Positions 1 through 64,000 of a stretch of 64,000 nt of DNA are shown here, piece after piece. The translations under genes and the position numbers were made by a program. Source of the stretch: Tubulanus polymorphus (lineage: Eukaryota > Animalia > Nemertea); assembly GCF_964204645.1 (NCBI RefSeq), contig NC_134036.1, positions 7,974,812-8,038,811 of the forward strand, given 5' to 3'. The notes beneath the pieces are model-generated. The model did not search any database. It was given only the letters and a program-made list of their open reading frames with translations, and was not told where the DNA came from. How positions within the stretch are numbered: position 1 is the stretch's first letter; each line of letters begins with the position of its first letter.

Positions 1-2723
1 TCTTTAGTTTTCGTTTGTAGATACCCAAAACGCCCTAGTGATAGATATCTCGACTAGTCGGAAACATATTTTTGATTACTTTTAGAATATAACGGTGAGT
101 ATTCAACATATTCATTGCTGTTAGTTTCTCCTAAGTGTGAAGATTTCTTTTTTAGAATAATTTGCTTATCTGTTTTAGATTGATAGCACACTGGAAACAA
201 AATCGATTGAATAGTCAACATCAAAACATGGGATCTTTATTTAATATGAATGGTTGAGTATGTGTTCATTTCATATAAGAATGAATTAGAATCTTTCAAC
301 GATGAATAAAAGTGAAAGAATGAATTGAGTTTTCTAGCAGCAACCGTCAACATAGTAGCAGCAGCATCCATCAACATAGGAGCAGCAGCATCCGTCAACA
401 TAGGAGCAGCAGCATCCATCAACATAGGAGAGGCAGCATCCGTCAACATAGGAGCAGCAGCATCCGTCAACATAGGAGCAGCAGCATCCATCAATATAGT
501 AGCAGCAACAGCAGCAGCACAATTTGGTATCAACATAGGATCCAAGCGGCATCAAAAAATTAAAAACAAGTAAGTTTAAAGATAAGTTTTTCACCCCTAA
601 GCTGAAAATACGGAACTGTCAAGGTTTTTCAGAGCTTCATTTTCCCGAGATAGTAACTGGAGAAAATATCGGTAAACTCTTCGGTACCGGGATTAAGTTC
701 CACGACGACGTGATACCACCAGGAGCTCCCGAAATCCCAAACAGTGCTTCATATAATTATTAATTTCTATTTCGTCATTACAGCACGTTTTAAAACATTT
801 TCAGTACAAAATAAAAAGCGCTTCGTTCGACTTCGAAAAAAAGACAAGTTTGTTTGGTCTTTTAAAATCTTGAATTCTTCCAGCAAATGTTAATTCTACA
901 GAGCTCATTGATGCGCAGTGCCGGTACATGGATTCACAAACTTGTACTATTCTGTTTTTGCCAATCATGCCATTCAAATCAATCAATTTATTCAAACATT
1001 TTCAGCAACATTGGAATAGCAAGAGCAGTATGAGCGACAGAGGAACAACGGAGGAAAAATGAATCGCTTAGTATAAAAGATAAGTAGAGTTACATTCATC
1101 ACTAGGAGCTGTAAAGTGTTTTGAATGCAGTCTGATATGTGTAAGATTGTAAGTGTAGAAGTTTCACTCATTGTTTCAGTCTAACAAAGTTGTGACTGAT
1201 GTACATGTAACCGTGATTGTGTACACAGTCATTTCACTTATTCCTCATTTGGATGAATGTTCGTTCTCTCATCTTCATTAGCAATAAGAATAATTTCCAT
1301 CCGTTTAACCGCGACATCATGACATTTCTACCTCTCTGATTGTAGTGTGGATTAGGAGTGGTTTGGAATAGGGAAGGGTACAGAGGAGCTCACACGTAGG
1401 GTAGGATAGGACAATATGATAAGGTTAGGTCGAGTTGGATGGTGCAGGATGCGTTGGTGAGGTTGGGTTGGATGGTGAGTTTGGTAGAACTGATCACGGG
1501 GTGAGTGGTGTATGTGGTAGGATAGGGTAGTGTAGTTCGGTAGGTCTGCGATTAGAGATAGAAAGGCTGGTGTTAAGGCATTACAGAAGTGACGGTGGTA
1601 GGGTTCGGGTAGGAGGATGAGGTGGGGTATGGTAATAGGATAGAGTAGGACAGGATGTGATAGGGTAAGGTCTCTGGGTGGGGTAGGGTTGTCTGGTTGT
1701 GGTTGGGTTTGGGATTGGTTTAGTTCTTTGAAGGGTATGCTTAGTACAATGTTTGAACGTGTTGAGCTTGAATGAACCGAACACTGATATCCGATTAAAA
1801 AAGAAATCATGCAACGAGAAAAGCATCGATCGTTGAAAAATTAAACAGATGTTACCTAAGCATCCAAGACCTTACGGTGGCAATGTTTTTGAAAGACACA
1901 CGATGCAATGAATTTTGATTTCAAATAGTTTAGTACCAGCGTCAACCATTTCAATATCACGCGATGACTGGTATAGCACGTATCTGGATATGCTCTTGGT
2001 CTCAATACTTTCAAAACAGACCCGTAGCCCGGGATTTTGATCACAAACTTTGAAAAGGAAAGTTGGCTACAAAAAGTACCATATTTCAAAGGTTTAGGCA
2101 ATAGGTCGAAATACTATTGCTTTGAATAGTCTTAACGCGATTCGACAATTAAGATTAAACTCATTGGCATCTTATGTCGGTTGTAGGCTCTGTCGGTTGT
2201 AAGCTCTTTTCGCATCATGAAGATAGAAAGGGAAATACAATATTGAAATGCCTTTGATACGTTTGCTTTCAGTTAAGCAGGTTTACTTGTTTTGGAAACC
2301 ATCATATTTGGGAATGGACATCTTTTGGCTGCACTTCAAAACCTGTAAATAGTGGATATATTGATAATTGAAGAAATTCTATAATTCTAATTTTGTAAGA
2401 TAAAATTTATTATTTTGAAACCAAAATGTGTTTATGGATATTGAATCATATCCTTCTAAAATACAAGATCTCAACAACCAACCAAGACGCGTATACAAAA
2501 AAAAACTCAAATCAAACCTGACAGAAATTATGCAAAGCAAATTCAAAGGACTTTCGGACTGCGAATTAAAATAACGAATTTTCAAAAATGGTTACCGTCA
2601 TTTCCTTATCTCTGCAGACTAATGTCACTGATGTCACTATTCACTAATGTCACTGCGGACTTTCAAACATTATAAGAAGGATATTCCGCTATGACCGATC
2701 ATATCGAATACAATCACCCCAGT
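1..2723 (-). repeat. Inverted copy of 16496-19218 (runs off the left edge of the window)
   Basis: Position x matches the reverse complement of 19219-x, e.g. ORF 237..545(-) equals 18674..18982(+). The match ends at 2723 (cacccc agt) where the DIRS terminus begins. Confidence 0.97.
337..519 (-). repeat. 24-bp minisatellite, about 7 units (inverted copy)
   Basis: Reverse complement of the unit gatgctgctgctcctatgttgacg; gives 8-aa periodic ORFs. Confidence 0.95.
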
Positions 2724-3065
2724 ATTTCCATCGAGTACTGTACCCTTTCCTATGGTTTTTGCCAATATTTTCTAAATTTGGATTTATCGCCAATGGTTTT
2801 TCTATACGACCCGGCCCTGCGGTATTGCATTTAGCCACCGGCGAAATCCGCCATCTTTTTTCTTGGCGTTCTCGCAGTAGAACGCGTTGGATTTTTTCGC
2901 CGTAAAAATCTGGGAATTAGGATATTAGGGAGTTTTCACTCTCGTAACGGTGAGTCCGTTCGGTTTGGGGGTTATCCCTGATTTCTTTTTTTCCGTAAGA
3001 ATTTTATTTACAAATATAATTTGATTGAATTGAATTGAATTGTTTTGATTTGTAACAGGATAATT

Positions 3066-5357
3066 ATGCCACCCCCTCCCAAGGGTCAGCATCGTGGCGG
3101 GGAGGGATGCGGGCATTTGTTTGGCGCCTGGGACAACCACGATTCATGTGCGTCGTGCAGGCGCAAATCCGGTCAAATATGTGCAAGGAGCAATCCTTGC
3201 AATATTTGCGTCGTGTGGTCCGAGGACCTTTGGCTTCGGGCCGATAAGGCTCTTAAACTAAGAGATCGTCGTCGAGTTAGCAGGGATTCGTCGGTTTCGG
3301 CCGATGTGCCAACCGACGTTTCTAATCCTGTTTCTTATCGTAAAGCGGAGCGGTCGCCGGTCGTTCAGGTACGATCGGCTTCCCAACTCCGTTCACCGGG
3401 GAGGAACGCTGGTTCACCGGCACCGGTCTCTGGTCATTCACCGGTCTCTGGTCGTTCACCGGCACCGGTCTCCGGTCATTCACCGGTCTCTGGTCGTTCA
3501 CCGGTTCGGCCGGTTCGGCCGGTTCAGACTACATGTTCGGAACCGAGCGCGCGCCGCGGTAGTCGCGAACGGCCCGCACCGGTTCGGTCGGTACCGGTCC
3601 GGTCCGGGTCGGGCATCGGTCAGGTTCGGTCCGGTTCGGCCACCGGTCCGGTCCAGACGTCGTCCGGTTCAAAACATCCGGTACGTTCATCGTCTGATTC
3701 TGATCGTCGCTCCGGGGATAGAGCTCGCTCTCCCACTAGATTTAGACGCCGTGAGCGTAATAAACGAGCAAGATCTCCTTCTCGCAGATCAAGGTTTGAT
3801 CGCGAGAGGGACTACGATCGTTATTGTCGGAAGTTTCGCCGTCGGTCTTCTCATCGTTCGTCGACGTCGGTTAGCGATGAAAGCGATTCTTCTAGTAGGT
3901 CGCGATCCCGTTCGAGGGACCGTCACCGAAGTCGGCATGATCGTCGGGATACTGGAAAATACCTGACTCAGAAGGATTTCCATGTATTTGAGGAGAAAAT
4001 TTTAAACTTGTTATCTTCGTCGCAACAAGTCGCTGCAACTTCTACAACAGGTAAGCCTATTCCTGATTGTCCGGTTAGAAGTTCGCCAGCCCACTCAGTT
4101 TTTCGGAATTCTGACTCTGAATTCCTGGATGCTGCGGTAGGGTCTGATTTCAATGAGGATCCGGTCCCAGAGGCGGCAATTCCTTCTGGGGTCGTTCCTG
4201 TCGCAAGCAATTGTGGGTTGCCCCAGACGATGGGGGCTTCCCTGGCTCGCAATGTATCTCCGTCCCGTTCAGTTTTATCCGAACCAGCGGGGGACATGCC
4301 ATCTAGAGCGATGATAAGTGAGTTCTTTGTCAAGCACGGGGCAACTCGCGCTAAGCCCACAGCAGCTCCTCTGGTCGGTGAGTCAATGGAAGCTTATCGC
4401 CCTCCGGACTCCGATCTTAACGTTTTACGGGAATCGTCAGCGGTTTCAAGAGAATGGGCTCGATTGGATACGCAATTATGGGGTGAATGTCGGCCTGGAA
4501 CTTTTTCATTTCCCCCTCCAGAACGGGGTATGAAATCTGGGAAATATTTTAGTTCAACCGATCCACCTATAGGCGCATTTCGCTCGGCGTATTACGCAAC
4601 TCCAGGTGCTGTGGATCACAGTCATAACTGCCTGGATGCTGATTATACTTTGATCAGCCCGGATACTGTTACAGCACAGTCGGGTATTCGTTTGCCTAAG
4701 TCCGGTTTGGTGGCCATGACGTCAATCCTGGACAATCTTACCAGGGTTGGTTCGTTTCAAGATATGGCACTTAAGGTGTTGACGGGTGAGCTTCGCGAGA
4801 CTCACGCCGCCGTTCATGCGGGCTCCGACCCAGAGTCAGTTGCCCTAAAACTGGAGGGAATGGACCGGATTATCCAATCTTTGGCTCGGTCTGTTTCGCA
4901 TGTAATTCCGTTGTCGGTTCGGGGTCAGGCTAATCTGGTGTTAGCCTCCCGTCAGTCAGTGATGGACTCCAGTGCCAAAACTCGTCTACCGGATATGGTG
5001 TCCAATGCTTTGCTGAGAGCCCCATTGGGGACGTCTTCACGTCTCTTCTCCGGTTGGTGCGCTCCGGTTTCCGCAGAGCTGAGGAAGATTCGGGAGGTTC
5101 AGGCCAAGTCCAACCCCCGAACTGCGTGGAAAAAGCGTTCTGGTCCGACGCCGGCGGCGCAAGGTTCGGCACGGACGCAAACAGGACCATCTCAAACTTC
5201 AGCGCTTTCTCAGGCGGCTTCGGATGCCGGTTGGAGAACTAGCGCGCAACTTCAACAATCGTGTCAAGCCTCGTCCGGTCGTAACAGTTCCGGTTCGTAT
5301 CGAGGCAAGGGGAAGGCTCCAAAAAGGGGCTCTTCCTTTCGGAAAAACTCGAAATGA
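3066..5357 (+). CDS. DIRS ORF1 gag-like protein
   Basis: Open 763 codons from ATG 3066. N-terminal Cys/His knuckle (CGH...HDSCASC...C...CNIC), R/S-rich region, located between the ITR and pol. This is the only uninterrupted gag among the three copies. Confidence 0.8.
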   Translation: MPPPPKGQHRGGEGCGHLFGAWDNHDSCASCRRKSGQICARSNPCNICVVWSEDLWLRADKALKLRDRRRVSRDSSVSADVPTDVSNPVSYRKAERSPVVQVRSASQLRSPGRNAGSPAPVSGHSPVSGRSPAPVSGHSPVSGRSPVRPVRPVQTTCSEPSARRGSRERPAPVRSVPVRSGSGIGQVRSGSATGPVQTSSGSKHPVRSSSDSDRRSGDRARSPTRFRRRERNKRARSPSRRSRFDRERDYDRYCRKFRRRSSHRSSTSVSDESDSSSRSRSRSRDRHRSRHDRRDTGKYLTQKDFHVFEEKILNLLSSSQQVAATSTTGKPIPDCPVRSSPAHSVFRNSDSEFLDAAVGSDFNEDPVPEAAIPSGVVPVASNCGLPQTMGASLARNVSPSRSVLSEPAGDMPSRAMISEFFVKHGATRAKPTAAPLVGESMEAYRPPDSDLNVLRESSAVSREWARLDTQLWGECRPGTFSFPPPERGMKSGKYFSSTDPPIGAFRSAYYATPGAVDHSHNCLDADYTLISPDTVTAQSGIRLPKSGLVAMTSILDNLTRVGSFQDMALKVLTGELRETHAAVHAGSDPESVALKLEGMDRIIQSLARSVSHVIPLSVRGQANLVLASRQSVMDSSAKTRLPDMVSNALLRAPLGTSSRLFSGWCAPVSAELRKIREVQAKSNPRTAWKKRSGPTPAAQGSARTQTGPSQTSALSQAASDAGWRTSAQLQQSCQASSGRNSSGSYRGKGKAPKRGSSFRKNSK

Positions 5358-6834
5358 ATTCTTGGGACCAGTGGGAGGTTGTCTGCAGCAGGCAGCAACC
5401 CACTGGTCCGACCTCTTTGGAGACGGTTGGCCCTCCCGGGTCGTCTCTCGGGGCTACCGTCTCCGTTTCCTAAGGCGACCGCGCCTGATGAGGTCACCTC
5501 CCGACATGCGGCCAAAACCAGGTCAGGAGGCCTTAATCTCTCCGGCTCTCAAGGAACTGGCAGAGAAGGGAGCGATAGAACCAGTTTGCAACGAAACTTC
5601 TCCCGGCTGGTTTTCTCGAATATTCATGGTACCAAAGGCCACAGGGGGTCAACGGAGACAGTGATAGATCTGTCATCCCTCAATCGGCACCTAGACATTC
5701 CAAGGTTCCGGATGACCAAGCCCAAGGACGTGATTCAAGGGCTCCGTCCGGGTCAATGGGCGGCTTCATTGGACCTGAAAGATGCTTACTTTCAGGTTCC
5801 AATTCACCCAAAATCTCGGCGATTTCTCAGGATAAAGTGGAAAGGCCGCCAGTTCCAATTCAGGTCTCTTCCATTTGGCCTCAGTACGGCCCCGTGGGTT
5901 TTCACCAAGTTGGTCAAGTCAGTTCAGAAGGTACTTCAGTCAAGGGGTGTTCGACTGTTCGTTTACCTCGACGACTGGTTAATAGTCGCGAATTCGGCTC
6001 AGGAATGTCGGGAGGCAATGACCTCAGTCTTGGACTTAGTCCATCAGCGAGGGTTCCGCGTAAACAGGGAAAAATCTCAGTTGACGCCGGCCCAACAGTT
6101 CACTTATCTCGGCATGGACTTCGATCTCCGAATCGGCAAAGTCTTTCCGTCTATGGTTCGAGTGGCCAAACTTCAAGAAGCTGTAGCGGGAGTGTCCACA
6201 ACCCCGAGAACAGCTCGTTACTGGTCACGGCTTCTAGGCTCCATCAGCTCCATGGGTCTGGTGGTGCCCTTAGGCCGCCTCAGAAGCAGGCGCTTGCAAC
6301 AATATTGGAAGGTCTTCTGGTCTCAGTCGAAGGGCAACTGGGAGGCCTTGATTCCCGTACCTCCAACCGATCTAAGTCCGGATCTTCAGTGGTGGGCGGC
6401 CACTACGAATCTTCGGCTCGGGGTGTCACTAGCCCCGTTAGAGGCTCCAGTTCGTGTATTCACGGATGCCAGTCACCAAGGTTGGGGGGCACATCTGGAG
6501 AACCGAGTCAAAGCCGGGAAATGGTCTCGCTACGAGGCCACCAACCACATAAATTTCCTAGAAATGCTGGCCGTGTGGAAGGCCCTGAAGTTCTTTCACA
6601 GGAGAGTGGAGGGCCACCACGTTTGGTTAGCCACAGACAATTCAACAGTGAGGGCTTACCTTCAGAACCAAGGGGGCACTCAGAAACCCTCACAGGTCTG
6701 TCGGCCAAAATTCTTCTTTGGTGCCAGACAAAGGGCGTGTCCCTGACTGTGGCACATTTAGCAGGGAAAAGGAACGTGATGGCCGATGCTCTGTCTCGTC
6801 GAGGTCAGGCTATTGCGACAGAATGGGTTCTCCA
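5350..6834 (+). pseudogene. DIRS pol (RT-RNase H), frameshifted and truncated
   Basis: PVGGCL, KGAIEPV and FMVPKATGG are in one frame; VIDL, LDLKDAYFQVPI, LPFGLSTAP, YLDDWL, FTDAS and HINFLEM are in the next. Frameshifts at about 5659 and about 6677 (4-bp deletion). Confidence 0.92.
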
Positions 6835-6839
6835 GAAAG

Positions 6840-7709
6840 GGAAAGATTCTCCTTCAATAAAATGTCCTTGATCATTGAAGAGACCCATCGGGCTACTGTG
6901 TCCCGCGAAATATCACCCTTTAGGTGATCCAGCAGCGGAATAAATAACCGCTCCCGTGAACCCCTCCGTGAAGCAGAGCGATCTAAATAGAAACACAACG
7001 CCCGCACAGGACATAAAGTCCTGTCTGGGATGCCCGGTTCCACTCGATGTTTTAGGGCTTCAATTCGCCATTGACGCCCAACCGAGCCTGGTCGTTGGTT
7101 CTTTGCCATAAATTCCAAAGCAGGCCGCAGCGAAACAAATTCATTCGCTGGCCCAAAGACAATGTGACCTTGTCGGACTGAAAGCGCATGAATCTCAGAG
7201 CGACGGGCCGAGCAAGCCAAGAACAGCAAAAATACAGTCTTTTTTGACAAATTTGCAAAAGACGCTGCCGAAAGAGGTTCAAATGGAGCCTCCATTAACT
7301 TCTTCAAAATTACAGACAGATCCCATGGTGGAACTGTCCTTGTTACCCGAGGCCGGGAAATAGAAAACCCAGCAACCAGCTGGGATATCCGATGATCCCC
7401 TGCTACATTTGGCCATCCAGAAGCACGCAATGTATGAGAAATCGCGGAGCGGTAACCTTTAATAGTTATGACCTGTAAACCTTTTGCTACAAATAGGTGC
7501 AGTAAAAAATCTGCCAATTGAGCTACAGAGGGTGAGCATGGATCAATTTCCCCTGCAGCACACCAATCCGCAAAATGACTCCATTTGGCATCGTAAATGG
7601 TACTTGTTGATGGCCGCTTAGATCCTGCGATAAAGGAGGCAGCCTGTTCTGAAAAGCCTGAAGCTGACAAGGATCGCTGGACAATGGCCAGGCGAGCAGA
7701 TTTAACCAC
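6840..7709 (-). pseudogene. DIRS tyrosine recombinase, C-terminally truncated
   Basis: Matches 49731..50879 up to KENLS (one substitution), then runs into the fusion junction. Confidence 0.9.
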
Positions 7710-9570
7710 TGGCTGTTTGGATGATGCCGAAGATCCCCTGAGACAGAAGCGATGGGAAATTCGGAAGAATCCTGGGGTTGTCGCACAGTAGGTTGAGAAG
7801 TGGTAGGAACCATTTCTGAGCCGGCCAACATGGTGCTACCAGAACTATGTTGCAATTGACTGATCTCTCTATTTGATCCAGTAAGCGCGGCAGGACTGGT
7901 GTGGGCGGGAACGCATACGCATGCATCCCTGACCAGTCCAGAGAGAAGGCATCGACCCCCCACGCTTCCGCGTCTGGAAACGGGGACACAAACAGAGGAC
8001 ACCTCCGATTGAACCGGGTGGCAAACAGATCCAGCAGCGGATTGCCAAAAATGCCCCGAACCCGATCGGCTACTTCTTGGTGGAGAACCCATTCTGTCGC
8101 AATAGCCTGACCTCGACGAGACAGAGCATCGGCCATCACGTTCCTTTTCCCTGCTAAATGTGCCACAGTCAGGGACACGCCCTTTGTCTGGCACCAAAGA
8201 AGAATTTTGGCCGACAGACCTGTGAGGGTTTCTGAGTGAGTGCCCCCTTGGTTCTGAAGGTAAGCCCTCACTGTTGAATTGTCTGTGGCTAACCAAACGT
8301 GGTGGCCCTCCACTCTCCTGTGAAAGAACTTCAGGGCCTTCCACACGGCCAGCATTTCTAGGAAATTTATGTGGTTGGTGGCCTCGTAGCGAGACCATTT
8401 CCCGGCTTTGACTCGGTTCTCCAGATGTGCCCTCCAACCTTGGTGACTGGCATCCGTGAATACACGAACTGGAGCCTCTAACGGGGCTAGTGACACCCCG
8501 AGCCGAAGATTCGTAGTGGCCGCCCACCACTGAAGATCCGGACTTAGATCGGTTGGAGGTACGGGAATCAAGGCCTCCCAGTTGCCCTTCGACTGAGACC
8601 AGAAGACCTTCCAATATTGTTGCAAGCGCCTGCTTCTGAGGCGGCCTAAGGGCACCACCAGACCCATGGAGCTGATGGAGCCTAGAAGCCGTGACCAGTA
8701 ACGAGCTGTTCTCGGGGTTATGGACACTCCCGCTACAGCTTCTTGAAGTTTGGCCACTCGAACCATAGACGGAAAGACTTTGCCGATTCGGAGATCGAAG
8801 TCCATGCCGAGATAAGTGAACTGTTGGGCCGACGTCAACTGAGATTTTTCCCTGTTTACGCGGAACCCTCGCTGATGGACTAAGTCCAAGACTGAGGTCA
8901 TTGCCTCCCGACATTCCTGAGCCGAATTCGCGACTATTAACCAGTCGTCGAGGTAAACGAACAGTCGAACACCCCTTGACTGAAGTACCTTCTGAACTGA
9001 CTTGACCAACTTGGTGAAAACCCACGGGGCCGTACTGAGGCCAAATGGAAGAGACCTGAATTGGAACTGGCGGCCTTTCCACTTTATCCTGAGAAATCGC
9101 CGAGATTTTGGGTGAATTGGAACCTGAAAGTAAGCATCTTTCAGGTCCAATGAAGCCGCCCATTGACCCGGACGGAGCCCTTGAATCACGTCCTTGGGCT
9201 TGGTCATCCGGAACCTTGGAATGTCTAGGTGCCGATTGAGGGATGACAGATCTATCACTGTCTCCGTTGACCCCCTGTGGCCTTTGGTACCATGAATATT
9301 CGAGAAAACCAGCCGGGAGAAGTTTCGTTGCAAACTGGTTCTATCGCTCCCTTCTCTGCCAGTTCCTTGAGAGCCGGAGAGATTAAGGCCTCCTGACCTG
9401 GTTTTGGCCGCATGTCGGGAGGTGACCTCATCAGGCGCGGTCGCCTTAGGAAACGGAGACGGTAGCCCCGAGAGACGACCCGGGAGGGCCAACCGTCTCC
9501 AAAGAGGTCGGACCAGTGGGTTGCTGCCTGCTGCAGACAACCTCCCACTGGTCCCAAGAATTCATTTCGA
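7702..9570 (-). pseudogene. DIRS pol: RT, RNase H and adenine-methyltransferase-like domain, frameshifted
   Basis: YLDD, FTDAS, ADALSR, then DLFAT...DAFSLDW...YAFPP...VAPCWP (the DIRS MT-like domain). Frameshifts near 9260 and 7737. Confidence 0.92.
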
Positions 9571-11780
9571 GTTTTTCCGAAAGGAAGAGCCCCTTTTTGG
9601 AGCCTTCCCCTTGCCTCGATACGAACCGGAACTGTTACGACCGGACGAGGCTTGACACGATTGTTGAAGTTGCGCGCTAGTTCTCCAACCGGCATCCGAA
9701 GCCGCCTGAGAAAGCGCTGAAGTTTGAGATGGTCCTGTTTGCGTCCGTGCCGAACCTTGCGCCGCCGGCGTCGGACCAGAACGCTTTTTCCACGCAGTTC
9801 GGGGGTTGGACTTGGCCTGAACCTCCCGAATCTTCCTCAGCTCTGCGGAAACCGGAGCGCACCAACCGGAGAAGAGACGTGAAGACGTCCCCAATGGGGC
9901 TCTCAGCAAAGCATTGGACACCATATCCGGTAGACGAGTTTTGGCACTGGAGTCCATCACTGACTGACGGGAGGCTAACACCAGATTAGCCTGACCCCGA
10001 ACCGACAACGGAATTACATGCGAAACAGACCGAGCCAAAGATTGGATATTCCGGTCCATTCCCTCCAGTTTTAGGGCAACTGACTCTGGGTCGGAGCCCG
10101 CATGAACGGCGGCGTGAGTCTCGCGAAGCTCACCCGTCAACACCTTAAGTGCCATATCTTGAAACGAACCAACCCTGGTAAGATTGTCCAGGATTGACGT
10201 CATGGCCACCAAACCGGACTTAGGCAAACGAATACCCGACTGTGCTGTAACAGTATCCGGGCTGATCAAAGTATAATCAGCATCCAGGCAGTTATGACTG
10301 TGATCCACAGCACCTGGAGTTGCGTAATACGCCGAGCGAAATGCGCCTATAGGTGGATCGGTTGAACTAAAATATTTCCCAGATTTCATACCCCGTTCTG
10401 GAGGGGGAAATGAAAAAGTTCCAGGCCGACATTCACCCCATAATTGCGTATCCAATCGAGCCCATTCTCTTGAAACCGCTGACGATTCCCGTAAAACGTT
10501 AAGATCGGAGTCCTGAGGGCGATAAGCTTCCATTGACTCACCGACCAGAAGAGCTGCTGTGGGCTTAGCGCGAGTTGCCCCGTGCTTGACAAAGAACTCA
10601 CTTATCATCGCTCTAAATGGCATGTCCCCCGCTGGTTCGGATAAAACTGAACGGGACGGAGATACATTGCGAGCCAGGGAAGCCCCCATCGTCTGGGGCA
10701 ACCCACAATTGCTTGCGACAGGAACGACCCCAGAAGGAATTGCCGCCTCTGGGACCGGATCCTCATTGAAATCAGACCCTACCGCAGCATCCAGGAATTC
10801 AGAGTCAGAATTCCGAAAAACTGAGTGGGCTGGCGAACTTCTAACCGGACAATCAGGAATAGGCTTACCTGTTGTAGAAGTTGCAGCGACTTGTTGCGAC
10901 GAAGATAACAAGTTTAAAATTTTCTCCTCAAATACATGGAAATCCTTCTGAGTCAGGTATTTTCCAGTATCCCGACGATCATGCCGACTTCGGTGACGGT
11001 CCCTCGAACGGGATCGCGACCTACTAGAAGAATCGCTTTCATCGCTAACCGACGTCGACGAACGATGAGAAGACCGACGGCGAAACTTCCGACAATAACG
11101 ATCGTAGTCCCTCTCGCGATCAAACCTTGATCTGCGAGAAGGAGATCTTGCTCGTTTATTACGCTCACGGCGTCTAAATCTAGTGGGAGAGCGAGCTCTA
11201 TCCCCGGAGCGACGATCAGAATCAGACGATGAACGTACCGGATGTTTTGAACCGGACGACGTCTGGACCGGACCGGTGGCCGAACCGGACCGGACCGGTA
11301 CCGACCGAACCGGTGCGGGCCGTTCGCGACTACCGCGGCGCGCGCTCGGTTCCGAACATGTAGTCTGAACCGGCCGAACCGGCCGAACCGGTGAACGACC
11401 AGAGACCGGTGACCGGAGACCGGTGCCGGTGAACCAGCGTTCCTCCCCGGTGAACGGAGTTGGGAAGCCGATCGTACCTGAACGACCGGCGACCGCTCCG
11501 CTTTACGATAAGAAACAGGATTAGAAACGTCGGTTGGCACATCGGCCGAAACCGACGAATCCCTGCTAACTCGACGACGATCTCTTAGTTTAAGAGCCTT
11601 ATCGGCCCGAAGCCAAAGGTCCTCGGACCACACGACGCAAATATTGCAAGGATTGCTCCTTGCACATATTTGACCGGATTTGCGCCTGCACGACGCACAT
11701 GAATCGTGGTTGTCCCAGGCGCCAAACAAATGCCCGCATCCCTCCCCGCCACGATGCTGACCCTTAGGAGGGGGTGGCAT
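9562..11780 (-). pseudogene. DIRS gag-like ORF, frameshifted by internal deletions
   Basis: Split into ORFs 10953..11780 and 9562..10911; deletions in the repetitive P/S/G segment relative to copy 1. Confidence 0.85.
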
Positions 11781-12113
11781 AATTACCTGTTACAAATTAA
11801 ATCAATTCAATTCAATCAAATTATATTTGTAAATAAAATTCTTACGGAAAAAAAGAAATCAGGGATAACCCCCAAACCGAACGGACTCACCGTTACGAGA
11901 GTGAAAACTCCCTAATATCCTAATTCCCAGATTTTTACGGCGAAAAAATCCAACGCGTTCTACTGCGAGAACGCCAAGAAAAAAGATGATTTCGCCGGTG
12001 GCTAAATGCAATACCGCAGGGCCGGGTCGTATAGAAAAACCATTGGCGATAAATCCAAATTTAGAAAATATTGGCAAAAACCATAGGAAAGGGTACAGTA
12101 CTCGATGGAAATA

Positions 12114-12569
12114 CACAGCTCTCATCTTCTGCTACGACGAGCAGCCTGTTGTGTTATCATACCAAGCGTGCACGCGCCAAGCAGCTTTACAGCATCGCCA
12201 TATAGTAGTCTGTATGAGCGTGTGTGCAACAGTCTAGTGTTTAGCACTCCCGTCCCGCGCACATGTGGAGGCCTTGTGTAGTGAACGTTCGCTTCACTTC
12301 AATCTCAATCAACACAATCACTGGGTATTAAAATGAAACAATACCTATGGCGATATGTGAAATAATTTCTCACCGGCAATGAGCATTCAAAATTCGCACA
12401 CATCTAGTCCAATGAAACGTTCGCCATAAATGGCTTCCCCATAACTATTTTAGTAGTGCCGTAATTCTCCGTATATCCCAAAAGCAGCATATCACATTCG
12501 CTCTTAGAGACGACGCCCCTCAATCGAGTTCATTGCAATTTTATACGCAAGAGCTAAGAATTTTCCCGC
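12114..12569 (-). mobile_element. 5' part of non-autonomous Helentron derivative (duplicate of 55284-55739)
   Basis: The reverse complement of 12480-12569 closely matches Helentron 29641-29730 (gcgggaaaattcttagctc...gcgtcgtctcta). Confidence 0.8.
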
Positions 12570-12570
12570 A

Positions 12571-13330
12571 CAAGACGAAAATGAAAATAAATTAAGATCA
12601 AAAGTAAATAATGCTATAGTAACTAATGCTGCAGATAATTTAATTTAAAAAAACATTTATGGAAGTCACTATAAAATTCCATTAGATTTTGAATTGATTA
12701 ATAATAATGCACCTTTATATAAATATGCAATTCAAGAAGATATAATATTTGAAATAACTTTTGCTCCTGTAAATGAAATAGTATTATCTAGTGTAATTAA
12801 AGATATGGGTTATAAATTATCGAATATATGTTAAGAATATGATAAAGTAAAACTGGAACTATGCAAGTGATGAAATAATAAATGAAAATGTTGACTTTCC
12901 TACAAGATCTATTAACTCTTTTAATGCAATTAATGAAATAATGAATGAAAATGTTGACTTTCCTAGAAGATCTATTAAAGATATTTTATTATTTATAAGT
13001 AAAGTATATGCTAATGGCACAATAGATGTTGATAATTGTTATAATCCCGAAATATTAAAAGTAGAAATTACAATTGAAGGTACAGCAAATAGAATATTTT
13101 GTCAAGGAATAAGAATAATACATCAATGCGTAGAAATTTAAAAAAAACATTTCATGAATGAAAAAATAAAATCGTCTAAAGATTGTAATATTAATCAAAT
13201 TGAATATTATAATGGTAATAAATTTGCATTATGGGTAGATTTTGGAACAACTGAAGATAACTTGTTACATGGTTCGGGGAAAAAATTACAAAATACAAAA
13301 GATGGAATACAATTAAACATGATCACATTT
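12571..13330 (+). pseudogene. Polinton major capsid protein, C-terminal part (duplicate)
   Basis: YKIPLDFELI, ITFAP, YNPEILKVEITIEG, KFALWVDFGTTEDNLLHGSG; contains stops and a local 45-bp duplication. Confidence 0.75.
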
Positions 13331-13381
13331 AGATATTATTCAATATTAATAATATAGAAATAATATTAATGATATATATAA

Positions 13382-13926
13382 ATGGGGAATAAAAAATATC
13401 GTAATCCTAAAGAACAACATTTAAGAAATGTGTATTACAATCCTAAGAGCTCAGTTCCCTATTCTTCTGTAAAAAATATATGGCGCCAAGTAAAACAAGA
13501 TAAATTAAATAAGATAACCCCACAAAATTTAGTTAGATATAAAGATATAAGATATAACGTTAGAACTACCAACATACAACATACAACGCATTAAAAAATT
13601 CAAACTCGTAAAACTATGGTTAGTTATATAGATCACATATGGCAGGGAGATTTTATTGATATTAAAAATCTTTAAAAAGATAATAATGATTATTAGTTGA
13701 TATTGAATGTAATTGATTTATTTAGTCGTTATGTATGGAGTTTCCCACTATCCAGAAAAGATGCTGTACAAACTTCAAAAGTTTTAAGAAAATTGCTTTC
13801 AGGTACAGCGAAACCAGAAAAAATACAGTTTGATAATGGAAAAGAATTTGATAATTCATTTGTTCATGGACTCTAAGATTATCATAATATTAAATATTTT
13901 TCAGCGGCGGCGGCGGCGGCGGCAGC

Positions 13927-13959
<33 letters not shown>

Positions 13960-14509
13960 TTAAGAACAAGAATGTGGAAATATTTTACAGCAAATAATAC
14001 TTTTAAATGGATTGATATTTTTACCAAGATTTATAGAAGGATATAACAATTATTATCATTCGTCTATTGGGATGAAACCTATTGATGATAGAAAATCCGA
14101 AAATGCTGAAATTGTTTGGAATAATTTATATGGAGCATTTCTTGTAGGTGATTTTGGTGAACCTACATATATAAAGCTGGTCAATATGTTAGAATTTCAA
14201 AGTATGAAAAAAATATTTGATAAAGGGTAAGATCGGAATTTTTTCTAGAGATATATATAGTATAAGAAAAGTAATAACAACAAAACCATATGTCTATAAA
14301 TTAGTAGATTTTGATGGTGAAGAATTTGATTGGTAGTATATGAAGACGAATTAAGTTTAACTACTGAAAAACTAGAACAAGAATATAAAATTAAAAAAAT
14401 ATATATTAAATAAAACTGTTAATAGAAAAAAATATTCTTTAGTAAAATGAGTTGATGGCCAGATAAATTTAATGAATTGATATCATTGAGTGAAATTAAA
14501 AATATATAA
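13382..14509 (+). pseudogene. Polinton RVE integrase with C-terminal chromodomain (duplicate)
   Basis: YYNP, WQGDFID, VIDLFSRYVW, QFDNGKEF, YNNYYHSSIGMKP, YKLVDFDGE, and a chromo-like LVK*VxWPDKFN; multiple stops and frameshifts. Confidence 0.9.
13904..13958 (+). repeat. Compound (GCG)n(GCA)n microsatellite inside the integrase
   Basis: Read directly; 55 bp here versus 76 bp at 57074-57149. Confidence 0.98.
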
Positions 14510-14740
14510 ATGAATAAGGAATTATTTATATTTGAACCTCATAATATGTTAATTTCTGGTGTAACAAAATGTAATAAAAACTTATTTTTATATTGAATTC
14601 ATTAGAAACTGTTTATAAAAACTATTTTCATATAATAGTATTATTTTGTCCAACATATGAATTTAATCAAACTTATAATAGAACATTACTAGAAATAATA
14701 AAATTATTGTATTAGATGCTATAACAGTTAAAGAAAAATT
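14510..14740 (+). pseudogene. Polinton packaging ATPase, N-terminal fragment (duplicate)
   Basis: MNKELFIFEPHNMLISGVTKCNK is a degenerate Walker A, followed by IIVLFCPTYEFNQTY; abuts the integrase stop (TAAATG). Confidence 0.7.
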
Positions 14741-14744
14741 GTGT

Positions 14745-17370
14745 GACTTTCAAAAACATTGCACCGTAAAGTTGCGTATACTTAGGTAAGAATTGCTATA
14801 GCAAATACACGTTCACTTATGAGCGAAATAGTATCAAATGGTTAGATTTTATTTTTATCCCACTTAAATCGAAATTTAGAGTAGGTTCCTTCATTATTTG
14901 AACTATTTGTATATCCAAATCAAATTGAAATCGGCGGAAACTAACCGAAGAAAATCATCAACGTAACGTCTACATTCAGTGTGAAGAGGAAGAACTTTGC
15001 TTCAACGTGTTCCAAAAATAAACCAGCTAAAACAGAGGTAATTGTTAACGTGATAAAACTACGCAATAAATCGCGAGACTCGAAAATTATCCCACAATCA
15101 CAAGTTCGAAAAAGATTTTAAAACATCAAAACTATAAAGAATTTATTAAAAACTGGAATTTTCGGTTTTATCCTAAAAACCATTCTCAAGAGTGACTAAC
15201 ATTATGATATTTCACAGTATATATATATCAGGGGTGATTGTATTTCCCATAGCCATGTTAAAAGTCTGTTTAAAAAAATTAGAACCAAATAGAAAATATG
15301 AGTTTTTTGTACAAAGCTCAATTAAATCCAAGAGACAATCACTATCTGCGATTTCTACGGTATGCCTTGTGTTTTTATCAAAATGAAAATAAGAAGTAGG
15401 TAACTTTCTCCTAAGAAAATCCATAGTAGGTTTGAAAGTAACATAAATGAATAAACTTGCAACATCAAAATATATGAATAATTTATCATGCCCAGGAATA
15501 ACATTTTTAGACATTCTAATAAACCTTGATTAAGACTAAGTCATCTTCACCCGTCAAGGGAGTCGAACCCACTACGCTAAAGCCGTTACCCGAACCCCTT
15601 GACCTAATATGTCGTTTTTGTCGTGATTAGCCGACGTCGGGCCAATCACAACGCTTGTAACAAACGACATTAGACTTCCTCAAGAATTCCCGTTTAGATG
15701 GACCAATCAGCGTGCATTTTACTGAACAAGGAAGTATTTCGCAAGTCGATATATGATGTCATGCGCAAAGCGCCAGTAAAGAAATTGCGCGTCGTGAGGC
15801 TAGAGGGCTGGTGGAAGCGAGTTCGGGGAGCGATACCGGACGCCTGGCACGCGAGGATGGACGTAATTTGGCTTTCAAAAATGAGCCAAGAACCGATGAC
15901 AGAGTTTTCGCCAAATTTGAATCGCAATTCGATATGATCGGTCATAGCGGAATATCCTTCTTATAATGTTTGAAAGTCCGCAGTGACATTAGTGAATAAG
16001 CTCGCAACATTAAAATATATGAATAATTAATTATGCCCAGGAATAACATTTTTAGACAATTTCAGACTAATAAACCCTGATTATTCTCAATATATCCACT
16101 ATTTACAGATTTTGAACTGCAGCCAAAGATGTCCATTCCCAAATAGGATGGTTTCCAAAACAGGTAAGCCTGCTTATCAGAAGGCAAACATATCGAACCT
16201 ACCAAAATGATTTCGATATTTCATTCCCCTTTCTATCTTCTTCATGATGCGGAAAGAGTTTACAACCGACATAAGATGCCAATGAGTTTAATCTTAATCG
16301 TCGAATCGCGTTAAGACTAATCAAAGAAATAGTATTCCGACCTATTGCCTAAATCTTTGAAATATGGCCCAGTTGTTATCAGACTCTGGGTAGTTGATAT
16401 CAAACTCTTTTTGTAGACAACTTTCCTTTTCAAAATTTCAAAATTTCAAAATCCGTGTTCCGTCTTCAACGTGTTCCAAATATAAACCAGCTAAAACTGG
16501 GGTGATTGTATTCGATATGATCGGTCATAGCGGAATATCCTTCTTATAATGTTTGAAAGTCCGCAGTGACATTAGTGAATAGTGACATCAGTGACATTAG
16601 TCTGCAGAGATAAGGAAATGACGGTAACCATTTTTGAAAATTCGTTATTTTAATTCGCAGTCCGAAAGTCCTTTGAATTTGCTTTGCATAATTTCTGGCA
16701 GGTTTGATTTGAGTTTTTTTTTGTATACGCGTCTTGGTTGGTTGTTGAGATCTTGTATTTTAGAAGGATATGATTCAATATCCATAAACACATTTTGGTT
16801 TCAAAATAATAAATTTTATCTTACAAAATTAGAATTATAGAATTTCTTCAATTATCAATATATCCACTATTTACAGGTTTTGAAGTGCAGCCAAAAGATG
16901 TCCATTCCCAAATATGATGGTTTCCAAAACAAGTAAACCTGCTTAACTGAAAGCAAACGTATCAAAGGCATTTCAATATTGTATTTCCCTTTCTATCTTC
17001 ATGATGCGAAAAGAGCTTACAACCGACAGAGCCTACAACCGACATAAGATGCCAATGAGTTTAATCTTAATTGTCGAATCGCGTTAAGACTATTCAAAGC
17101 AATAGTATTTCGACCTATTGCCTAAACCTTTGAAATATGGTACTTTTTGTAGCCAACTTTCCTTTTCAAAGTTTGTGATCAAAATCCCGGGCTACGGGTC
17201 TGTTTTGAAAGTATTGAGACCAAGAGCATATCCAGATACGTGCTATACCAGTCATCGCGTGATATTGAAATGGTTGACGCTGGTACTAAACTATTTGAAA
17301 TCAAAATTCATTGCATCGTGTGTCTTTCAAAAACATTGCCACCGTAAGGTCTTGGATGCTTAGGTAACAT
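14745..17370 (-). mobile_element. Scrambled Penelope-like retroelement remnants with local duplications
   Basis: RT fragment at 15212..15514 (FDVASLF, LIELC, YFLFGSNFFKQ, MAMGNTITP). Its continuation TITPVLAGLYLEHVE is at 16464-16510. Internal direct repeats 15929-15998/16511-16580 and 16089-16370/16855-17140. Confidence 0.65.
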
Positions 17371-17499
17371 CTGTTTAATTTTTCAACGATCGATGCTTTT
17401 CTCGTTGCATGATTTCTTTTTTAATCGGATATCAGTGTTCGGTTCATTCAAGCTCAACACGTTCAAACATTGTACTAAGCATACCCTTCAAAGAACTAA

Positions 17500-17880
17500 A
17501 CCAATCCCAAACCCAACCACAACCAGACAACCCTACCCCACCCAGAGACCTTACCCTATCACATCCTGTCCTACTCTATCCTATTACCATACCCCACCTC
17601 ATCCTCCTACCCGAACCCTACCACCGTCACTTCTGTAATGCCTTAACACCAGCCTTTCTATCTCTAATCGCAGACCTACCGAACTACACTACCCTATCCT
17701 ACCACATACACCACTCACCCCGTGATCAGTTCTACCAAACTCACCATCCAACCCAACCTCACCAACGCATCCTGCACCATCCAACTCGACCTAACCTTAT
17801 CATATTGTCCTATCCTACCCTACGTGTGAGCTCCTCTGTACCCTTCCCTATTCCAAACCACTCCTAATCCACACTACAAT
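17500..17880 (+). repeat. Degenerate C-rich, roughly pentameric low-complexity tract (also 1340-1720 inverted and 60690-61070)
   Basis: Recurrent cccaa/cctac/cctat/ccatc words with strong strand skew. Confidence 0.6.
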
Positions 17881-18699
17881 CAGAGAGGTAGAAATGTCAT
17901 GATGTCGCGGTTAAACGGATGGAAATTATTCTTATTGCTAATGAAGATGAGAGAACGAACATTCATCCAAATGAGGAATAAGTGAAATGACTGTGTACAC
18001 AATCACGGTTACATGTACATCAGTCACAACTTTGTTAGACTGAAACAATGAGTGAAACTTCTACACTTACAATCTTACACATATCAGACTGCATTCAAAA
18101 CACTTTACAGCTCCTAGTGATGAATGTAACTCTACTTATCTTTTATACTAAGCGATTCATTTTTCCTCCGTTGTTCCTCTGTCGCTCATACTGCTCTTGC
18201 TATTCCAATGTTGCTGAAAATGTTTGAATAAATTGATTGATTTGAATGGCATGATTGGCAAAAACAGAATAGTACAAGTTTGTGAATCCATGTACCGGCA
18301 CTGCGCATCAATGAGCTCTGTGGAATTAACATTTGCTGGAAGAATTCAAGATTTTAAAAGACCAAACAAACTTGTCTTTTTTTCGAAGTCGAACGAAGCG
18401 CTTTTTATTTTGTACTGAAAATGTTTTAAAACGTGCTGTAATGACGAAATAGAAATTAATAATTATATGAAGCACTGTTTGGGATTTCGGGAGCTCCTGG
18501 TGGTATCACGTCGTCGTGGAACTTAATCCCGGTACCGAAGAGTTTACCGATATTTTCTCCAGTTACTATCTCGGGAAAATGAAGCTCTGAAAAACCTTGA
18601 CAGTTCCGTATTTTCAGCTTAGGGGTGAAAAACTTATCTTTAAACTTACTTGTTTTTAATTTTTTGATGCCGCTTGGATCCTATGTTGATACCAAATTG

Positions 18700-18882
18700 T
18701 GCTGCTGCTGTTGCTGCTACTATATTGATGGATGCTGCTGCTCCTATGTTGACGGATGCTGCTGCTCCTATGTTGACGGATGCTGCCTCTCCTATGTTGA
18801 TGGATGCTGCTGCTCCTATGTTGACGGATGCTGCTGCTCCTATGTTGATGGATGCTGCTGCTACTATGTTGACGGTTGCTGC
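18700..18882 (+). repeat. 24-bp minisatellite, about 7 units
   Basis: Unit gatgctgctgctcctatgttga(c/t)g. Confidence 0.95.
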
Positions 18883-20104
18883 TAGAAAACTCAATTCATT
18901 CTTTCACTTTTATTCATCGTTGAAAGATTCTAATTCATTCTTATATGAAATGAACACATACTCAACCATTCATATTAAATAAAGATCCCATGTTTTGATG
19001 TTGACTATTCAATCGATTTTGTTTCCAGTGTGCTATCAATCTAAAACAGATAAGCAAATTATTCTAAAAAAGAAATCTTCACACTTAGGAGAAACTAACA
19101 GCAATGAATATGTTGAATACTCACCGTTATATTCTAAAAGTAATCAAAAATATGTTTCCGACTTGTCGAGATATCTATCACTAGGGCGTTTTGGGTATCT
19201 ACAAACGAAAACTAAAGATTGTAAGATTTCCGAACAAAAAGGTCAACTATCAGAAAAAAATCAATTGAACTTGAGAAATTAAACTAGGCCTGAAATAAAA
19301 GATTTGAATACAAAACTAATTCAGTTTTTGAAGAATGGTACTATACACCTACAACAAAACTAACTACAAAATCTTTGATATGAAAGATAGTTTACGAATC
19401 CACTGATTTAAATACATTTCATGATCGTTAATCTTAATTATAATCTAAAACTTACCAGATATGTTGGGATTTTCTGACGACTTGGCTTTGGTGGGTAATC
19501 CTCAATACAGGCCCTTCACTGGTGTGCGTGCGCTAGACGTGGTGGCTGGTTCTCGAATGAAGCTCTAACCAAGCGTTACTACAATACGATTTGGGTGGCG
19601 GCTATTGTGTGGAAATTCGATCATATCGTGACCCAAAATTGACACAATGAAGTACGTGTACTAGAATATTCGAACTCTATTAACTGTCTGCTTCATTCTT
19701 TTATGGTATATGCGGGTTTAATATACCAACTTCAGCGGGTTTAGAACGCGGCTACAAGACCGAAACAAGAGGCAGGAATAAATCACATCACTCCTGTTTT
19801 AACTAACAAATACATGTATTCTAAAATAAAACGATGTAATTAGTTACTATATGCACCGGCACGAAAATTGATGGCCATCGGATCAATGTCTCTTTAATGG
19901 CAAATGTTATCATACAAAAATTTGATGATTTCAAATCATTTGTTTTGCTAAATATTGTTCCCAGTTTTATTAGGAGGCTACGGCAATTTACTGTAATCTG
20001 TATTTTGTATTCTCGACTTTGGTCGTGTCTTGGTTATCACAAGTATTTTTAGTATTGTCGATTCGTTTTATTAATTGGGGATATTTGACAGGGTGGACTG
20101 AGTA

Positions 20105-22963
20105 TGAATAAAATAAAATGTTGAAAAGTAGGAAAATATTTACATAAAAACTGAAGTCATCCTCAATCCTCCTTGTCAAACATCCCCCAGTAACATACGA
20201 CTCGACCATTCTGAAAATACTCGAGAAAACGAAACACGACCGAAGCCGATATTAAAACAGATAAAAGAAAATTTTAAAAATTCGGAAAATATTCTCATAA
20301 AAAACTGAAGTCATCCTCAAACTTGAATATTCGTTGTCCAACATCCCCCCAGTAACACACGACTCGACCATTCTAAAAATACTTAAGAAAAACAAAACAC
20401 GACCGAACCCAAAATTTAAACGGATGATACAAAATGTTGGAAATTCGGAAAATATTCAAGCAACAAAATGCGACCATCACTAAGTTTCATGTCACTCATT
20501 TTGCTCCCAGATCTCCAGGAAATAGTTATTGATTGCTATACTCAGTATAGTTAACTTTGATAGATCCATCAATTCGTAAATTATAAACATGGAATACTAC
20601 GTGTCACACATTAAAAAACTTGGTTTGACAGTTTGTAGTAAGTGAGTGCTGTTGGTGAAACATATGGATAGATAATTAGCTAGAATAGTTTGAGCAGAGT
20701 CTGGTTAGTTCAGAAGGAAGAGTGGTGAAAAACCCTAAACCTGACAAGTCAAACGAGAGGTTTTTCATTCATATACATATACAAGACCTTGAAAGTTTCA
20801 TCACGTGTGGTTTCTTTGATTTTCCCGGTATTTATGTCGCTATTTGGTAGAAATGTCTTTAGTCCGACTGTGCACATGCACACCTCAGCCGATAGTAAAA
20901 CAGATGAAAAAATGTTGAAAATTCGGAAAATATGTTCATTAAAAACTGAAGTCATCCTCACTCCTCCTGGTCAAACATTCCCGAGTAACAAACTACTTAA
21001 TCATTCTGAAAATACTCGAGAAAACGAAACATGACCGAAGCCGACTTTAAAACGGCTACGGGAAATTAGTGATAATTTGGAAAATATTTACATTAACAAC
21101 TGAAGTCATCATCACTCCTCCTGGTCAAACATCCCCCAGTAACAAACCACTCGACCATTCTGAAAATACTCGAGAAAACGAAAGACGACCGAAGCCGATA
21201 TTAAAACAACTAAAAGACAATTTCGAAAATTCGGAAAATATTTACATTAAAAACTGAAGTCATCCTCACTCCTCCTTGTCAAACATTTCCCAGTAACAAT
21301 TCAATTGGTCATTCTGAAAATACTCTAGAAAACGAAACACGACTGAAGCCGATATCAAAACAGATAAAAGAAAACGTTGAAAATTCGGAAAATATTTACA
21401 TTAAAATCTGAAGTTATTCTCAATCCTCCTTGTCAATCATCCCCAGTAACAAAAGACTCAACCATTCTGAAAATACTCGAGAAAACGAAACACGACCGGA
21501 GCCGATATCAAAACAGATAAAAGATAATGTTTATAATTCGGATAATATTTACATTAACAACTGATGTCATCCTCAATCCTCCTTGTCAAACATCCCCCGG
21601 TAACAAACGACACGTCCATACTGAAAATACTCAAGAAAACGAAACAGGACCGAAGCCGATATTAAAACAGATAAAATAAAATGTTTAAAATTCGGAAAAT
21701 ACTTACATTGACAACTGAATTCATCCTCACTCCTCCTTGTCAAACATCATCCTGTGATAAACCATTCGACCATTCTGAAAATACTCGAGAAAACGAAACA
21801 CGACCGAAGCCGTTATTAAAACACATGAAACAAAAGGTTGAAAATATTGAAAATATTTACACTAAAAACTGAAATCATCCGCAGTCCTCCTTGTAAATCA
21901 TCCCCAGTAACAAACGAATCGACCATTCTATATAAACTTGATTAATCAAAACATGACCGAAGCCGATATTAAAACAGATAAAAGAAAATTTTGAAAATTC
22001 AGAAGATATTTACATCAAAAACTGACGTCATCCTCAATCCTCCTTGTCAAAGATCGCCCAGTAACAAACCAATTGGTCATTCTGAAAATACTCAAGAAAA
22101 CGAAACCCGACTGAAGCCGATATAAAAATAGATAAAAGAAAATGTTGAAAATTCGGAAAATATTTACATTAAAAACTGAAGTCATCCTTATCCTCCTTTT
22201 CTTACATCCCCGGGTAACAAACGACTCGACCATTCTGAAAATACTCGAGAAAACCAAACACGACCGAAGCCGTTATTAAAACACATGAAACAGAAGGTTG
22301 AAAATTCGGAAAATATTTACATTAAAAACTGAAGTCACCCTCACTCATCCTTGTCAACCATCCTCCAGTAACAAACGACTCGACCATTCTGAAAATACTC
22401 GAGAAAACGAAACATGACCGTAGCCGCTAAAAAAATGGGTAAAAGAAAATGTTGATAATTCGGACAATATTTACATTAACAACTGAAGTCATCCTTATCC
22501 TCCTTTTCTAACATCCCCGGGTAACAAACGACTCGACCATTCTAAAAGTATACCTGAGAAAACGAAACACTACCGGACCCGGGATTTAAACGCATAATAG
22601 AAAATGTTAGAAATTCGGAAAATATTCAAGCAACGAAATGCGACCATAACTAAGTTTCACGTCTGAGGCCGTTTGACGTCACTCATTTTGCTCCCAGATC
22701 TCTATCCAGGAAATAGTCATTGATTGCTATAATCAATATAATTAACTATGATAGATCCATCAATTCGTAAATCATAAACATGGAATACTATATGTCACAG
22801 ATTAAAAACCTTGGTTTGACAGTTTGTAGTTAGTGAGTGCTGTTGCTGAAACATGTGGATAGGTAATTAGCTAGAATAGTTTGCGTATGAGCAGAATCTG
22901 GTTAGTTCAGAAGGAAGAGTAGTGAAATACCTTAAACCTGACAAGTCAAACGAGAGGTTTTTT
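20105..22963 (+). repeat. About 154-bp satellite-like tandem array in two blocks (2 units at 20105-20460; about 11 units at 20895-22625), each followed by a shared tail of about 330 bp
   Basis: cattctgaaaatactcgagaaaacgaaa recurs at 21002, 21156, 21310, 21463, 21617, 21771, 21924, 22078, 22231, 22385 and 22538. Tail 20440-20765 resembles 22600-22963. Confidence 0.93.
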
Positions 22964-23125
22964 ATCCGTAATAAGTATTTTGTAATTGGCATATGATGGT
23001 TTTGTCAACCGTTAATGACCAAAAGCAGATCTTGAGTATAATGTGAGTAATTGGGAAAGTAGGCTTTCAGATCAGAGGTCGAAGGTCGACCACTCATCAC
23101 CACAAGTAATGTTTTTTCCTTATAA

Positions 23126-26100
23126 ATGGAGAATGAACCACAGCCAGATGTCAATAAAAATGTCAATAAAAATCAATATTATTGTCAATATTGTAAAAAA
23201 TACATCGATAAATCCCAAAAATCACGACATGAAAAATCTGCAAATCATATAAAAAATGTAATAGATTTTGAAACTCCAGAAAATTCCAATGAAAGAAAAG
23301 AACGATTAGAAAATATGAATGTGGATGAAATAAAATGTGAAGTTTGTAATGAATTTATAGTAAAAGGGAATTATAATAGACATCTCGAATCACAAAAACA
23401 TTATAAAAATTTAAATAAAAATGTTTTAGGATCAGAATATTTTGATAATAAACCTCAACAAGTAAAAAAATCAACTTCAAAAACTAAATCCGTTTCAAAT
23501 AAACCATACATGGAAAATGTTAGAAATTATATTGATTCACTAGAAATAAAAGATACAATTGAAATTTTAGAAACATTACATAGTAAAATTGGTCCTGCAG
23601 CTATTATATTTAGATTTTTTAAAGGTACAACAATAGAAGATTATAGTACATTTAATGAAATAATAGAAAAAATACTAGATTTGATAACAGATGTTGAATA
23701 TCCAAAAATTAGTATCTCTGGGAAAGTAAGTTTTATAAAGTCAGAAGATAAAATGGATTATAATATTCAAACACTCTCTGAAGAAATAATTTCAAAAACA
23801 CATATAAAAGAGAAGTTAGAAAAAATATTTAATGAATTTAAACGTCATATTGAAGAAAGATATTTTGAGGGTTCTGGCTTAACATTGAATGAAATTATAT
23901 ATTTAGATTTAAATGTTTATAATACAAAAAGAAATAAAACATCAAAAAGTAATAAAATGTTTAAAAATGATTCAAACTTTACAACAGAAAAGGATATTAA
24001 AGCATCATCTTATATTTAATTACCATTTACAACAGAAGCAGTAATAAATATTCAAAATGAAGATAATAAATGTTTTCTATGGTCAATTATTAGTTGCTTA
24101 CGTCCAACACAGGAAAATGTTTGTAGAATAACAGATTATCGGAAATATGAAACATTATATAAAATTGATCAATATCCAGTAACTATAAAAATGATTTCTA
24201 AAATAGAAAAAGTTAATAATTTAAAAATAAATGTATTCGAATTAATGCAATTACCAAAGACAAAAGGTGAAAATATTAAAGATTATACATTGGAAGCTTT
24301 ATATTTAAATGATATAATATTTAAATAATATTATGATGATGAAAATGCTATAGATTTGTTATATTACAAAAAAGATGAAAATGAACATTATATGTGGTTA
24401 AAACAAATTGATTTATTCTTTAGAACAGAAAGTGATCACCATAATAAAATTTATCTATGTAGAAAATGTTTATCTAAATTTATGACTGAGAATACATTAC
24501 TAAAATATAAAGAATTATGTGATAATAAAGATTTTTGTAAATTAATAATGCCAACAGAAAAAGATTATAAATTGAAACTTACTAATCATAAATTTAAGAA
24601 TATTGTTCCATTTGTAATTTATGGGGATTTTGAATCGTTGAATAAAGAATTAACTGATCAAGATAGAAAAGAAATATATAACAAAAAGCAATTATTAAAA
24701 TCAATGGATAAAGGAAATGAATTAAATGAAGACACAATACAAGACCCACCAATTATAAATACAATTAAAAAAGTTCATCAAAGAGCTGCTGCTTATGGAA
24801 TTTATATAAAATCAAATTATCCTGAATTATATGAAAGTCAATATATTTCTTTTAGAGGTGAAAATGTAGTTAATGATTTTTGTGATAAAATGATTGAATT
24901 AAAAAGTGATTTTGCAAAATTATTAAACAAAAATAAAAGAATAGTTATGACAAAAGAAGATGAAATTGATTTTAATTATGCAACTCATTGTTGTTATTGT
25001 GAAAAACGTTTTAATTCATTTGATAAAAGAGTTAGAGATCATGATCATTTAAATTCAGAATATCGTGGAGCTGCTCATGAAGATTGCAATTTACAAGCTA
25101 AGAAAGTTAATTTCGTACCAATATTATTTCATAATTCATCAGGCTATGATACCCATCTATTTATAAAACAATTATCGGGAAAATTGGGCGCAATTAATCA
25201 AGAAATAGAAGAATATAATGCTATGAATGGTGTAAATGTAAGAAAATATGATTTTAAACTATTAGCTAAAACATCTGAAAATTATATTTCATTTCAATTT
25301 GGTTGCATTAGATTTTTAGATTCTTATAGATTTCTAGCAAGTTCATTAGATAATTTATCAAAAAGTTTAGTTGATAATGATTTTGTTATAACTCGATATT
25401 ATTATCCAAATGAACAAGATTTTAAATTATTGAGATATAAAGGTGCAATTCCTTATTCATTTTATAAAACACACAATGATTTTAATGTAACAGAATTATT
25501 AAAAGATCAATTTTATAATCAATTAAAAGAGGAGTATGTGAAAGACGAAGTGTTTAATAGAACATTAAATATTTGGAAACATTTTAAGATGAAAAACCAT
25601 GGTGAATTAGTTGATTTATATTTAAAATCAGACGTTATGATATTGGCTGACATATTTGAAAAATTTAGAGAAGTTAATTTGAATCATTTTAATGTTGATC
25701 CTTGTTATTGCTACTCTAGTCCTGGTTTAACCTGGCAATGTGGTTTAAAATATACAAATGTAGAATTAGATTTATTAAAAAAACCAGATATGGTTTTATT
25801 ATTTGAAAAATCAATTAGAGGTGGAATTAGTGGTGTTATGGGAGATAGGTATTTTAAAGCAAATGATGAATATAAATTATTATATATTGACGCCAATAAT
25901 TTATATGGTTGGGCAATGATGCAACCTCAACCATATGAAAATTTTATATTAACAGAAGTTGAAAATGATGATAAAACTGATTGAGAAAGCGCAATTGCGA
26001 GTTCAAAAGATGAAGCACCAATTGGTTATTTCTTTGTAGTTGATTTAGAATATCCTGAAAATATAAAGTTTAAAACAAGAAACTTACCTTATTGCCCAGA

Positions 26101-28203
26101 ACATTTAACTGTAGATGATAGTTATTTAAGTGAATACCAGAAGAAAATAAAACCGAAAGATCATGTTTTTACAGAAAAATTAATACTTACTCAAAATAAT
26201 AAATACAATTATATTGTTCATTATAGAATGTTAAAATTTTATCTAAAACAAGGAATGAAATTAAAGAAAGTACATAGATATATTGAATTTAATCAATCGA
26301 AGTGGTTAGAAAAATATATAGATTTCAATACTCAACAGAGAACAATATCAAAAACAGATTTTGAAAAAGATTTCTTCAAAATAATGAATAATAGTTTTTA
26401 TGGTAAAACGTGAAAATATTAGAAATAGAAATGATATTGAATTAGTAAATAATTCTGAAAGATTAAGACATTTACAATCAAGTCCTAGACATTTAGGAAA
26501 TAAAAGATTTGAAGATTATTTAACAGCTGTTAAATTAAAAAGAACATCAATGAAATTTAATAAACCTATATTTATTGGTTCGACTGTTTTAGAAGTATCA
26601 AAATTATTAATGTATGATTTTTATTATAATGTTTTACAACCACTTTTTGGGGAAAAGCATATTGGAATATTATATTTTGATTCTGTAACAGCTGACACCC
26701 CAATATTATTAAAATGTAATGATAAAATATTGATAAGAAGAATTTCAGAAATAATTCCAAAACAAAATGAATGTTATATTTCATATGGAGAAAAATAATT
26801 AATACAAATAAATGGATTAATGGATGTTTGGACAAGAAATGGATGGAAAAAATTAAAGAATATTATTAGACATAAAACAAATAATAAAATCTATAGAGTT
26901 AGAACTAAATTAGGGTTCGTAGATGTTACAGAAGATCATAGTTTAATTAAACGAAATGGCGATGAAATAAAACCAACTGATATAAAAATTGGAGATGAAT
27001 TATTACATAAAAGATTTTTCCAAAGAATGAATCATATGTCATTTGATGAAATAATTGATAATATTTATAATATAGAACCCGAAACATTAGAAGAAAAAGA
27101 ATATTTTATCAAAGGATTTTTCATGGGTGATGGTTCAGCAGGTGTGTATAATTATGTTAATCGCACTCAATATTGCTGGTATTTATGCAATCAAGACTTA
27201 AAATTATTAGAAAGAATTAAGAAATTCTGTGAAGAAGTTTATTCACATAAAACATTCAAAATCATAGATGTTATGAAATCATCGCAACGTTATAGAATAC
27301 ATGTGAATAATCCTAAAGATTTTGCTATAAAATATAATAACGAATTCTATATTCATGCAATAGTGAAAAGTAATACTTCAACTAAAGAAAAGATAGTTCC
27401 AGATTATGTATTAAATGCAAAAAATAATTTAAGAAAATGGTTCTTCATTGGATTCTACGCAGCCGATGGTACTAAAAGTTTCAAAAACCGCAAAACAATA
27501 TCTTTAGCTCAAAAAGGAAAAGTTGCTATATCAGGATTAAATATATTATGCAATTCATTAGGTTTTAATATGAATATTGGATTGATTAAATCTAAACCAA
27601 ATTGCTTTAATTTAAGCCATGTAGAAAATGAGTTAACTGAAGAAGTTAAAGATTTATTTGAAATATATAACCCAACAGATTATGTTTATGATTTATCAAC
27701 TGAAGATGGTACATTTAACTGTGGATTTCCATTAATAGCCAAAAATACTGACGCCTACATACTAAAAATCAAGACAAATGACATAACAAAAGACTTAAAA
27801 ACATTAAAACATCATTTTGATTTTAGCAATTATCCCAAAGATCATGAACTATTTAGCAATGATAATAAAAAGATTCCTGGTAAATTTAAAGATGAATTAG
27901 GGGGTGATGAAATGATTCAATTTGTTGGGATAAGAAGTAAAATGTATAGTTACAGAACAAAAGATCATGAAGCTAAAAAGTTAAAAGGAATAACAAAACA
28001 TGTGGTTGATAAACATATAGAATTTCAAGATTATATAAAGTGTTTATATAAATCAATTGTAATGAAACACAAAATGAATTGTTTAAGATCAGAAGATCAT
28101 GAGATGTACATTAATGAAGTTGAAAAAAACTAGTTTAAATCCATTTGATAATAAAAGGCATATTTTAGATGATGGTATAAAAACATTACCTTATGGTCCT
28201 TAA
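23126..28203 (+). pseudogene. Polinton protein-primed family B DNA polymerase (N-terminal Zn fingers, endonuclease VII-like insert, intein)
   Basis: VINIQNEDNKCFLW, YGDFES, RDHDHL...GAAHEDCN, FHNSSGYD, RFLDSYRF, IRGG, YIDANNLYGWAM, KIMNNSFYGK, YFD/TD, GKFKDE, RSKMY, KLKG, FDNKR, TLPYG. In-frame stops at 24017, 24326, 25982 and 26796; frameshifts at about 26410 and 28125. Confidence 0.95.
26682..27746 (+). mobile_element. Intein with LAGLIDADG homing endonuclease in PolB motif C (355 codons, one in-frame stop)
   Basis: YFD|SVTADTPILL (block A), VDVTEDHSL (block B), FIKGFFMGDGS and FFIGFYAADGT (LAGLIDADG blocks C and E), YVYDLSTEDGTF (block F), LIAKN|TD (block G, +1 Thr). Removal restores YFDTDAY. 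Confidence 0.93.
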
Positions 28204-28559
28204 AACATAAAATCAATATCATCATACTCGAAATCACTATTGGCTTCTTCATTTTCATTTAATTGTTCAGGTTCTTCTTCCATTCCATTTTTCTCATTTA
28301 AATAAAGTTCTATCTTGTTCCACATTTCATCTCGCTCTCTTTGTTTCTTTTTGTTTGTTAATTCATCAAATGGAATTATAATATCTATGTTTAAATAATT
28401 TACAATCTTATTTAAAAAGAATTCATAATTTATTGAATCTGTTATTCTATTTTCTAAATGATACATTAATATTTGTTTGAATATTTTTTTTATATTTTCC
28501 GTATCTTCTGATAATTTAGGTTTTTCATAATAATCGTTAAATAATAAATATAAATACAT
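28200..28559 (-). CDS. Polinton hypothetical protein with acidic tail (119 aa)
   Basis: Open AT-rich ORF convergent with and abutting the PolB stop. Confidence 0.5.
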   Translation of the reverse strand: MYLYLLFNDYYEKPKLSEDTENIKKIFKQILMYHLENRITDSINYEFFLNKIVNYLNIDIIIPFDELTNKKKQRERDEMWNKIELYLNEKNGMEEEPEQLNENEEANSDFEYDDIDFMF

Positions 28560-28575
28560 TTTCTTTTGTTTTGTG

Positions 28576-29446
28576 TTAATTAAATGTTGACGGAATAATT
28601 GTATTTATAATATCTTTTTTAGTTATTTCACCATTTTTATTTTCTATTATTTTCATTTTTTCAAGCCATTGCATATATTCTGGTGTATGATCTTCCATAG
28701 AAAATATTTTAAAAATTTCATCTAGATAATTTAATTTTGGATCTATGAGAAAATCTCTAGTTTTTTCTTCACCCAATAAATTCTTTTGCCATCCACATTC
28801 ATTACAAAATAACACAGTACCTTCTTGTCTTAAGGTCGCATAACTACATTGTGGACATTTTCGTTTATAATTTATTGGTAATATATCTTCATTAAGCTCC
28901 TGGTATTTTCTTACGTTTTCTTTATGTTTTATTGTTCTATTATGTAGATTTGAATTACTTGTTGTAATAATCAATTTACAATATTTACAATAATATGTTT
29001 TTCTTGTTAATTCATTATATTGTTTTTCTAACTTTTCAACTGTTTCTTTATTATCTGGTAACGTTTTCTCATATTTTATTTTTTCTAATAAATTATTTTT
29101 TCTTTCATTGAATTCAGTTTCAAATTTATTAGAAATTTTATCTATATGTGCTTTACGAAATTGATGATTCTCCCAATCTTCTATATTTTCAGGGGTATAT
29201 TTTATTCGACAAGGCTCACAGAAATGATCTTTTATATTATCCTTATCATAGAATAAGAAAGGTCTTTTCAAATAACTTCAGGTTCAACTTCGGCAGAATT
29301 ACTATTACTTTCATTACTATTAACATTAGCCGTTGCGCCATTAATTCTACACTTCTCAGAATGTTTTTTAACATAATTTCTTGAGAATAATTTATTACAT
29401 TTTGGGCAGTTTATTTTAGGGGGTTTATAATTTTCATCATGTTTTT
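28576..29446 (-). pseudogene. Polinton multi-Zn-finger protein, 3' part (frameshift at about 29270; 5' part at 43164-43235)
   Basis: CPKC...H..KC, CEPC...H...H, CKYC...H...H and CPQC...CNEC motifs. Confidence 0.65.
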
Positions 29447-30648
29447 GGTTTACCTTTGTCAGCGATATGAAGTTGGCATTGAGCCAATTCATGTAAAATC
29501 GCGGTACGTTTTTTTATGTGAGCATTTGTTTCATTGGTTCTCGGTTTAAACGACGTATAATCGATGCGATTGAAGACATGGCGAACCTCCGTCGATGTAC
29601 ATGGTCAACTTTGTTAAAATTCTACGAAAAACTGTTTTTGGCGGGAAAATTCTTAGCTCTCGCGTATAAAATTGCAATGACCTCGATTGGGGGGCGTCGT
29701 CTCTACGAGCGAATGTGATTGGCTGTTTTTGCTGCGAGGTATTAGACCGACACACGTACGCAGTTTGCTCAGCTGACGCAATTAAATAGTTCGTTATAAA
29801 ATGAATTATGTAGGCCTAGTTGTTGATATGTTACATCAAAGCTTGGTTCAGTTTTGTGGTAGCGTATAGAATTATCAAAAAACGTCATCATCTTTCGAAA
29901 GCGGTTTATCGGGCCAAACGAAAGGATTCAATAAAGCCAGATTCATGCGCAGGTATTTCACAATCAACTACATCGTCATTTACATCGCTCTCGGTAAGTC
30001 AAGTTTTCTTTCTATAAACTGTTAAAATTATATTACTTGTGGCAGTGACAGCTTTCGAAAATCACATGTTTGTCATTCTAAGTGTTCAAGGGTTTGCTAA
30101 GTGTAGCTTTCATTTTACGAATTCTACACCGTGGTTTGTAATGGACGGATTATTATTAACACGTGCGATCAATCATGGCGGTGCCGTCATGAAACGTACT
30201 GTTGCCATTGTTAAGAGCGAGAAAGTGTCTGTCTCTACCCATTGTTTGTACGAGTCTAGCTAGGCCTAATTAGTCAATTTTTGTCTTTAGTAACTGATTT
30301 GTGGGAATTGAAAATCAGATTTAGGCGTACTGAACATTTTCACTAAATACATGGCCGTGGTCAGGTGAGTACGTCGCAGAAATAACAACATAGCCGTTAC
30401 GGCTCAAATCGTTTTTCTGTAGTAGAATCTCTCAGATGATCACTCATTTTTCATCAACTTATTGTCGTCATTTATTTTGTTTGATAGGCTTATGTGTTGA
30501 GGTATTATGATATTTTAAGGGCTTGTTAGAAACCGTGCAGCGCACGTGGTGCTGTATTATACAGCACCACGTGCGTATACAGTATATACTATCAATAGTA
30601 TGTAGTATACATACACTTACATGCGTCGTGTCAGGAACTGACAGCAGT

Positions 30649-30784
30649 TCTCTTCACACACTTCTCTTCACACACTTCTCTTCACACACTTCTCTTCACA
30701 CACTTCTCTTCACACACTTCTCTTCACACACTTCTCTTCACACACTTCTCTTCACACACTTCTCTTCACACACTTCTCTTCACA

Positions 30785-30860
<76 letters not shown>

Positions 30861-30862
30861 CA
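30649..30862 (+). repeat. Compound repeat: (CTTCTCTTCACACA)n, (GCAC)n, (CA)n
   Basis: Read directly. Confidence 0.97.
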
Positions 30863-32945
30863 CGTTGGGCTCTGCACTGCTCTCACCCTATCTGCATTGA
30901 ATATAAATATATTGTTTCATGCAGTTTCAAAAAAACTTTCAATGAATTGAAAATTATTATATTGCATAATCATTTGAAGCATACACATTTGTCATACCAT
31001 CCATTTTGCTAGTGTGTTCTACTCACACTACTTGATCAATTTTATATCAATGAAACATGATTCAAATATAAGTCATTGTTGACAAATATTGAGCAATAGA
31101 AATTTATTGTTATGCCCTTGACTTTACTTGAGAGGGCCCGTATTACAGAATTACCCGCATCTGAATACGTGCTGCAAGTGACCTTAACAGCGTAGAGGCT
31201 GCAATTGTTGACCTATTTATTTCAAACTTGATACACATTAGGATATCACTTGGGCCAGAACTATTTATTCGATTCAAATTACGGCCACCAGGGGCTAGTG
31301 TTAGTGATTGGCAAGTAACTGTTGCAAGTAAAGCAGCCAGCTTAAGAACACATTAATGCTATTAGGCTACCCAAACTGATTGTCTGTGCGAGTATCACTG
31401 TGAGTTCACCGAACAAAGTTTTCACCTTATGCATATAAAATTTGTCTAATAGTGTCTAGATAACAAGATCCAGAGCATCAACGATGAAACAATTTTCAAC
31501 ATTCATAATGAGACAATCTATCGAATATACACTACCAGCTTTACAACGCAGTCAGTCGCTAGAATGATTGGCAGTAGTTTGGAAGGCAGCCAATTTCCTG
31601 GAAACTTAAATTAGGCCACGCGTCTGAGGCACGTTTTCACATCACTGACTGCAGTACATTTAAATATAACCACTGATCACAGCTTTTATACTATCATCGA
31701 TATCAGATGAAATATTTCATAGCTGTCGCAGGATTCTTACTAACAGTCGGATGCGATAGCCTTTTTTGAAAGCCCTGTTTAAGTAGGGTATCATATGGGG
31801 CAGAACCCTATTCAAAATCTGGTTAATTCAATTCAAATTATGACCACCAGGGGCTGACATAAAAAATGACGTTAACAGCCTAGGGCAACAAATTTTTTTG
31901 TATACTTTGTACACGACTAGGGTATCACTTTGGACAGAACCTTATAAAAAATTGGGTTGATGCGGTTAACATTATGGCCACAATGGGGCCGACATGATAA
32001 ATAATGTTAGCAGTCTAGAAGCCGCAATTTTCTTAAAACTTTATACACGATTAAACCTTTACTTGGGGCAGAGCCCTATTAAGGATTAAGTTGAATTGAT
32101 TCAAATTATGGCCACCAGGGGAAAACAGCCTAGAGACTGCTACTGTTGATAATTTTTTTACACTTTGTGAACATGTTGTTTAATATCATTCTTATAGAAA
32201 TAATTGTGGCAACAATATTTCTAACACATTTTACCACAAATCCTGTAACTTCACATGTGGGCCAGCGACATTCAGGCAGGGGGCATTTGAGGCTTTGCCT
32301 CAATCTAGTTTTTCAATGCGTCAATATCAAGTTTCAAGTTATTCACTTAAAATGTATTGAAACATCAATGATACTTCATTCATTTCAAATAGAGTATTCT
32401 TGAAATACTACAAAAAAACTTTCCTAACCATTGTAACTACCAAAAATCTTCAGTAAATTTAATCATACATATTATAGGTGAAGTGAACTTCAAACATTTC
32501 AAAATTAATTATATTCTCCCTATTATCTTACTGTTGAGTACTTGGGTGTTCATACAGATTTTATTTTCGTCTAGGAAAAACTTGTCCTTTCCATATTAAC
32601 AATGTTACATGACTCTGAATTTTCTTTTTCAGGTTGAAAACAGTAGGAAGAAAATCGTAAGTATTAGCTGAACATTGAAATGCTTGACCACCATAACTGA
32701 CTAAAGCAAGACAATATTAATTGACAATTGCTTGACAATATCACATGTAATGCTTCATAACTGACATGATCATACTACATACTACTTGACAAAATAAGAC
32801 TGATATAAATCAACTGCCTACAATGATGCACATTAGACAGAACAATTATGCCATTATAAACTAAACAGTCTTTCAATATCAGACAAAACACAAATTGACT
32901 CACTAACAACATAATTAAATCTGGGTTAAGGACAAATAAACAGGT

Positions 32946-35900
32946 ATGGACTCCTTGCAGAACTATCGCTGTTTAGTTGGTAATTATTACTGTAGGGCAG
33001 TATACAAAAGCCAGTCTGTATGCCATTCATATGTTAGAAATAGTGGCAATTTAGTTCAAGCAACTGGTGCAAAATTTGTAGCATCGCAATGGCTGGCCTG
33101 TCTGTATTACATGTATGCGTCTAAAGTTTATGATATCTGTGAAATGAGAAGAAAGTGTAGTTATTATGCATCTATATGGATTATACAATTGTGCATATAT
33201 AGGAATCACTTCATGTGTAGAAATGAGCAATCATGTTTCCCTTGTACTCCATTAGTGACATCATTGCATGAAGATTCTACTATACTTCTAGCAAATGATG
33301 TTGAACTCAACCCTGGCCCTGTACTAACAGGTGCATTTCACCAAGGTGATCCAACCATATTTTCTGCTGATTCTGTAGGAAAACAGTGTGTTCCTATTGC
33401 AGCATGTTGTATTTTATTTACTTTGTTAAAGCAAAATATGAATACTTGGGTAAGCAGTGATCTTGATAATATACTCTTACAGGGTGATAAGTTGTATAGG
33501 GATATAACTGACAGAAGCAATCAAGGCTATTTATTTGCAAATGATATTCCTCTTTATCTTTCTTGCTTTGAAGCACATTTTATTTTGAAGTCCAAGAAGA
33601 ATTTAGTGGGAGTATGTGTTAGTGTCAATGAAAGCTTAGGAATCCCAAGTGTTGCAGAAGTACTCAGTAACTACTTAGTCATCAATTCAAATTGTATAGC
33701 TATATTAGGCACAAATGCATGTGCTTTATTTGTAAGGAATGGTAAATATTACCTTTTTGATTCTCATAGCCGCAATACCTCAGGTTTCCCTTGTGCTGAT
33801 GGATCATCAGTTTTACTAGAATTTGACAGTCTGATCAATATTTTGGATTTCATCAACACATATATAAGCTCTATTAATGCTGCAGCTTATGATGTATCAT
33901 TCTATGATGTTAAATTGATTTCAAAGAAAGCTTATATACTAGGTATAAGAAGTCATACAATTGTTAAAGCTCCGAATACCAGTGATACTGTCCATGCAGC
34001 ATCTACTAGACCATCTTTGTCCAGTTTTAGAAGTTTATCATCTGTTCAATTGTACCTGGACGATCAAGCAAAAAAATTACAGGAAAAACTTAAGAAACGA
34101 TCATACATGAGGTCATACATGAGATGTTACAGAAAAAATGATGGTAAATTGCATATTAATAAGACGCAAAAACAGAAATGTCATGAGAGGTACCTTAACG
34201 ATAAATCATCGAAAAAAAAAACTTCAACAAGATCAACAATTAAAGACAAAGTTATATTTCCTAGGAAAAGATCACATAATCAAAGTGTACCACAAAGTAA
34301 TGTCAAACTCAAACAATCTAGAAATGGATCCATGTCTTATGGAATTTCATCCAATAATGACCATGTGTCAATCTCTAACTCAGAATCTACATGTTTTCAT
34401 GATTCTTTCTCAGCTGACTATTCGGCTTTCCTAGCAGCAGTTGAATGTGGGCCTGCTTATGTTTGTTCAGTATGCCAGCAAACATGGTTCAAGGTTTCTG
34501 TTTCAAAAGTTACTGCTTCAATTAATGCTAAAAACAGCCATTTATTGAATGATTGCCTTACACACATTATCTCTCATGAAAAAGAAGAATGGATATGTGT
34601 TACCTGTTTAGCAAATATAAACAATGGACTTATTCCGCGCTTATCTGTAAAAAATAAAATGGGATTCCCTATCAAACCACCAGAGTTGAATATTACGTCA
34701 TTAGAAGAAAGGCTCATAGCACTTAGGATCCCATTTATGCAAATACGACAACTCCCAGTTAATCAGCAGAAATTTATTCGAGGTGGAGTTTGTAATGTCC
34801 CAGTTGCCATTGAACACACTGTCAATACATTGCCTAGGAAAATAAGTGAAAGTCAAACTGTAGCTGTTCAAATTAAACGAAAGCTAGCCTACCGAACTGT
34901 TGAGTTTGCCGAGAATATTCGCCCTCTAGTAGTCATACGAGCATTAAAGTGGTTGTTAGACAATAGCCATTTATACCAAAATTCTGGAGTCTGTATTAAT
35001 GACCATTGGCTTTCATGCTTACATACTAATGATCCCGAGATACAACCTTTTCTTGAAGGTAGAATTTCTGATTCGAAAAAGAGACAACCCCAAAATCAAA
35101 ATCCACCTGAATCAGATTCAGACAGTGATGATGATGGATTTATAGAAATTGATAACAAAGAACAGCAATTAGAAAACATGGATACACTATTAGATGAAGT
35201 TGATCCAAATGTCTTTACATATGCTCCAGGAGAAGGCCAGCATCCCTTGGGACTATATACGGATAGTGACTCGGAATATTTATCTTGGCCTACAATATTC
35301 TGTGGCAAAGTGCGTCCTGATAACTCCGAGCGATATAGGCCAGTGCATTACAGTGATATCTGCAAGTACGAACTCCGCTGCATTGATAGGCGAGTTGCCT
35401 CAAATATTCCTAACATCTTTTATAAACTAAAAAAATTGCAAATATAACAGGTTTCAGACAAGGCGTCTATCTCAGTGCGTAGAGTAAAAACAAGGGGTAA
35501 AACGTATACAGCCGGTGATCTTGCAGATGAAACTGTTCGAGACAACATGGTCAAATTGGATGAAGGTTATCATATTTTCAAGTCAATCAGAAATACCCCT
35601 GCATACTTATCTAAACGTAAAAGAGATCTGTTTGCTTGTATTCGACAACTCGGTTTCCCAGCAATATTTTTAAGTCTGTCTGCCGCTGATACTAAATGGA
35701 CTCCACTTTTAAGAACTCTGGGTATTCTTATAGATGGAAAGCACTACACTGATGATGAAATAAAAAACTTTGATTGGAGAACCACAAGCCGCCTCATCAG
35801 TAACGACCCAGTGACTTGCGCAAGATATTTTGATCATAAAGTACAGCAATTTATAAAGCTAGTTCTCAAAAGTAAAAATAATCCGATTGGAAAAGTTTCT

Positions 35901-38900
35901 GACTTCTTTGCCAGAATAGAATTTCAGACCAGGGGTTCACCACATGTACATATGACAATATGGCTACATGATGCTCCAGTCTTTGGAGAAGATTCTGATT
36001 TGGAAATAGTTGACTTCATTGACAATATCATTTCAGTTTCATCTAATGTCCCACTTAGTGAACAAAAGTACCTTGAATATCAACGACATAAACATTCACA
36101 AACTTGTCGGAAAGGTAGGACAAAATCTTGTAGATTTGGATACCCACAACCACCAATAACCACTACTACGATACTTTACCCACTTGATATTGATTCTGCT
36201 GATAATCAATACAGCTTGCCACTGCATACACTTCAAGAATACTACACTCAAATTATTGAGGTTTTGAATAGCTATGGTGACGGCTCTGATATCTCTTTTA
36301 AAAATTTCCTTCAAAATGATCTCAAGATGTCTGAAAATGAATATGTTGATGCTATCAGATCTTCCTTATCAAAACCAAAAGTTTTCCTAAAAAGATCACC
36401 TAATGAAATTAGAATTAACCCGTACATGAAAAATCTTTTGGGTATTTGGCAAGCAAACCATGATATCCAATATGTTTTGGATGCGTACAGTATGGCGGTG
36501 TACATTGCAAGTTACACCTGCAAAGGACAAAAAGCTATGAGTACTATATTAAAAACTGCCTGCAAAGAAGCAAGAAATGACAATTTAGACTTAAAAAAAG
36601 CAGTCAGGCACATTGGCAATAAGTTCATTAACTCAGTTGAAATCGGCGCTCAAGAGGCAGCTTATCTTACTTTACAAATGCCCATTACTCGATGTTCCCG
36701 AGAAGTGGTTTTCATAAACACTTCACCACCAGATGAACGTACATATCTTTTAAAAGATTTGAACAGCCTAAAGAAGTTGCCAAAAAATTCAACTAATATA
36801 GAAGTTGACAACATATTAGTTCATTACTCAAGACGACGCCTTGAATTGGAAAATTATTGCCTTGCTCAATTTGTTTCTGAGGTTCAAAACCACAAATCAT
36901 CCACTTATGAGACCAGCCAATATGATGATAACATTGATGATGACCCTCCTTGTGATGGCCTTTCTAGCAATATGTCAGACAGCCAAGTAAAGCTAAAACC
37001 AAACGCTCGAATTATACGCTTTGTTAATTACAACAAACGCTCTGACCCAGAAAATTTCTTTCGAGAACGTTTATTGCTGTACGTACCATGGCGCAAAGAA
37101 AAAGACCTTCTACGTGACTTTGATTCTTATGAAGCTGCTTTCAAATCCTACACAGCACAAATCAGTATGATGATGAAAAAGTTTGAAGCACACAATGATG
37201 ACTTGAAATCAGTTATAGAAACTATGGATAATTTAAATGTAGATACTGATGAACAGCTACCTGACAATGACCAGACTTTGAGTATGGAAAGTATGTTCTT
37301 TGATCCTGATCGGCCAATTCACCAACGCATTTATGACTTGGCACCAGACATAGGTTTGACATCAGTGAACTACAATGTTGAAGTTTCTCTCCTTCCTAAA
37401 AGAATTACTGAACCTGAATATCATGCATTATTGCAATCACTAAATAAGAGACAGAATGAAATATTTACACATATAGCACAGCATATAAATCGAACTAATG
37501 ATGAAAGTCTCCATGTTTTTTGTACAGGCTCGGCTGGATGTGGAAAATCTATTGTAATTAAGGCTATACATCAGTACTTGTTGCGCTCTCTATCCTCTTT
37601 ACCAGGAGAAAATCCTGACGATTGTAAAGTCCTTCTTTTGGCCCCTACCGGTATGGCTGCTTATGGTATTAATGGCTCCACAATTCATGGTGCCTTTAAG
37701 ATCCCACCAAGTCGAGGATACAAGTATGAGCCGTTGTCAGCTAGTTCTTTAAATGCTCTGAGAACTAAGTACATGAACTTACAAGTAGTCATAATAGATG
37801 AGATTTCAATGGTTGGTGCTTGTATGTTTTATACAATTAATCTACGTTTGAAAGAAATAATGGGTAATCAAAAGATATTTGGAGGCGTACATATTATTAC
37901 CTTCGGCGACCTCTACCAATTAAAACCAGTGATGGATAGGTTTATATTTCAACCAGTACCTAAAGAATATGCTGCATTTGCTAATAATCTATGGCTAGAC
38001 AATTTTAAAATCTACGAACTTCATCAGATTATGAGACAAAAAGAAGATTTAGCTTTTGCTGAGCTTTTGAATCGTTTGAGAACCAACAATTTGTCCCACT
38101 TAGACAAAGGCATTTTAAAGTCTCGTATAGTCTCTTCATCTGATACAATATATCCTAAATCTGCTCCACATTTTTTCCCTCTAAAAATCCAAGCTCAGAA
38201 ACACAATGACCAGATATTTAATGCTGTCTCATCAGTTAAAGTATCAATAAAATGTACAGACGTTGTCTTAACAGATATATGTAGTTCAGTAAAAACTAAA
38301 GTATTATATGCCTGTGAAAACTGTAAAACTTATATAGATGCAAGTGGCCTTCCAAGAATTTTAAACGTTGCCGAGTCATTGATTTACATTACAACAGTTA
38401 ACATTTCAGTTGATGATGGTATAATTAATGGATCTGAATGCACTGTGAAAAAAATACAATTTGATAATAATACCAGTGATCGACCATCCATAATATGGGT
38501 AGAGTTCCGTAATACTGATGTAGGCAAACAACAAAGAAACAAATATAGATGTTTTTTTACTGACCAGATAACTGCTAGCTGGACTCCAATATTTGCACTG
38601 AAACGTTCATTCACTGTCAGAAATGTCACTGTTCAGAGAACTCAATTTCCACTTATGCCCAGTTCAGGCAGAACAATTCATCGTGCCCAAGGTGGAACAT
38701 TTGACACAATAGTTGTTGACATGAGTACTGGAACCAAAACACCTGCATCCATACTAACTCATTCACACTATGTTGCCCTCAGTCGTGTAAAACAATTGTC
38801 AGGTTTGCACATACTTAATCTAAATGAAAAAAAAATATCTGTATCTTCACATGTCATCCAACATATGGAATATATGTGCCAACACAGACAATTACAGCTA

Positions 38901-39593
38901 TGTTACACACCACTGTATTTAACTTTGCCTTTTGCATTAAAAATCATATATCAAAATGCTAGGTCATACTCAAAACATTATCTTGATATCAAAGACAACC
39001 CAAATGTCAAAGCTGCTGACATAAGTGGATTTTCTGAGTCAAGACTTATTTGTTCTGACCAAGAATCTGAACTTGACATGCCCGGCTACAAAATTATTCG
39101 CAATGACATGCCCCAACATCTTACTACTGCATTTAGACCACCACATGGCCTAATTGCATACTACAAAAGCAATATACACCTTCTAGAATCTTATGTTAGC
39201 AGCCAGGTCAACATAGAATATACATACATTTGTCTGCAATATATGCACAGACCTCACCAAATTGTCTTCGTTTACGTGTCACCACAATGTTCATTAGAAA
39301 CCCTATTCTACTCTATGAATGCATTGTCAAATCACCTAGACTTGCATAGCCCATTAGTAATTATGGGAGATTTCAACATGAAATCCATCGTTCATTCAAC
39401 TGACTACAATGACATATTAGCTGGGTTCATGGTAAACAAGTTTAATTGCCACCAACTTGTAAAACATCCAACAACTAAACATGGGAGCACACTTGACCTC
39501 ATCTTCACTAATGTGTCTATGTCCAACATTCAAGTAGGAATTATTGACACCTACTGGTCAGACCACAGTATGATTTACTGTTCTTTATTTTGA
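32946..39593 (+). CDS. Helentron RepHel polyprotein: 2A-like peptide, herpes-tegument-type deubiquitinase, HUH Rep, Pif1 helicase, AP endonuclease; one in-frame TAA at 35445
   Basis: ORFs 32946 and 35475 are in the same frame. DVELNPGP; GAFHQGD, GKQC, YLFDSHSR; FLSLSAAD, EFQTRGSPHVH, YIASYTCK; GSAGCGKS, IIDEISM, GDLYQLKPV, TIHRAQG, YVALSRV; QNARS, GDFN, TLDLIFTN, SDH. Confidence 0.93.
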
Positions 39594-39719
39594 ATACAGT
39601 AAAACTCTAATAGGCTATATCTGTACCACTGCATTATTCATTTCCTGTCTGCAAATGATAAAAAAACACTAAAAATCATCTGAAATACTTGTAACCAATT
39701 ACTTCTTATTCTTTTACAG

Positions 39720-42151
39720 ATGCTTTCTCTAAAACACGTTGTGCTCAACAACAGCAAATTTTATACCAAACCTGTGAAAGTCCTGATAGCTGCTAAACAA
39801 CTAAACCAGCGTACAAACAAATATGAATATGCAATCTGTGATGAAGAAAGAACGTGCAAGGCTATAAGTTATGAAGACTGCATAGATAGAAAATTAAAAG
39901 AAGGCGACTCTGTGCTTCTAAGGAATTTTGAAATGGGAAAGAAACATATGCTACTATCAAAAAAGTGTGTTATTACCAAAACAAAAAAGGTCAATGTTCC
40001 TCAAAAAGTAGTTGAAGAAGCCAGAGCTTTAATTATAGAAATAGCTCCAGTGGCACGTGATATTGCCGAAATCAAGTTCAATGATACTGACTCCAACTTG
40101 TCCAGTATAACTGGAAGAATTGTAAAGGTAAATTAATAACATCCAGAATCACTTTTCAAACATGTATACAAACATTAGACCTTTATGTACATAAGAAATT
40201 GACTTATGATGCTCAGAGCCTCTATAATTTATGAATAGCTACCATACTGCATTCATATGTAAAAATAAACTATAAATACCTTAGCTTGCTTTGTGGTAAT
40301 TATGCCACAAAGCATTCATGTCCAAAAATATTTCATGTCCGGGTTAGGGAATTATTGGCCACGTAATAGCTGTCCAGCCAAAAAGTTCTGATTTGATAAT
40401 CAGGTATGCTCTCATGCTGTTAAATTAATCCCCAGCTAAGCTGTCCAATAATTAATGTCCAATTAAACTTTTATGAATATTCAGTCACATGACAGGATAT
40501 AAACTAATCATAATCAACTGTAAAAATACTCATTTCAGGCCTATTCACTATATTATTGAAGATATTTCTTGTAATAATTACAAATATTTCTGTTTTACCT
40601 TATTTCCAGGACGAAGAACCTAGGGATGTTAAAATTACAGCCACTGGTGCTAACATTAAAGTCAGAAACATCGTTGTAGAAGACAAAACCGCCAATATTG
40701 ACGTTGTTTTGTGGGCAGACAAATCTTCATCTCCAATAAAACTAGGTGACAGTACTACCATCACACACCTGCGAACTGCTACAACCAAAGATAATATCAA
40801 ACAACTCAGATCAACTTATAAAACAGAAATCACAGTAAGATAGCTATTCATAAAGATAATTTTCAAAAATAAATTTCTCATGACGCCCCTACTTACGCAC
40901 AAAAAACCTTTAAAAAGACCTAAAAAATCTTATCCATATAATTGGACACCACCTAAATCTTATTTTCATGTTATTTGCATATGTTATTTTCAGTTAAAAA
41001 CTCCTGAGGTGACAATCGCAAATGTTACCTTCCTGGGCATTGAATCAGAAACTCCTCTACTCTACTATGTATCATCAATTTCAACAGATGATGAAGTTAC
41101 CACTTATTCCGTAGAAAAGAACCTACTTCTTCAAATAATCAATTTCAATGGAAATCAAGGCATGGAACAAGACGTCATTGAATGCATGACTGAAATTGGA
41201 CAAATTCAACTAAAGATTTTAGGTATTCTAAATGATTTTCATAAAAACGATATCTGACATATATTAAACTTTGCCTAATATGCTACAAGATATTCTACAT
41301 TTAGTTCAAACTGGTTCAAAAATAAATATATTTCCTGTTTGTACTGTTCAAGATGTGCAAGCTTACCAAAATATAACCATATATTTGTCTGTACTAATTA
41401 AAATTTGCAAAATCCAGCATTACCTCTATCGACAGAACCTGCTAATGTATTGTTCTAAATATTGATTTCAAAATTTGTAGGATATTATATGAAATTATGT
41501 AATTATTAAATTACGTATGTATATTTACAGGTGACACCATCATAGGTCTGGCAGAATATGACCTACAAAAACAGCCTAAAGCCTCCACCTCTGGTAAATT
41601 ATATTTCCTCCAAAAAAATACACATCATTAGTTAATAGCTGGCTAAATCAAAAATTGAGTCTAAACTCAAACTTCTAAACAAATTAAACTATACGTGCAA
41701 GGTCTAAAACTAAATGCATGTAATCCGATCATTAAAAATAACCTGTTTGTACATATACTTATTCACTTCATTATTAGTTAGAAACAAACTTTCAGTATGT
41801 TTTGATACTCATTGTTATAAAATTTTTACTATCCCTCCTCAAATATCCTGCAATATTATTATGCAATTGCTAATTTTCATGATCCAATCACTGCAATTTT
41901 CTTCCATGATAACAAAAATGATTTAAATCAAATTACTAGGAAATCCCCTCATATATACTCCCCACCACTTAATGCCCAAAAAATTTCTGGTAACATATTT
42001 ATCATGGCAACGTGAAAAATGGTCTAATAAATATTTTAATTTGGCAGGGAGTAACAAACCAGCTGTCACAACTCAAAACAATGTTTATGAAGATCCTGAC
42101 GCCCGTCTACTGGATGAGGATGATGATTCTGATGCTTGCCTGCTGGATTAG
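39720..42151 (+). CDS. Helentron OB-fold ssDNA-binding (RPA-like) protein, 5 predicted exons, about 342 aa
   Basis: GT-AG exons 39720-40127, 40610-40834, 40994-41222, 41531-41593 and 42048-42151 join in phase. OB-like strings (YAICDEERT, SITGRIVK, VRNIVVEDKTANIDVVLW) and an acidic tail EDDDSD. Confidence 0.75.
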
Positions 42152-42470
42152 AATATCTATGTACAACTTGTGTTATCAAATCATTTCTGTTACTTTAACG
42201 TAATTTTAAATAGTACGACGACAATAATTCCAATGTTAGCCTACAGGATTAAAATATCTAGGTCCAACAGGTGTGATCAAATCATTTCTGTTATTATATC
42301 TTAATTTTATACAAATTTGAGAACAATAATTCCAACGCTAGCCTGCGTTGTTAATATCTATGTCATTTCTGTTAATATATCTTAATTTTATACAAATTCG
42401 AGAACATTAATTCCGACGCTAGCCTGCGTTGTTAATATCTATGTCATTTCTGTTATTATATCTATTACTA
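42152..42470 (+). repeat. Degenerate 80-100 bp tandem repeats (3-4 copies) in the Helentron 3' region
   Basis: aatatctatgtcatttctgtta...aattccaacgctagcctgcg recurs. Confidence 0.8.
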
Positions 42471-43163
42471 TATTTTTATAGTCTTTGCTTCTATACACTT
42501 GGCAACTTCAATTTTATACACTGTAATAGGATTTTGGGAGGCAGCCTTATTTGGTTAATACGTCCAAACATAGAAATCAATTTAATCAACAACCATTCAA
42601 CGTCTGATGATGTCATCCATGTTAAACGAATCATAGTGTTATAGGACAAATCTCTTTATAATGCTAATTCACTGTATTTACCTATAAGCATTTATTCATT
42701 TTTAAAATGTTAACAGAGTTATTTTATCACATATTGTTATTTGATAAGTATTATTTTTGAATATGTAATAAATAAATTTAGTTTCTATACAAAATTTATA
42801 TATTTTTCTCATTTTACTAATTGGTATCCTTGCAACCATCAGCACAACCAAAAATTTGAGACTTCATATATTTATTTCCTAAATTAACAAACCAAGACAC
42901 AATATTTGACAACAATTATTGAATTTTAACTTGATTTATTCCTATTCAAATGTGTATTTGTTGTTAATTCTTAATTGATTAAATATAACTTGTACGTACT
43001 GCCATATATTCAACTATGTATATTTACTGAAGAATCCACTTAATTAGGAATTACAACAATTTATCCCATTTACACGAGTCTGTATTAAAAGTGAATGACT
43101 AACTATCGACAACAAACTAACTGATACTATTCAAGGTAAACCACTTTGCCTCAGGGCAATTTA

Positions 43164-43235
43164 TTTCATATGTCGAGCCATATTACTTTTTCTTAGAAGT
43201 TCACCACAAATTTCGCATGCTATCTTCTCATCCAT
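43164..43235 (-). pseudogene. 5' end of the Polinton Zn-finger gene split by the Helentron
   Basis: MDEKIACEICGELLRKSNMARHMK joins KHDENYKPPKINCPKC at about 29446, completing a C2H2 finger. Confidence 0.8.
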
Positions 43236-43303
43236 TTATTTAGGAAAAATTTTATTAAAATTAATTTTTAGTGATGAGCAGTAATTTTTTTATGTTATAA
43301 ATA

Positions 43304-44062
43304 ATGGTAGAATTAAAAGAATACAGAATATTTGTTGATTCAAGAAAACTTACAAATTATAAATCTCATAATTTACTAGTACAATTAGATAGAGAATTTA
43401 AGAATTGTGTAGATTTAAAATTAGTTAATATAAGTTTATGTAATTCTTTTTATAATATATCGAATAAAACTATTGAACATAATACTTTTTTAATTCATAT
43501 TAGAAATATAAAAAAATGGTTTCATCTATTTCTAAGACCAGGATTATATAATTTAGAAACATTAGCTCAAGAAATTAATCGTAGAGCACGGTTGAAAATT
43601 AGAAAAGATGATAAATTTTTAATAAGATTTATAAAAAGTGATAGCTCAAATAAAATTAAAATAAAGGTATTTGATGAAAGTCAACATGCATTTATAGTAA
43701 AAAAACCATTAGCTAAATTGCTAGGAATTGCACCAGATGTTGTTACAGTAAACGTAGAAGGCATTTCAAATATAATACCTTTTACACACTTTTATATTTA
43801 TTGCAATTTAATTGATCCTACAAAAACATTTGAAGCAACTAAAGATACAACATGTAATTCTAGTATATTAAATATTTTACCATTGAAGAATGTTAAACAA
43901 TTTGGAGCGCAAATAAATTATAATTTAACAGAATGTGATTTCAAACCTTGTATTCCACATTTCAATAATTTTAAATTAGAAATAAGAAATCATAATGGTT
44001 ATTTAATTGATTTGAATAACTTTCCTGTAATATATGAATTAGTTATAAGATGTAGAGAGTAA
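43304..44062 (+). CDS. Polinton minor capsid (penton-like) protein
   Basis: Intact 252 aa. IFVDSR, NSFYNI, GLYNLETL, YIYCNLID and EIRNHNGYLIDLNN follow the pattern of single-jelly-roll minor capsids; the gene context agrees. Confidence 0.7.
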   Translation: MVELKEYRIFVDSRKLTNYKSHNLLVQLDREFKNCVDLKLVNISLCNSFYNISNKTIEHNTFLIHIRNIKKWFHLFLRPGLYNLETLAQEINRRARLKIRKDDKFLIRFIKSDSSNKIKIKVFDESQHAFIVKKPLAKLLGIAPDVVTVNVEGISNIIPFTHFYIYCNLIDPTKTFEATKDTTCNSSILNILPLKNVKQFGAQINYNLTECDFKPCIPHFNNFKLEIRNHNGYLIDLNNFPVIYELVIRCRE

Positions 44063-44078
44063 TTTTTTCATTATATAA

Positions 44079-44435
44079 ATGAATATAACTGTTGGGCCGA
44101 GCATATGTTTTGGATTTGATTTTAAACGTGAGAAAGAAATGAAATTTAACATTACTGATGTAATTACACATATTAAAAATATTGCATTTTCTAATGAAAC
44201 AACATTTGAGTATGAAACAACAATAGATAAAGAAACTTTAAATGTAGAAAAGATTACTAATTTAATTAGAGAATCTTTAAGATTTTATGAATTAGATGAA
44301 GATTTTATCATCGATGATATTAAAAAAATAATAATTGAAATATATACAAATGAAACTAGTAATGAAATAAATGTTGAATTAATCATAAATAAGTTAACTA
44401 AATATTTTGATGATAGTAATTTTTTTGATAAATAA
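44079..44435 (+). CDS. Polinton hypothetical protein (118 aa)
   Basis: Intact ORF with TAAATG start in the compact gene cluster. Confidence 0.55.
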   Translation: MNITVGPSICFGFDFKREKEMKFNITDVITHIKNIAFSNETTFEYETTIDKETLNVEKITNLIRESLRFYELDEDFIIDDIKKIIIEIYTNETSNEINVELIINKLTKYFDDSNFFDK

Positions 44436-44657
44436 ATGAGTGATAATAAGTGGATAATAACTGGATTATATAATGGCGCATTACTATCAGTTGGAACTGT
44501 TGGTTATTCAATGGTATTAAAAAAAGTATTCAAAATGGGAAGTGTTAATGTTGATAGATTTGATATCAATGATATCTTAAAATTAACATTAGCAGTTACT
44601 TTATCTAATTTAACTATTGATTATTTGGAAAAACAAAAATATATTCCTCCCATATAA
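44436..44657 (+). CDS. Polinton small hydrophobic protein (73 aa)
   Basis: Intact ORF, two hydrophobic segments, TAAATG start. Confidence 0.6.
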   Translation: MSDNKWIITGLYNGALLSVGTVGYSMVLKKVFKMGSVNVDRFDINDILKLTLAVTLSNLTIDYLEKQKYIPPI

Positions 44658-44681
44658 ATGCATAATTTTTTTGCTAAATAA

Positions 44682-45073
44682 ATGGCTTCTGCAATTATAA
44701 CTATTATAGGATCGGCAATTGTTAACGCTTTAGCATTTACTGGTGGTGGATATTTATTTAAACATATTGATAAAAATAGTTCATTAGGAGAACAAAGAAG
44801 ACATAATTTAGCATTAGAGAAATACAATAAAGCAGCAGAAGAATATAGAAAAAAACGACAAAACTATATGGATTACATCAATAAAGAATTATATGATCAG
44901 ATGATGCAATGAGTTTATATAACGCAGTAACAAATAAAGAAAAATTACATCTATACAGACCTAAATTATCAGATTATTATACCCCAAGTAAAGAACAACA
45001 GAAATATGAAATAATTTGGATTTTAGGTGGAACTGTTATTGTTATATTTGTTGCTTATAAGTTTACTAATTAG
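44682..45073 (+). pseudogene. Polinton small membrane protein, frameshifted at about 44905
   Basis: N-terminal hydrophobic AIVNALAFTGGGYLF, RRHNLALE coiled coil, and a C-terminal TM segment (IIWILGGTVIVIFVAY) in a shifted frame. Confidence 0.6.
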
Positions 45074-45092
45074 TAATTTTTTTTCTAAATAA

Positions 45093-45518
45093 ATGGAAGA
45101 TAATATTGATATTATTCCTCATGATATAAATAAAACTAAATTAAAAATATATTTAGAAAAACAAATATTAGAATTTGAAAGTGATTTAAAAGTTAAAAAG
45201 AAAAAATATTTAAAAAGTAAAATTATATATTATTTGATTATTAGTGGTTCGGTTACAATTAGTTCTGTAGTAACATTTCTAGCAATATTCAGTCCATTAA
45301 CACCTTTAGCTATATCAATTGGTGTATTAGGATTAAGTTCGAGTGTTTTAACCGGTATAAGTTCAAAATTAAATATAAAAAGTAATAAAGAAAAAATTAA
45401 AACTAATATAAAAAAAATTAATAAATTAAAGAACACACTAGATTATATAATAAGTTTAAATGGTCATATAACAGTTGAAGAACAAGATCAATTATTAAAA
45501 GAATTAATAAATTATTAA
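45093..45518 (+). CDS. Polinton predicted two-TM protein (141 aa)
   Basis: Central hydrophobic hairpin flanked by Lys-rich helices; TAAATG start. Confidence 0.6.
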   Translation: MEDNIDIIPHDINKTKLKIYLEKQILEFESDLKVKKKKYLKSKIIYYLIISGSVTISSVVTFLAIFSPLTPLAISIGVLGLSSSVLTGISSKLNIKSNKEKIKTNIKKINKLKNTLDYIISLNGHITVEEQDQLLKELINY

Positions 45519-45534
45519 TTTTTTAATTATATAA

Positions 45535-46904
45535 ATGGCAGATAGTTTTCCAAAAGCTTTCCAATATAATAAATCAATTAAATATAATATTCCAGCAATA
45601 GATTTTAATAAAGATGTTACATATAGAAATGAAGTTTTAAATTCATTAATTGATTTATATATTTATGTTACTGAAAGTAATAATTTTCATGTAAAGATGG
45701 AAAATATATTTCATGTAAAAAATTGAAAGATGAAAAACAATGGTTATTAAAATCTAATATGAAGTATTGGCAGAACCAATTAAATTTTGCTGTTTATTGT
45801 GCAACAACAGGATGTGGAATTAGTTGGAATGATCATTTGAATAATTCTAAATATAAATTAATTCAAAGTTTATTTAGATTTCATACATACTTTCAAATAA
45901 GAATAATATTAAATGAATTAGAGTGCGCTTTACCAGGATCAAGATATTTTAAAGAATTAGATAATAATATTAATTTATCAAAGTTTTATAAAATTTGTAA
46001 TGAATTTAATGAAGATATAAATAATTCTGATTTTAGAACAAAAATTGAAACAATAAGATCACTTCCTTGCCCTAAAAAGATTGCAGAATATTGTGCACTT
46101 CCCATACCATCTAATAGTTTGTATAATATCTATAGTCATAAATTAGGTTATGGTAAAATAGAAACTAAGGATTTAGAAACATTAAATTTTAATAAATTAC
46201 CGACATTTTATGATAATTTAAAACAAGAAAACAATAATGGTTGGGTTTATTTCATTTTAGAAAATAATGAAGGTTTTACTAAATCAGGTATACAAAGAAT
46301 AAATCAATCTATTAGAACTTATTTGATATGTATTTTAGGTGCGCAAGTTGAAACAAGATCACCAATAATTGGAAATTTGAATACATCATTCGATACACAG
46401 AAACAATTTAAAGTTTTATTTGAAGATTCAATTCATAATGATAAAAATAGATCGATTCCAGAAAACATTATAAGATATCAAAATTATTTAGATAAATCAC
46501 ATATTAGATTAAATTATTGTATAAGCCCTAATCTATTAATTATTTCTAATGATTTAGTATTAAAGATGGGAAATATAATTGGTTATAATAATCTAATTAA
46601 AACTGCAACAATAAATAATTCATTTGGATTAAATGATATAAATAAAAAGATTATTACTGCTCCAAAATTAATGGAAGGTGAAAAAAATAAAAAACATATT
46701 CAATCAACAGAAACTAAAACTAAAAATATTAAATTAAATAATGATTCTAAACCGGATTATAACACATCAGAAGATATAAAAACTGATATTATTCAACATG
46801 ATATAATTAAACTAAATGATGATAATAAATCCCATGAAAATACTAAATTAGCTATAACTTGTATAGGAATTGTAATCGGAGGAATATTATATTTTAAATT
46901 TTAA
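45535..46904 (+). pseudogene. Polinton hypothetical protein with C-terminal TM anchor, frameshifted at about 45720
   Basis: ORFs 45535..45726 and 45723..46904; WQNQLNFAVYCATTGCGIS; C-terminal LAITCIGIVIGGILYFKF. Confidence 0.6.
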
Positions 46905-46920
46905 TTTTTTTATTATGTAA

Positions 46921-48350
46921 ATGGCAGAAAGTGGAGAAGGTTTTCCATTGGATGACATGGGAAATAATAATGAAGGATATATTGATGATGAACCACAACC
47001 TGATTTTAATGAAACTAATATTGATAATGATGATGAATCAGCATATAATTCTAATTTAGCAGATAGTGGTTCTAAAGTCCCATCAACAGATGAATTTAAT
47101 AGAAGAACTAGATCGAAAATAAATCCTGAAAATGAAATTCCAGGTTTATCATAGGAAGATATAGAAAATAATAAATTTATATATAAGTTTCAAGATGTAT
47201 TTGAAAGATCTGGATATAATATAAATGATAGAGGCGCCAGACTTTTAGTACAAGATTTAAAGTTTTTAGATGGTGAATATTATTATAAATTGAAAGATGA
47301 TTATTATATTAACATCTCTTATAAAAATCAAAATATAATATTAGCAGAATCAACTTTGCTTAAGTTAGAACCAGATAGAATTAAGAGAATAATTAATAGT
47401 AATGAAATAACCGATGTAACACAAAAAGAAATGAAAAAAATAGAAAAGAATTCAAACAAAGAATTGATGACTTATTTAAAATAATCGATGATAATCCAGA
47501 AACGGAAATGGAAGAGAATAGAGATCGATTAGATAAATTAAGATCTTCAACACCCGAAACATCTAGAAGAGATATTCAACAAATTGATAATGATTCAAAT
47601 CAATTACAAGTAGTAAAACATTTTGATAAAATGTTTGATACAATTCATTCATTTGACGAAGAGATGAATAGTATTTTAGATACACCCGGTACTGAAACTG
47701 GAATAAATCGAATACTATCTTTACTAGAAAAAGGAATACTTGATTTAACTGATGATGAATTAGAAGCATTTCCTGAACAAGCACGTAGAGAAATTAAAGG
47801 TATGCAAGAAACAGCTGGTGAAATTGCTAATATTAAGATGAGATTTTCTAAAATAACCATGTTAGAAAAAGAATTAACTAATGCAAATGAAGAATTAAAA
47901 CAATTAGAATTAAATAGAGATCTTCAATTAATCGAGGAAGCTGATTATAAAAGCAGAAAGTTAGCTTTAGAAAAAGAAATAGATGATTTAAAATATAACA
48001 AAGAATTACAGGAAAAAGAAAGAGATACATTATTAAAATCATATGATCTTAATCATATTAAAAAATTAAAAGTTAGTTTTAAAGATTTGTTGATAAAACC
48101 AGATTCTAAAATATCATTGAAAGATAGAATAAAGTTATTATTTAAATTAGAAGGAATAACAATTCTTTCAATTCTAACAGCTGTAACTATGTTATTTACA
48201 ACAATTGGTTTAGCAATATCAAATGCTTTGAAATCTACTCCTACTCCCAATAAACCAGATAAACCCCCGAATGATAATAATTCTATACAAGATAAAGTTA
48301 AGGATGTTTAAAGAAATTAGCAAAATATTTATGGGAACTATCTTTTCTTA
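46921..48350 (+). pseudogene. Polinton coiled-coil protein with TM segment, disrupted
   Basis: ORF pieces at 46921, 47290 and 47508; long heptad-like region, then GITILSILTAVTMLFTTIGLAI. Confidence 0.55.
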
Positions 48351-48359
48351 ATAACTGGT

Positions 48360-48710
48360 GAATGGAAAATACATATATCCTTCAAATAATTCGAGAATAT
48401 CTAATGCAAATTAAGCAGAACGTAATCATCATATAATTACTCAATCCTTCAAATATTAATCCAAGTGAGACTTTATATGTTAGAATTCCTAGATTAAATC
48501 AAAATACTTTTCATATTTATCAAACAGTATGTATTTATCAGCTGATATAGAATTAACTAGTAATAATAATAATTATGTTGTAGATAATGTTGGTAGATAC
48601 TTATTACAATAATTTACTATGAAAATTGAACCGGAAACTGTTTTTACAATAGATGATTATAATTTATTTGCACATTATAATGATTTATAATTAACAAAAG
48701 AAAATTGAAA
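48360..48710 (+). pseudogene. Polinton major capsid protein, N-terminal part
   Basis: With frameshifts: AERNHHIIT, NPSNINPSETLYVRIPRL, VVDNVGR, IDDYNLFAHYNDL. Continues at 55741 after the nested insert. Confidence 0.7.
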
Positions 48711-49427
48711 AATAAATTGCCCATGGGCAAAGTGTGGTTTACCGTGAAAGCTAGAGGTTGTTTTGAGTAAGGGCATTGCTTGAAAAATCTTTTTAACTTG
48801 TGACTTCAAAGTTCTAGAAGTTTTTATTGTATTTCATCTTTCTTAAATGATTATTTTGTAGTCAAATAAGACCAAAGATAAATATTTGTTTATGGTCTAC
48901 CTCCAAAAATTCGTAGGGTACAGGTAGGCGCGGCAGGGAAACTATTCTATATTTTCAAAAAAATATTTTTCACGATATGAAAAAATATTCGAATAAAATT
49001 CATATGATGTCACATGTCAGAGGGTGGCTGAGAGTCTTGGGGACGAAACATCTTCAATTTACGGCTTAAACACCGGGGCGTAGATCGTTTTAAATCCTGG
49101 AATTTACCACGACAATAATATTCAGACTTCGACCTATACCTATAGTTTGCTGCTTAGTATTTCCAGGTCACAAGAAATTACGATTTGTTACAATTTCTAT
49201 CAAACAGAAAATTACAATTTTTGGAACTAAAATTTGTATTTCCGAGTAGTACTTACCCTTTCCTATGGTTTTTGCCAATATTTTCTAAATTTGGATTTAT
49301 CGCCAATGGTTTTTCTATACGACCCGGCCCTGCGGTATTGCATTTAGCCACCGGCGAAATCATCTTTTTTCGTCATAGCAGACCAAAAAAAAAAACAGCT
49401 ATGCGGGGCAGGTGGGCGGGATTCCCA

Positions 49428-49523
49428 CCATAGAAAGGGTAAGTACTACTCGGAAATACAAATTTTAGTTCCAAAAATTGTAATATTTCCATCGAGTACT
49501 GTACCCTTTCCTATGGTTTTTGC
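49428..49523. other. DIRS internal complementary region (ICR)
   Basis: The first half is the reverse complement of 49211-49267 and the second half of 55245-55283, joined at T49484 (TTGTAA-T-ATTTCC). Confidence 0.95.
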
Positions 49524-49730
49524 TAGACTAGCCTAGCACAAGGATGGTGGGAAAGGTAGATAGAAAAACCACCGCTCAAACGCAAGGTAAGAGGGAAAAA
49601 GAGAGCACTTACCCAAGCACGGAATGGAGCACTGTAGCACAGGGAAGACCGGTTGGCCACAGTGAGTCCGTCCAGCTCAGGGGCCCCCCCAGAATTTTGC
49701 GAAATTAATACTTGCAGATATGAGCCCAAA

Positions 49731-50879
49731 CTATGTACAAGGATACACCCCCTGTGATCCTGATAATGCTACATAAATATTCGACACTAAAGGGTCCGAT
49801 CGGAAAGAACGGACACCTTGAGCCATGACAACAGGACCAAGTGAAGCTAATGAGCCTAACTGGCCTGAAACATCCCGTAAATAAAATGACGTGAATGTCG
49901 ACGGTGAATTCCAAAAGGCGGCCCGACAGACTTCCTCCAACGGAGCACCCGAAAAGGCTGCGCAGGAAGTAGCCATAGACCTCACTTGATGAGAAACGAC
50001 TCCCTCCGAGGAAAGATTCTCCTTCAATAAAATGTCCTTGATCATTGAAGAGACCCATCGGGCTACTGTGTCCCGCGAAATATCACCCTTTAGGTGATCC
50101 AGCAGCGGAATAAATAACCGCTCCCGTGAACCCCTCCGTGAAGCAGAGCGATCTAAATAGAAACACAACGCCCGCACAGGACATAAAGTCCTGTCTGGGA
50201 TGCCCGGTTCCACTCGATGTTTTAGGGCTTCAATTCGCCATTGACGCCCAACCGAGCCTGGTCGTTGGTTCTTTGCCATAAATTCCAAAGCAGGCCGCAG
50301 CGAAACAAATTCATTCGCTGGCCCAAAGACAATGTGACCTTGTCGGACTGAAAGCGCATGAATCTCAGAGCGACGGGCCGAGCAAGCCAAGAACAGCAAA
50401 AATACAGTCTTTTTTGACAAATTTGCAAAAGACGCTGCCGAAAGAGGTTCAAATGGAGCCTCCATTAACTTCTTCAAAATTACAGACAGATCCCATGGTG
50501 GAACTGTCCTTGTTACCCGAGGCCGGGAAATAGAAAACCCAGCAACCAGCTGGGATATCCGATGATCCCCTGCTACATTTGGCCATCCAGAAGCACGCAA
50601 TGTATGAGAAATCGCGGAGCGGTAACCTTTAATAGTTTTGACCTGTAAACCTTTTGCTACAAATAGGTGCAGTAAAAAATCTGCCAATTGAGCTACAGAG
50701 GGTGAGCATGGATCAATTTCCCCTGCAGCACACCAATCCGCAAAATGACTCCATTTGGCATCGTAAATGGTACTTGTTGATGGCCGCTTAGATCCTGCGA
50801 TAAAGGAGGCAGCCTGTTCTGAAAAGCCTGAAGCTGACAAGGATCGCTGGACAATGGCCAGGCGAGCAGATTTAACCAC
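49731..50879 (-). CDS. DIRS tyrosine recombinase
   Basis: SARRSEIHAL, AKNQ, LCPVRAL, HQVRSMATS and FWNSPSTFTSFY give the R-K-H-R-W-Y catalytic set. Confidence 0.93.
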   Translation of the reverse strand: MVKSARLAIVQRSLSASGFSEQAASFIAGSKRPSTSTIYDAKWSHFADWCAAGEIDPCSPSVAQLADFLLHLFVAKGLQVKTIKGYRSAISHTLRASGWPNVAGDHRISQLVAGFSISRPRVTRTVPPWDLSVILKKLMEAPFEPLSAASFANLSKKTVFLLFLACSARRSEIHALSVRQGHIVFGPANEFVSLRPALEFMAKNQRPGSVGRQWRIEALKHRVEPGIPDRTLCPVRALCFYLDRSASRRGSRERLFIPLLDHLKGDISRDTVARWVSSMIKDILLKENLSSEGVVSHQVRSMATSCAAFSGAPLEEVCRAAFWNSPSTFTSFYLRDVSGQLGSLASLGPVVMAQGVRSFRSDPLVSNIYVALSGSQGVYPCT

Positions 50880-52740
50880 TGGCTGTTTGGATGATGCCGA
50901 AGATCCCCTGAGACAGAAGCGATGGGAAATTCGGAAGAATCCTGGGGTTGTCGCACAGTAGGTTGAGAAGTGGTAGGAACCATTTCTGAGCCGGCCAACA
51001 TGGTGCTACCAGAACTATGTTGCAATTGACTGATCTCTCTATTTGATCCAGTAAGCGCGGCAGGACTGGTGTGGGCGGGAACGCATACGCATGCATCCCT
51101 GACCAGTCCAGAGAGAAGGCATCGACCCCCCACGCTTCCGCGTCTGGAAACGGGGACACAAACAGAGGACACCTCCGATTGAACCGGGTGGCAAACAGAT
51201 CCAGCAGCGGATTGCCAAAAATGCCCCGAACCCGATCGGCTACTTCTTGGTGGAGAACCCATTCTGTCGCAATAGCCTGACCTCGACGAGACAGAGCATC
51301 GGCCATCACGTTCCTTTTCCCTGCTAAATGTGCCACAGTCAGGGACACGCCCTTTGTCTGGCACCAAAGAAGAATTTTGGCCGACAGACCTGTGAGGGTT
51401 TCTGAGTGAGTGCCCCCTTGGTTCTGAAGGTAAACCCTCACTGTTGAATTGTCTGTGGCTAACCAAACGTGGTGGCCCTCCACTCTCCTGTGAAAGACCT
51501 TCAGGGCCTTCCACACGGCCAGCATTTCTAGGAAATTTATGTGGTTGGTGGCCTCGTAGCGAGACCATTTCCCGGCTTTGACTCGGTTCTCCAGATGTGC
51601 CCCCCAACCTTGGTGACTGGCATTCGTGAATACACGAACTGGAGCCTCTAACGGGGCTAGTGACACCCCGAGCCGAAGATTCGTAGTGGCCGCCCACCAC
51701 TGAAGATCCGGACTTAGATCGGTTGGAGGTACGGGAATCAAGGCCTCCCAGTTGCCCTTCGACTGAGACCAGAAGACCTTCAAATATTGTTGCAAGCGCC
51801 TGCTTCTGAGGCGGCCTAAGGGCACCACCAGACCCATGGAGCTGATGGAGCCTAGAAGCCGTGACCAGTAACGAGCTGTTCTCGGGGTTGTGGACACTCC
51901 CGCTACAGGTTCTTGAAGTTTGGCCACTCGAACCATAGACGGAAAGACTTTGCCGATTCGGAGATCGAAGTCCATGCCGAGATAAGTGAACTGTTGGGCC
52001 GGCGTCAACTGAGATTTTTCCCTGTTTACGCGGAACCCTCGCTGATGGACTAAGTCCAAGACTGAGGTCATTGCCTCCCGACATTCCTGAGCCGAATTCG
52101 CGACTATTAACCAGTCGTCGAGGTAAACGAACAGTCGAACACCCCTTGACTGAAGTACCTTCTGAACTGACTTGACCAACTTGGTGAAAACCCACGGGGC
52201 CGTACTGAGGCCAAATGGAAGAGACCTGAATTGGAACTGGCGGCCTTTCCACTTTATCCTGAGAAATCGCCGAGATTTTGGGTGAATTGGAACCTGAAAG
52301 TAAGCATCTTTCAGGTCCAATGAAGCCGCCCATTGACCCGGACGGAGCCCTTGAATCACGTCCTTGGGCTTGGTCATCCGGAACCTTGGAATGTCTAGGT
52401 GCCGATTGAGGGATGACAGATCTATCACTGTCTCCGTTGACCCCCTGTGGCCTTTGGTACCATGAATATTCGAGAAAACCAGCCGGGAGAAGTTTCGTTG
52501 CAAACTGGTTCTATCGCTCCCTTCTCTGCCAGTTCCTTGAGAGCCGGAGAGATTAAGGCCTCCTGACCTGGTTTTGGCCGCATGTCGGGAGGTGACCTCA
52601 TCAGGCGCGGTCGCCTTAGGAAACGGAGACGGTAGCCCCGAGAGACGACCCGGGAGGGCCAACCGTCTCCAAAGAGGTCGGACCAGTGGGTTGCTGCCTG
52701 CTGCAGACAACCTCCCACTGGTCCCAAGAATTCATTTCGA
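50872..52740 (-). pseudogene. DIRS pol (RT-RNase H-MT-like), frameshifted
   Basis: Same motifs as copy 2. The RNase H Asp is mutated (FTNAS). Frameshifts at about 52430 and 50907. Confidence 0.92.
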
Positions 52741-54950
52741 GTTTTTCCGAAAGGAAGAGCCCCTTTTTGGAGCCTTCCCCTTGCCTCGATACGAACCGGA
52801 ACTGTTACGACCGGACGAGGCTTGACACGATTGTTGAAGTTGCGCGCTAGTTCTCCAACCGGCATCCGAAGCCGCCTGAGAAAGCGCTGAAGTTTGAGAT
52901 GGTCCTGTTTGCGTCCGTGCCGAACCTTGCGCCGCCGGCGTCGGACCAGAACGCTTTTTCCACGCAGTTCGGGGGTTGGACTTGGCCTGAACCTCCCGAA
53001 TCTTCCTCAGCTCTGCGGAAACCGGAGCGCACCAACCGGAGAAGAGACGTGAAGACGTCCCCAATGGGGCTCTCAGCAAAGCATTGGACACCATATCCGG
53101 TAGACGAGTTTTGGCACTGGAGTCCATCACTGACTGACGGGAGGCTAACACCAGATTAGCCTGACCCCGAACCGACAACGGAATTACATGCGAAACAGAC
53201 CGAGCCAAAGATTGGATAATCCGGTCCATTCCCTCCAGTTTTAGGGCAACTGACTCTGGGTCGGAGCCCGCATGAACGGCGGCGTGAGTCTCGCGAAGCT
53301 CACCCGTCAACACCTTAAGTGCCATATCTTGAAACGAACCAACCCTGGTAAGATTGTCCAGGATTGACGTCATGGCCACCAAACCGGACTTAGGCAAACG
53401 AATACCCGACTGTGCTGTAACAGTATCCGGGCTGATCAAAGTATAATCAGCATCCAGGCAGTTATGACTGTGATCCACAGCACCTGGAGTTGCGTAATAC
53501 GCCGAGCGAAATGCGCCTATAGGTGGATCGGTTGAACTAAAATATTTCCCAGATTTCATACCCCGTTCTGGAGGGGGAAATGAAAAAGTTCCAGGCCGAC
53601 ATTCACCCCATAATTGCGTATCCAATCGAGCCCATTCTCTTGAAACCGCTGACGATTCCCGTAAAACGTTAAGATCGGAGTCCTGAGGGCGATAAGCTTC
53701 CATTGACTCACCGACCAGAGGAGCTGCTGTGGGCTTAGCGCGAGTTGCCCCGTGCTTGACAAAGAACTCACTTATCATCGCTCTAAATGGCATGTCCCCC
53801 GCTGGTTCGGATAAAACTGAACGGGACGGAGATACATTGCGAGCCAGGGAAGCCCCCATCGTCTGGGGCAACCCACAATTGCTTGCGACAGGAACGACCC
53901 CAGAAGGAATTGCCGCCTCTGGGACCGGATCCTCATTGAAATCAGACCCTACCGCAGCATCCAGGAATTCAGAGTCAGAATTCCGAAAAACTGAGTGGGC
54001 TGGCGAACTTCTAACCGGACAATCAGGAATAGGCTTACCTGTTGTAGAAGTTGCAGCGACTTGTTGCGACGAAGATAACAAGTTTAAAATTTTCTCCTCA
54101 AATACATGGAAATCCTTCTGAGTCAGGTATTTTCCAGTATCCCGACGATCATGCCGACTTCGGTGACGGTCCCTCGAACGGGATCGCGACCTACTAGAAG
54201 AATCGCTTTCATCGCTAACCGACGTCGACGAACGATGAGAAGACCGACGGCGAAACTTCCGACAATAACGATCGTAGTCCCTCTCGCGATCAAACCTTGA
54301 TCTGCGAGAAGGAGATCTTGCTCGTTTATTACGCTCACGGCGTCTAAATCTAGTGGGAGAGCGAGCTCTATCCCCGGAGCGACGATCAGAATCAGACGAT
54401 GAACGTACCGGATGTTTTGAACCGGACGACGTCTGGACCGGACCGGTGGCCGAACCGGACCGGACCGGTACCGACCGAACCGGTGCGGGCCGTTCGCGAC
54501 TACCGCGGCGCGCGCTCGGTTCCGAACATGTAGTCTGAACCGGCCGAACCGGCCGAACCGGTGAACGACCAGAGACCGGTGACCGGAGACCGGTGCCGGT
54601 GAACCAGCGTTCCTCCCCGGTGAACGGAGTTGGGAAGCCGATCGTACCTGAACGACCGGCGACCGCTCCGCTTTACGATAAGAAACAGGATTAGAAACGT
54701 CGGTTGGCACATCGGCCGAAACCGACGAATCCCTGCTAACTCGACGACGATCTCTTAGTTTAAGAGCCTTATCGGCCCGAAGCCAAAGGTCCTCGGACCA
54801 CACGACGCAAATATTGCAAGGATTGCTCCTTGCACATATTTGACCGGATTTGCGCCTGCACGACGCACATGAATCGTGGTTGTCCCAGGCGCCAAACAAA
54901 TGCCCGCATCCCTCCCCGCCACGATGCTGACCCTTAGGAGGGGGTGGCAT
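52732..54950 (-). pseudogene. DIRS gag-like ORF, frameshifted
   Basis: Same deletions as copy 2. Confidence 0.85.
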
Positions 54951-55740
54951 AATTACCTGTTACAAATTAAATCAATTCAATTCAATCAAATTATATTTGT
55001 AAATAAAATTCTTACGGAAAAAAAGAAATCAGGGATAACCCCCAAACCGAACGGACTCACCGTTACGAGAGTGAAAACTCCCTAATATCCTAATTCCCAG
55101 ATTTTTACGGCGAAAAAATCCAACGCGTTCTACTGCGAGAACGCCAAGAAAAAAGATGATTTCGCCGGTGGCTAAATGCAATACCGCAGGGCCGGGTCGT
55201 ATAGAAAAACCATTGGCGATAAATCCAAATTTAGAAAATATTGGCAAAAACCATAGGAAAGGGTACAGTACTCGATGGAAATACACAGCTCTCATCTTCT
55301 TCTACGACGAGCAGCCTGTTGTGTTATCATACCAAGCGTGCACGCGCCAAGCAGCTTTACAGCATCGCCATATAGTAGTCTGTATGAGCGTGTGTGCAAC
55401 AGTCTAGTGTTTAGCACTCCCGTCCCGCGCACATGTGGAGGCCTTGTGTAGTGAACGTTCGCTTCACTTCAATCTCAATCAACACAATCACTGGGTATTA
55501 AAATGAAACAATACCTATGGCGATATGTGAAATAATTTCTCACCGGCAATGAGCATTCAAAATTCGCACACATCTAGTCCAATGAAACGTTCGCCATAAA
55601 TGGCTTCCCCATAACTATTTTAGTAGTGCCGTAATTCTCCGTATATCCCAAAAGCAGCATATCACATTCGCTCTTAGAGACGACGCCCCTCAATCGAGTT
55701 CATTGCAATTTTATACGCAAGAGCTAAGAATTTTCCCGCA

Positions 55741-56500
55741 CAAGACGAAAATGAAAATAAATTAAGATCAAAAGTAAATAATGCTATAGTAACTAATGCT
55801 GCAGATAATTTAATTTAAAAAAACATTTATGGAAGTCACTATAAAATTCCATTAGATTTTGAATTGATTAATAATAATGCACCTTTATATAAATATGCAA
55901 TTCAAGAAGATATAATATTTGAAATAACTTTTGCTCCTGTAAATGAAATAGTATTATCTAGTGTAATTAAAGATATGGGTTATAAATTATCGAATATATG
56001 TTAAGAATATGATAAAGTAAAACTGGAACTATGCAAGTGATGAAATAATAAATGAAAATGTTGACTTTCCTACAAGATCTATTAACTCTTTTAATGCAAT
56101 TAATGAAATAATGAATGAAAATGTTGACTTTCCTAGAAGATCTATTAAAGATATTTTATTATTTATAAGTAAAGTATATGCTAATGGCACAATAGATGTT
56201 GATAATTGTTATAATCCCGAAATATTAAAAGTAGAAATTACAATTGAAGGTACAGCAAATAGAATATTTTGTCAAGGAATAAGAATAATACATCAATGCG
56301 TAGAAATTTAAAAAAAACATTTCATGAATGAAAAAATAAAATCGTCTAAAGATTGTAATATTAATCAAATTGAATATTATAATGGTAATAAATTTGCATT
56401 ATGGGTAGATTTTGGAACAACTGAAGATAACTTGTTACATGGTTCGGGGAAAAAATTACAAAATACAAAAGATGGAATACAATTAAACATGATCACATTT
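55741..56500 (+). pseudogene. Polinton major capsid protein, C-terminal part
   Basis: QDENENKLRS, YKIPLDF, YNPEILKVEITIEG, KFALWVDF, LHGSG. Confidence 0.75.
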
Positions 56501-56551
56501 AGATATTATTCAATATTAATAATATAGAAATAATATTAATGATATATATAA

Positions 56552-57073
56552 ATGGGGAATAAAAAATATCGTAATCCTAAAGAACAACATTTAAGAAATG
56601 TGTATTACAATCCTAAGAGCTCAGTTCCCTATTCTTCTGTAAAAAATATATGGCGCCAAGTAAAACAAGATAAATTAAATAAGATAACCCCACAAAATTT
56701 AGTTAGATATAAAGATATAAGATATAACGTTAGAACTACCAACATACAACATACAACGCATTAAAAAATTCAAACTCGTAAAACTATGGTTAGTTATATA
56801 GATCACATATGGCAGGGAGATTTTATTGATATTAAAAATCTTTAAAAAGATAATAATGATTATTAGTTGATATTGAATATAATTGATTTATTTAGTCGTT
56901 ATGTATGGAGTTTCCCACTATCCAGAAAAGATGCTGTACAAACTTCAAAAGTTTTAAGAAAATTGCTTTCAGGTACAGCGAAACCAGAAAAAATACAGTT
57001 TGATAATGGAAAAGAATTTGATAATTCATTTGTTCATGGACTCTAAGATTATCATAATATTAAATATTTTTCA

Positions 57074-57150
<77 letters not shown>

Positions 57151-57700
57151 TTAAGAACAAGAATGTGGAAATATTTTACAGCAAATAATACTTTTAAATG
57201 GATTGATATTTTTACCAAGATTTATAGAAGGGTATAACAATTATTATCATTCGTCTATTGGGATGAAACCTATTGATGATAGAAAATCCGAAAATGCTGA
57301 AATTGTTTGGAATAATTTATATGGAGCATTTCTTGTAGGTGATTTTGGTGAACCTACATATATAAAGCTGGTCAATATGTTAGAATTTCAAAGTATGAAA
57401 AAAATATTTGATAAAGGGTAAGATCGGAATTTTTTCTAGAGATATATATAGTATAAGAAAAGTAATAACAACAAAACCATATGTCTATAAATTAGTAGAT
57501 TTTGATGGTGAAGAATTTGATTGGTAGTATATGAAGACGAATTAAGTTTAACTACTGAAAAACTAGAACAAGAATATAAAATTAAAAAAATATATATTAA
57601 ATAAAACTGTTAATAGAAAAAAATATTCTTTAGTAAAATGAGTTGATGGCCAGATAAATTTAATGAATTGATATCATTGAGTGAAATTAAAAATATATAA
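56552..57700 (+). pseudogene. Polinton RVE integrase with chromodomain
   Basis: Same motifs as 13382-14509; contains a 76-bp GCG/GCA tract at 57074-57149. Confidence 0.9.
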
Positions 57701-57931
57701 ATGAATAAGGAATTATTTATATTTGAACCTCATAATATGTTAATTTCTGGTGTAACAAAATGTAATAAAAACTTATTTTTATATTGAATTCATTAGAAAC
57801 TGTTTATAAAAACTATTTTGATATAATAGTATTATTTTGTCCAACATATGAATTTAATCAAACTTATAATAGAACATTACTAGAAATAATAAAATTATTG
57901 TATTAGATGCTATAACAGTTAAAGAAAAATT
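57701..57931 (+). pseudogene. Polinton packaging ATPase, N-terminal fragment
   Basis: Same as 14510-14740. Confidence 0.7.
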
Positions 57932-58402
57932 GTGTGACTTTCAAAAACATTGCACCGTAAAGTTGCGTATACTTAGGTAAGAATTGCTATAGCAAATACA
58001 CGTTCACTTATGAGCGAAATAGTATCAAATGGTTAGATTTTATTTTTATCCCACTTAAATCGAAATTTAGAGTAGGTTCCTTCATTATTTGAACTATTTG
58101 TATATCCAAATCAAATTGAAATCGGCGGAAACTAACCGAAGAAAATCATCAACGTAACGTCTACATTCAGTGTGAAGAGGAAGAACTTTGCTTCAACGTG
58201 TTCCAAAAATAAACCAGCTAAAACAGAGGTAATTGTTAACGTGATAAAACTACGCAATAAATCGCGAGACTCGAAAATTATCCCACAATCACAAGTTCGA
58301 AAAAGATTTTAAAACATCAAAACTATAAAGAATTTATTAAAAACTGGAATTTTCGGTTTTATCCTAAAAACCATTCTCAAGAGTGACTAACATTATGATA
58401 TT

Positions 58403-58705
58403 TCACAGTATATATATATCAGGGGTGATTGTATTTCCCATAGCCATGTTAAAAGTCTGTTTAAAAAAATTAGAACCAAATAGAAAATATGAGTTTTTTG
58501 TACAAAGCTCAATTAAATCCAAGAGACAATCACTATCTGCGATTTCTACGGTATGCCTTGTGTTTTTATCAAAATGAAAATAAGAAGTAGGTAACTTTCT
58601 CCTAAGAAAATCCATAGTAGGTTTGAAAGTAACATAAATGAATAAACTTGCAACATCAAAATATATGAATAATTTATCATGCCCAGGAATAACATTTTTA
58701 GACAT
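58403..58705 (-). pseudogene. Penelope-like RT fragment (duplicate)
   Basis: FDVASLF...MAMGNTITP. Confidence 0.7.
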
Positions 58706-61700
58706 TCTAATAAACCTTGATTAAGACTAAGTCATCTTCACCCGTCAAGGGAGTCGAACCCACTACGCTAAAGCCGTTACCCGAACCCCTTGACCTAATA
58801 TGTCGTTTTTGTCGTGATTAGCCGACGTCGGGCCAATCACAACGCTTGTAACAAACGACATTAGACTTCCTCAAGAATTCCCGTTTAGATGGACCAATCA
58901 GCGTGCATTTTACTGAACAAGGAAGTATTTCGCAAGTCGATATATGATGTCATGCGCAAAGCGCCAGTAAAGAAATTGCGCGTCGTGAGGCTAGAGGGCT
59001 GGTGGAAGCGAGTTCGGGGAGCGATACCGGACGCCTGGCACGCGAGGATGGACGTAATTTGGCTTTCAAAAATGAGCCAAAAACCGATGACAGAGTTTTC
59101 GCCAAATTTGAATCGCAATTCGATATGATCGGTCATAGCGGAATATCCTTCTTATAATGTTTGAAAGTCCGCAGTGACATTAGTGAATAAGCTCGCAACA
59201 TTAAAATATATGAATAATTAATTATGCCCAGGAATAACATTTTTAGACAATTTCAGACTAATAAACCCTGATTATTCTCAATATATCCACTATTTACAGA
59301 TTTTGAACTGCAGCCAAAGATGTCCATTCCCAAATAGGATGGTTTCCAAAACAGGTAAGCCTGCTTATCAGAAGGCAAACATATCGAACCTACCAAAATG
59401 ATTTCGATATCTCATTCCCCTTTCTATCTTCTTCATGATGCGGAAAGAGTTTACAACCGACATAAGATGCCAATGAGTTTAATCTTAATCGTCGAATCGC
59501 GTTAAGACTAATCAAAGAAATAGTATTCCGACCTATTGCCTAAATCTTTGAAATATGGCCCAGTTGTTATCAGACTCTGGGTAGTTGATATCAAACTCTT
59601 TTTGTAGACAACTTTCCTTTTCAAAATTTCAAAATTTCAAAATCCGTGTTCCGTCTTCAACGTGTTCCAAATATAAACCAGCTAAAACTGGGGTGATTGT
59701 ATTCGATATGATCGGTCATAGCGGAATATCCTTCTTATAATGTTTGAAAGTCCGCAGTGACATTAGTGAATAGTGACATCAGTGACATTAGTCTGCAGAG
59801 ATAAGGAAATGACGGTAACCATTTTTGAAAATTCGTTATTTTAATTCGCAGTCCGAAAGTCCTTTGAATTTGCTTTGCATAATTTCTGGCAGGTTTGATT
59901 TGAGTTTTTTTTTGTATACGCGTCTTGGTTGGTTGTTGAGATCTTGTATTTTAGAAGGATATGATTCAATATCCATAAACACATTTTGGTTTCAAAATAA
60001 TAAATTTTATCTTACAAAATTAGAATTATAGAATTTCTTCAATTATCAATATATCCACTATTTACAGGTTTTGAAGTGCAGCCAAAAGATGTCCATTCCC
60101 AAATATGATGGTTTCCAAAACAAGTAAACCTGCTTAACTGAAAGCAAACGTATCAAAGGCATTTCAATATTGTATTTCCCTTTCTATCTTCATGATGCGA
60201 AAAGAGCTTACAACCGACAGAGCCTACAACCGACATTAGATGCCAATGAGTTTAATCTTAATTGTCGAATCGCGTTAAGACTATTCAAAGCAATAGTATT
60301 TCGACCTTTTGCCTAAACCTTTGAAATATGGTACTTTTTGTAGCCAACTTTCCTTTTCAAAGTTTGTGATCAAAATCCCGGGCTACGGGTCTGTTTTGAA
60401 AGTATTGAGACCAAGAGCATATCCAGATACGTGCTATACCAGTCATCGCGTGATATTGAAATGGTTGACGCTGGTACTAAACTATTTGAAATCAAAATTC
60501 ATTGCATCGTGTGTCTTTCAAAAACATTGCCACCGTAAGGTCTTGGATGCTTAGGTAACATCTGTTTAATTTTTCAACGATCGATGCTTTTCTCGTTGCA
60601 TGATTTCTTTTTTAATCGGATATCAGTGTTCGGTTCATTCAAGCTCAACACGTTCAAACATTGTACTAAGCATACCCTTCAAAGAACTAAACCAATCCCA
60701 AACCCAACCACAACCAGACAACCCTACCCCACCCAGAGACCTTACCCTATCACATCCTGTCCTACTCTATCCTATTACCATACCCCACCTCATCCTCCTA
60801 CCCGAACCCTACCACCGTCACTTCTGTAATGCCTTAACACCAGCCTTTCTATCTCTAATCGCAGACCTACCGAACTACACTACCCTATCCTACCACATAC
60901 ACCACTCACCCCGTGATCAGTTCTACCAAACTCACCATCCAACCCAACCTCACCAACGCATCCTGCACCATCCAACTCGACCTAACCTTATCATATTGTC
61001 CTATCCTACCCTACGTGTGAGCTCCTCTGTACCCTTCCCTATTCCAAACCACTCCTAATCCACACTACAATCAGAGAGGTAGAAATGTCATGATGTCGCG
61101 GTTAAACGGATGGAAATTATTCTTATTGCTAATGAAGATGAGAGAACGAACATTCATCCAAATGAGGAATAAGTGAAATGACTGTGTACACAATCACGGT
61201 TACATGTACATCAGTCACAACTTTGTTAGACTGAAACAATGAGTGAAACTTCTACACTTACAATCTTACACATATCAGACTGCATTCAAAACACTTTACA
61301 GCTCCTAGTGATGAATGTAACTCTACTTATCTTTTATACTAAGCGATTCATTTTTCCTCCGTTGTTCCTCTGTCGCTCATACTGCTCTTGCTATTCCAAT
61401 GTTGCTGAAAATGTTTGAATAAATTGATTGATTTGAATGGCATTATTGGCAAAAACAGAATAGTACAAGTTTGTGAATCCATGTACCGGCACTGCGCATC
61501 AATGAGCTCTGTAGAATTAACATTTGCTGGAAGAATTCAAGATTTTAAAAGACCAAACAAACTTGTCTTTTTTTCGAAGTCGAACGAAGCGCTTTTTATT
61601 TTGTACTGAAAATGTTTTAAAACGTGCTGTAATGACGAAATAGAAATTAATAATTATATGAAGCACTGTTTGGGATTTCGGGAGCTCCTGGTGGTATCAC

Positions 61701-61890
61701 GTCGTCGTGGAACTTAATCCCTGTACCGAAGAGTTTACCGATATTTTCTCCAGTTACTATCTCGGGAAAATGAAGCTCTGAAAAACCTTGACAGTTCCGT
61801 ATTTTCAGCTTAGGGGTGAAAAACTTATCTTTAAACTTACTTGTTTTTAATTTTTTGATGCCGCTTGGATCCTATGTTGATACCAAATTG

Positions 61891-62241
61891 TGCTGCTGCT
61901 GTTGCTGCTACTATATTGATGGATGCTGCTGCTCCTATGTTGACGGATGCTGCTGCTCCTATGTTGACGGATGCTGCCTCTCCTATGTTGATGGATGCTG
62001 CTGCTCCTATGTTGACGGATGCTGCTGCTCCTATGTTGACGGATGCTGCCTCTCCTATGTTGATGGATGCTGCTGCTCCTATGTTGACGGATGCTGCTGC
62101 TCCTATGTTGACGGATGCTGCCTCTCCTATGTTGATGGATGCTGCCTCTCCTATGTTGATGGATGCTGCTGCTCCTATGTTGACGGATGCTGCCTCTCCT
62201 ATGTTGATGGATGCTGCTGCTACTATGTTGACGGTTGCTGC
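61891..62241 (+). repeat. 24-bp minisatellite, about 14 units
   Basis: 168 bp (7 units) longer than the copy at 18700. Confidence 0.95.
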
Positions 62242-63463
62242 TAGAAAACTCAATTCATTCTTTCACTTTTATTCATCGTTGAAAGATTCTAATTCATTCT
62301 TATATGAAATGAACACATACTCAACCATTCATATTAAATAAAGATCCCATGTTTTGATGTTGACTATTCAATCGATTTTGTTTCCAGTGTGCTATCAATC
62401 TAAAACAGATAAGCAAATTATTCTAAAAAAGAAATCTTCACACTTAGGAGAAACTAACAGCAATGAATATGTTGAATACTCACCGTTATATTCTAAAAGT
62501 AATCAAAAATATGTTTCCGACTTGTCGAGATATCTATCACTAGGGCGTTTTGGGTATCTACAAACGAAAACTAAAGATTGTAAGATTTCCGAACAAAAAG
62601 GTCAACTATCAGAAAAAAATCAATTGAACTTGAGAAATTAAACTAGGCCTGAAATAAAAGATTTGAATACAAAACTAATTCAGTTTTTGAAGAATGGTAC
62701 TATACACCTACAACAAAACTAACTACAAAATCTTTGATATGAAAGATAGTTTACGAATCCACTGATTTAAATACATTTCATGATCGTTAATCTTAATTAT
62801 AATCTAAAACTTACCAGATATGTTGGGATTTTCTGACGACTTGGCTTTGGTGGGTAATCCTCAATACAGGCCCTTCACTGGTGTGCGTGCGCTAGACGTG
62901 GTGGCTGGTTCTCGAATGAAGCTCTAACCAAGCGTTACTACAATACGATTTGGGTGGCGGCTATTGTGTGGAAATTCGATCATATCGTGACCCAAAATTG
63001 ACACAATGAAGTACGTGTACTAGAATATTTGAACTCTATTAACTGTCTGCTTCATTCTTTTATGGTATATGCGGGTTTAATATACCAACTTCAGCGGGTT
63101 TAGAACGCGGCTACAAGACCGAAACAAGAGGCAGGAATAAATCACATCACTCCTGTTTTAACTAACAAATACATGTATTCTAAAATAAAACGATGTAATT
63201 AGTTACTATATGCACCGGCACGAAAATTGATGGCCATCGGATCAATGTCTCTTTAATGGCAAATGTTATCATACAAAAATTTGATGATTTCAAATCATTT
63301 GTTTTGCTAAATATTGTTCCCAGTTTTATTAGGAGGCTACGGCAATTTACTGTAATCTGTATTTTGTATTCTCGACTTTGGTCGTGTCTTGGTTATCACA
63401 AGTATTTTTAGTATTGTCGATTCGTTTTATTAATTGGGGATATTTGACAGGGTGGACTGAGTA

Positions 63464-63820
63464 TGAATAAAATAAAATGTTGAAAAGTAGGAAAATATTT
63501 ACATAAAAACTGAAGTCATCCTCAATCCTCCTTGTCAAACATCCCCCAGTAACATACGACTCGACCATTCTGAAAATACTCGAGAAAACGAAACACGACC
63601 GAAGCCGATATTAAAACAGATAAAAGAAAATTTTAAAAATTCGGAAAATATTCTCATAAAAAACTGAAGTCATCCTCAAACTTGAATATTCGTTGTCCAA
63701 CATCCCCCCAGTAACACACGACTCGACCATTCTAAAAATACTTAAGAAAAACAAAACACGACCGAACCCAAAATTTAAACGGATGATACAAAATGTTGGA
63801 AATTCGGAAAATATTCAAGC
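63464..63820 (+). repeat. 154-bp satellite units (duplicate of 20105-20460)
   Basis: Offset 43359. Confidence 0.9.
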
Positions 63821-64000
63821 AACAAAATGCGACCATCACTAAGTTTCATGTCACTCATTTTGCTCCCAGATCTCCAGGAAATAGTTATTGATTGCTATAT
63901 TCAGTATAGTTAACTTTGATAGATCCATCAATTCGTAAATTATAAACATGGAATACTACGTGTCACACATTAAAAAACTTGGTTTGACAGTTTGTAGTAA

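Follow-up and report, generated by a model that had tools for sequence, protein, structure and literature searches.

Papers on 2A peptides compared here place StopGo in RNA viruses, retroelements and a few host genes. Could a rolling-circle DNA transposon use it as well? This question is raised by a locus of the nemertean Tubulanus polymorphus, in which a 2A-like motif stands directly ahead of a deubiquitinase in the transposase frame of a Helentron. We analyzed a window of 64,000 nucleotides (contig NC_134036.1, positions 7,974,812 to 8,038,811 of the forward strand), and all coordinates below refer to this window. The element and its parts outside the leader region are as follows.

29445 to 43163, plus strand: Helentron (HLE2) of about 13.7 kb, in a T run; skipped in reads and contigs of all four runs; ends uncertain by 2 nt.
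29446 to 29456, plus strand: 5' subterminal inverted repeat, 11 bp, reverse complement of 43133-43143.
32633 to 32656, plus strand: possible 24-nt 5'-UTR exon flanked by AG and GT, proposed from sequence only.
34464 to 35009, plus strand: two CxxC pairs (34464, 34590) and DUF6570 (PF20209, E 1e-16), the HLE2 marker.
35445 to 35447, plus strand: TAA in the window, a Lys codon in all reads covering it; assembly error or private allele.
35448 to 39593, plus strand: Rep (Helitron_like_N), PIF1 helicase and C-terminal APE endonuclease of the RepHel (Pfam E 2e-27, 1e-25 and 4e-10).
39720 to 42151, plus strand: predicted gene of five exons, which were placed by eye at GT-AG sites and form a single open frame; its product of about 340 aa would be an OB-fold (RPA/SSB-like) protein whose tail is acidic.
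43133 to 43143, plus strand: 3' subterminal inverted repeat, 11 bp, found in the sequence.
43146 to 43159, plus strand: 3' terminal hairpin with a 5-bp stem (DNA fold -4.4 kcal/mol).

The first-pass annotation had called this element a Helentron, and the Pfam domains of the RepHel, the terminal structures and an empty site in the reads all bear this out. At the element-free join, 134 X5 reads skip 29445-43163; the skipped part opens with TT and closes with TA, and T runs lie at the join. Subterminal repeats, a hairpin and TT insertion are Helentron/HLE2 features (Thomas et al. 2014, PMC4067079; HELIANO, PMC11417382), and we found all three here together with the other marks of HLE2 subgroup b, i.e., an HUH Rep and PIF1 helicase in one ORF (PF14214, PF05970), a C-terminal APE endonuclease fused to the RepHel (PF14529) and DUF6570, which serves as an HLE2 marker in PMC11417382. 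The order of Pfam domains in the RepHel is Herpes_teg_N, DUF6570, Helitron_like_N, PIF1 and, at the C-terminus, Exo_endo_phos_2. The OB-fold matches of the five-exon gene product are weak and below the Pfam cut-off (E 0.005-0.07).

In the window sequence the RepHel ORF is split by the in-frame TAA at 35445-35447, on which the first-pass annotation was silent. All 11 X5 reads and the X1 contig carry A at 35445, which restores a Lys codon and rules out the reading of the gene as a pseudogene. Because both samples lack the TAA, the 2215-aa VTD-DUF6570-Rep-PIF1-APE frame is open in X5 and X1. The Helentron looks young and intact. All X5 reads and X1 contigs also disagree with the window at 33636, 33682, 33953 and 34203, which, as with 35445, points to assembly errors or private alleles.

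Several further observations concern the element and its surroundings. A deletion derivative present in all four runs joins 31064 to 33559 and so lacks the leader, the 2A and the VTD's catalytic Cys. Read depth exceeds that of the coding region more than 100-fold at 29442-29731 and 10- to 25-fold at 31168-32568, with many loose ends; we offer the reading that these stretches belong to nested repeats or to non-autonomous relatives in high copy number. A repeat of 134 bp occupies 31784-32121. The flanks (23126-29444 and 43164-48311) form an AT-rich (GC 21-30%), intron-poor element with a match to protein-primed-type DNA polymerase B (PF03175, 24329-25984) and, where several of its ORFs begin, motifs of the TAAATG type, which suggests a Polinton/Maverick-like host element for the Helentron; copies of it that lack the Helentron insertion are present in the reads. 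One of its ORFs (26799-28133), which adjoins polymerase fragments, matches LAGLIDADG_3 (E 6e-7) and Intein_splicing (E 8e-6, below the cut-off) and is possibly an intein with a homing endonuclease. Elsewhere in the window, three GC-rich reverse transcriptase/RNase H elements with overlapping frames, two of them equal in ORF lengths and one reversed, occupy 3039-11789 and 49731-54959; they may be DIRS/Ngaro-like. At 20030-22660, a unit of about 154 bp is repeated in tandem, in 9-14 copies.

The 5' part of the RepHel frame contains the features on which the question turns.

32946 to 33317, plus strand: leader of 124 aa, ending at the Gly of NPG; predicted helical with low confidence, aligned to the relative P0163, no Pfam family.
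32964 to 32981, plus strand: leader motif [YW]Rxx[IV]G, aa 7-12, found in the window, P0013, P0163/P0166, L008 and L010.
33228 to 33320, plus strand: candidate 2A-like/StopGo element, a 30-aa context with the core DVELNPGP at 33297-33320; predicted release between Gly124 and Pro125.
33318 to 33926, plus strand: VTD deubiquitinase (peptidase C76, PF04843; Pfam E 8.5e-8) with Cys148 (33387), Asp272 (33759) and His274 (33765).

The core, which fits D(V/I)ExNPGP, lies on the plus strand in the frame opened by ATG 32946, and this one frame also carries GAFHQGD (33330), GKQC (33378) and FDSHSR (33756), as had been proposed. Of the longer LLANDVELNPGP that the first-pass annotation placed at 33297-33320, the core DVELNPGP is exact at that position, but the quoted LLANDVELNPGP begins at 33285. 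The window has no other NPGP in any of its six frames. Its composition predicts 5e-5 chance occurrences of D[VI]ExNPGP across all frames and 3e-6 in the RepHel protein, which rules out a chance match as the source of the motif. Over 32850-33641, a contig of run X1 departs from the window once, at 33636, outside the motif, and among 40 of the 68 listed variants none falls inside it. Because the X1 contig matches the window there, the motif is real sequence and not a sequencing artefact.

The domain behind the motif was assigned with the help of structure. In a phmmer search of the window protein against PDB, 8ADD (E 9.7e-5) was the sole match by sequence. The predicted model of residues 125-331 (pLDDT 86.6) has an M48-like fold: Foldseek matched it to the zebrafish Helitron VTD 8ADD (TM 0.85, E 8e-14) and to cytomegalovirus M48 2J7Q (TM 0.76-0.78). 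Cys148, Asp272 and His274 have their counterparts in 8ADD and do not vary across alignments A1 and A3. The window copy is thus predicted to have the VTD fold with an intact Cys/Asp-x-His triad, and the C76-like fold that had been expected next to the 2A is upheld by the PF04843 match and the similarity of the model to 8ADD. Helentron VTDs are known and active, and those of zebrafish Helitrons have been shown to cleave ubiquitin conjugates (Erven et al. 2022, PMC9741609). Model confidence changes across the cut site, with pLDDT mostly <50 in the leader and mostly 70-96 in the VTD, which places the predicted cut at the edge of the fold.

The first-pass annotation had also inferred that skipping would expose the deubiquitinase at a new N-terminus. 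A free N-terminus is probably unneeded: zebrafish DrT1-VTD2 is active though it is an internal second domain (PMC9741609), and in the relative P0166 no 2A accompanies the second VTD. Given the activity of DrT1-VTD2, exposure is unlikely to be required. As a by-product it is plausible, for many 2A-less relatives have their start Met right ahead of the VTD and thereby the same mature layout.

How widespread is the motif? A search with DUF6570-Rep gave 401 RepHels, of which the best 120 were examined, about 95 of them from one lineage; independently of this, a VTD-only pattern matched 17 loci in metagenome contigs, nine of which show the VTD start and upstream sequence. Our view of the prevalence of 2A rests on these 120 of 401 RepHel matches and the 17 VTD-pattern loci. 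D[VI]ExNPGP was detected in two of the best 120 of 401 RepHels (once in P0013 and twice in P0057), each time ahead of a VTD, and in P0166, a cluster member of the truncated P0129. Two of the nine loci with visible upstream sequence, the RepHel L010 and the short contig L008, bear it in frame. In all, the motif precedes a VTD in four other distant RepHels (P0013, P0057, P0166 and L010) and in L008, which answers the first-pass annotation's call for a check of conservation in Helentron homologues. The four RepHels have the order VTD-DUF6570-Rep-PIF1 and are 47-58% identical to the window in the Rep region. In long ORFs the motif occupies a conserved position, and it is absent from other lineages. 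Its chance expectation over the 355,419 residues of fetched proteins is 0.0006, versus six proteins (four lineages) observed, all of them with D[VI]ExNPGP upstream of the VTD. Judging from this recurrence, the motif has almost certainly been selected in several Helentron lineages.

Selection in several lineages does not mean general use. The 123 Rep regions (window and two further sequences included) formed 22 clusters at 70% identity, the largest with 99 members. Our sorting gave four clusters with the motif, six with a long N-terminus that lacks it, three with a Met just before the VTD (upstream unseen) and nine that are truncated. Because six of 22 clusters have a long N-terminus without the motif, it is optional and not needed by all Helentrons. 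The Pro and the first VTD motif are separated by four residues in the window, and by 12, 12, 16, 25, 30 and 100 residues in the others. P0057 carries a 2A before each of its two VTDs (aa 122 and 583), and in the first of these VTDs Ser replaces the catalytic Asp of Asp-x-His. The five carriers are scattered on a quick Rep tree, with 5 changes versus a shuffled mean of 4.8 and starred branches that force at least 4; with 12 of the 31 rows ending before the VTD and thus lacking a motif label, this tree is compatible with one gain followed by losses as well as with repeated capture.

Locus L016 (frame +1) has a degenerate DxxxxPGP directly before a VTD match at 280, with spacing near that of the window, a possible decayed or variant 2A. 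IMG/VR yielded no relative when scanned with the VTD protein or with alignments of VTD and Rep, and a GTDB scan gave one locus, ending before the VTD. Helentron RepHels were also seen in assemblies labelled Candidatus Thiodiazotropha (L018, P0114 and P0131); these are most likely host DNA in symbiont bins.

The leader is a different matter. The first-pass annotation described it as Cys/Tyr-rich and of about 124 aa; the length (124 aa) and the content (10 Cys, 12 Tyr) agree with this, but the Cys/Tyr-rich middle is poorly conserved, which rules out a conserved Cys/Tyr-rich protein. Among 2A carriers the leader measures 59-167 aa, and its conserved part is the N-terminal M..[YW]R..[IV]G, which is lacking at the called start of P0057. 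P0163 has two short blocks in common with the window leader, and the two proteins are 39% identical over the leader and half of the VTD. The window leader has no Pfam family and no confident fold (pLDDT mostly <50), and a search of the Atlas with the P0163 leader gave no match above 0.81. Among the 160 fetched proteins without a 2A, none has [YW]Rxx[IV]G. The supplement of a 2A screen (bioRxiv 2026.06.17.732966, PMC13405545) lists further sequences that begin in the same way ahead of a 2A: a short ORF of a cockroach, the tick non-LTR ORF1p KAH9367238, two proteins of sponges and proteins of Acropora. As far as these sequences can tell, leader motif and 2A are a cassette common to retrotransposons, Helentrons and host genes, and Helentrons may have taken it from non-LTR retrotransposons or may have a source in common with them.

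In every case seen the leader motif lies at least about 42 residues before the Gly-Pro junction, and it would therefore be outside the exit tunnel when the ribosome is at the skip site. An unlikely extension is that [YW]Rxx[IV]G and 2A work together as a two-part nascent-chain switch that is portable and has passed as a unit between non-LTR retrotransposons, Helentrons and host genes; in it, a cellular factor on the motif would set skipping versus fall-off versus read-through. If true, such a switch would explain inert-looking 20-residue versions and would represent a regulated StopGo setting transposase dose in a DNA transposon.

Would the window motif be active? In the L-rich StopGo class, (A/S/C)G is preferred before the Asp and upstream residues are essential (Li et al. 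2026, PMC12846837). The tract of the window, ILLAN, is aliphatic and short, with Asn at p11 (Ala-Asn before Asp) and polar or acidic residues preceding it, and its four hydrophobic residues at -19 to -10 are the fewest among seven Helentron-type motifs counted. P0166 and P0163 likewise have Asn before the Asp. Reporter data come from the screen of PMC13405545, in which 20-residue peptides were assayed in HEK293T cells and a classifier was 86% accurate on its training set; the peptide of the window was not among the supplement rows found. From the 48 rows of this supplement with NDVE or NDIE we dropped six with a non-canonical core, and by our own count the remaining 42 canonical ND[VI]ExNPGP peptides comprise 8 skipping, 9 fall-off, 5 reduction only and 20 inert. 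All five peptides ending NDVELNPGP had an effect (three skipping, one fall-off plus reduction, one reduction only), and their leucine tracts are longer than that of the window. The eight canonical coral-family peptides included five non-skipping, three fall-off and no skipping cases; one peptide of this family was traced to a leader-2A-VTD protein (XP_044182051), and the others were grouped with it by likeness only. According to the authors of the screen, peptides of the fall-off class group together with inactive and with bacterial ones (PMC13405545). The 20-residue context and the human host may understate 2A activity. By analogy with these peptides, clean cleavage by the window 2A appears doubtful in view of its weak upstream tract and of the fall-off and non-skipping results in the coral family, and attenuation would fit at least as well as clean polyprotein cleavage.

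Partial skipping or fall-off is the best reading. We propose, with about even credence, that the leader-2A cassette directly ahead of the deubiquitinase makes the ribosome release the 124-aa leader at Gly-Pro with partial efficiency, limiting transposase dose. When a ribosome reaches the Gly-Pro of DVELNPGP, the leader would be released in a fraction of passes; the products would be a Pro-initiated DUB-Rep-helicase-endonuclease, aborted translation and unskipped protein, and this mixed outcome would limit the dose of RepHel transposase. A lowered level of downstream product was proposed as a role of non-LTR 2A sequences (Odon et al. 2013, PMC3708506).

Alternatively, StopGo might be clean and efficient, with nearly all ribosomes freeing the leader and then continuing, such that the deubiquitinase is the transposase N-terminus and the leader a separate functional protein. 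We consider this possible but rather unlikely. Against it stand the weak tract of the window, the count of 0 of 8 for skipping among coral-family peptides, the activity of an internal second VTD (PMC9741609) and a leader that varies from 59 to 167 aa with neither family nor fold. On the other side are the canonical core, a cut four residues ahead of the fold, the three of five NDVELNPGP peptides classed as skipping and the relatives without 2A that often begin at the VTD; besides, the screen was made with 20 residues in human cells, and full activity of FMDV 2A needs >30 residues (PMC12846837).

The family might also use the cassette while the window 2A itself has decayed and is read straight through, the motif being left over from an ancestor in which it was active. 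Decay would agree with the polar and acidic stretch HEDST where a leucine tract is expected, with the inert result for 20 of the 42 comparable peptides and with the degenerate DxxxxPGP of L016 at the same place. Yet none of the seven fixed core positions has changed, despite strong divergence from P0163 elsewhere in the leader, Asn before Asp is shared with P0163, and the element has intact ends, an open RepHel in the reads and a predicted intact second gene, which makes decay decidedly improbable. Finally, retention of the motif as a protein feature (a protease site, perhaps for the adjoining cysteine protease domain, a targeting signal or a binding site) instead of a ribosomal signal is very improbable, as VTDs cut after the di-Gly end of ubiquitin, unlike NPG-P (PMC9741609), the same cassette stands ahead of unrelated domains (non-LTR ORF1p, sponge proteins), and P0057 keeps a 2A before a VTD with altered Asp-x-His.

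The element joins two parts that are each known already. Like the VTD-carrying Helentrons of HLE2 subgroup b (PMC9741609, PMC11417382, PMC4067079), the element has a VTD upstream of DUF6570-Rep-PIF1-APE in one ORF, a Cys and Asp-x-His triad, subterminal inverted repeats, a 3' hairpin, TT insertion and a second, OB-fold gene; unlike those described in these papers, it has a leader and a 2A-like motif before the VTD. The main text of PMC9741609 contains no occurrence of 2A peptide, 2A-like, ribosom or NPGP. The 2A sequences of APE-type non-LTR retrotransposons (PMC3708506) are similar in that a transposon ORF carries an L-rich D(V/I)ExNPGP close to its N-terminus, there 40-80 aa in and with variable activity, whereas the window motif belongs to a rolling-circle DNA transposon, lies 124 aa in and precedes a deubiquitinase, not an APE, PHD or ORF1 domain. 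With the viral L-rich upstream motifs 2 and 6 (PMC12846837) the window shares the core D-V-E-x-N-P-G-P and a short aliphatic tract upstream, and it differs in Asn for Gly at p11, the shortness of its hydrophobic tract and its location in a DNA transposon versus an RNA virus.

The closest case is Acropora XP_044182051 of the coral 2A screen, which has the leader motif, ANDVEENPGP and, by structure match, a VTD; its peptide was classed as fall-off, and the authors filed the protein as an ATP-dependent DNA helicase and not as a transposon (PMC13405545). The main text of that paper has no occurrence of helitron, helicase or tegument, the main texts of 2A surveys and of Odon et al. (PMC3708506) make no mention of Helitron, and the supplements of PMC12338488 contain none of five Helitron-related terms. 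Our literature search, whose scope lay outside subscription journals, theses, Repbase entries and the supplements of bioRxiv 2026.09.24.754024, found no paper tying 2A to Helitrons or DNA transposons. Within the literature searched, the combination of 2A and VTD Helentron appears to be new.

A recurring 2A in a rolling-circle transposase would extend translational recoding to DNA transposons, and it offers a testable way for Helentrons to control the amount of RepHel and of its deubiquitinase. The joint occurrence of leader motif and 2A points to a module of sequence that DNA transposons have in common with retrotransposons; it also points to an aspect of cellular 2A function to which short-peptide screens are blind.

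Follow-up and report, generated by a model that had tools for sequence, protein, structure and literature searches.

The genes of a Polinton in the 64,000-nucleotide stretch of Tubulanus polymorphus DNA analysed here (the window) begin at a shared motif, in which TAAATG overlaps the start codon and a run of Ts lies a few nucleotides upstream. TAAATG was present at 10 of the 12 Polinton gene starts, as against 7.6% of all ATGs (p 3e-10), and when the variant TAAATAATG was included, TAAAT(G/A) overlapped the start codon at 11 of the 12. We favour, with modest confidence, the reading that this motif is a leaderless core promoter of the poxvirus late type, for which a co-infecting helper virus likely supplies the RNA polymerase. 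The sites are as follows.

23107..23128, plus strand: T-run and TAAATG at the start of the pPolB gene (for the protein-primed DNA polymerase B), the first gene of its unit
43233..43254, minus strand: motif where the zinc-finger/VLTF3-like gene starts, facing away from the start at 43304
43282..43306, plus strand: motif variant TAAATAATG at the start of a 252-aa gene (candidate penton by position and size)
44060..44081, plus strand: motif at the start of a 118-aa gene
44417..44438, plus strand: motif inside the preceding gene's end, the TAA of TAAATG serving as that gene's stop
44663..44684, plus strand: motif at a gene that is one 139-aa ORF in relatives and broken here (44682-44912, 44909-45073)
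45074..45095, plus strand: motif at the start of a SLATT-like two-helix membrane protein gene (weak Pfam match)
45516..45537, plus strand: motif at a gene that is one ORF of about 440 aa in relatives and broken here (45535-45726, 45759-46904)
46902..46923, plus strand: motif at a long gene for a coiled-coil/membrane protein, interrupted in this copy (46921 to about 48311)
56549..56554, plus strand: TAAATG lacking a T-run, where the broken rve integrase gene starts (copied at 13379-13384)
57698..57703, plus strand: TAAATG, preceded by TT at -11/-10, where the broken A32 ATPase gene starts; its TAA doubles as the integrase stop (copied at 14507-14512)

A first-pass annotation of this DNA had placed TAAATG over the start codons at 23126, 43235(-), 44079, 44436, 44682, 45093, 45535, 46921, 56552 and 57701, and the variant at 43304, and all of these were confirmed. 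Two further entries, 13382 and 14510, proved to be the sites at 56552 and 57701 counted again, since they lie inside a 99.6% identical duplication (6840-18883 versus 50010-62074). The T5-T8 run that it described was found at nine starts but neither at 56552 nor at 57701, and its intergenic gaps of 0-25 bp held for co-oriented genes (0-24 nt) but not for the divergent pair, which is 68 nt apart. At the 252-aa gene, where the window carries the variant, the orthologues in the related loci L121 and L122 start at TAAATG.

The T-run at these nine starts is centred 10 nt upstream at a constant spacing, and the sites share a register of TAA at -16, the T-run at about -13 to -8, and then TAAAT. The motif spans 22 nt and its fixed register 16 nt, or about one and a half helical turns. 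In the shuffle test that the first-pass annotation had proposed, the full pattern, derived post hoc from the nine T-run sites, occurred 9 times compared with 0.2 in 300 dinucleotide shuffles. TAAATG alone was only mildly enriched across the element (45 versus 31.3 +/- 5.2, reached by 4 of 300 shuffles), and the significance rests in its placement at starts, not in its overall number. TTTT occupied -11 to -8 in 8 of the 10 TAAATG at starts and in 2 of the 35 elsewhere (p 9e-6), while T at -10, within a T-rich block followed by a 5-7 nt spacer, was seen in 9/10 and 9/35 in the window, respectively.

Four close relatives (67-79% DNA identity) served as a held-out test, with ORFs of at least 100 aa counted. 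TAAATG was found at 24 of their 26 ORF starts against a background of 10%, with T at -10 in 25/26 of the TAAATG at starts and 20/53 of the others; the orthologous sites share ancestry, and start contexts had been seen before the clades were drawn from the tree. The survey of related Polintons suggested earlier thus revealed that the motif is kept in these four and in a second clade of 38% GC (13/18 starts). In this second group the Ts at -12 to -10 are the complement of the partner gene at 4/17 starts, and without those four, T at -10 was present in 9/13 compared with 9/24. Most sampled members of the family lack TAAATG starts, including 12 other AT-rich loci of 35% GC (3/69 starts) and 55 GC-rich loci (7/362).

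These comparisons bear on a view that we judge very improbable, in which the motif has fallen out of use and is either left over from an ancestral helper-dependent stage or an AT-rich by-product. The window copy is broken throughout and the closest clade is about 80% AT, as this view would have it. However, the motif is also present at 38-44% GC and is missing from other AT-rich relatives, so that AT content, which the first-pass annotation had named as a possible explanation, does not account for it. Moreover, a comparison of host copies showed 26 variable places in 306 nt, none of them in the 12 TAAATG positions or at -10, with four in the 14 spacer positions and one at -11 (small numbers).

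A signal acting on RNA, either as a site of translation start or reinitiation on long mRNAs or as one of poly(A) addition or termination after the preceding gene, is likewise an improbable explanation. The TAA of TAAATG is the stop of the upstream gene at 2/11 window starts and, in L121, at 1/15, with two more separated by a 3-nt gap; AATAAA is present in 4/11 window sites, and T-runs are rare in coding strands. Stop-start junctions are, however, a minority of the sites, and first genes and both members of divergent pairs carry the complete motif although no RNA precedes them that it could terminate. This also disposes of the stop-start abutment raised earlier and rules out a pure terminator or poly(A) signal. 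The fixed 16-nt register suits a read-out from DNA. A Kozak context was ruled out by the T at -3 (13/14 and 13/15 starts), a position at which controls favour a purine (37/52 and 65/101), and a splice acceptor by the lack of an AG after the T-run.

The T-run had been linked to the poxvirus early terminator TTTTTNT. Only five of the nine window T-runs contain TTTTTNT, and the run is better regarded as the upstream element of a late promoter, which may double as a terminator. TTTTTNT was rare inside coding strands in the motif clades only (3 versus 8.1 and 5 versus 10.4; controls 55 versus 50 and 25 versus 26). The scarcity was seen in L121 by itself (4 versus 8.9, 1/500 shuffles) and was not significant in the window itself (3 versus 4.9).

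The element around these starts is a degraded copy with many broken genes, one of tens to about a hundred in the host genome. Its remaining features in the window are listed below.

23126..28204, plus strand: pPolB gene with several stops (PF03175, 50.6 bits, cut-off 25.8)
26682..27746, plus strand: in pPolB, at its YxD|TD site (Pol-c type), a LAGLIDADG intein of 355 codons with one internal stop
28200..29450, minus strand: body of the broken zinc-finger, zinc-ribbon and VLTF3-like gene, its probable start at 43235(-) severed by an insertion
29450..43160, no strand: the insertion, with Helitron Rep/helicase-endonuclease ORFs (32946-39593), outside the Polinton proper
48340..56500, plus strand: putative capsid-like gene (415 aa in L121) with a degraded start, interrupted at about 49250-55290 by a GC-rich reverse-transcriptase element

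The L121 orthologue of the integrase matches PF00665 and a chromodomain and aligns to 56786-57697, and that of the A32-like packaging ATPase matches PF04665 and aligns to 57701-57882. These predicted genes, together with pPolB, assign the element to the Maverick/Polinton class (Polintoviricetes), and we place it tentatively with the group 2 Maverick-Polintons, a group of variable gene content. The capsid and penton candidates, conserved genes of 415 and 254 aa in the expected module, gave no meaningful match in PDB sequences, Pfam or PHROGs. Among the inverted pairs listed, no terminal inverted repeats bound the element, whose right end is cut near 57960 by other repeats. Neither an adenovirus-type cysteine protease nor an RNA polymerase gene was found among the scanned ORFs of the window or L121, both of which are partial.

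The VLTF3-like gene had been overlooked in the first-pass annotation. Its piece in the window matched PF04947 (29.6 bits, cut-off 25), and for an intact homologue 7 of 10 fold matches at E<=0.001 were named late transcription factors. The model was of low confidence (pLDDT 63, pTM 0.36; pLDDT 45 for a single-sequence fold of the window piece) and matched poxviral and non-poxviral factors alike, and a fold search of the PDB returned zinc fingers only. Because the intact homologues miss PF04947 by sequence, support is moderate for the prediction that the element encodes a VLTF3-like late transcription factor with a zinc ribbon and a C-terminal helical domain. A word search yielded no longer homologues. 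In 80 related loci no VLTF3 was found by local profile, nor among 69 ORFs by Pfam; these loci are partial and so do not bear on whether motif and VLTF3 go together.

The presence of its own factor opens a helper-free route for the element. The main rival to a helper keeps the core promoter but assigns it to host RNA polymerase II, which the zinc-finger/VLTF3-like factor would recruit to it in the nucleus; we regard this as rather unlikely. The factor is encoded by the element and its extra C2H2-type fingers could read DNA, TATAAA is present in 6/11 window sites, and the element integrates in many copies. VLTF3 is described as retained by viruses that lack a polymerase of their own and seem to rely on the nucleus (bioRxiv 2026.08.29.747986), and coral polintoviruses carrying VLTF3 are reported as expressed in host RNA (PMC11131425). 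On the other hand, head-to-head start codons are separated by 68 nt in the window, 72 nt in L121, 18 nt in L193 and 14 nt in L162 and L195, and the shortest of these leave no room for an ordinary 5' UTR. Were the T at -3 part of the mRNA, it would suit the Kozak context poorly. AATAAA occurs at 4.5-5.6 per kb of coding strand and is not depleted, a weak point because the same holds for controls. As the VLTF3-like gene also begins at the motif, another activator would be needed first, and the exact layout of T at -10 and TAAATG would be a coincidence.

Transcription by a helper's polymerase, the reading we favour, is consistent with these features. The T-run, spacer and TAAATG would form a core promoter at which a cytoplasmic large DNA virus's RNA polymerase acts, likely aided by the element's VLTF3-like factor. 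Transcription may start inside the AAA of TAAATG, with polymerase slippage adding a 5' poly(A) leader, and the T at -3 would therefore not be in the mRNA. Each gene would be transcribed separately and almost without a leader, and the T-run may in addition terminate the transcript upstream. Integrated copies would represent the dormant, virophage-like stage of a parasite of a poxvirus-related virus; the copy in the window, being broken, would not be the active one. Judged from sequence, helper dependence is plausible. The poxvirus-late promoter proposed at first withstood the AT-content, abutment and Kozak tests and fits the vaccinia late consensus including T at -10. The pPolB intein is of a giant-virus (mimivirus-like) type within an old, Polinton-wide clade, and it was ruled out as evidence for a poxvirus helper. 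A motif scan of viral contigs gave 120 matches, 19 of them ahead of an ORF of 60 aa or more and many of phage type, their spacer holding a ribosome-binding site; it yielded no helper candidate, the three contigs checked showed no motif enrichment, and no relatives of the element were found in viral contigs.

More tentatively, it is possible that at least two clades of Polintons in animal genomes are endogenous virophages of an undiscovered poxvirus-related virus, with their entire genome wired to its late polymerase and their own VLTF3 diverting it. The motif would then serve as a barcode from which the helper of an animal Polinton could be told, sister clades using different motifs. We found no published account of a poxvirus-late-type motif at Polinton gene starts, and the available accounts describe no virion of animal Polintons to date. 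The finding bears on the transcription of animal Polintons and on the question of whether these are transposons, autonomous viruses or parasites that exploit larger viruses. If a helper is involved, the virophage lifestyle known from protists would reach multi-copy elements of animal genomes, an unsampled poxvirus-related virus would be predicted in this host group, and promoter motifs would offer a cheap way to assign helpers. If host polymerase II is used instead, the element would be a minimal system in which VLTF3 steers that enzyme.

Comparison with known systems revealed both shared and distinct features. Yeast pGKL are, as described, also linear AT-rich elements of pPolB type with TAAA-type initiators and slippage-made poly(A) leaders, but have an RNA polymerase and a capping enzyme of their own, neither of which was seen in the Polinton here (PMC6831550). 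In African swine fever virus, T-runs of about 7 are reported to end transcripts and slippage to occur at the start site, but start sites are ATA with AU leaders and not TAAATG (PMC7163114). Group 2 Maverick-Polintons and coral polintoviruses share pPolB, rve integrase, A32 ATPase, variable gene content and, in some, VLTF3; no promoter motif or helper dependence is reported, and the word promoter is absent from the main texts (bioRxiv 2026.06.19.733378, PMC11131425, PMC8502044). The Polinton-like viruses associated with entomopoxviruses have similarly been proposed as poxvirus parasites, on the evidence of co-occurrence in occlusion bodies, but have a cysteine protease and no rve integrase; the main text of that report contains none of the words promoter, motif, VLTF3 or intein (PMC11296320). 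Virophages and Polinton-like viruses are said to share promoters with their helpers, as in Mavirus/CroV, Sputnik and Gezel-14T/PgVV (bioRxiv 2022.07.28.501842), and are, like this element, small, integrating and capsid-type, with no RNA polymerase and with a large-virus promoter motif on their genes. They have protist hosts, mimivirus-type motifs and a known helper, whereas the Polinton here likely has an animal host, carries a poxvirus-type motif and has no candidate helper. Compared with the vaccinia late promoter, the closest clade of this Polinton adds a TAA at -16, and the motif stands at the starts of all gene classes, including the polymerase gene. Common to both are TAAAT(G/A) over the start codon, a conserved T at -10 among other Ts and a 5-7 nt spacer, according to the consensus given in reviews (PMC11980589, PMC5294985), and the TAAA is reported to be read by the poxviral polymerase itself (PMC12917281).

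The first-pass annotation, made by a model from the sequence alone, had proposed poxvirus-like late promoters and a helper virus for a Polinton located as follows:

~23.1-29.5, 43.2-48.8 and 55.7-58.0 kb: AT-rich pieces of a broken Polinton-type element

The element carries a gene for DNA polymerase B of the protein-primed type (pPolB) with an intein, a zinc-finger gene on the reverse strand, a series of genes that share one orientation, a capsid-like gene, and genes for an rve integrase and an A32 ATPase. Two intruders divide it: an insertion that bears a Helitron, and a reverse-transcriptase element rich in GC. The Helitron (32946-39593) has Rep/helicase-endonuclease ORFs that look intact, and a protease-like domain (PF04843). 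Immediately upstream of pPolB, a 154-nt tandem array flanked by direct repeats (20108-22965 and 63467-64000) may mark where the element ends or belong to the host's repeats. Reads of one DNA run, from the species labelled its best carrier, gave a summed depth over the gene module of mostly 200-1,100 (~100 near 47.1-47.9 kb) and of 7-15 directly to its left, implying roughly tens to about a hundred copies of the element. Judging from the kinds of element present and from published work on Polintons, an animal is the likely host.

TAAATG was indeed found across the start codons of the element, at 10 starts, with TAAATAATG at one more. Homology supports 12 starts, of which TAAATG opened 10, as against 45 of 596 ATGs overall; in the capsid-like gene, the last of the 12, the start is degraded. 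Two further sites in the annotation, 13382 and 14510, were the integrase and ATPase starts entered a second time because of a duplication, with 99.6% identity between 6.8-18.9 and 50.0-62.1 kb. At 1-19218 and 50010-64000, duplications of 2-12 kb (98-100% identity), inverted as well as direct and nested in one another, may be recent or an assembly artefact, and a GCG/GCA microsatellite within the integrase gene (57075-57150 and 13900-13960) differs in length between the duplicate copies. The T-run claimed before most starts held for nine, which align exactly with TAA at -16 from the ATG, Ts across -13 to -8, a spacer and TAAAT, but not for the integrase and ATPase starts. TAAATG by itself was hardly enriched in the element (45 vs 31 in shuffles), and the signal resides in its placement and the upstream Ts; TTTT at -11 to -8 preceded 8/10 start TAAATG vs 2/35 others. 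Host-copy variation across a 306-nt test stretch spared the TAAATG and -10 positions, at few sites.

To survey related Polintons, we scanned metagenome contigs and took the best 80 of the 470 loci. A quick tree of 63 rows, from which 17 loci were left out for want of a long enough ORF, joined the window with loci L121-L124 (support 99) and recovered a second clade of L127, L193, L162, L132, L167 and L169 (support 87). The first-clade relatives are distinct elements, since their DNA matches that of the window at only 67-79% identity. Among their ORFs of 100 aa or more, TAAATG opened 24 of 26, and it did so for 13 of 18 such ORFs in the second clade (38% GC; L169, a near-copy of L167, removed), counts that include common ancestry of orthologous sites and a grouping that was not blind. 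It stood at 3/6 starts in three unplaced loci, at 3/69 where GC did not exceed about 40% (12 other loci) and at 7/362 in the remaining 55. T at -10 accompanied 25/26 start TAAATG vs 20/53 others in the first clade (p = 4e-7). In the close relative L121, a gene for a deoxynucleoside kinase (10343-10981, reverse strand; PF01712, 110 bits) also begins at the motif; enzymes of this type are common among large DNA viruses. By eye, gene starts in AT-rich L133, L143, L147 and L194 often follow TATATA-like runs in place of TAAATG, possibly reflecting a different promoter type or helper.

The counts oppose three explanations that had been named for the motif, which is real and well controlled. AT content does not account for it, as it occurs at 38-44% GC and is missing from other AT-rich family members. 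Stop-start abutment applies to only 2/11 window starts and, in L121, 1/15 plus two with a 3-nt gap; as to Kozak context, T occupies -3 in 26/29 motif-group starts, and a purine in most of the control starts.

Promoter function is likely, the motif being very probably a core promoter with transcription starting on or beside the ATG. Divergent start codons lie 14 nt apart in L162 (2764-2783) and L195 (1982-2001) and 18 nt apart in L193 (584-607), each in TAAATG, and therefore ordinary 5' UTRs have no room. This spacing fits initiation on the start codon, and such pairs would constitute a minimal two-way promoter; at 14 nt, the partner's Ts at -12 to -10 are the complement of the opposite initiator. 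Termination cannot be the motif's sole role, as the full motif stands before pPolB and before each gene of the divergent pairs. T-runs end transcripts of poxvirus early genes, and those of the motif may also do so, since coding strands are poor in TTTTTNT in the motif clades and not in controls; this sequence occurs in only 5/9 window T-run sites, and no significant scarcity was seen in the window alone. T-runs likewise end transcripts in African swine fever virus (PMC7163114).

The annotation had overlooked that the zinc-finger gene starting at 43235(-) resembles VLTF3, a viral late transcription factor. The gene appears to resume at 29450-28200 beyond the insertion: an intact 697-aa homologue spans both parts, its beginning resembling the last ORF of L121 (the match over the first 24 codons was judged by eye), and the C-terminal piece exceeds the PF04947 cut-off (Pfam). 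For a 446-aa homologue, the best matches of the predicted model include late transcription factors of cowpox, two entomopoxviruses and several giant viruses. The product is thus predicted to be a VLTF3-like protein with extra zinc fingers; VLTF3 is already reported from some Polintons (PMC11131425). Such a factor could divert a helper's polymerase or recruit host Pol II. Pol II recruitment seems to occur in viruses that keep VLTF3 and have no polymerase (bioRxiv 2026.08.29.747986). We think it unlikely that host Pol II with the element's own factor reads this motif. Helper dependence is plausible, and we lean slightly towards a helper virus polymerase as the enzyme that would read the core promoter.

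The pPolB intein (355 codons, YxD|TD site, 26682-27746) had been taken to fit a cytoplasmic DNA virus as helper; it lends no support to a poxvirus one. Among the matches listed, its closest relatives lie in other protein-primed polymerases (63-47%), followed by RNA-primed polymerases of giant-virus type, mimivirus included (39%). A quick tree was drawn from 44 rows picked out of the 120 matches listed; in it, the eight rows without an RNA-primed polymerase domain formed one separate clade (support 100). Giant-virus-type Pol-c inteins form a clade within protein-primed polymerases (window 26682-27746; P0197-P0203), some clusters exceeding 100 members. By its relationships, the intein would stem from an ancient exchange involving large DNA viruses, in either direction.

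We found no report of this motif in a Polinton in the main texts searched, which took in few subscription papers. Sharing of helper promoters is described for protist virophages (bioRxiv 2022.07.28.501842), and Polinton-like parasites of entomopoxviruses have been proposed from co-occurrence (PMC11296320). The poxviral polymerase is reported to read TAAA directly in an intermediate complex (PMC12917281), and in cytoplasmic yeast elements poly(A) leaders arise by slippage on TAAA-type initiators (PMC6831550). In vaccinia late promoters, according to reviews (PMC11980589, PMC5294985), TAAAT(G/A) covers the start codon, next to a spacer of 5-7 bp, and the T located 10 nt upstream is conserved, the Ts around it less so; the Polinton motif resembles these in its TAAAT(G) at the start, its spacer and its upstream T at -10.
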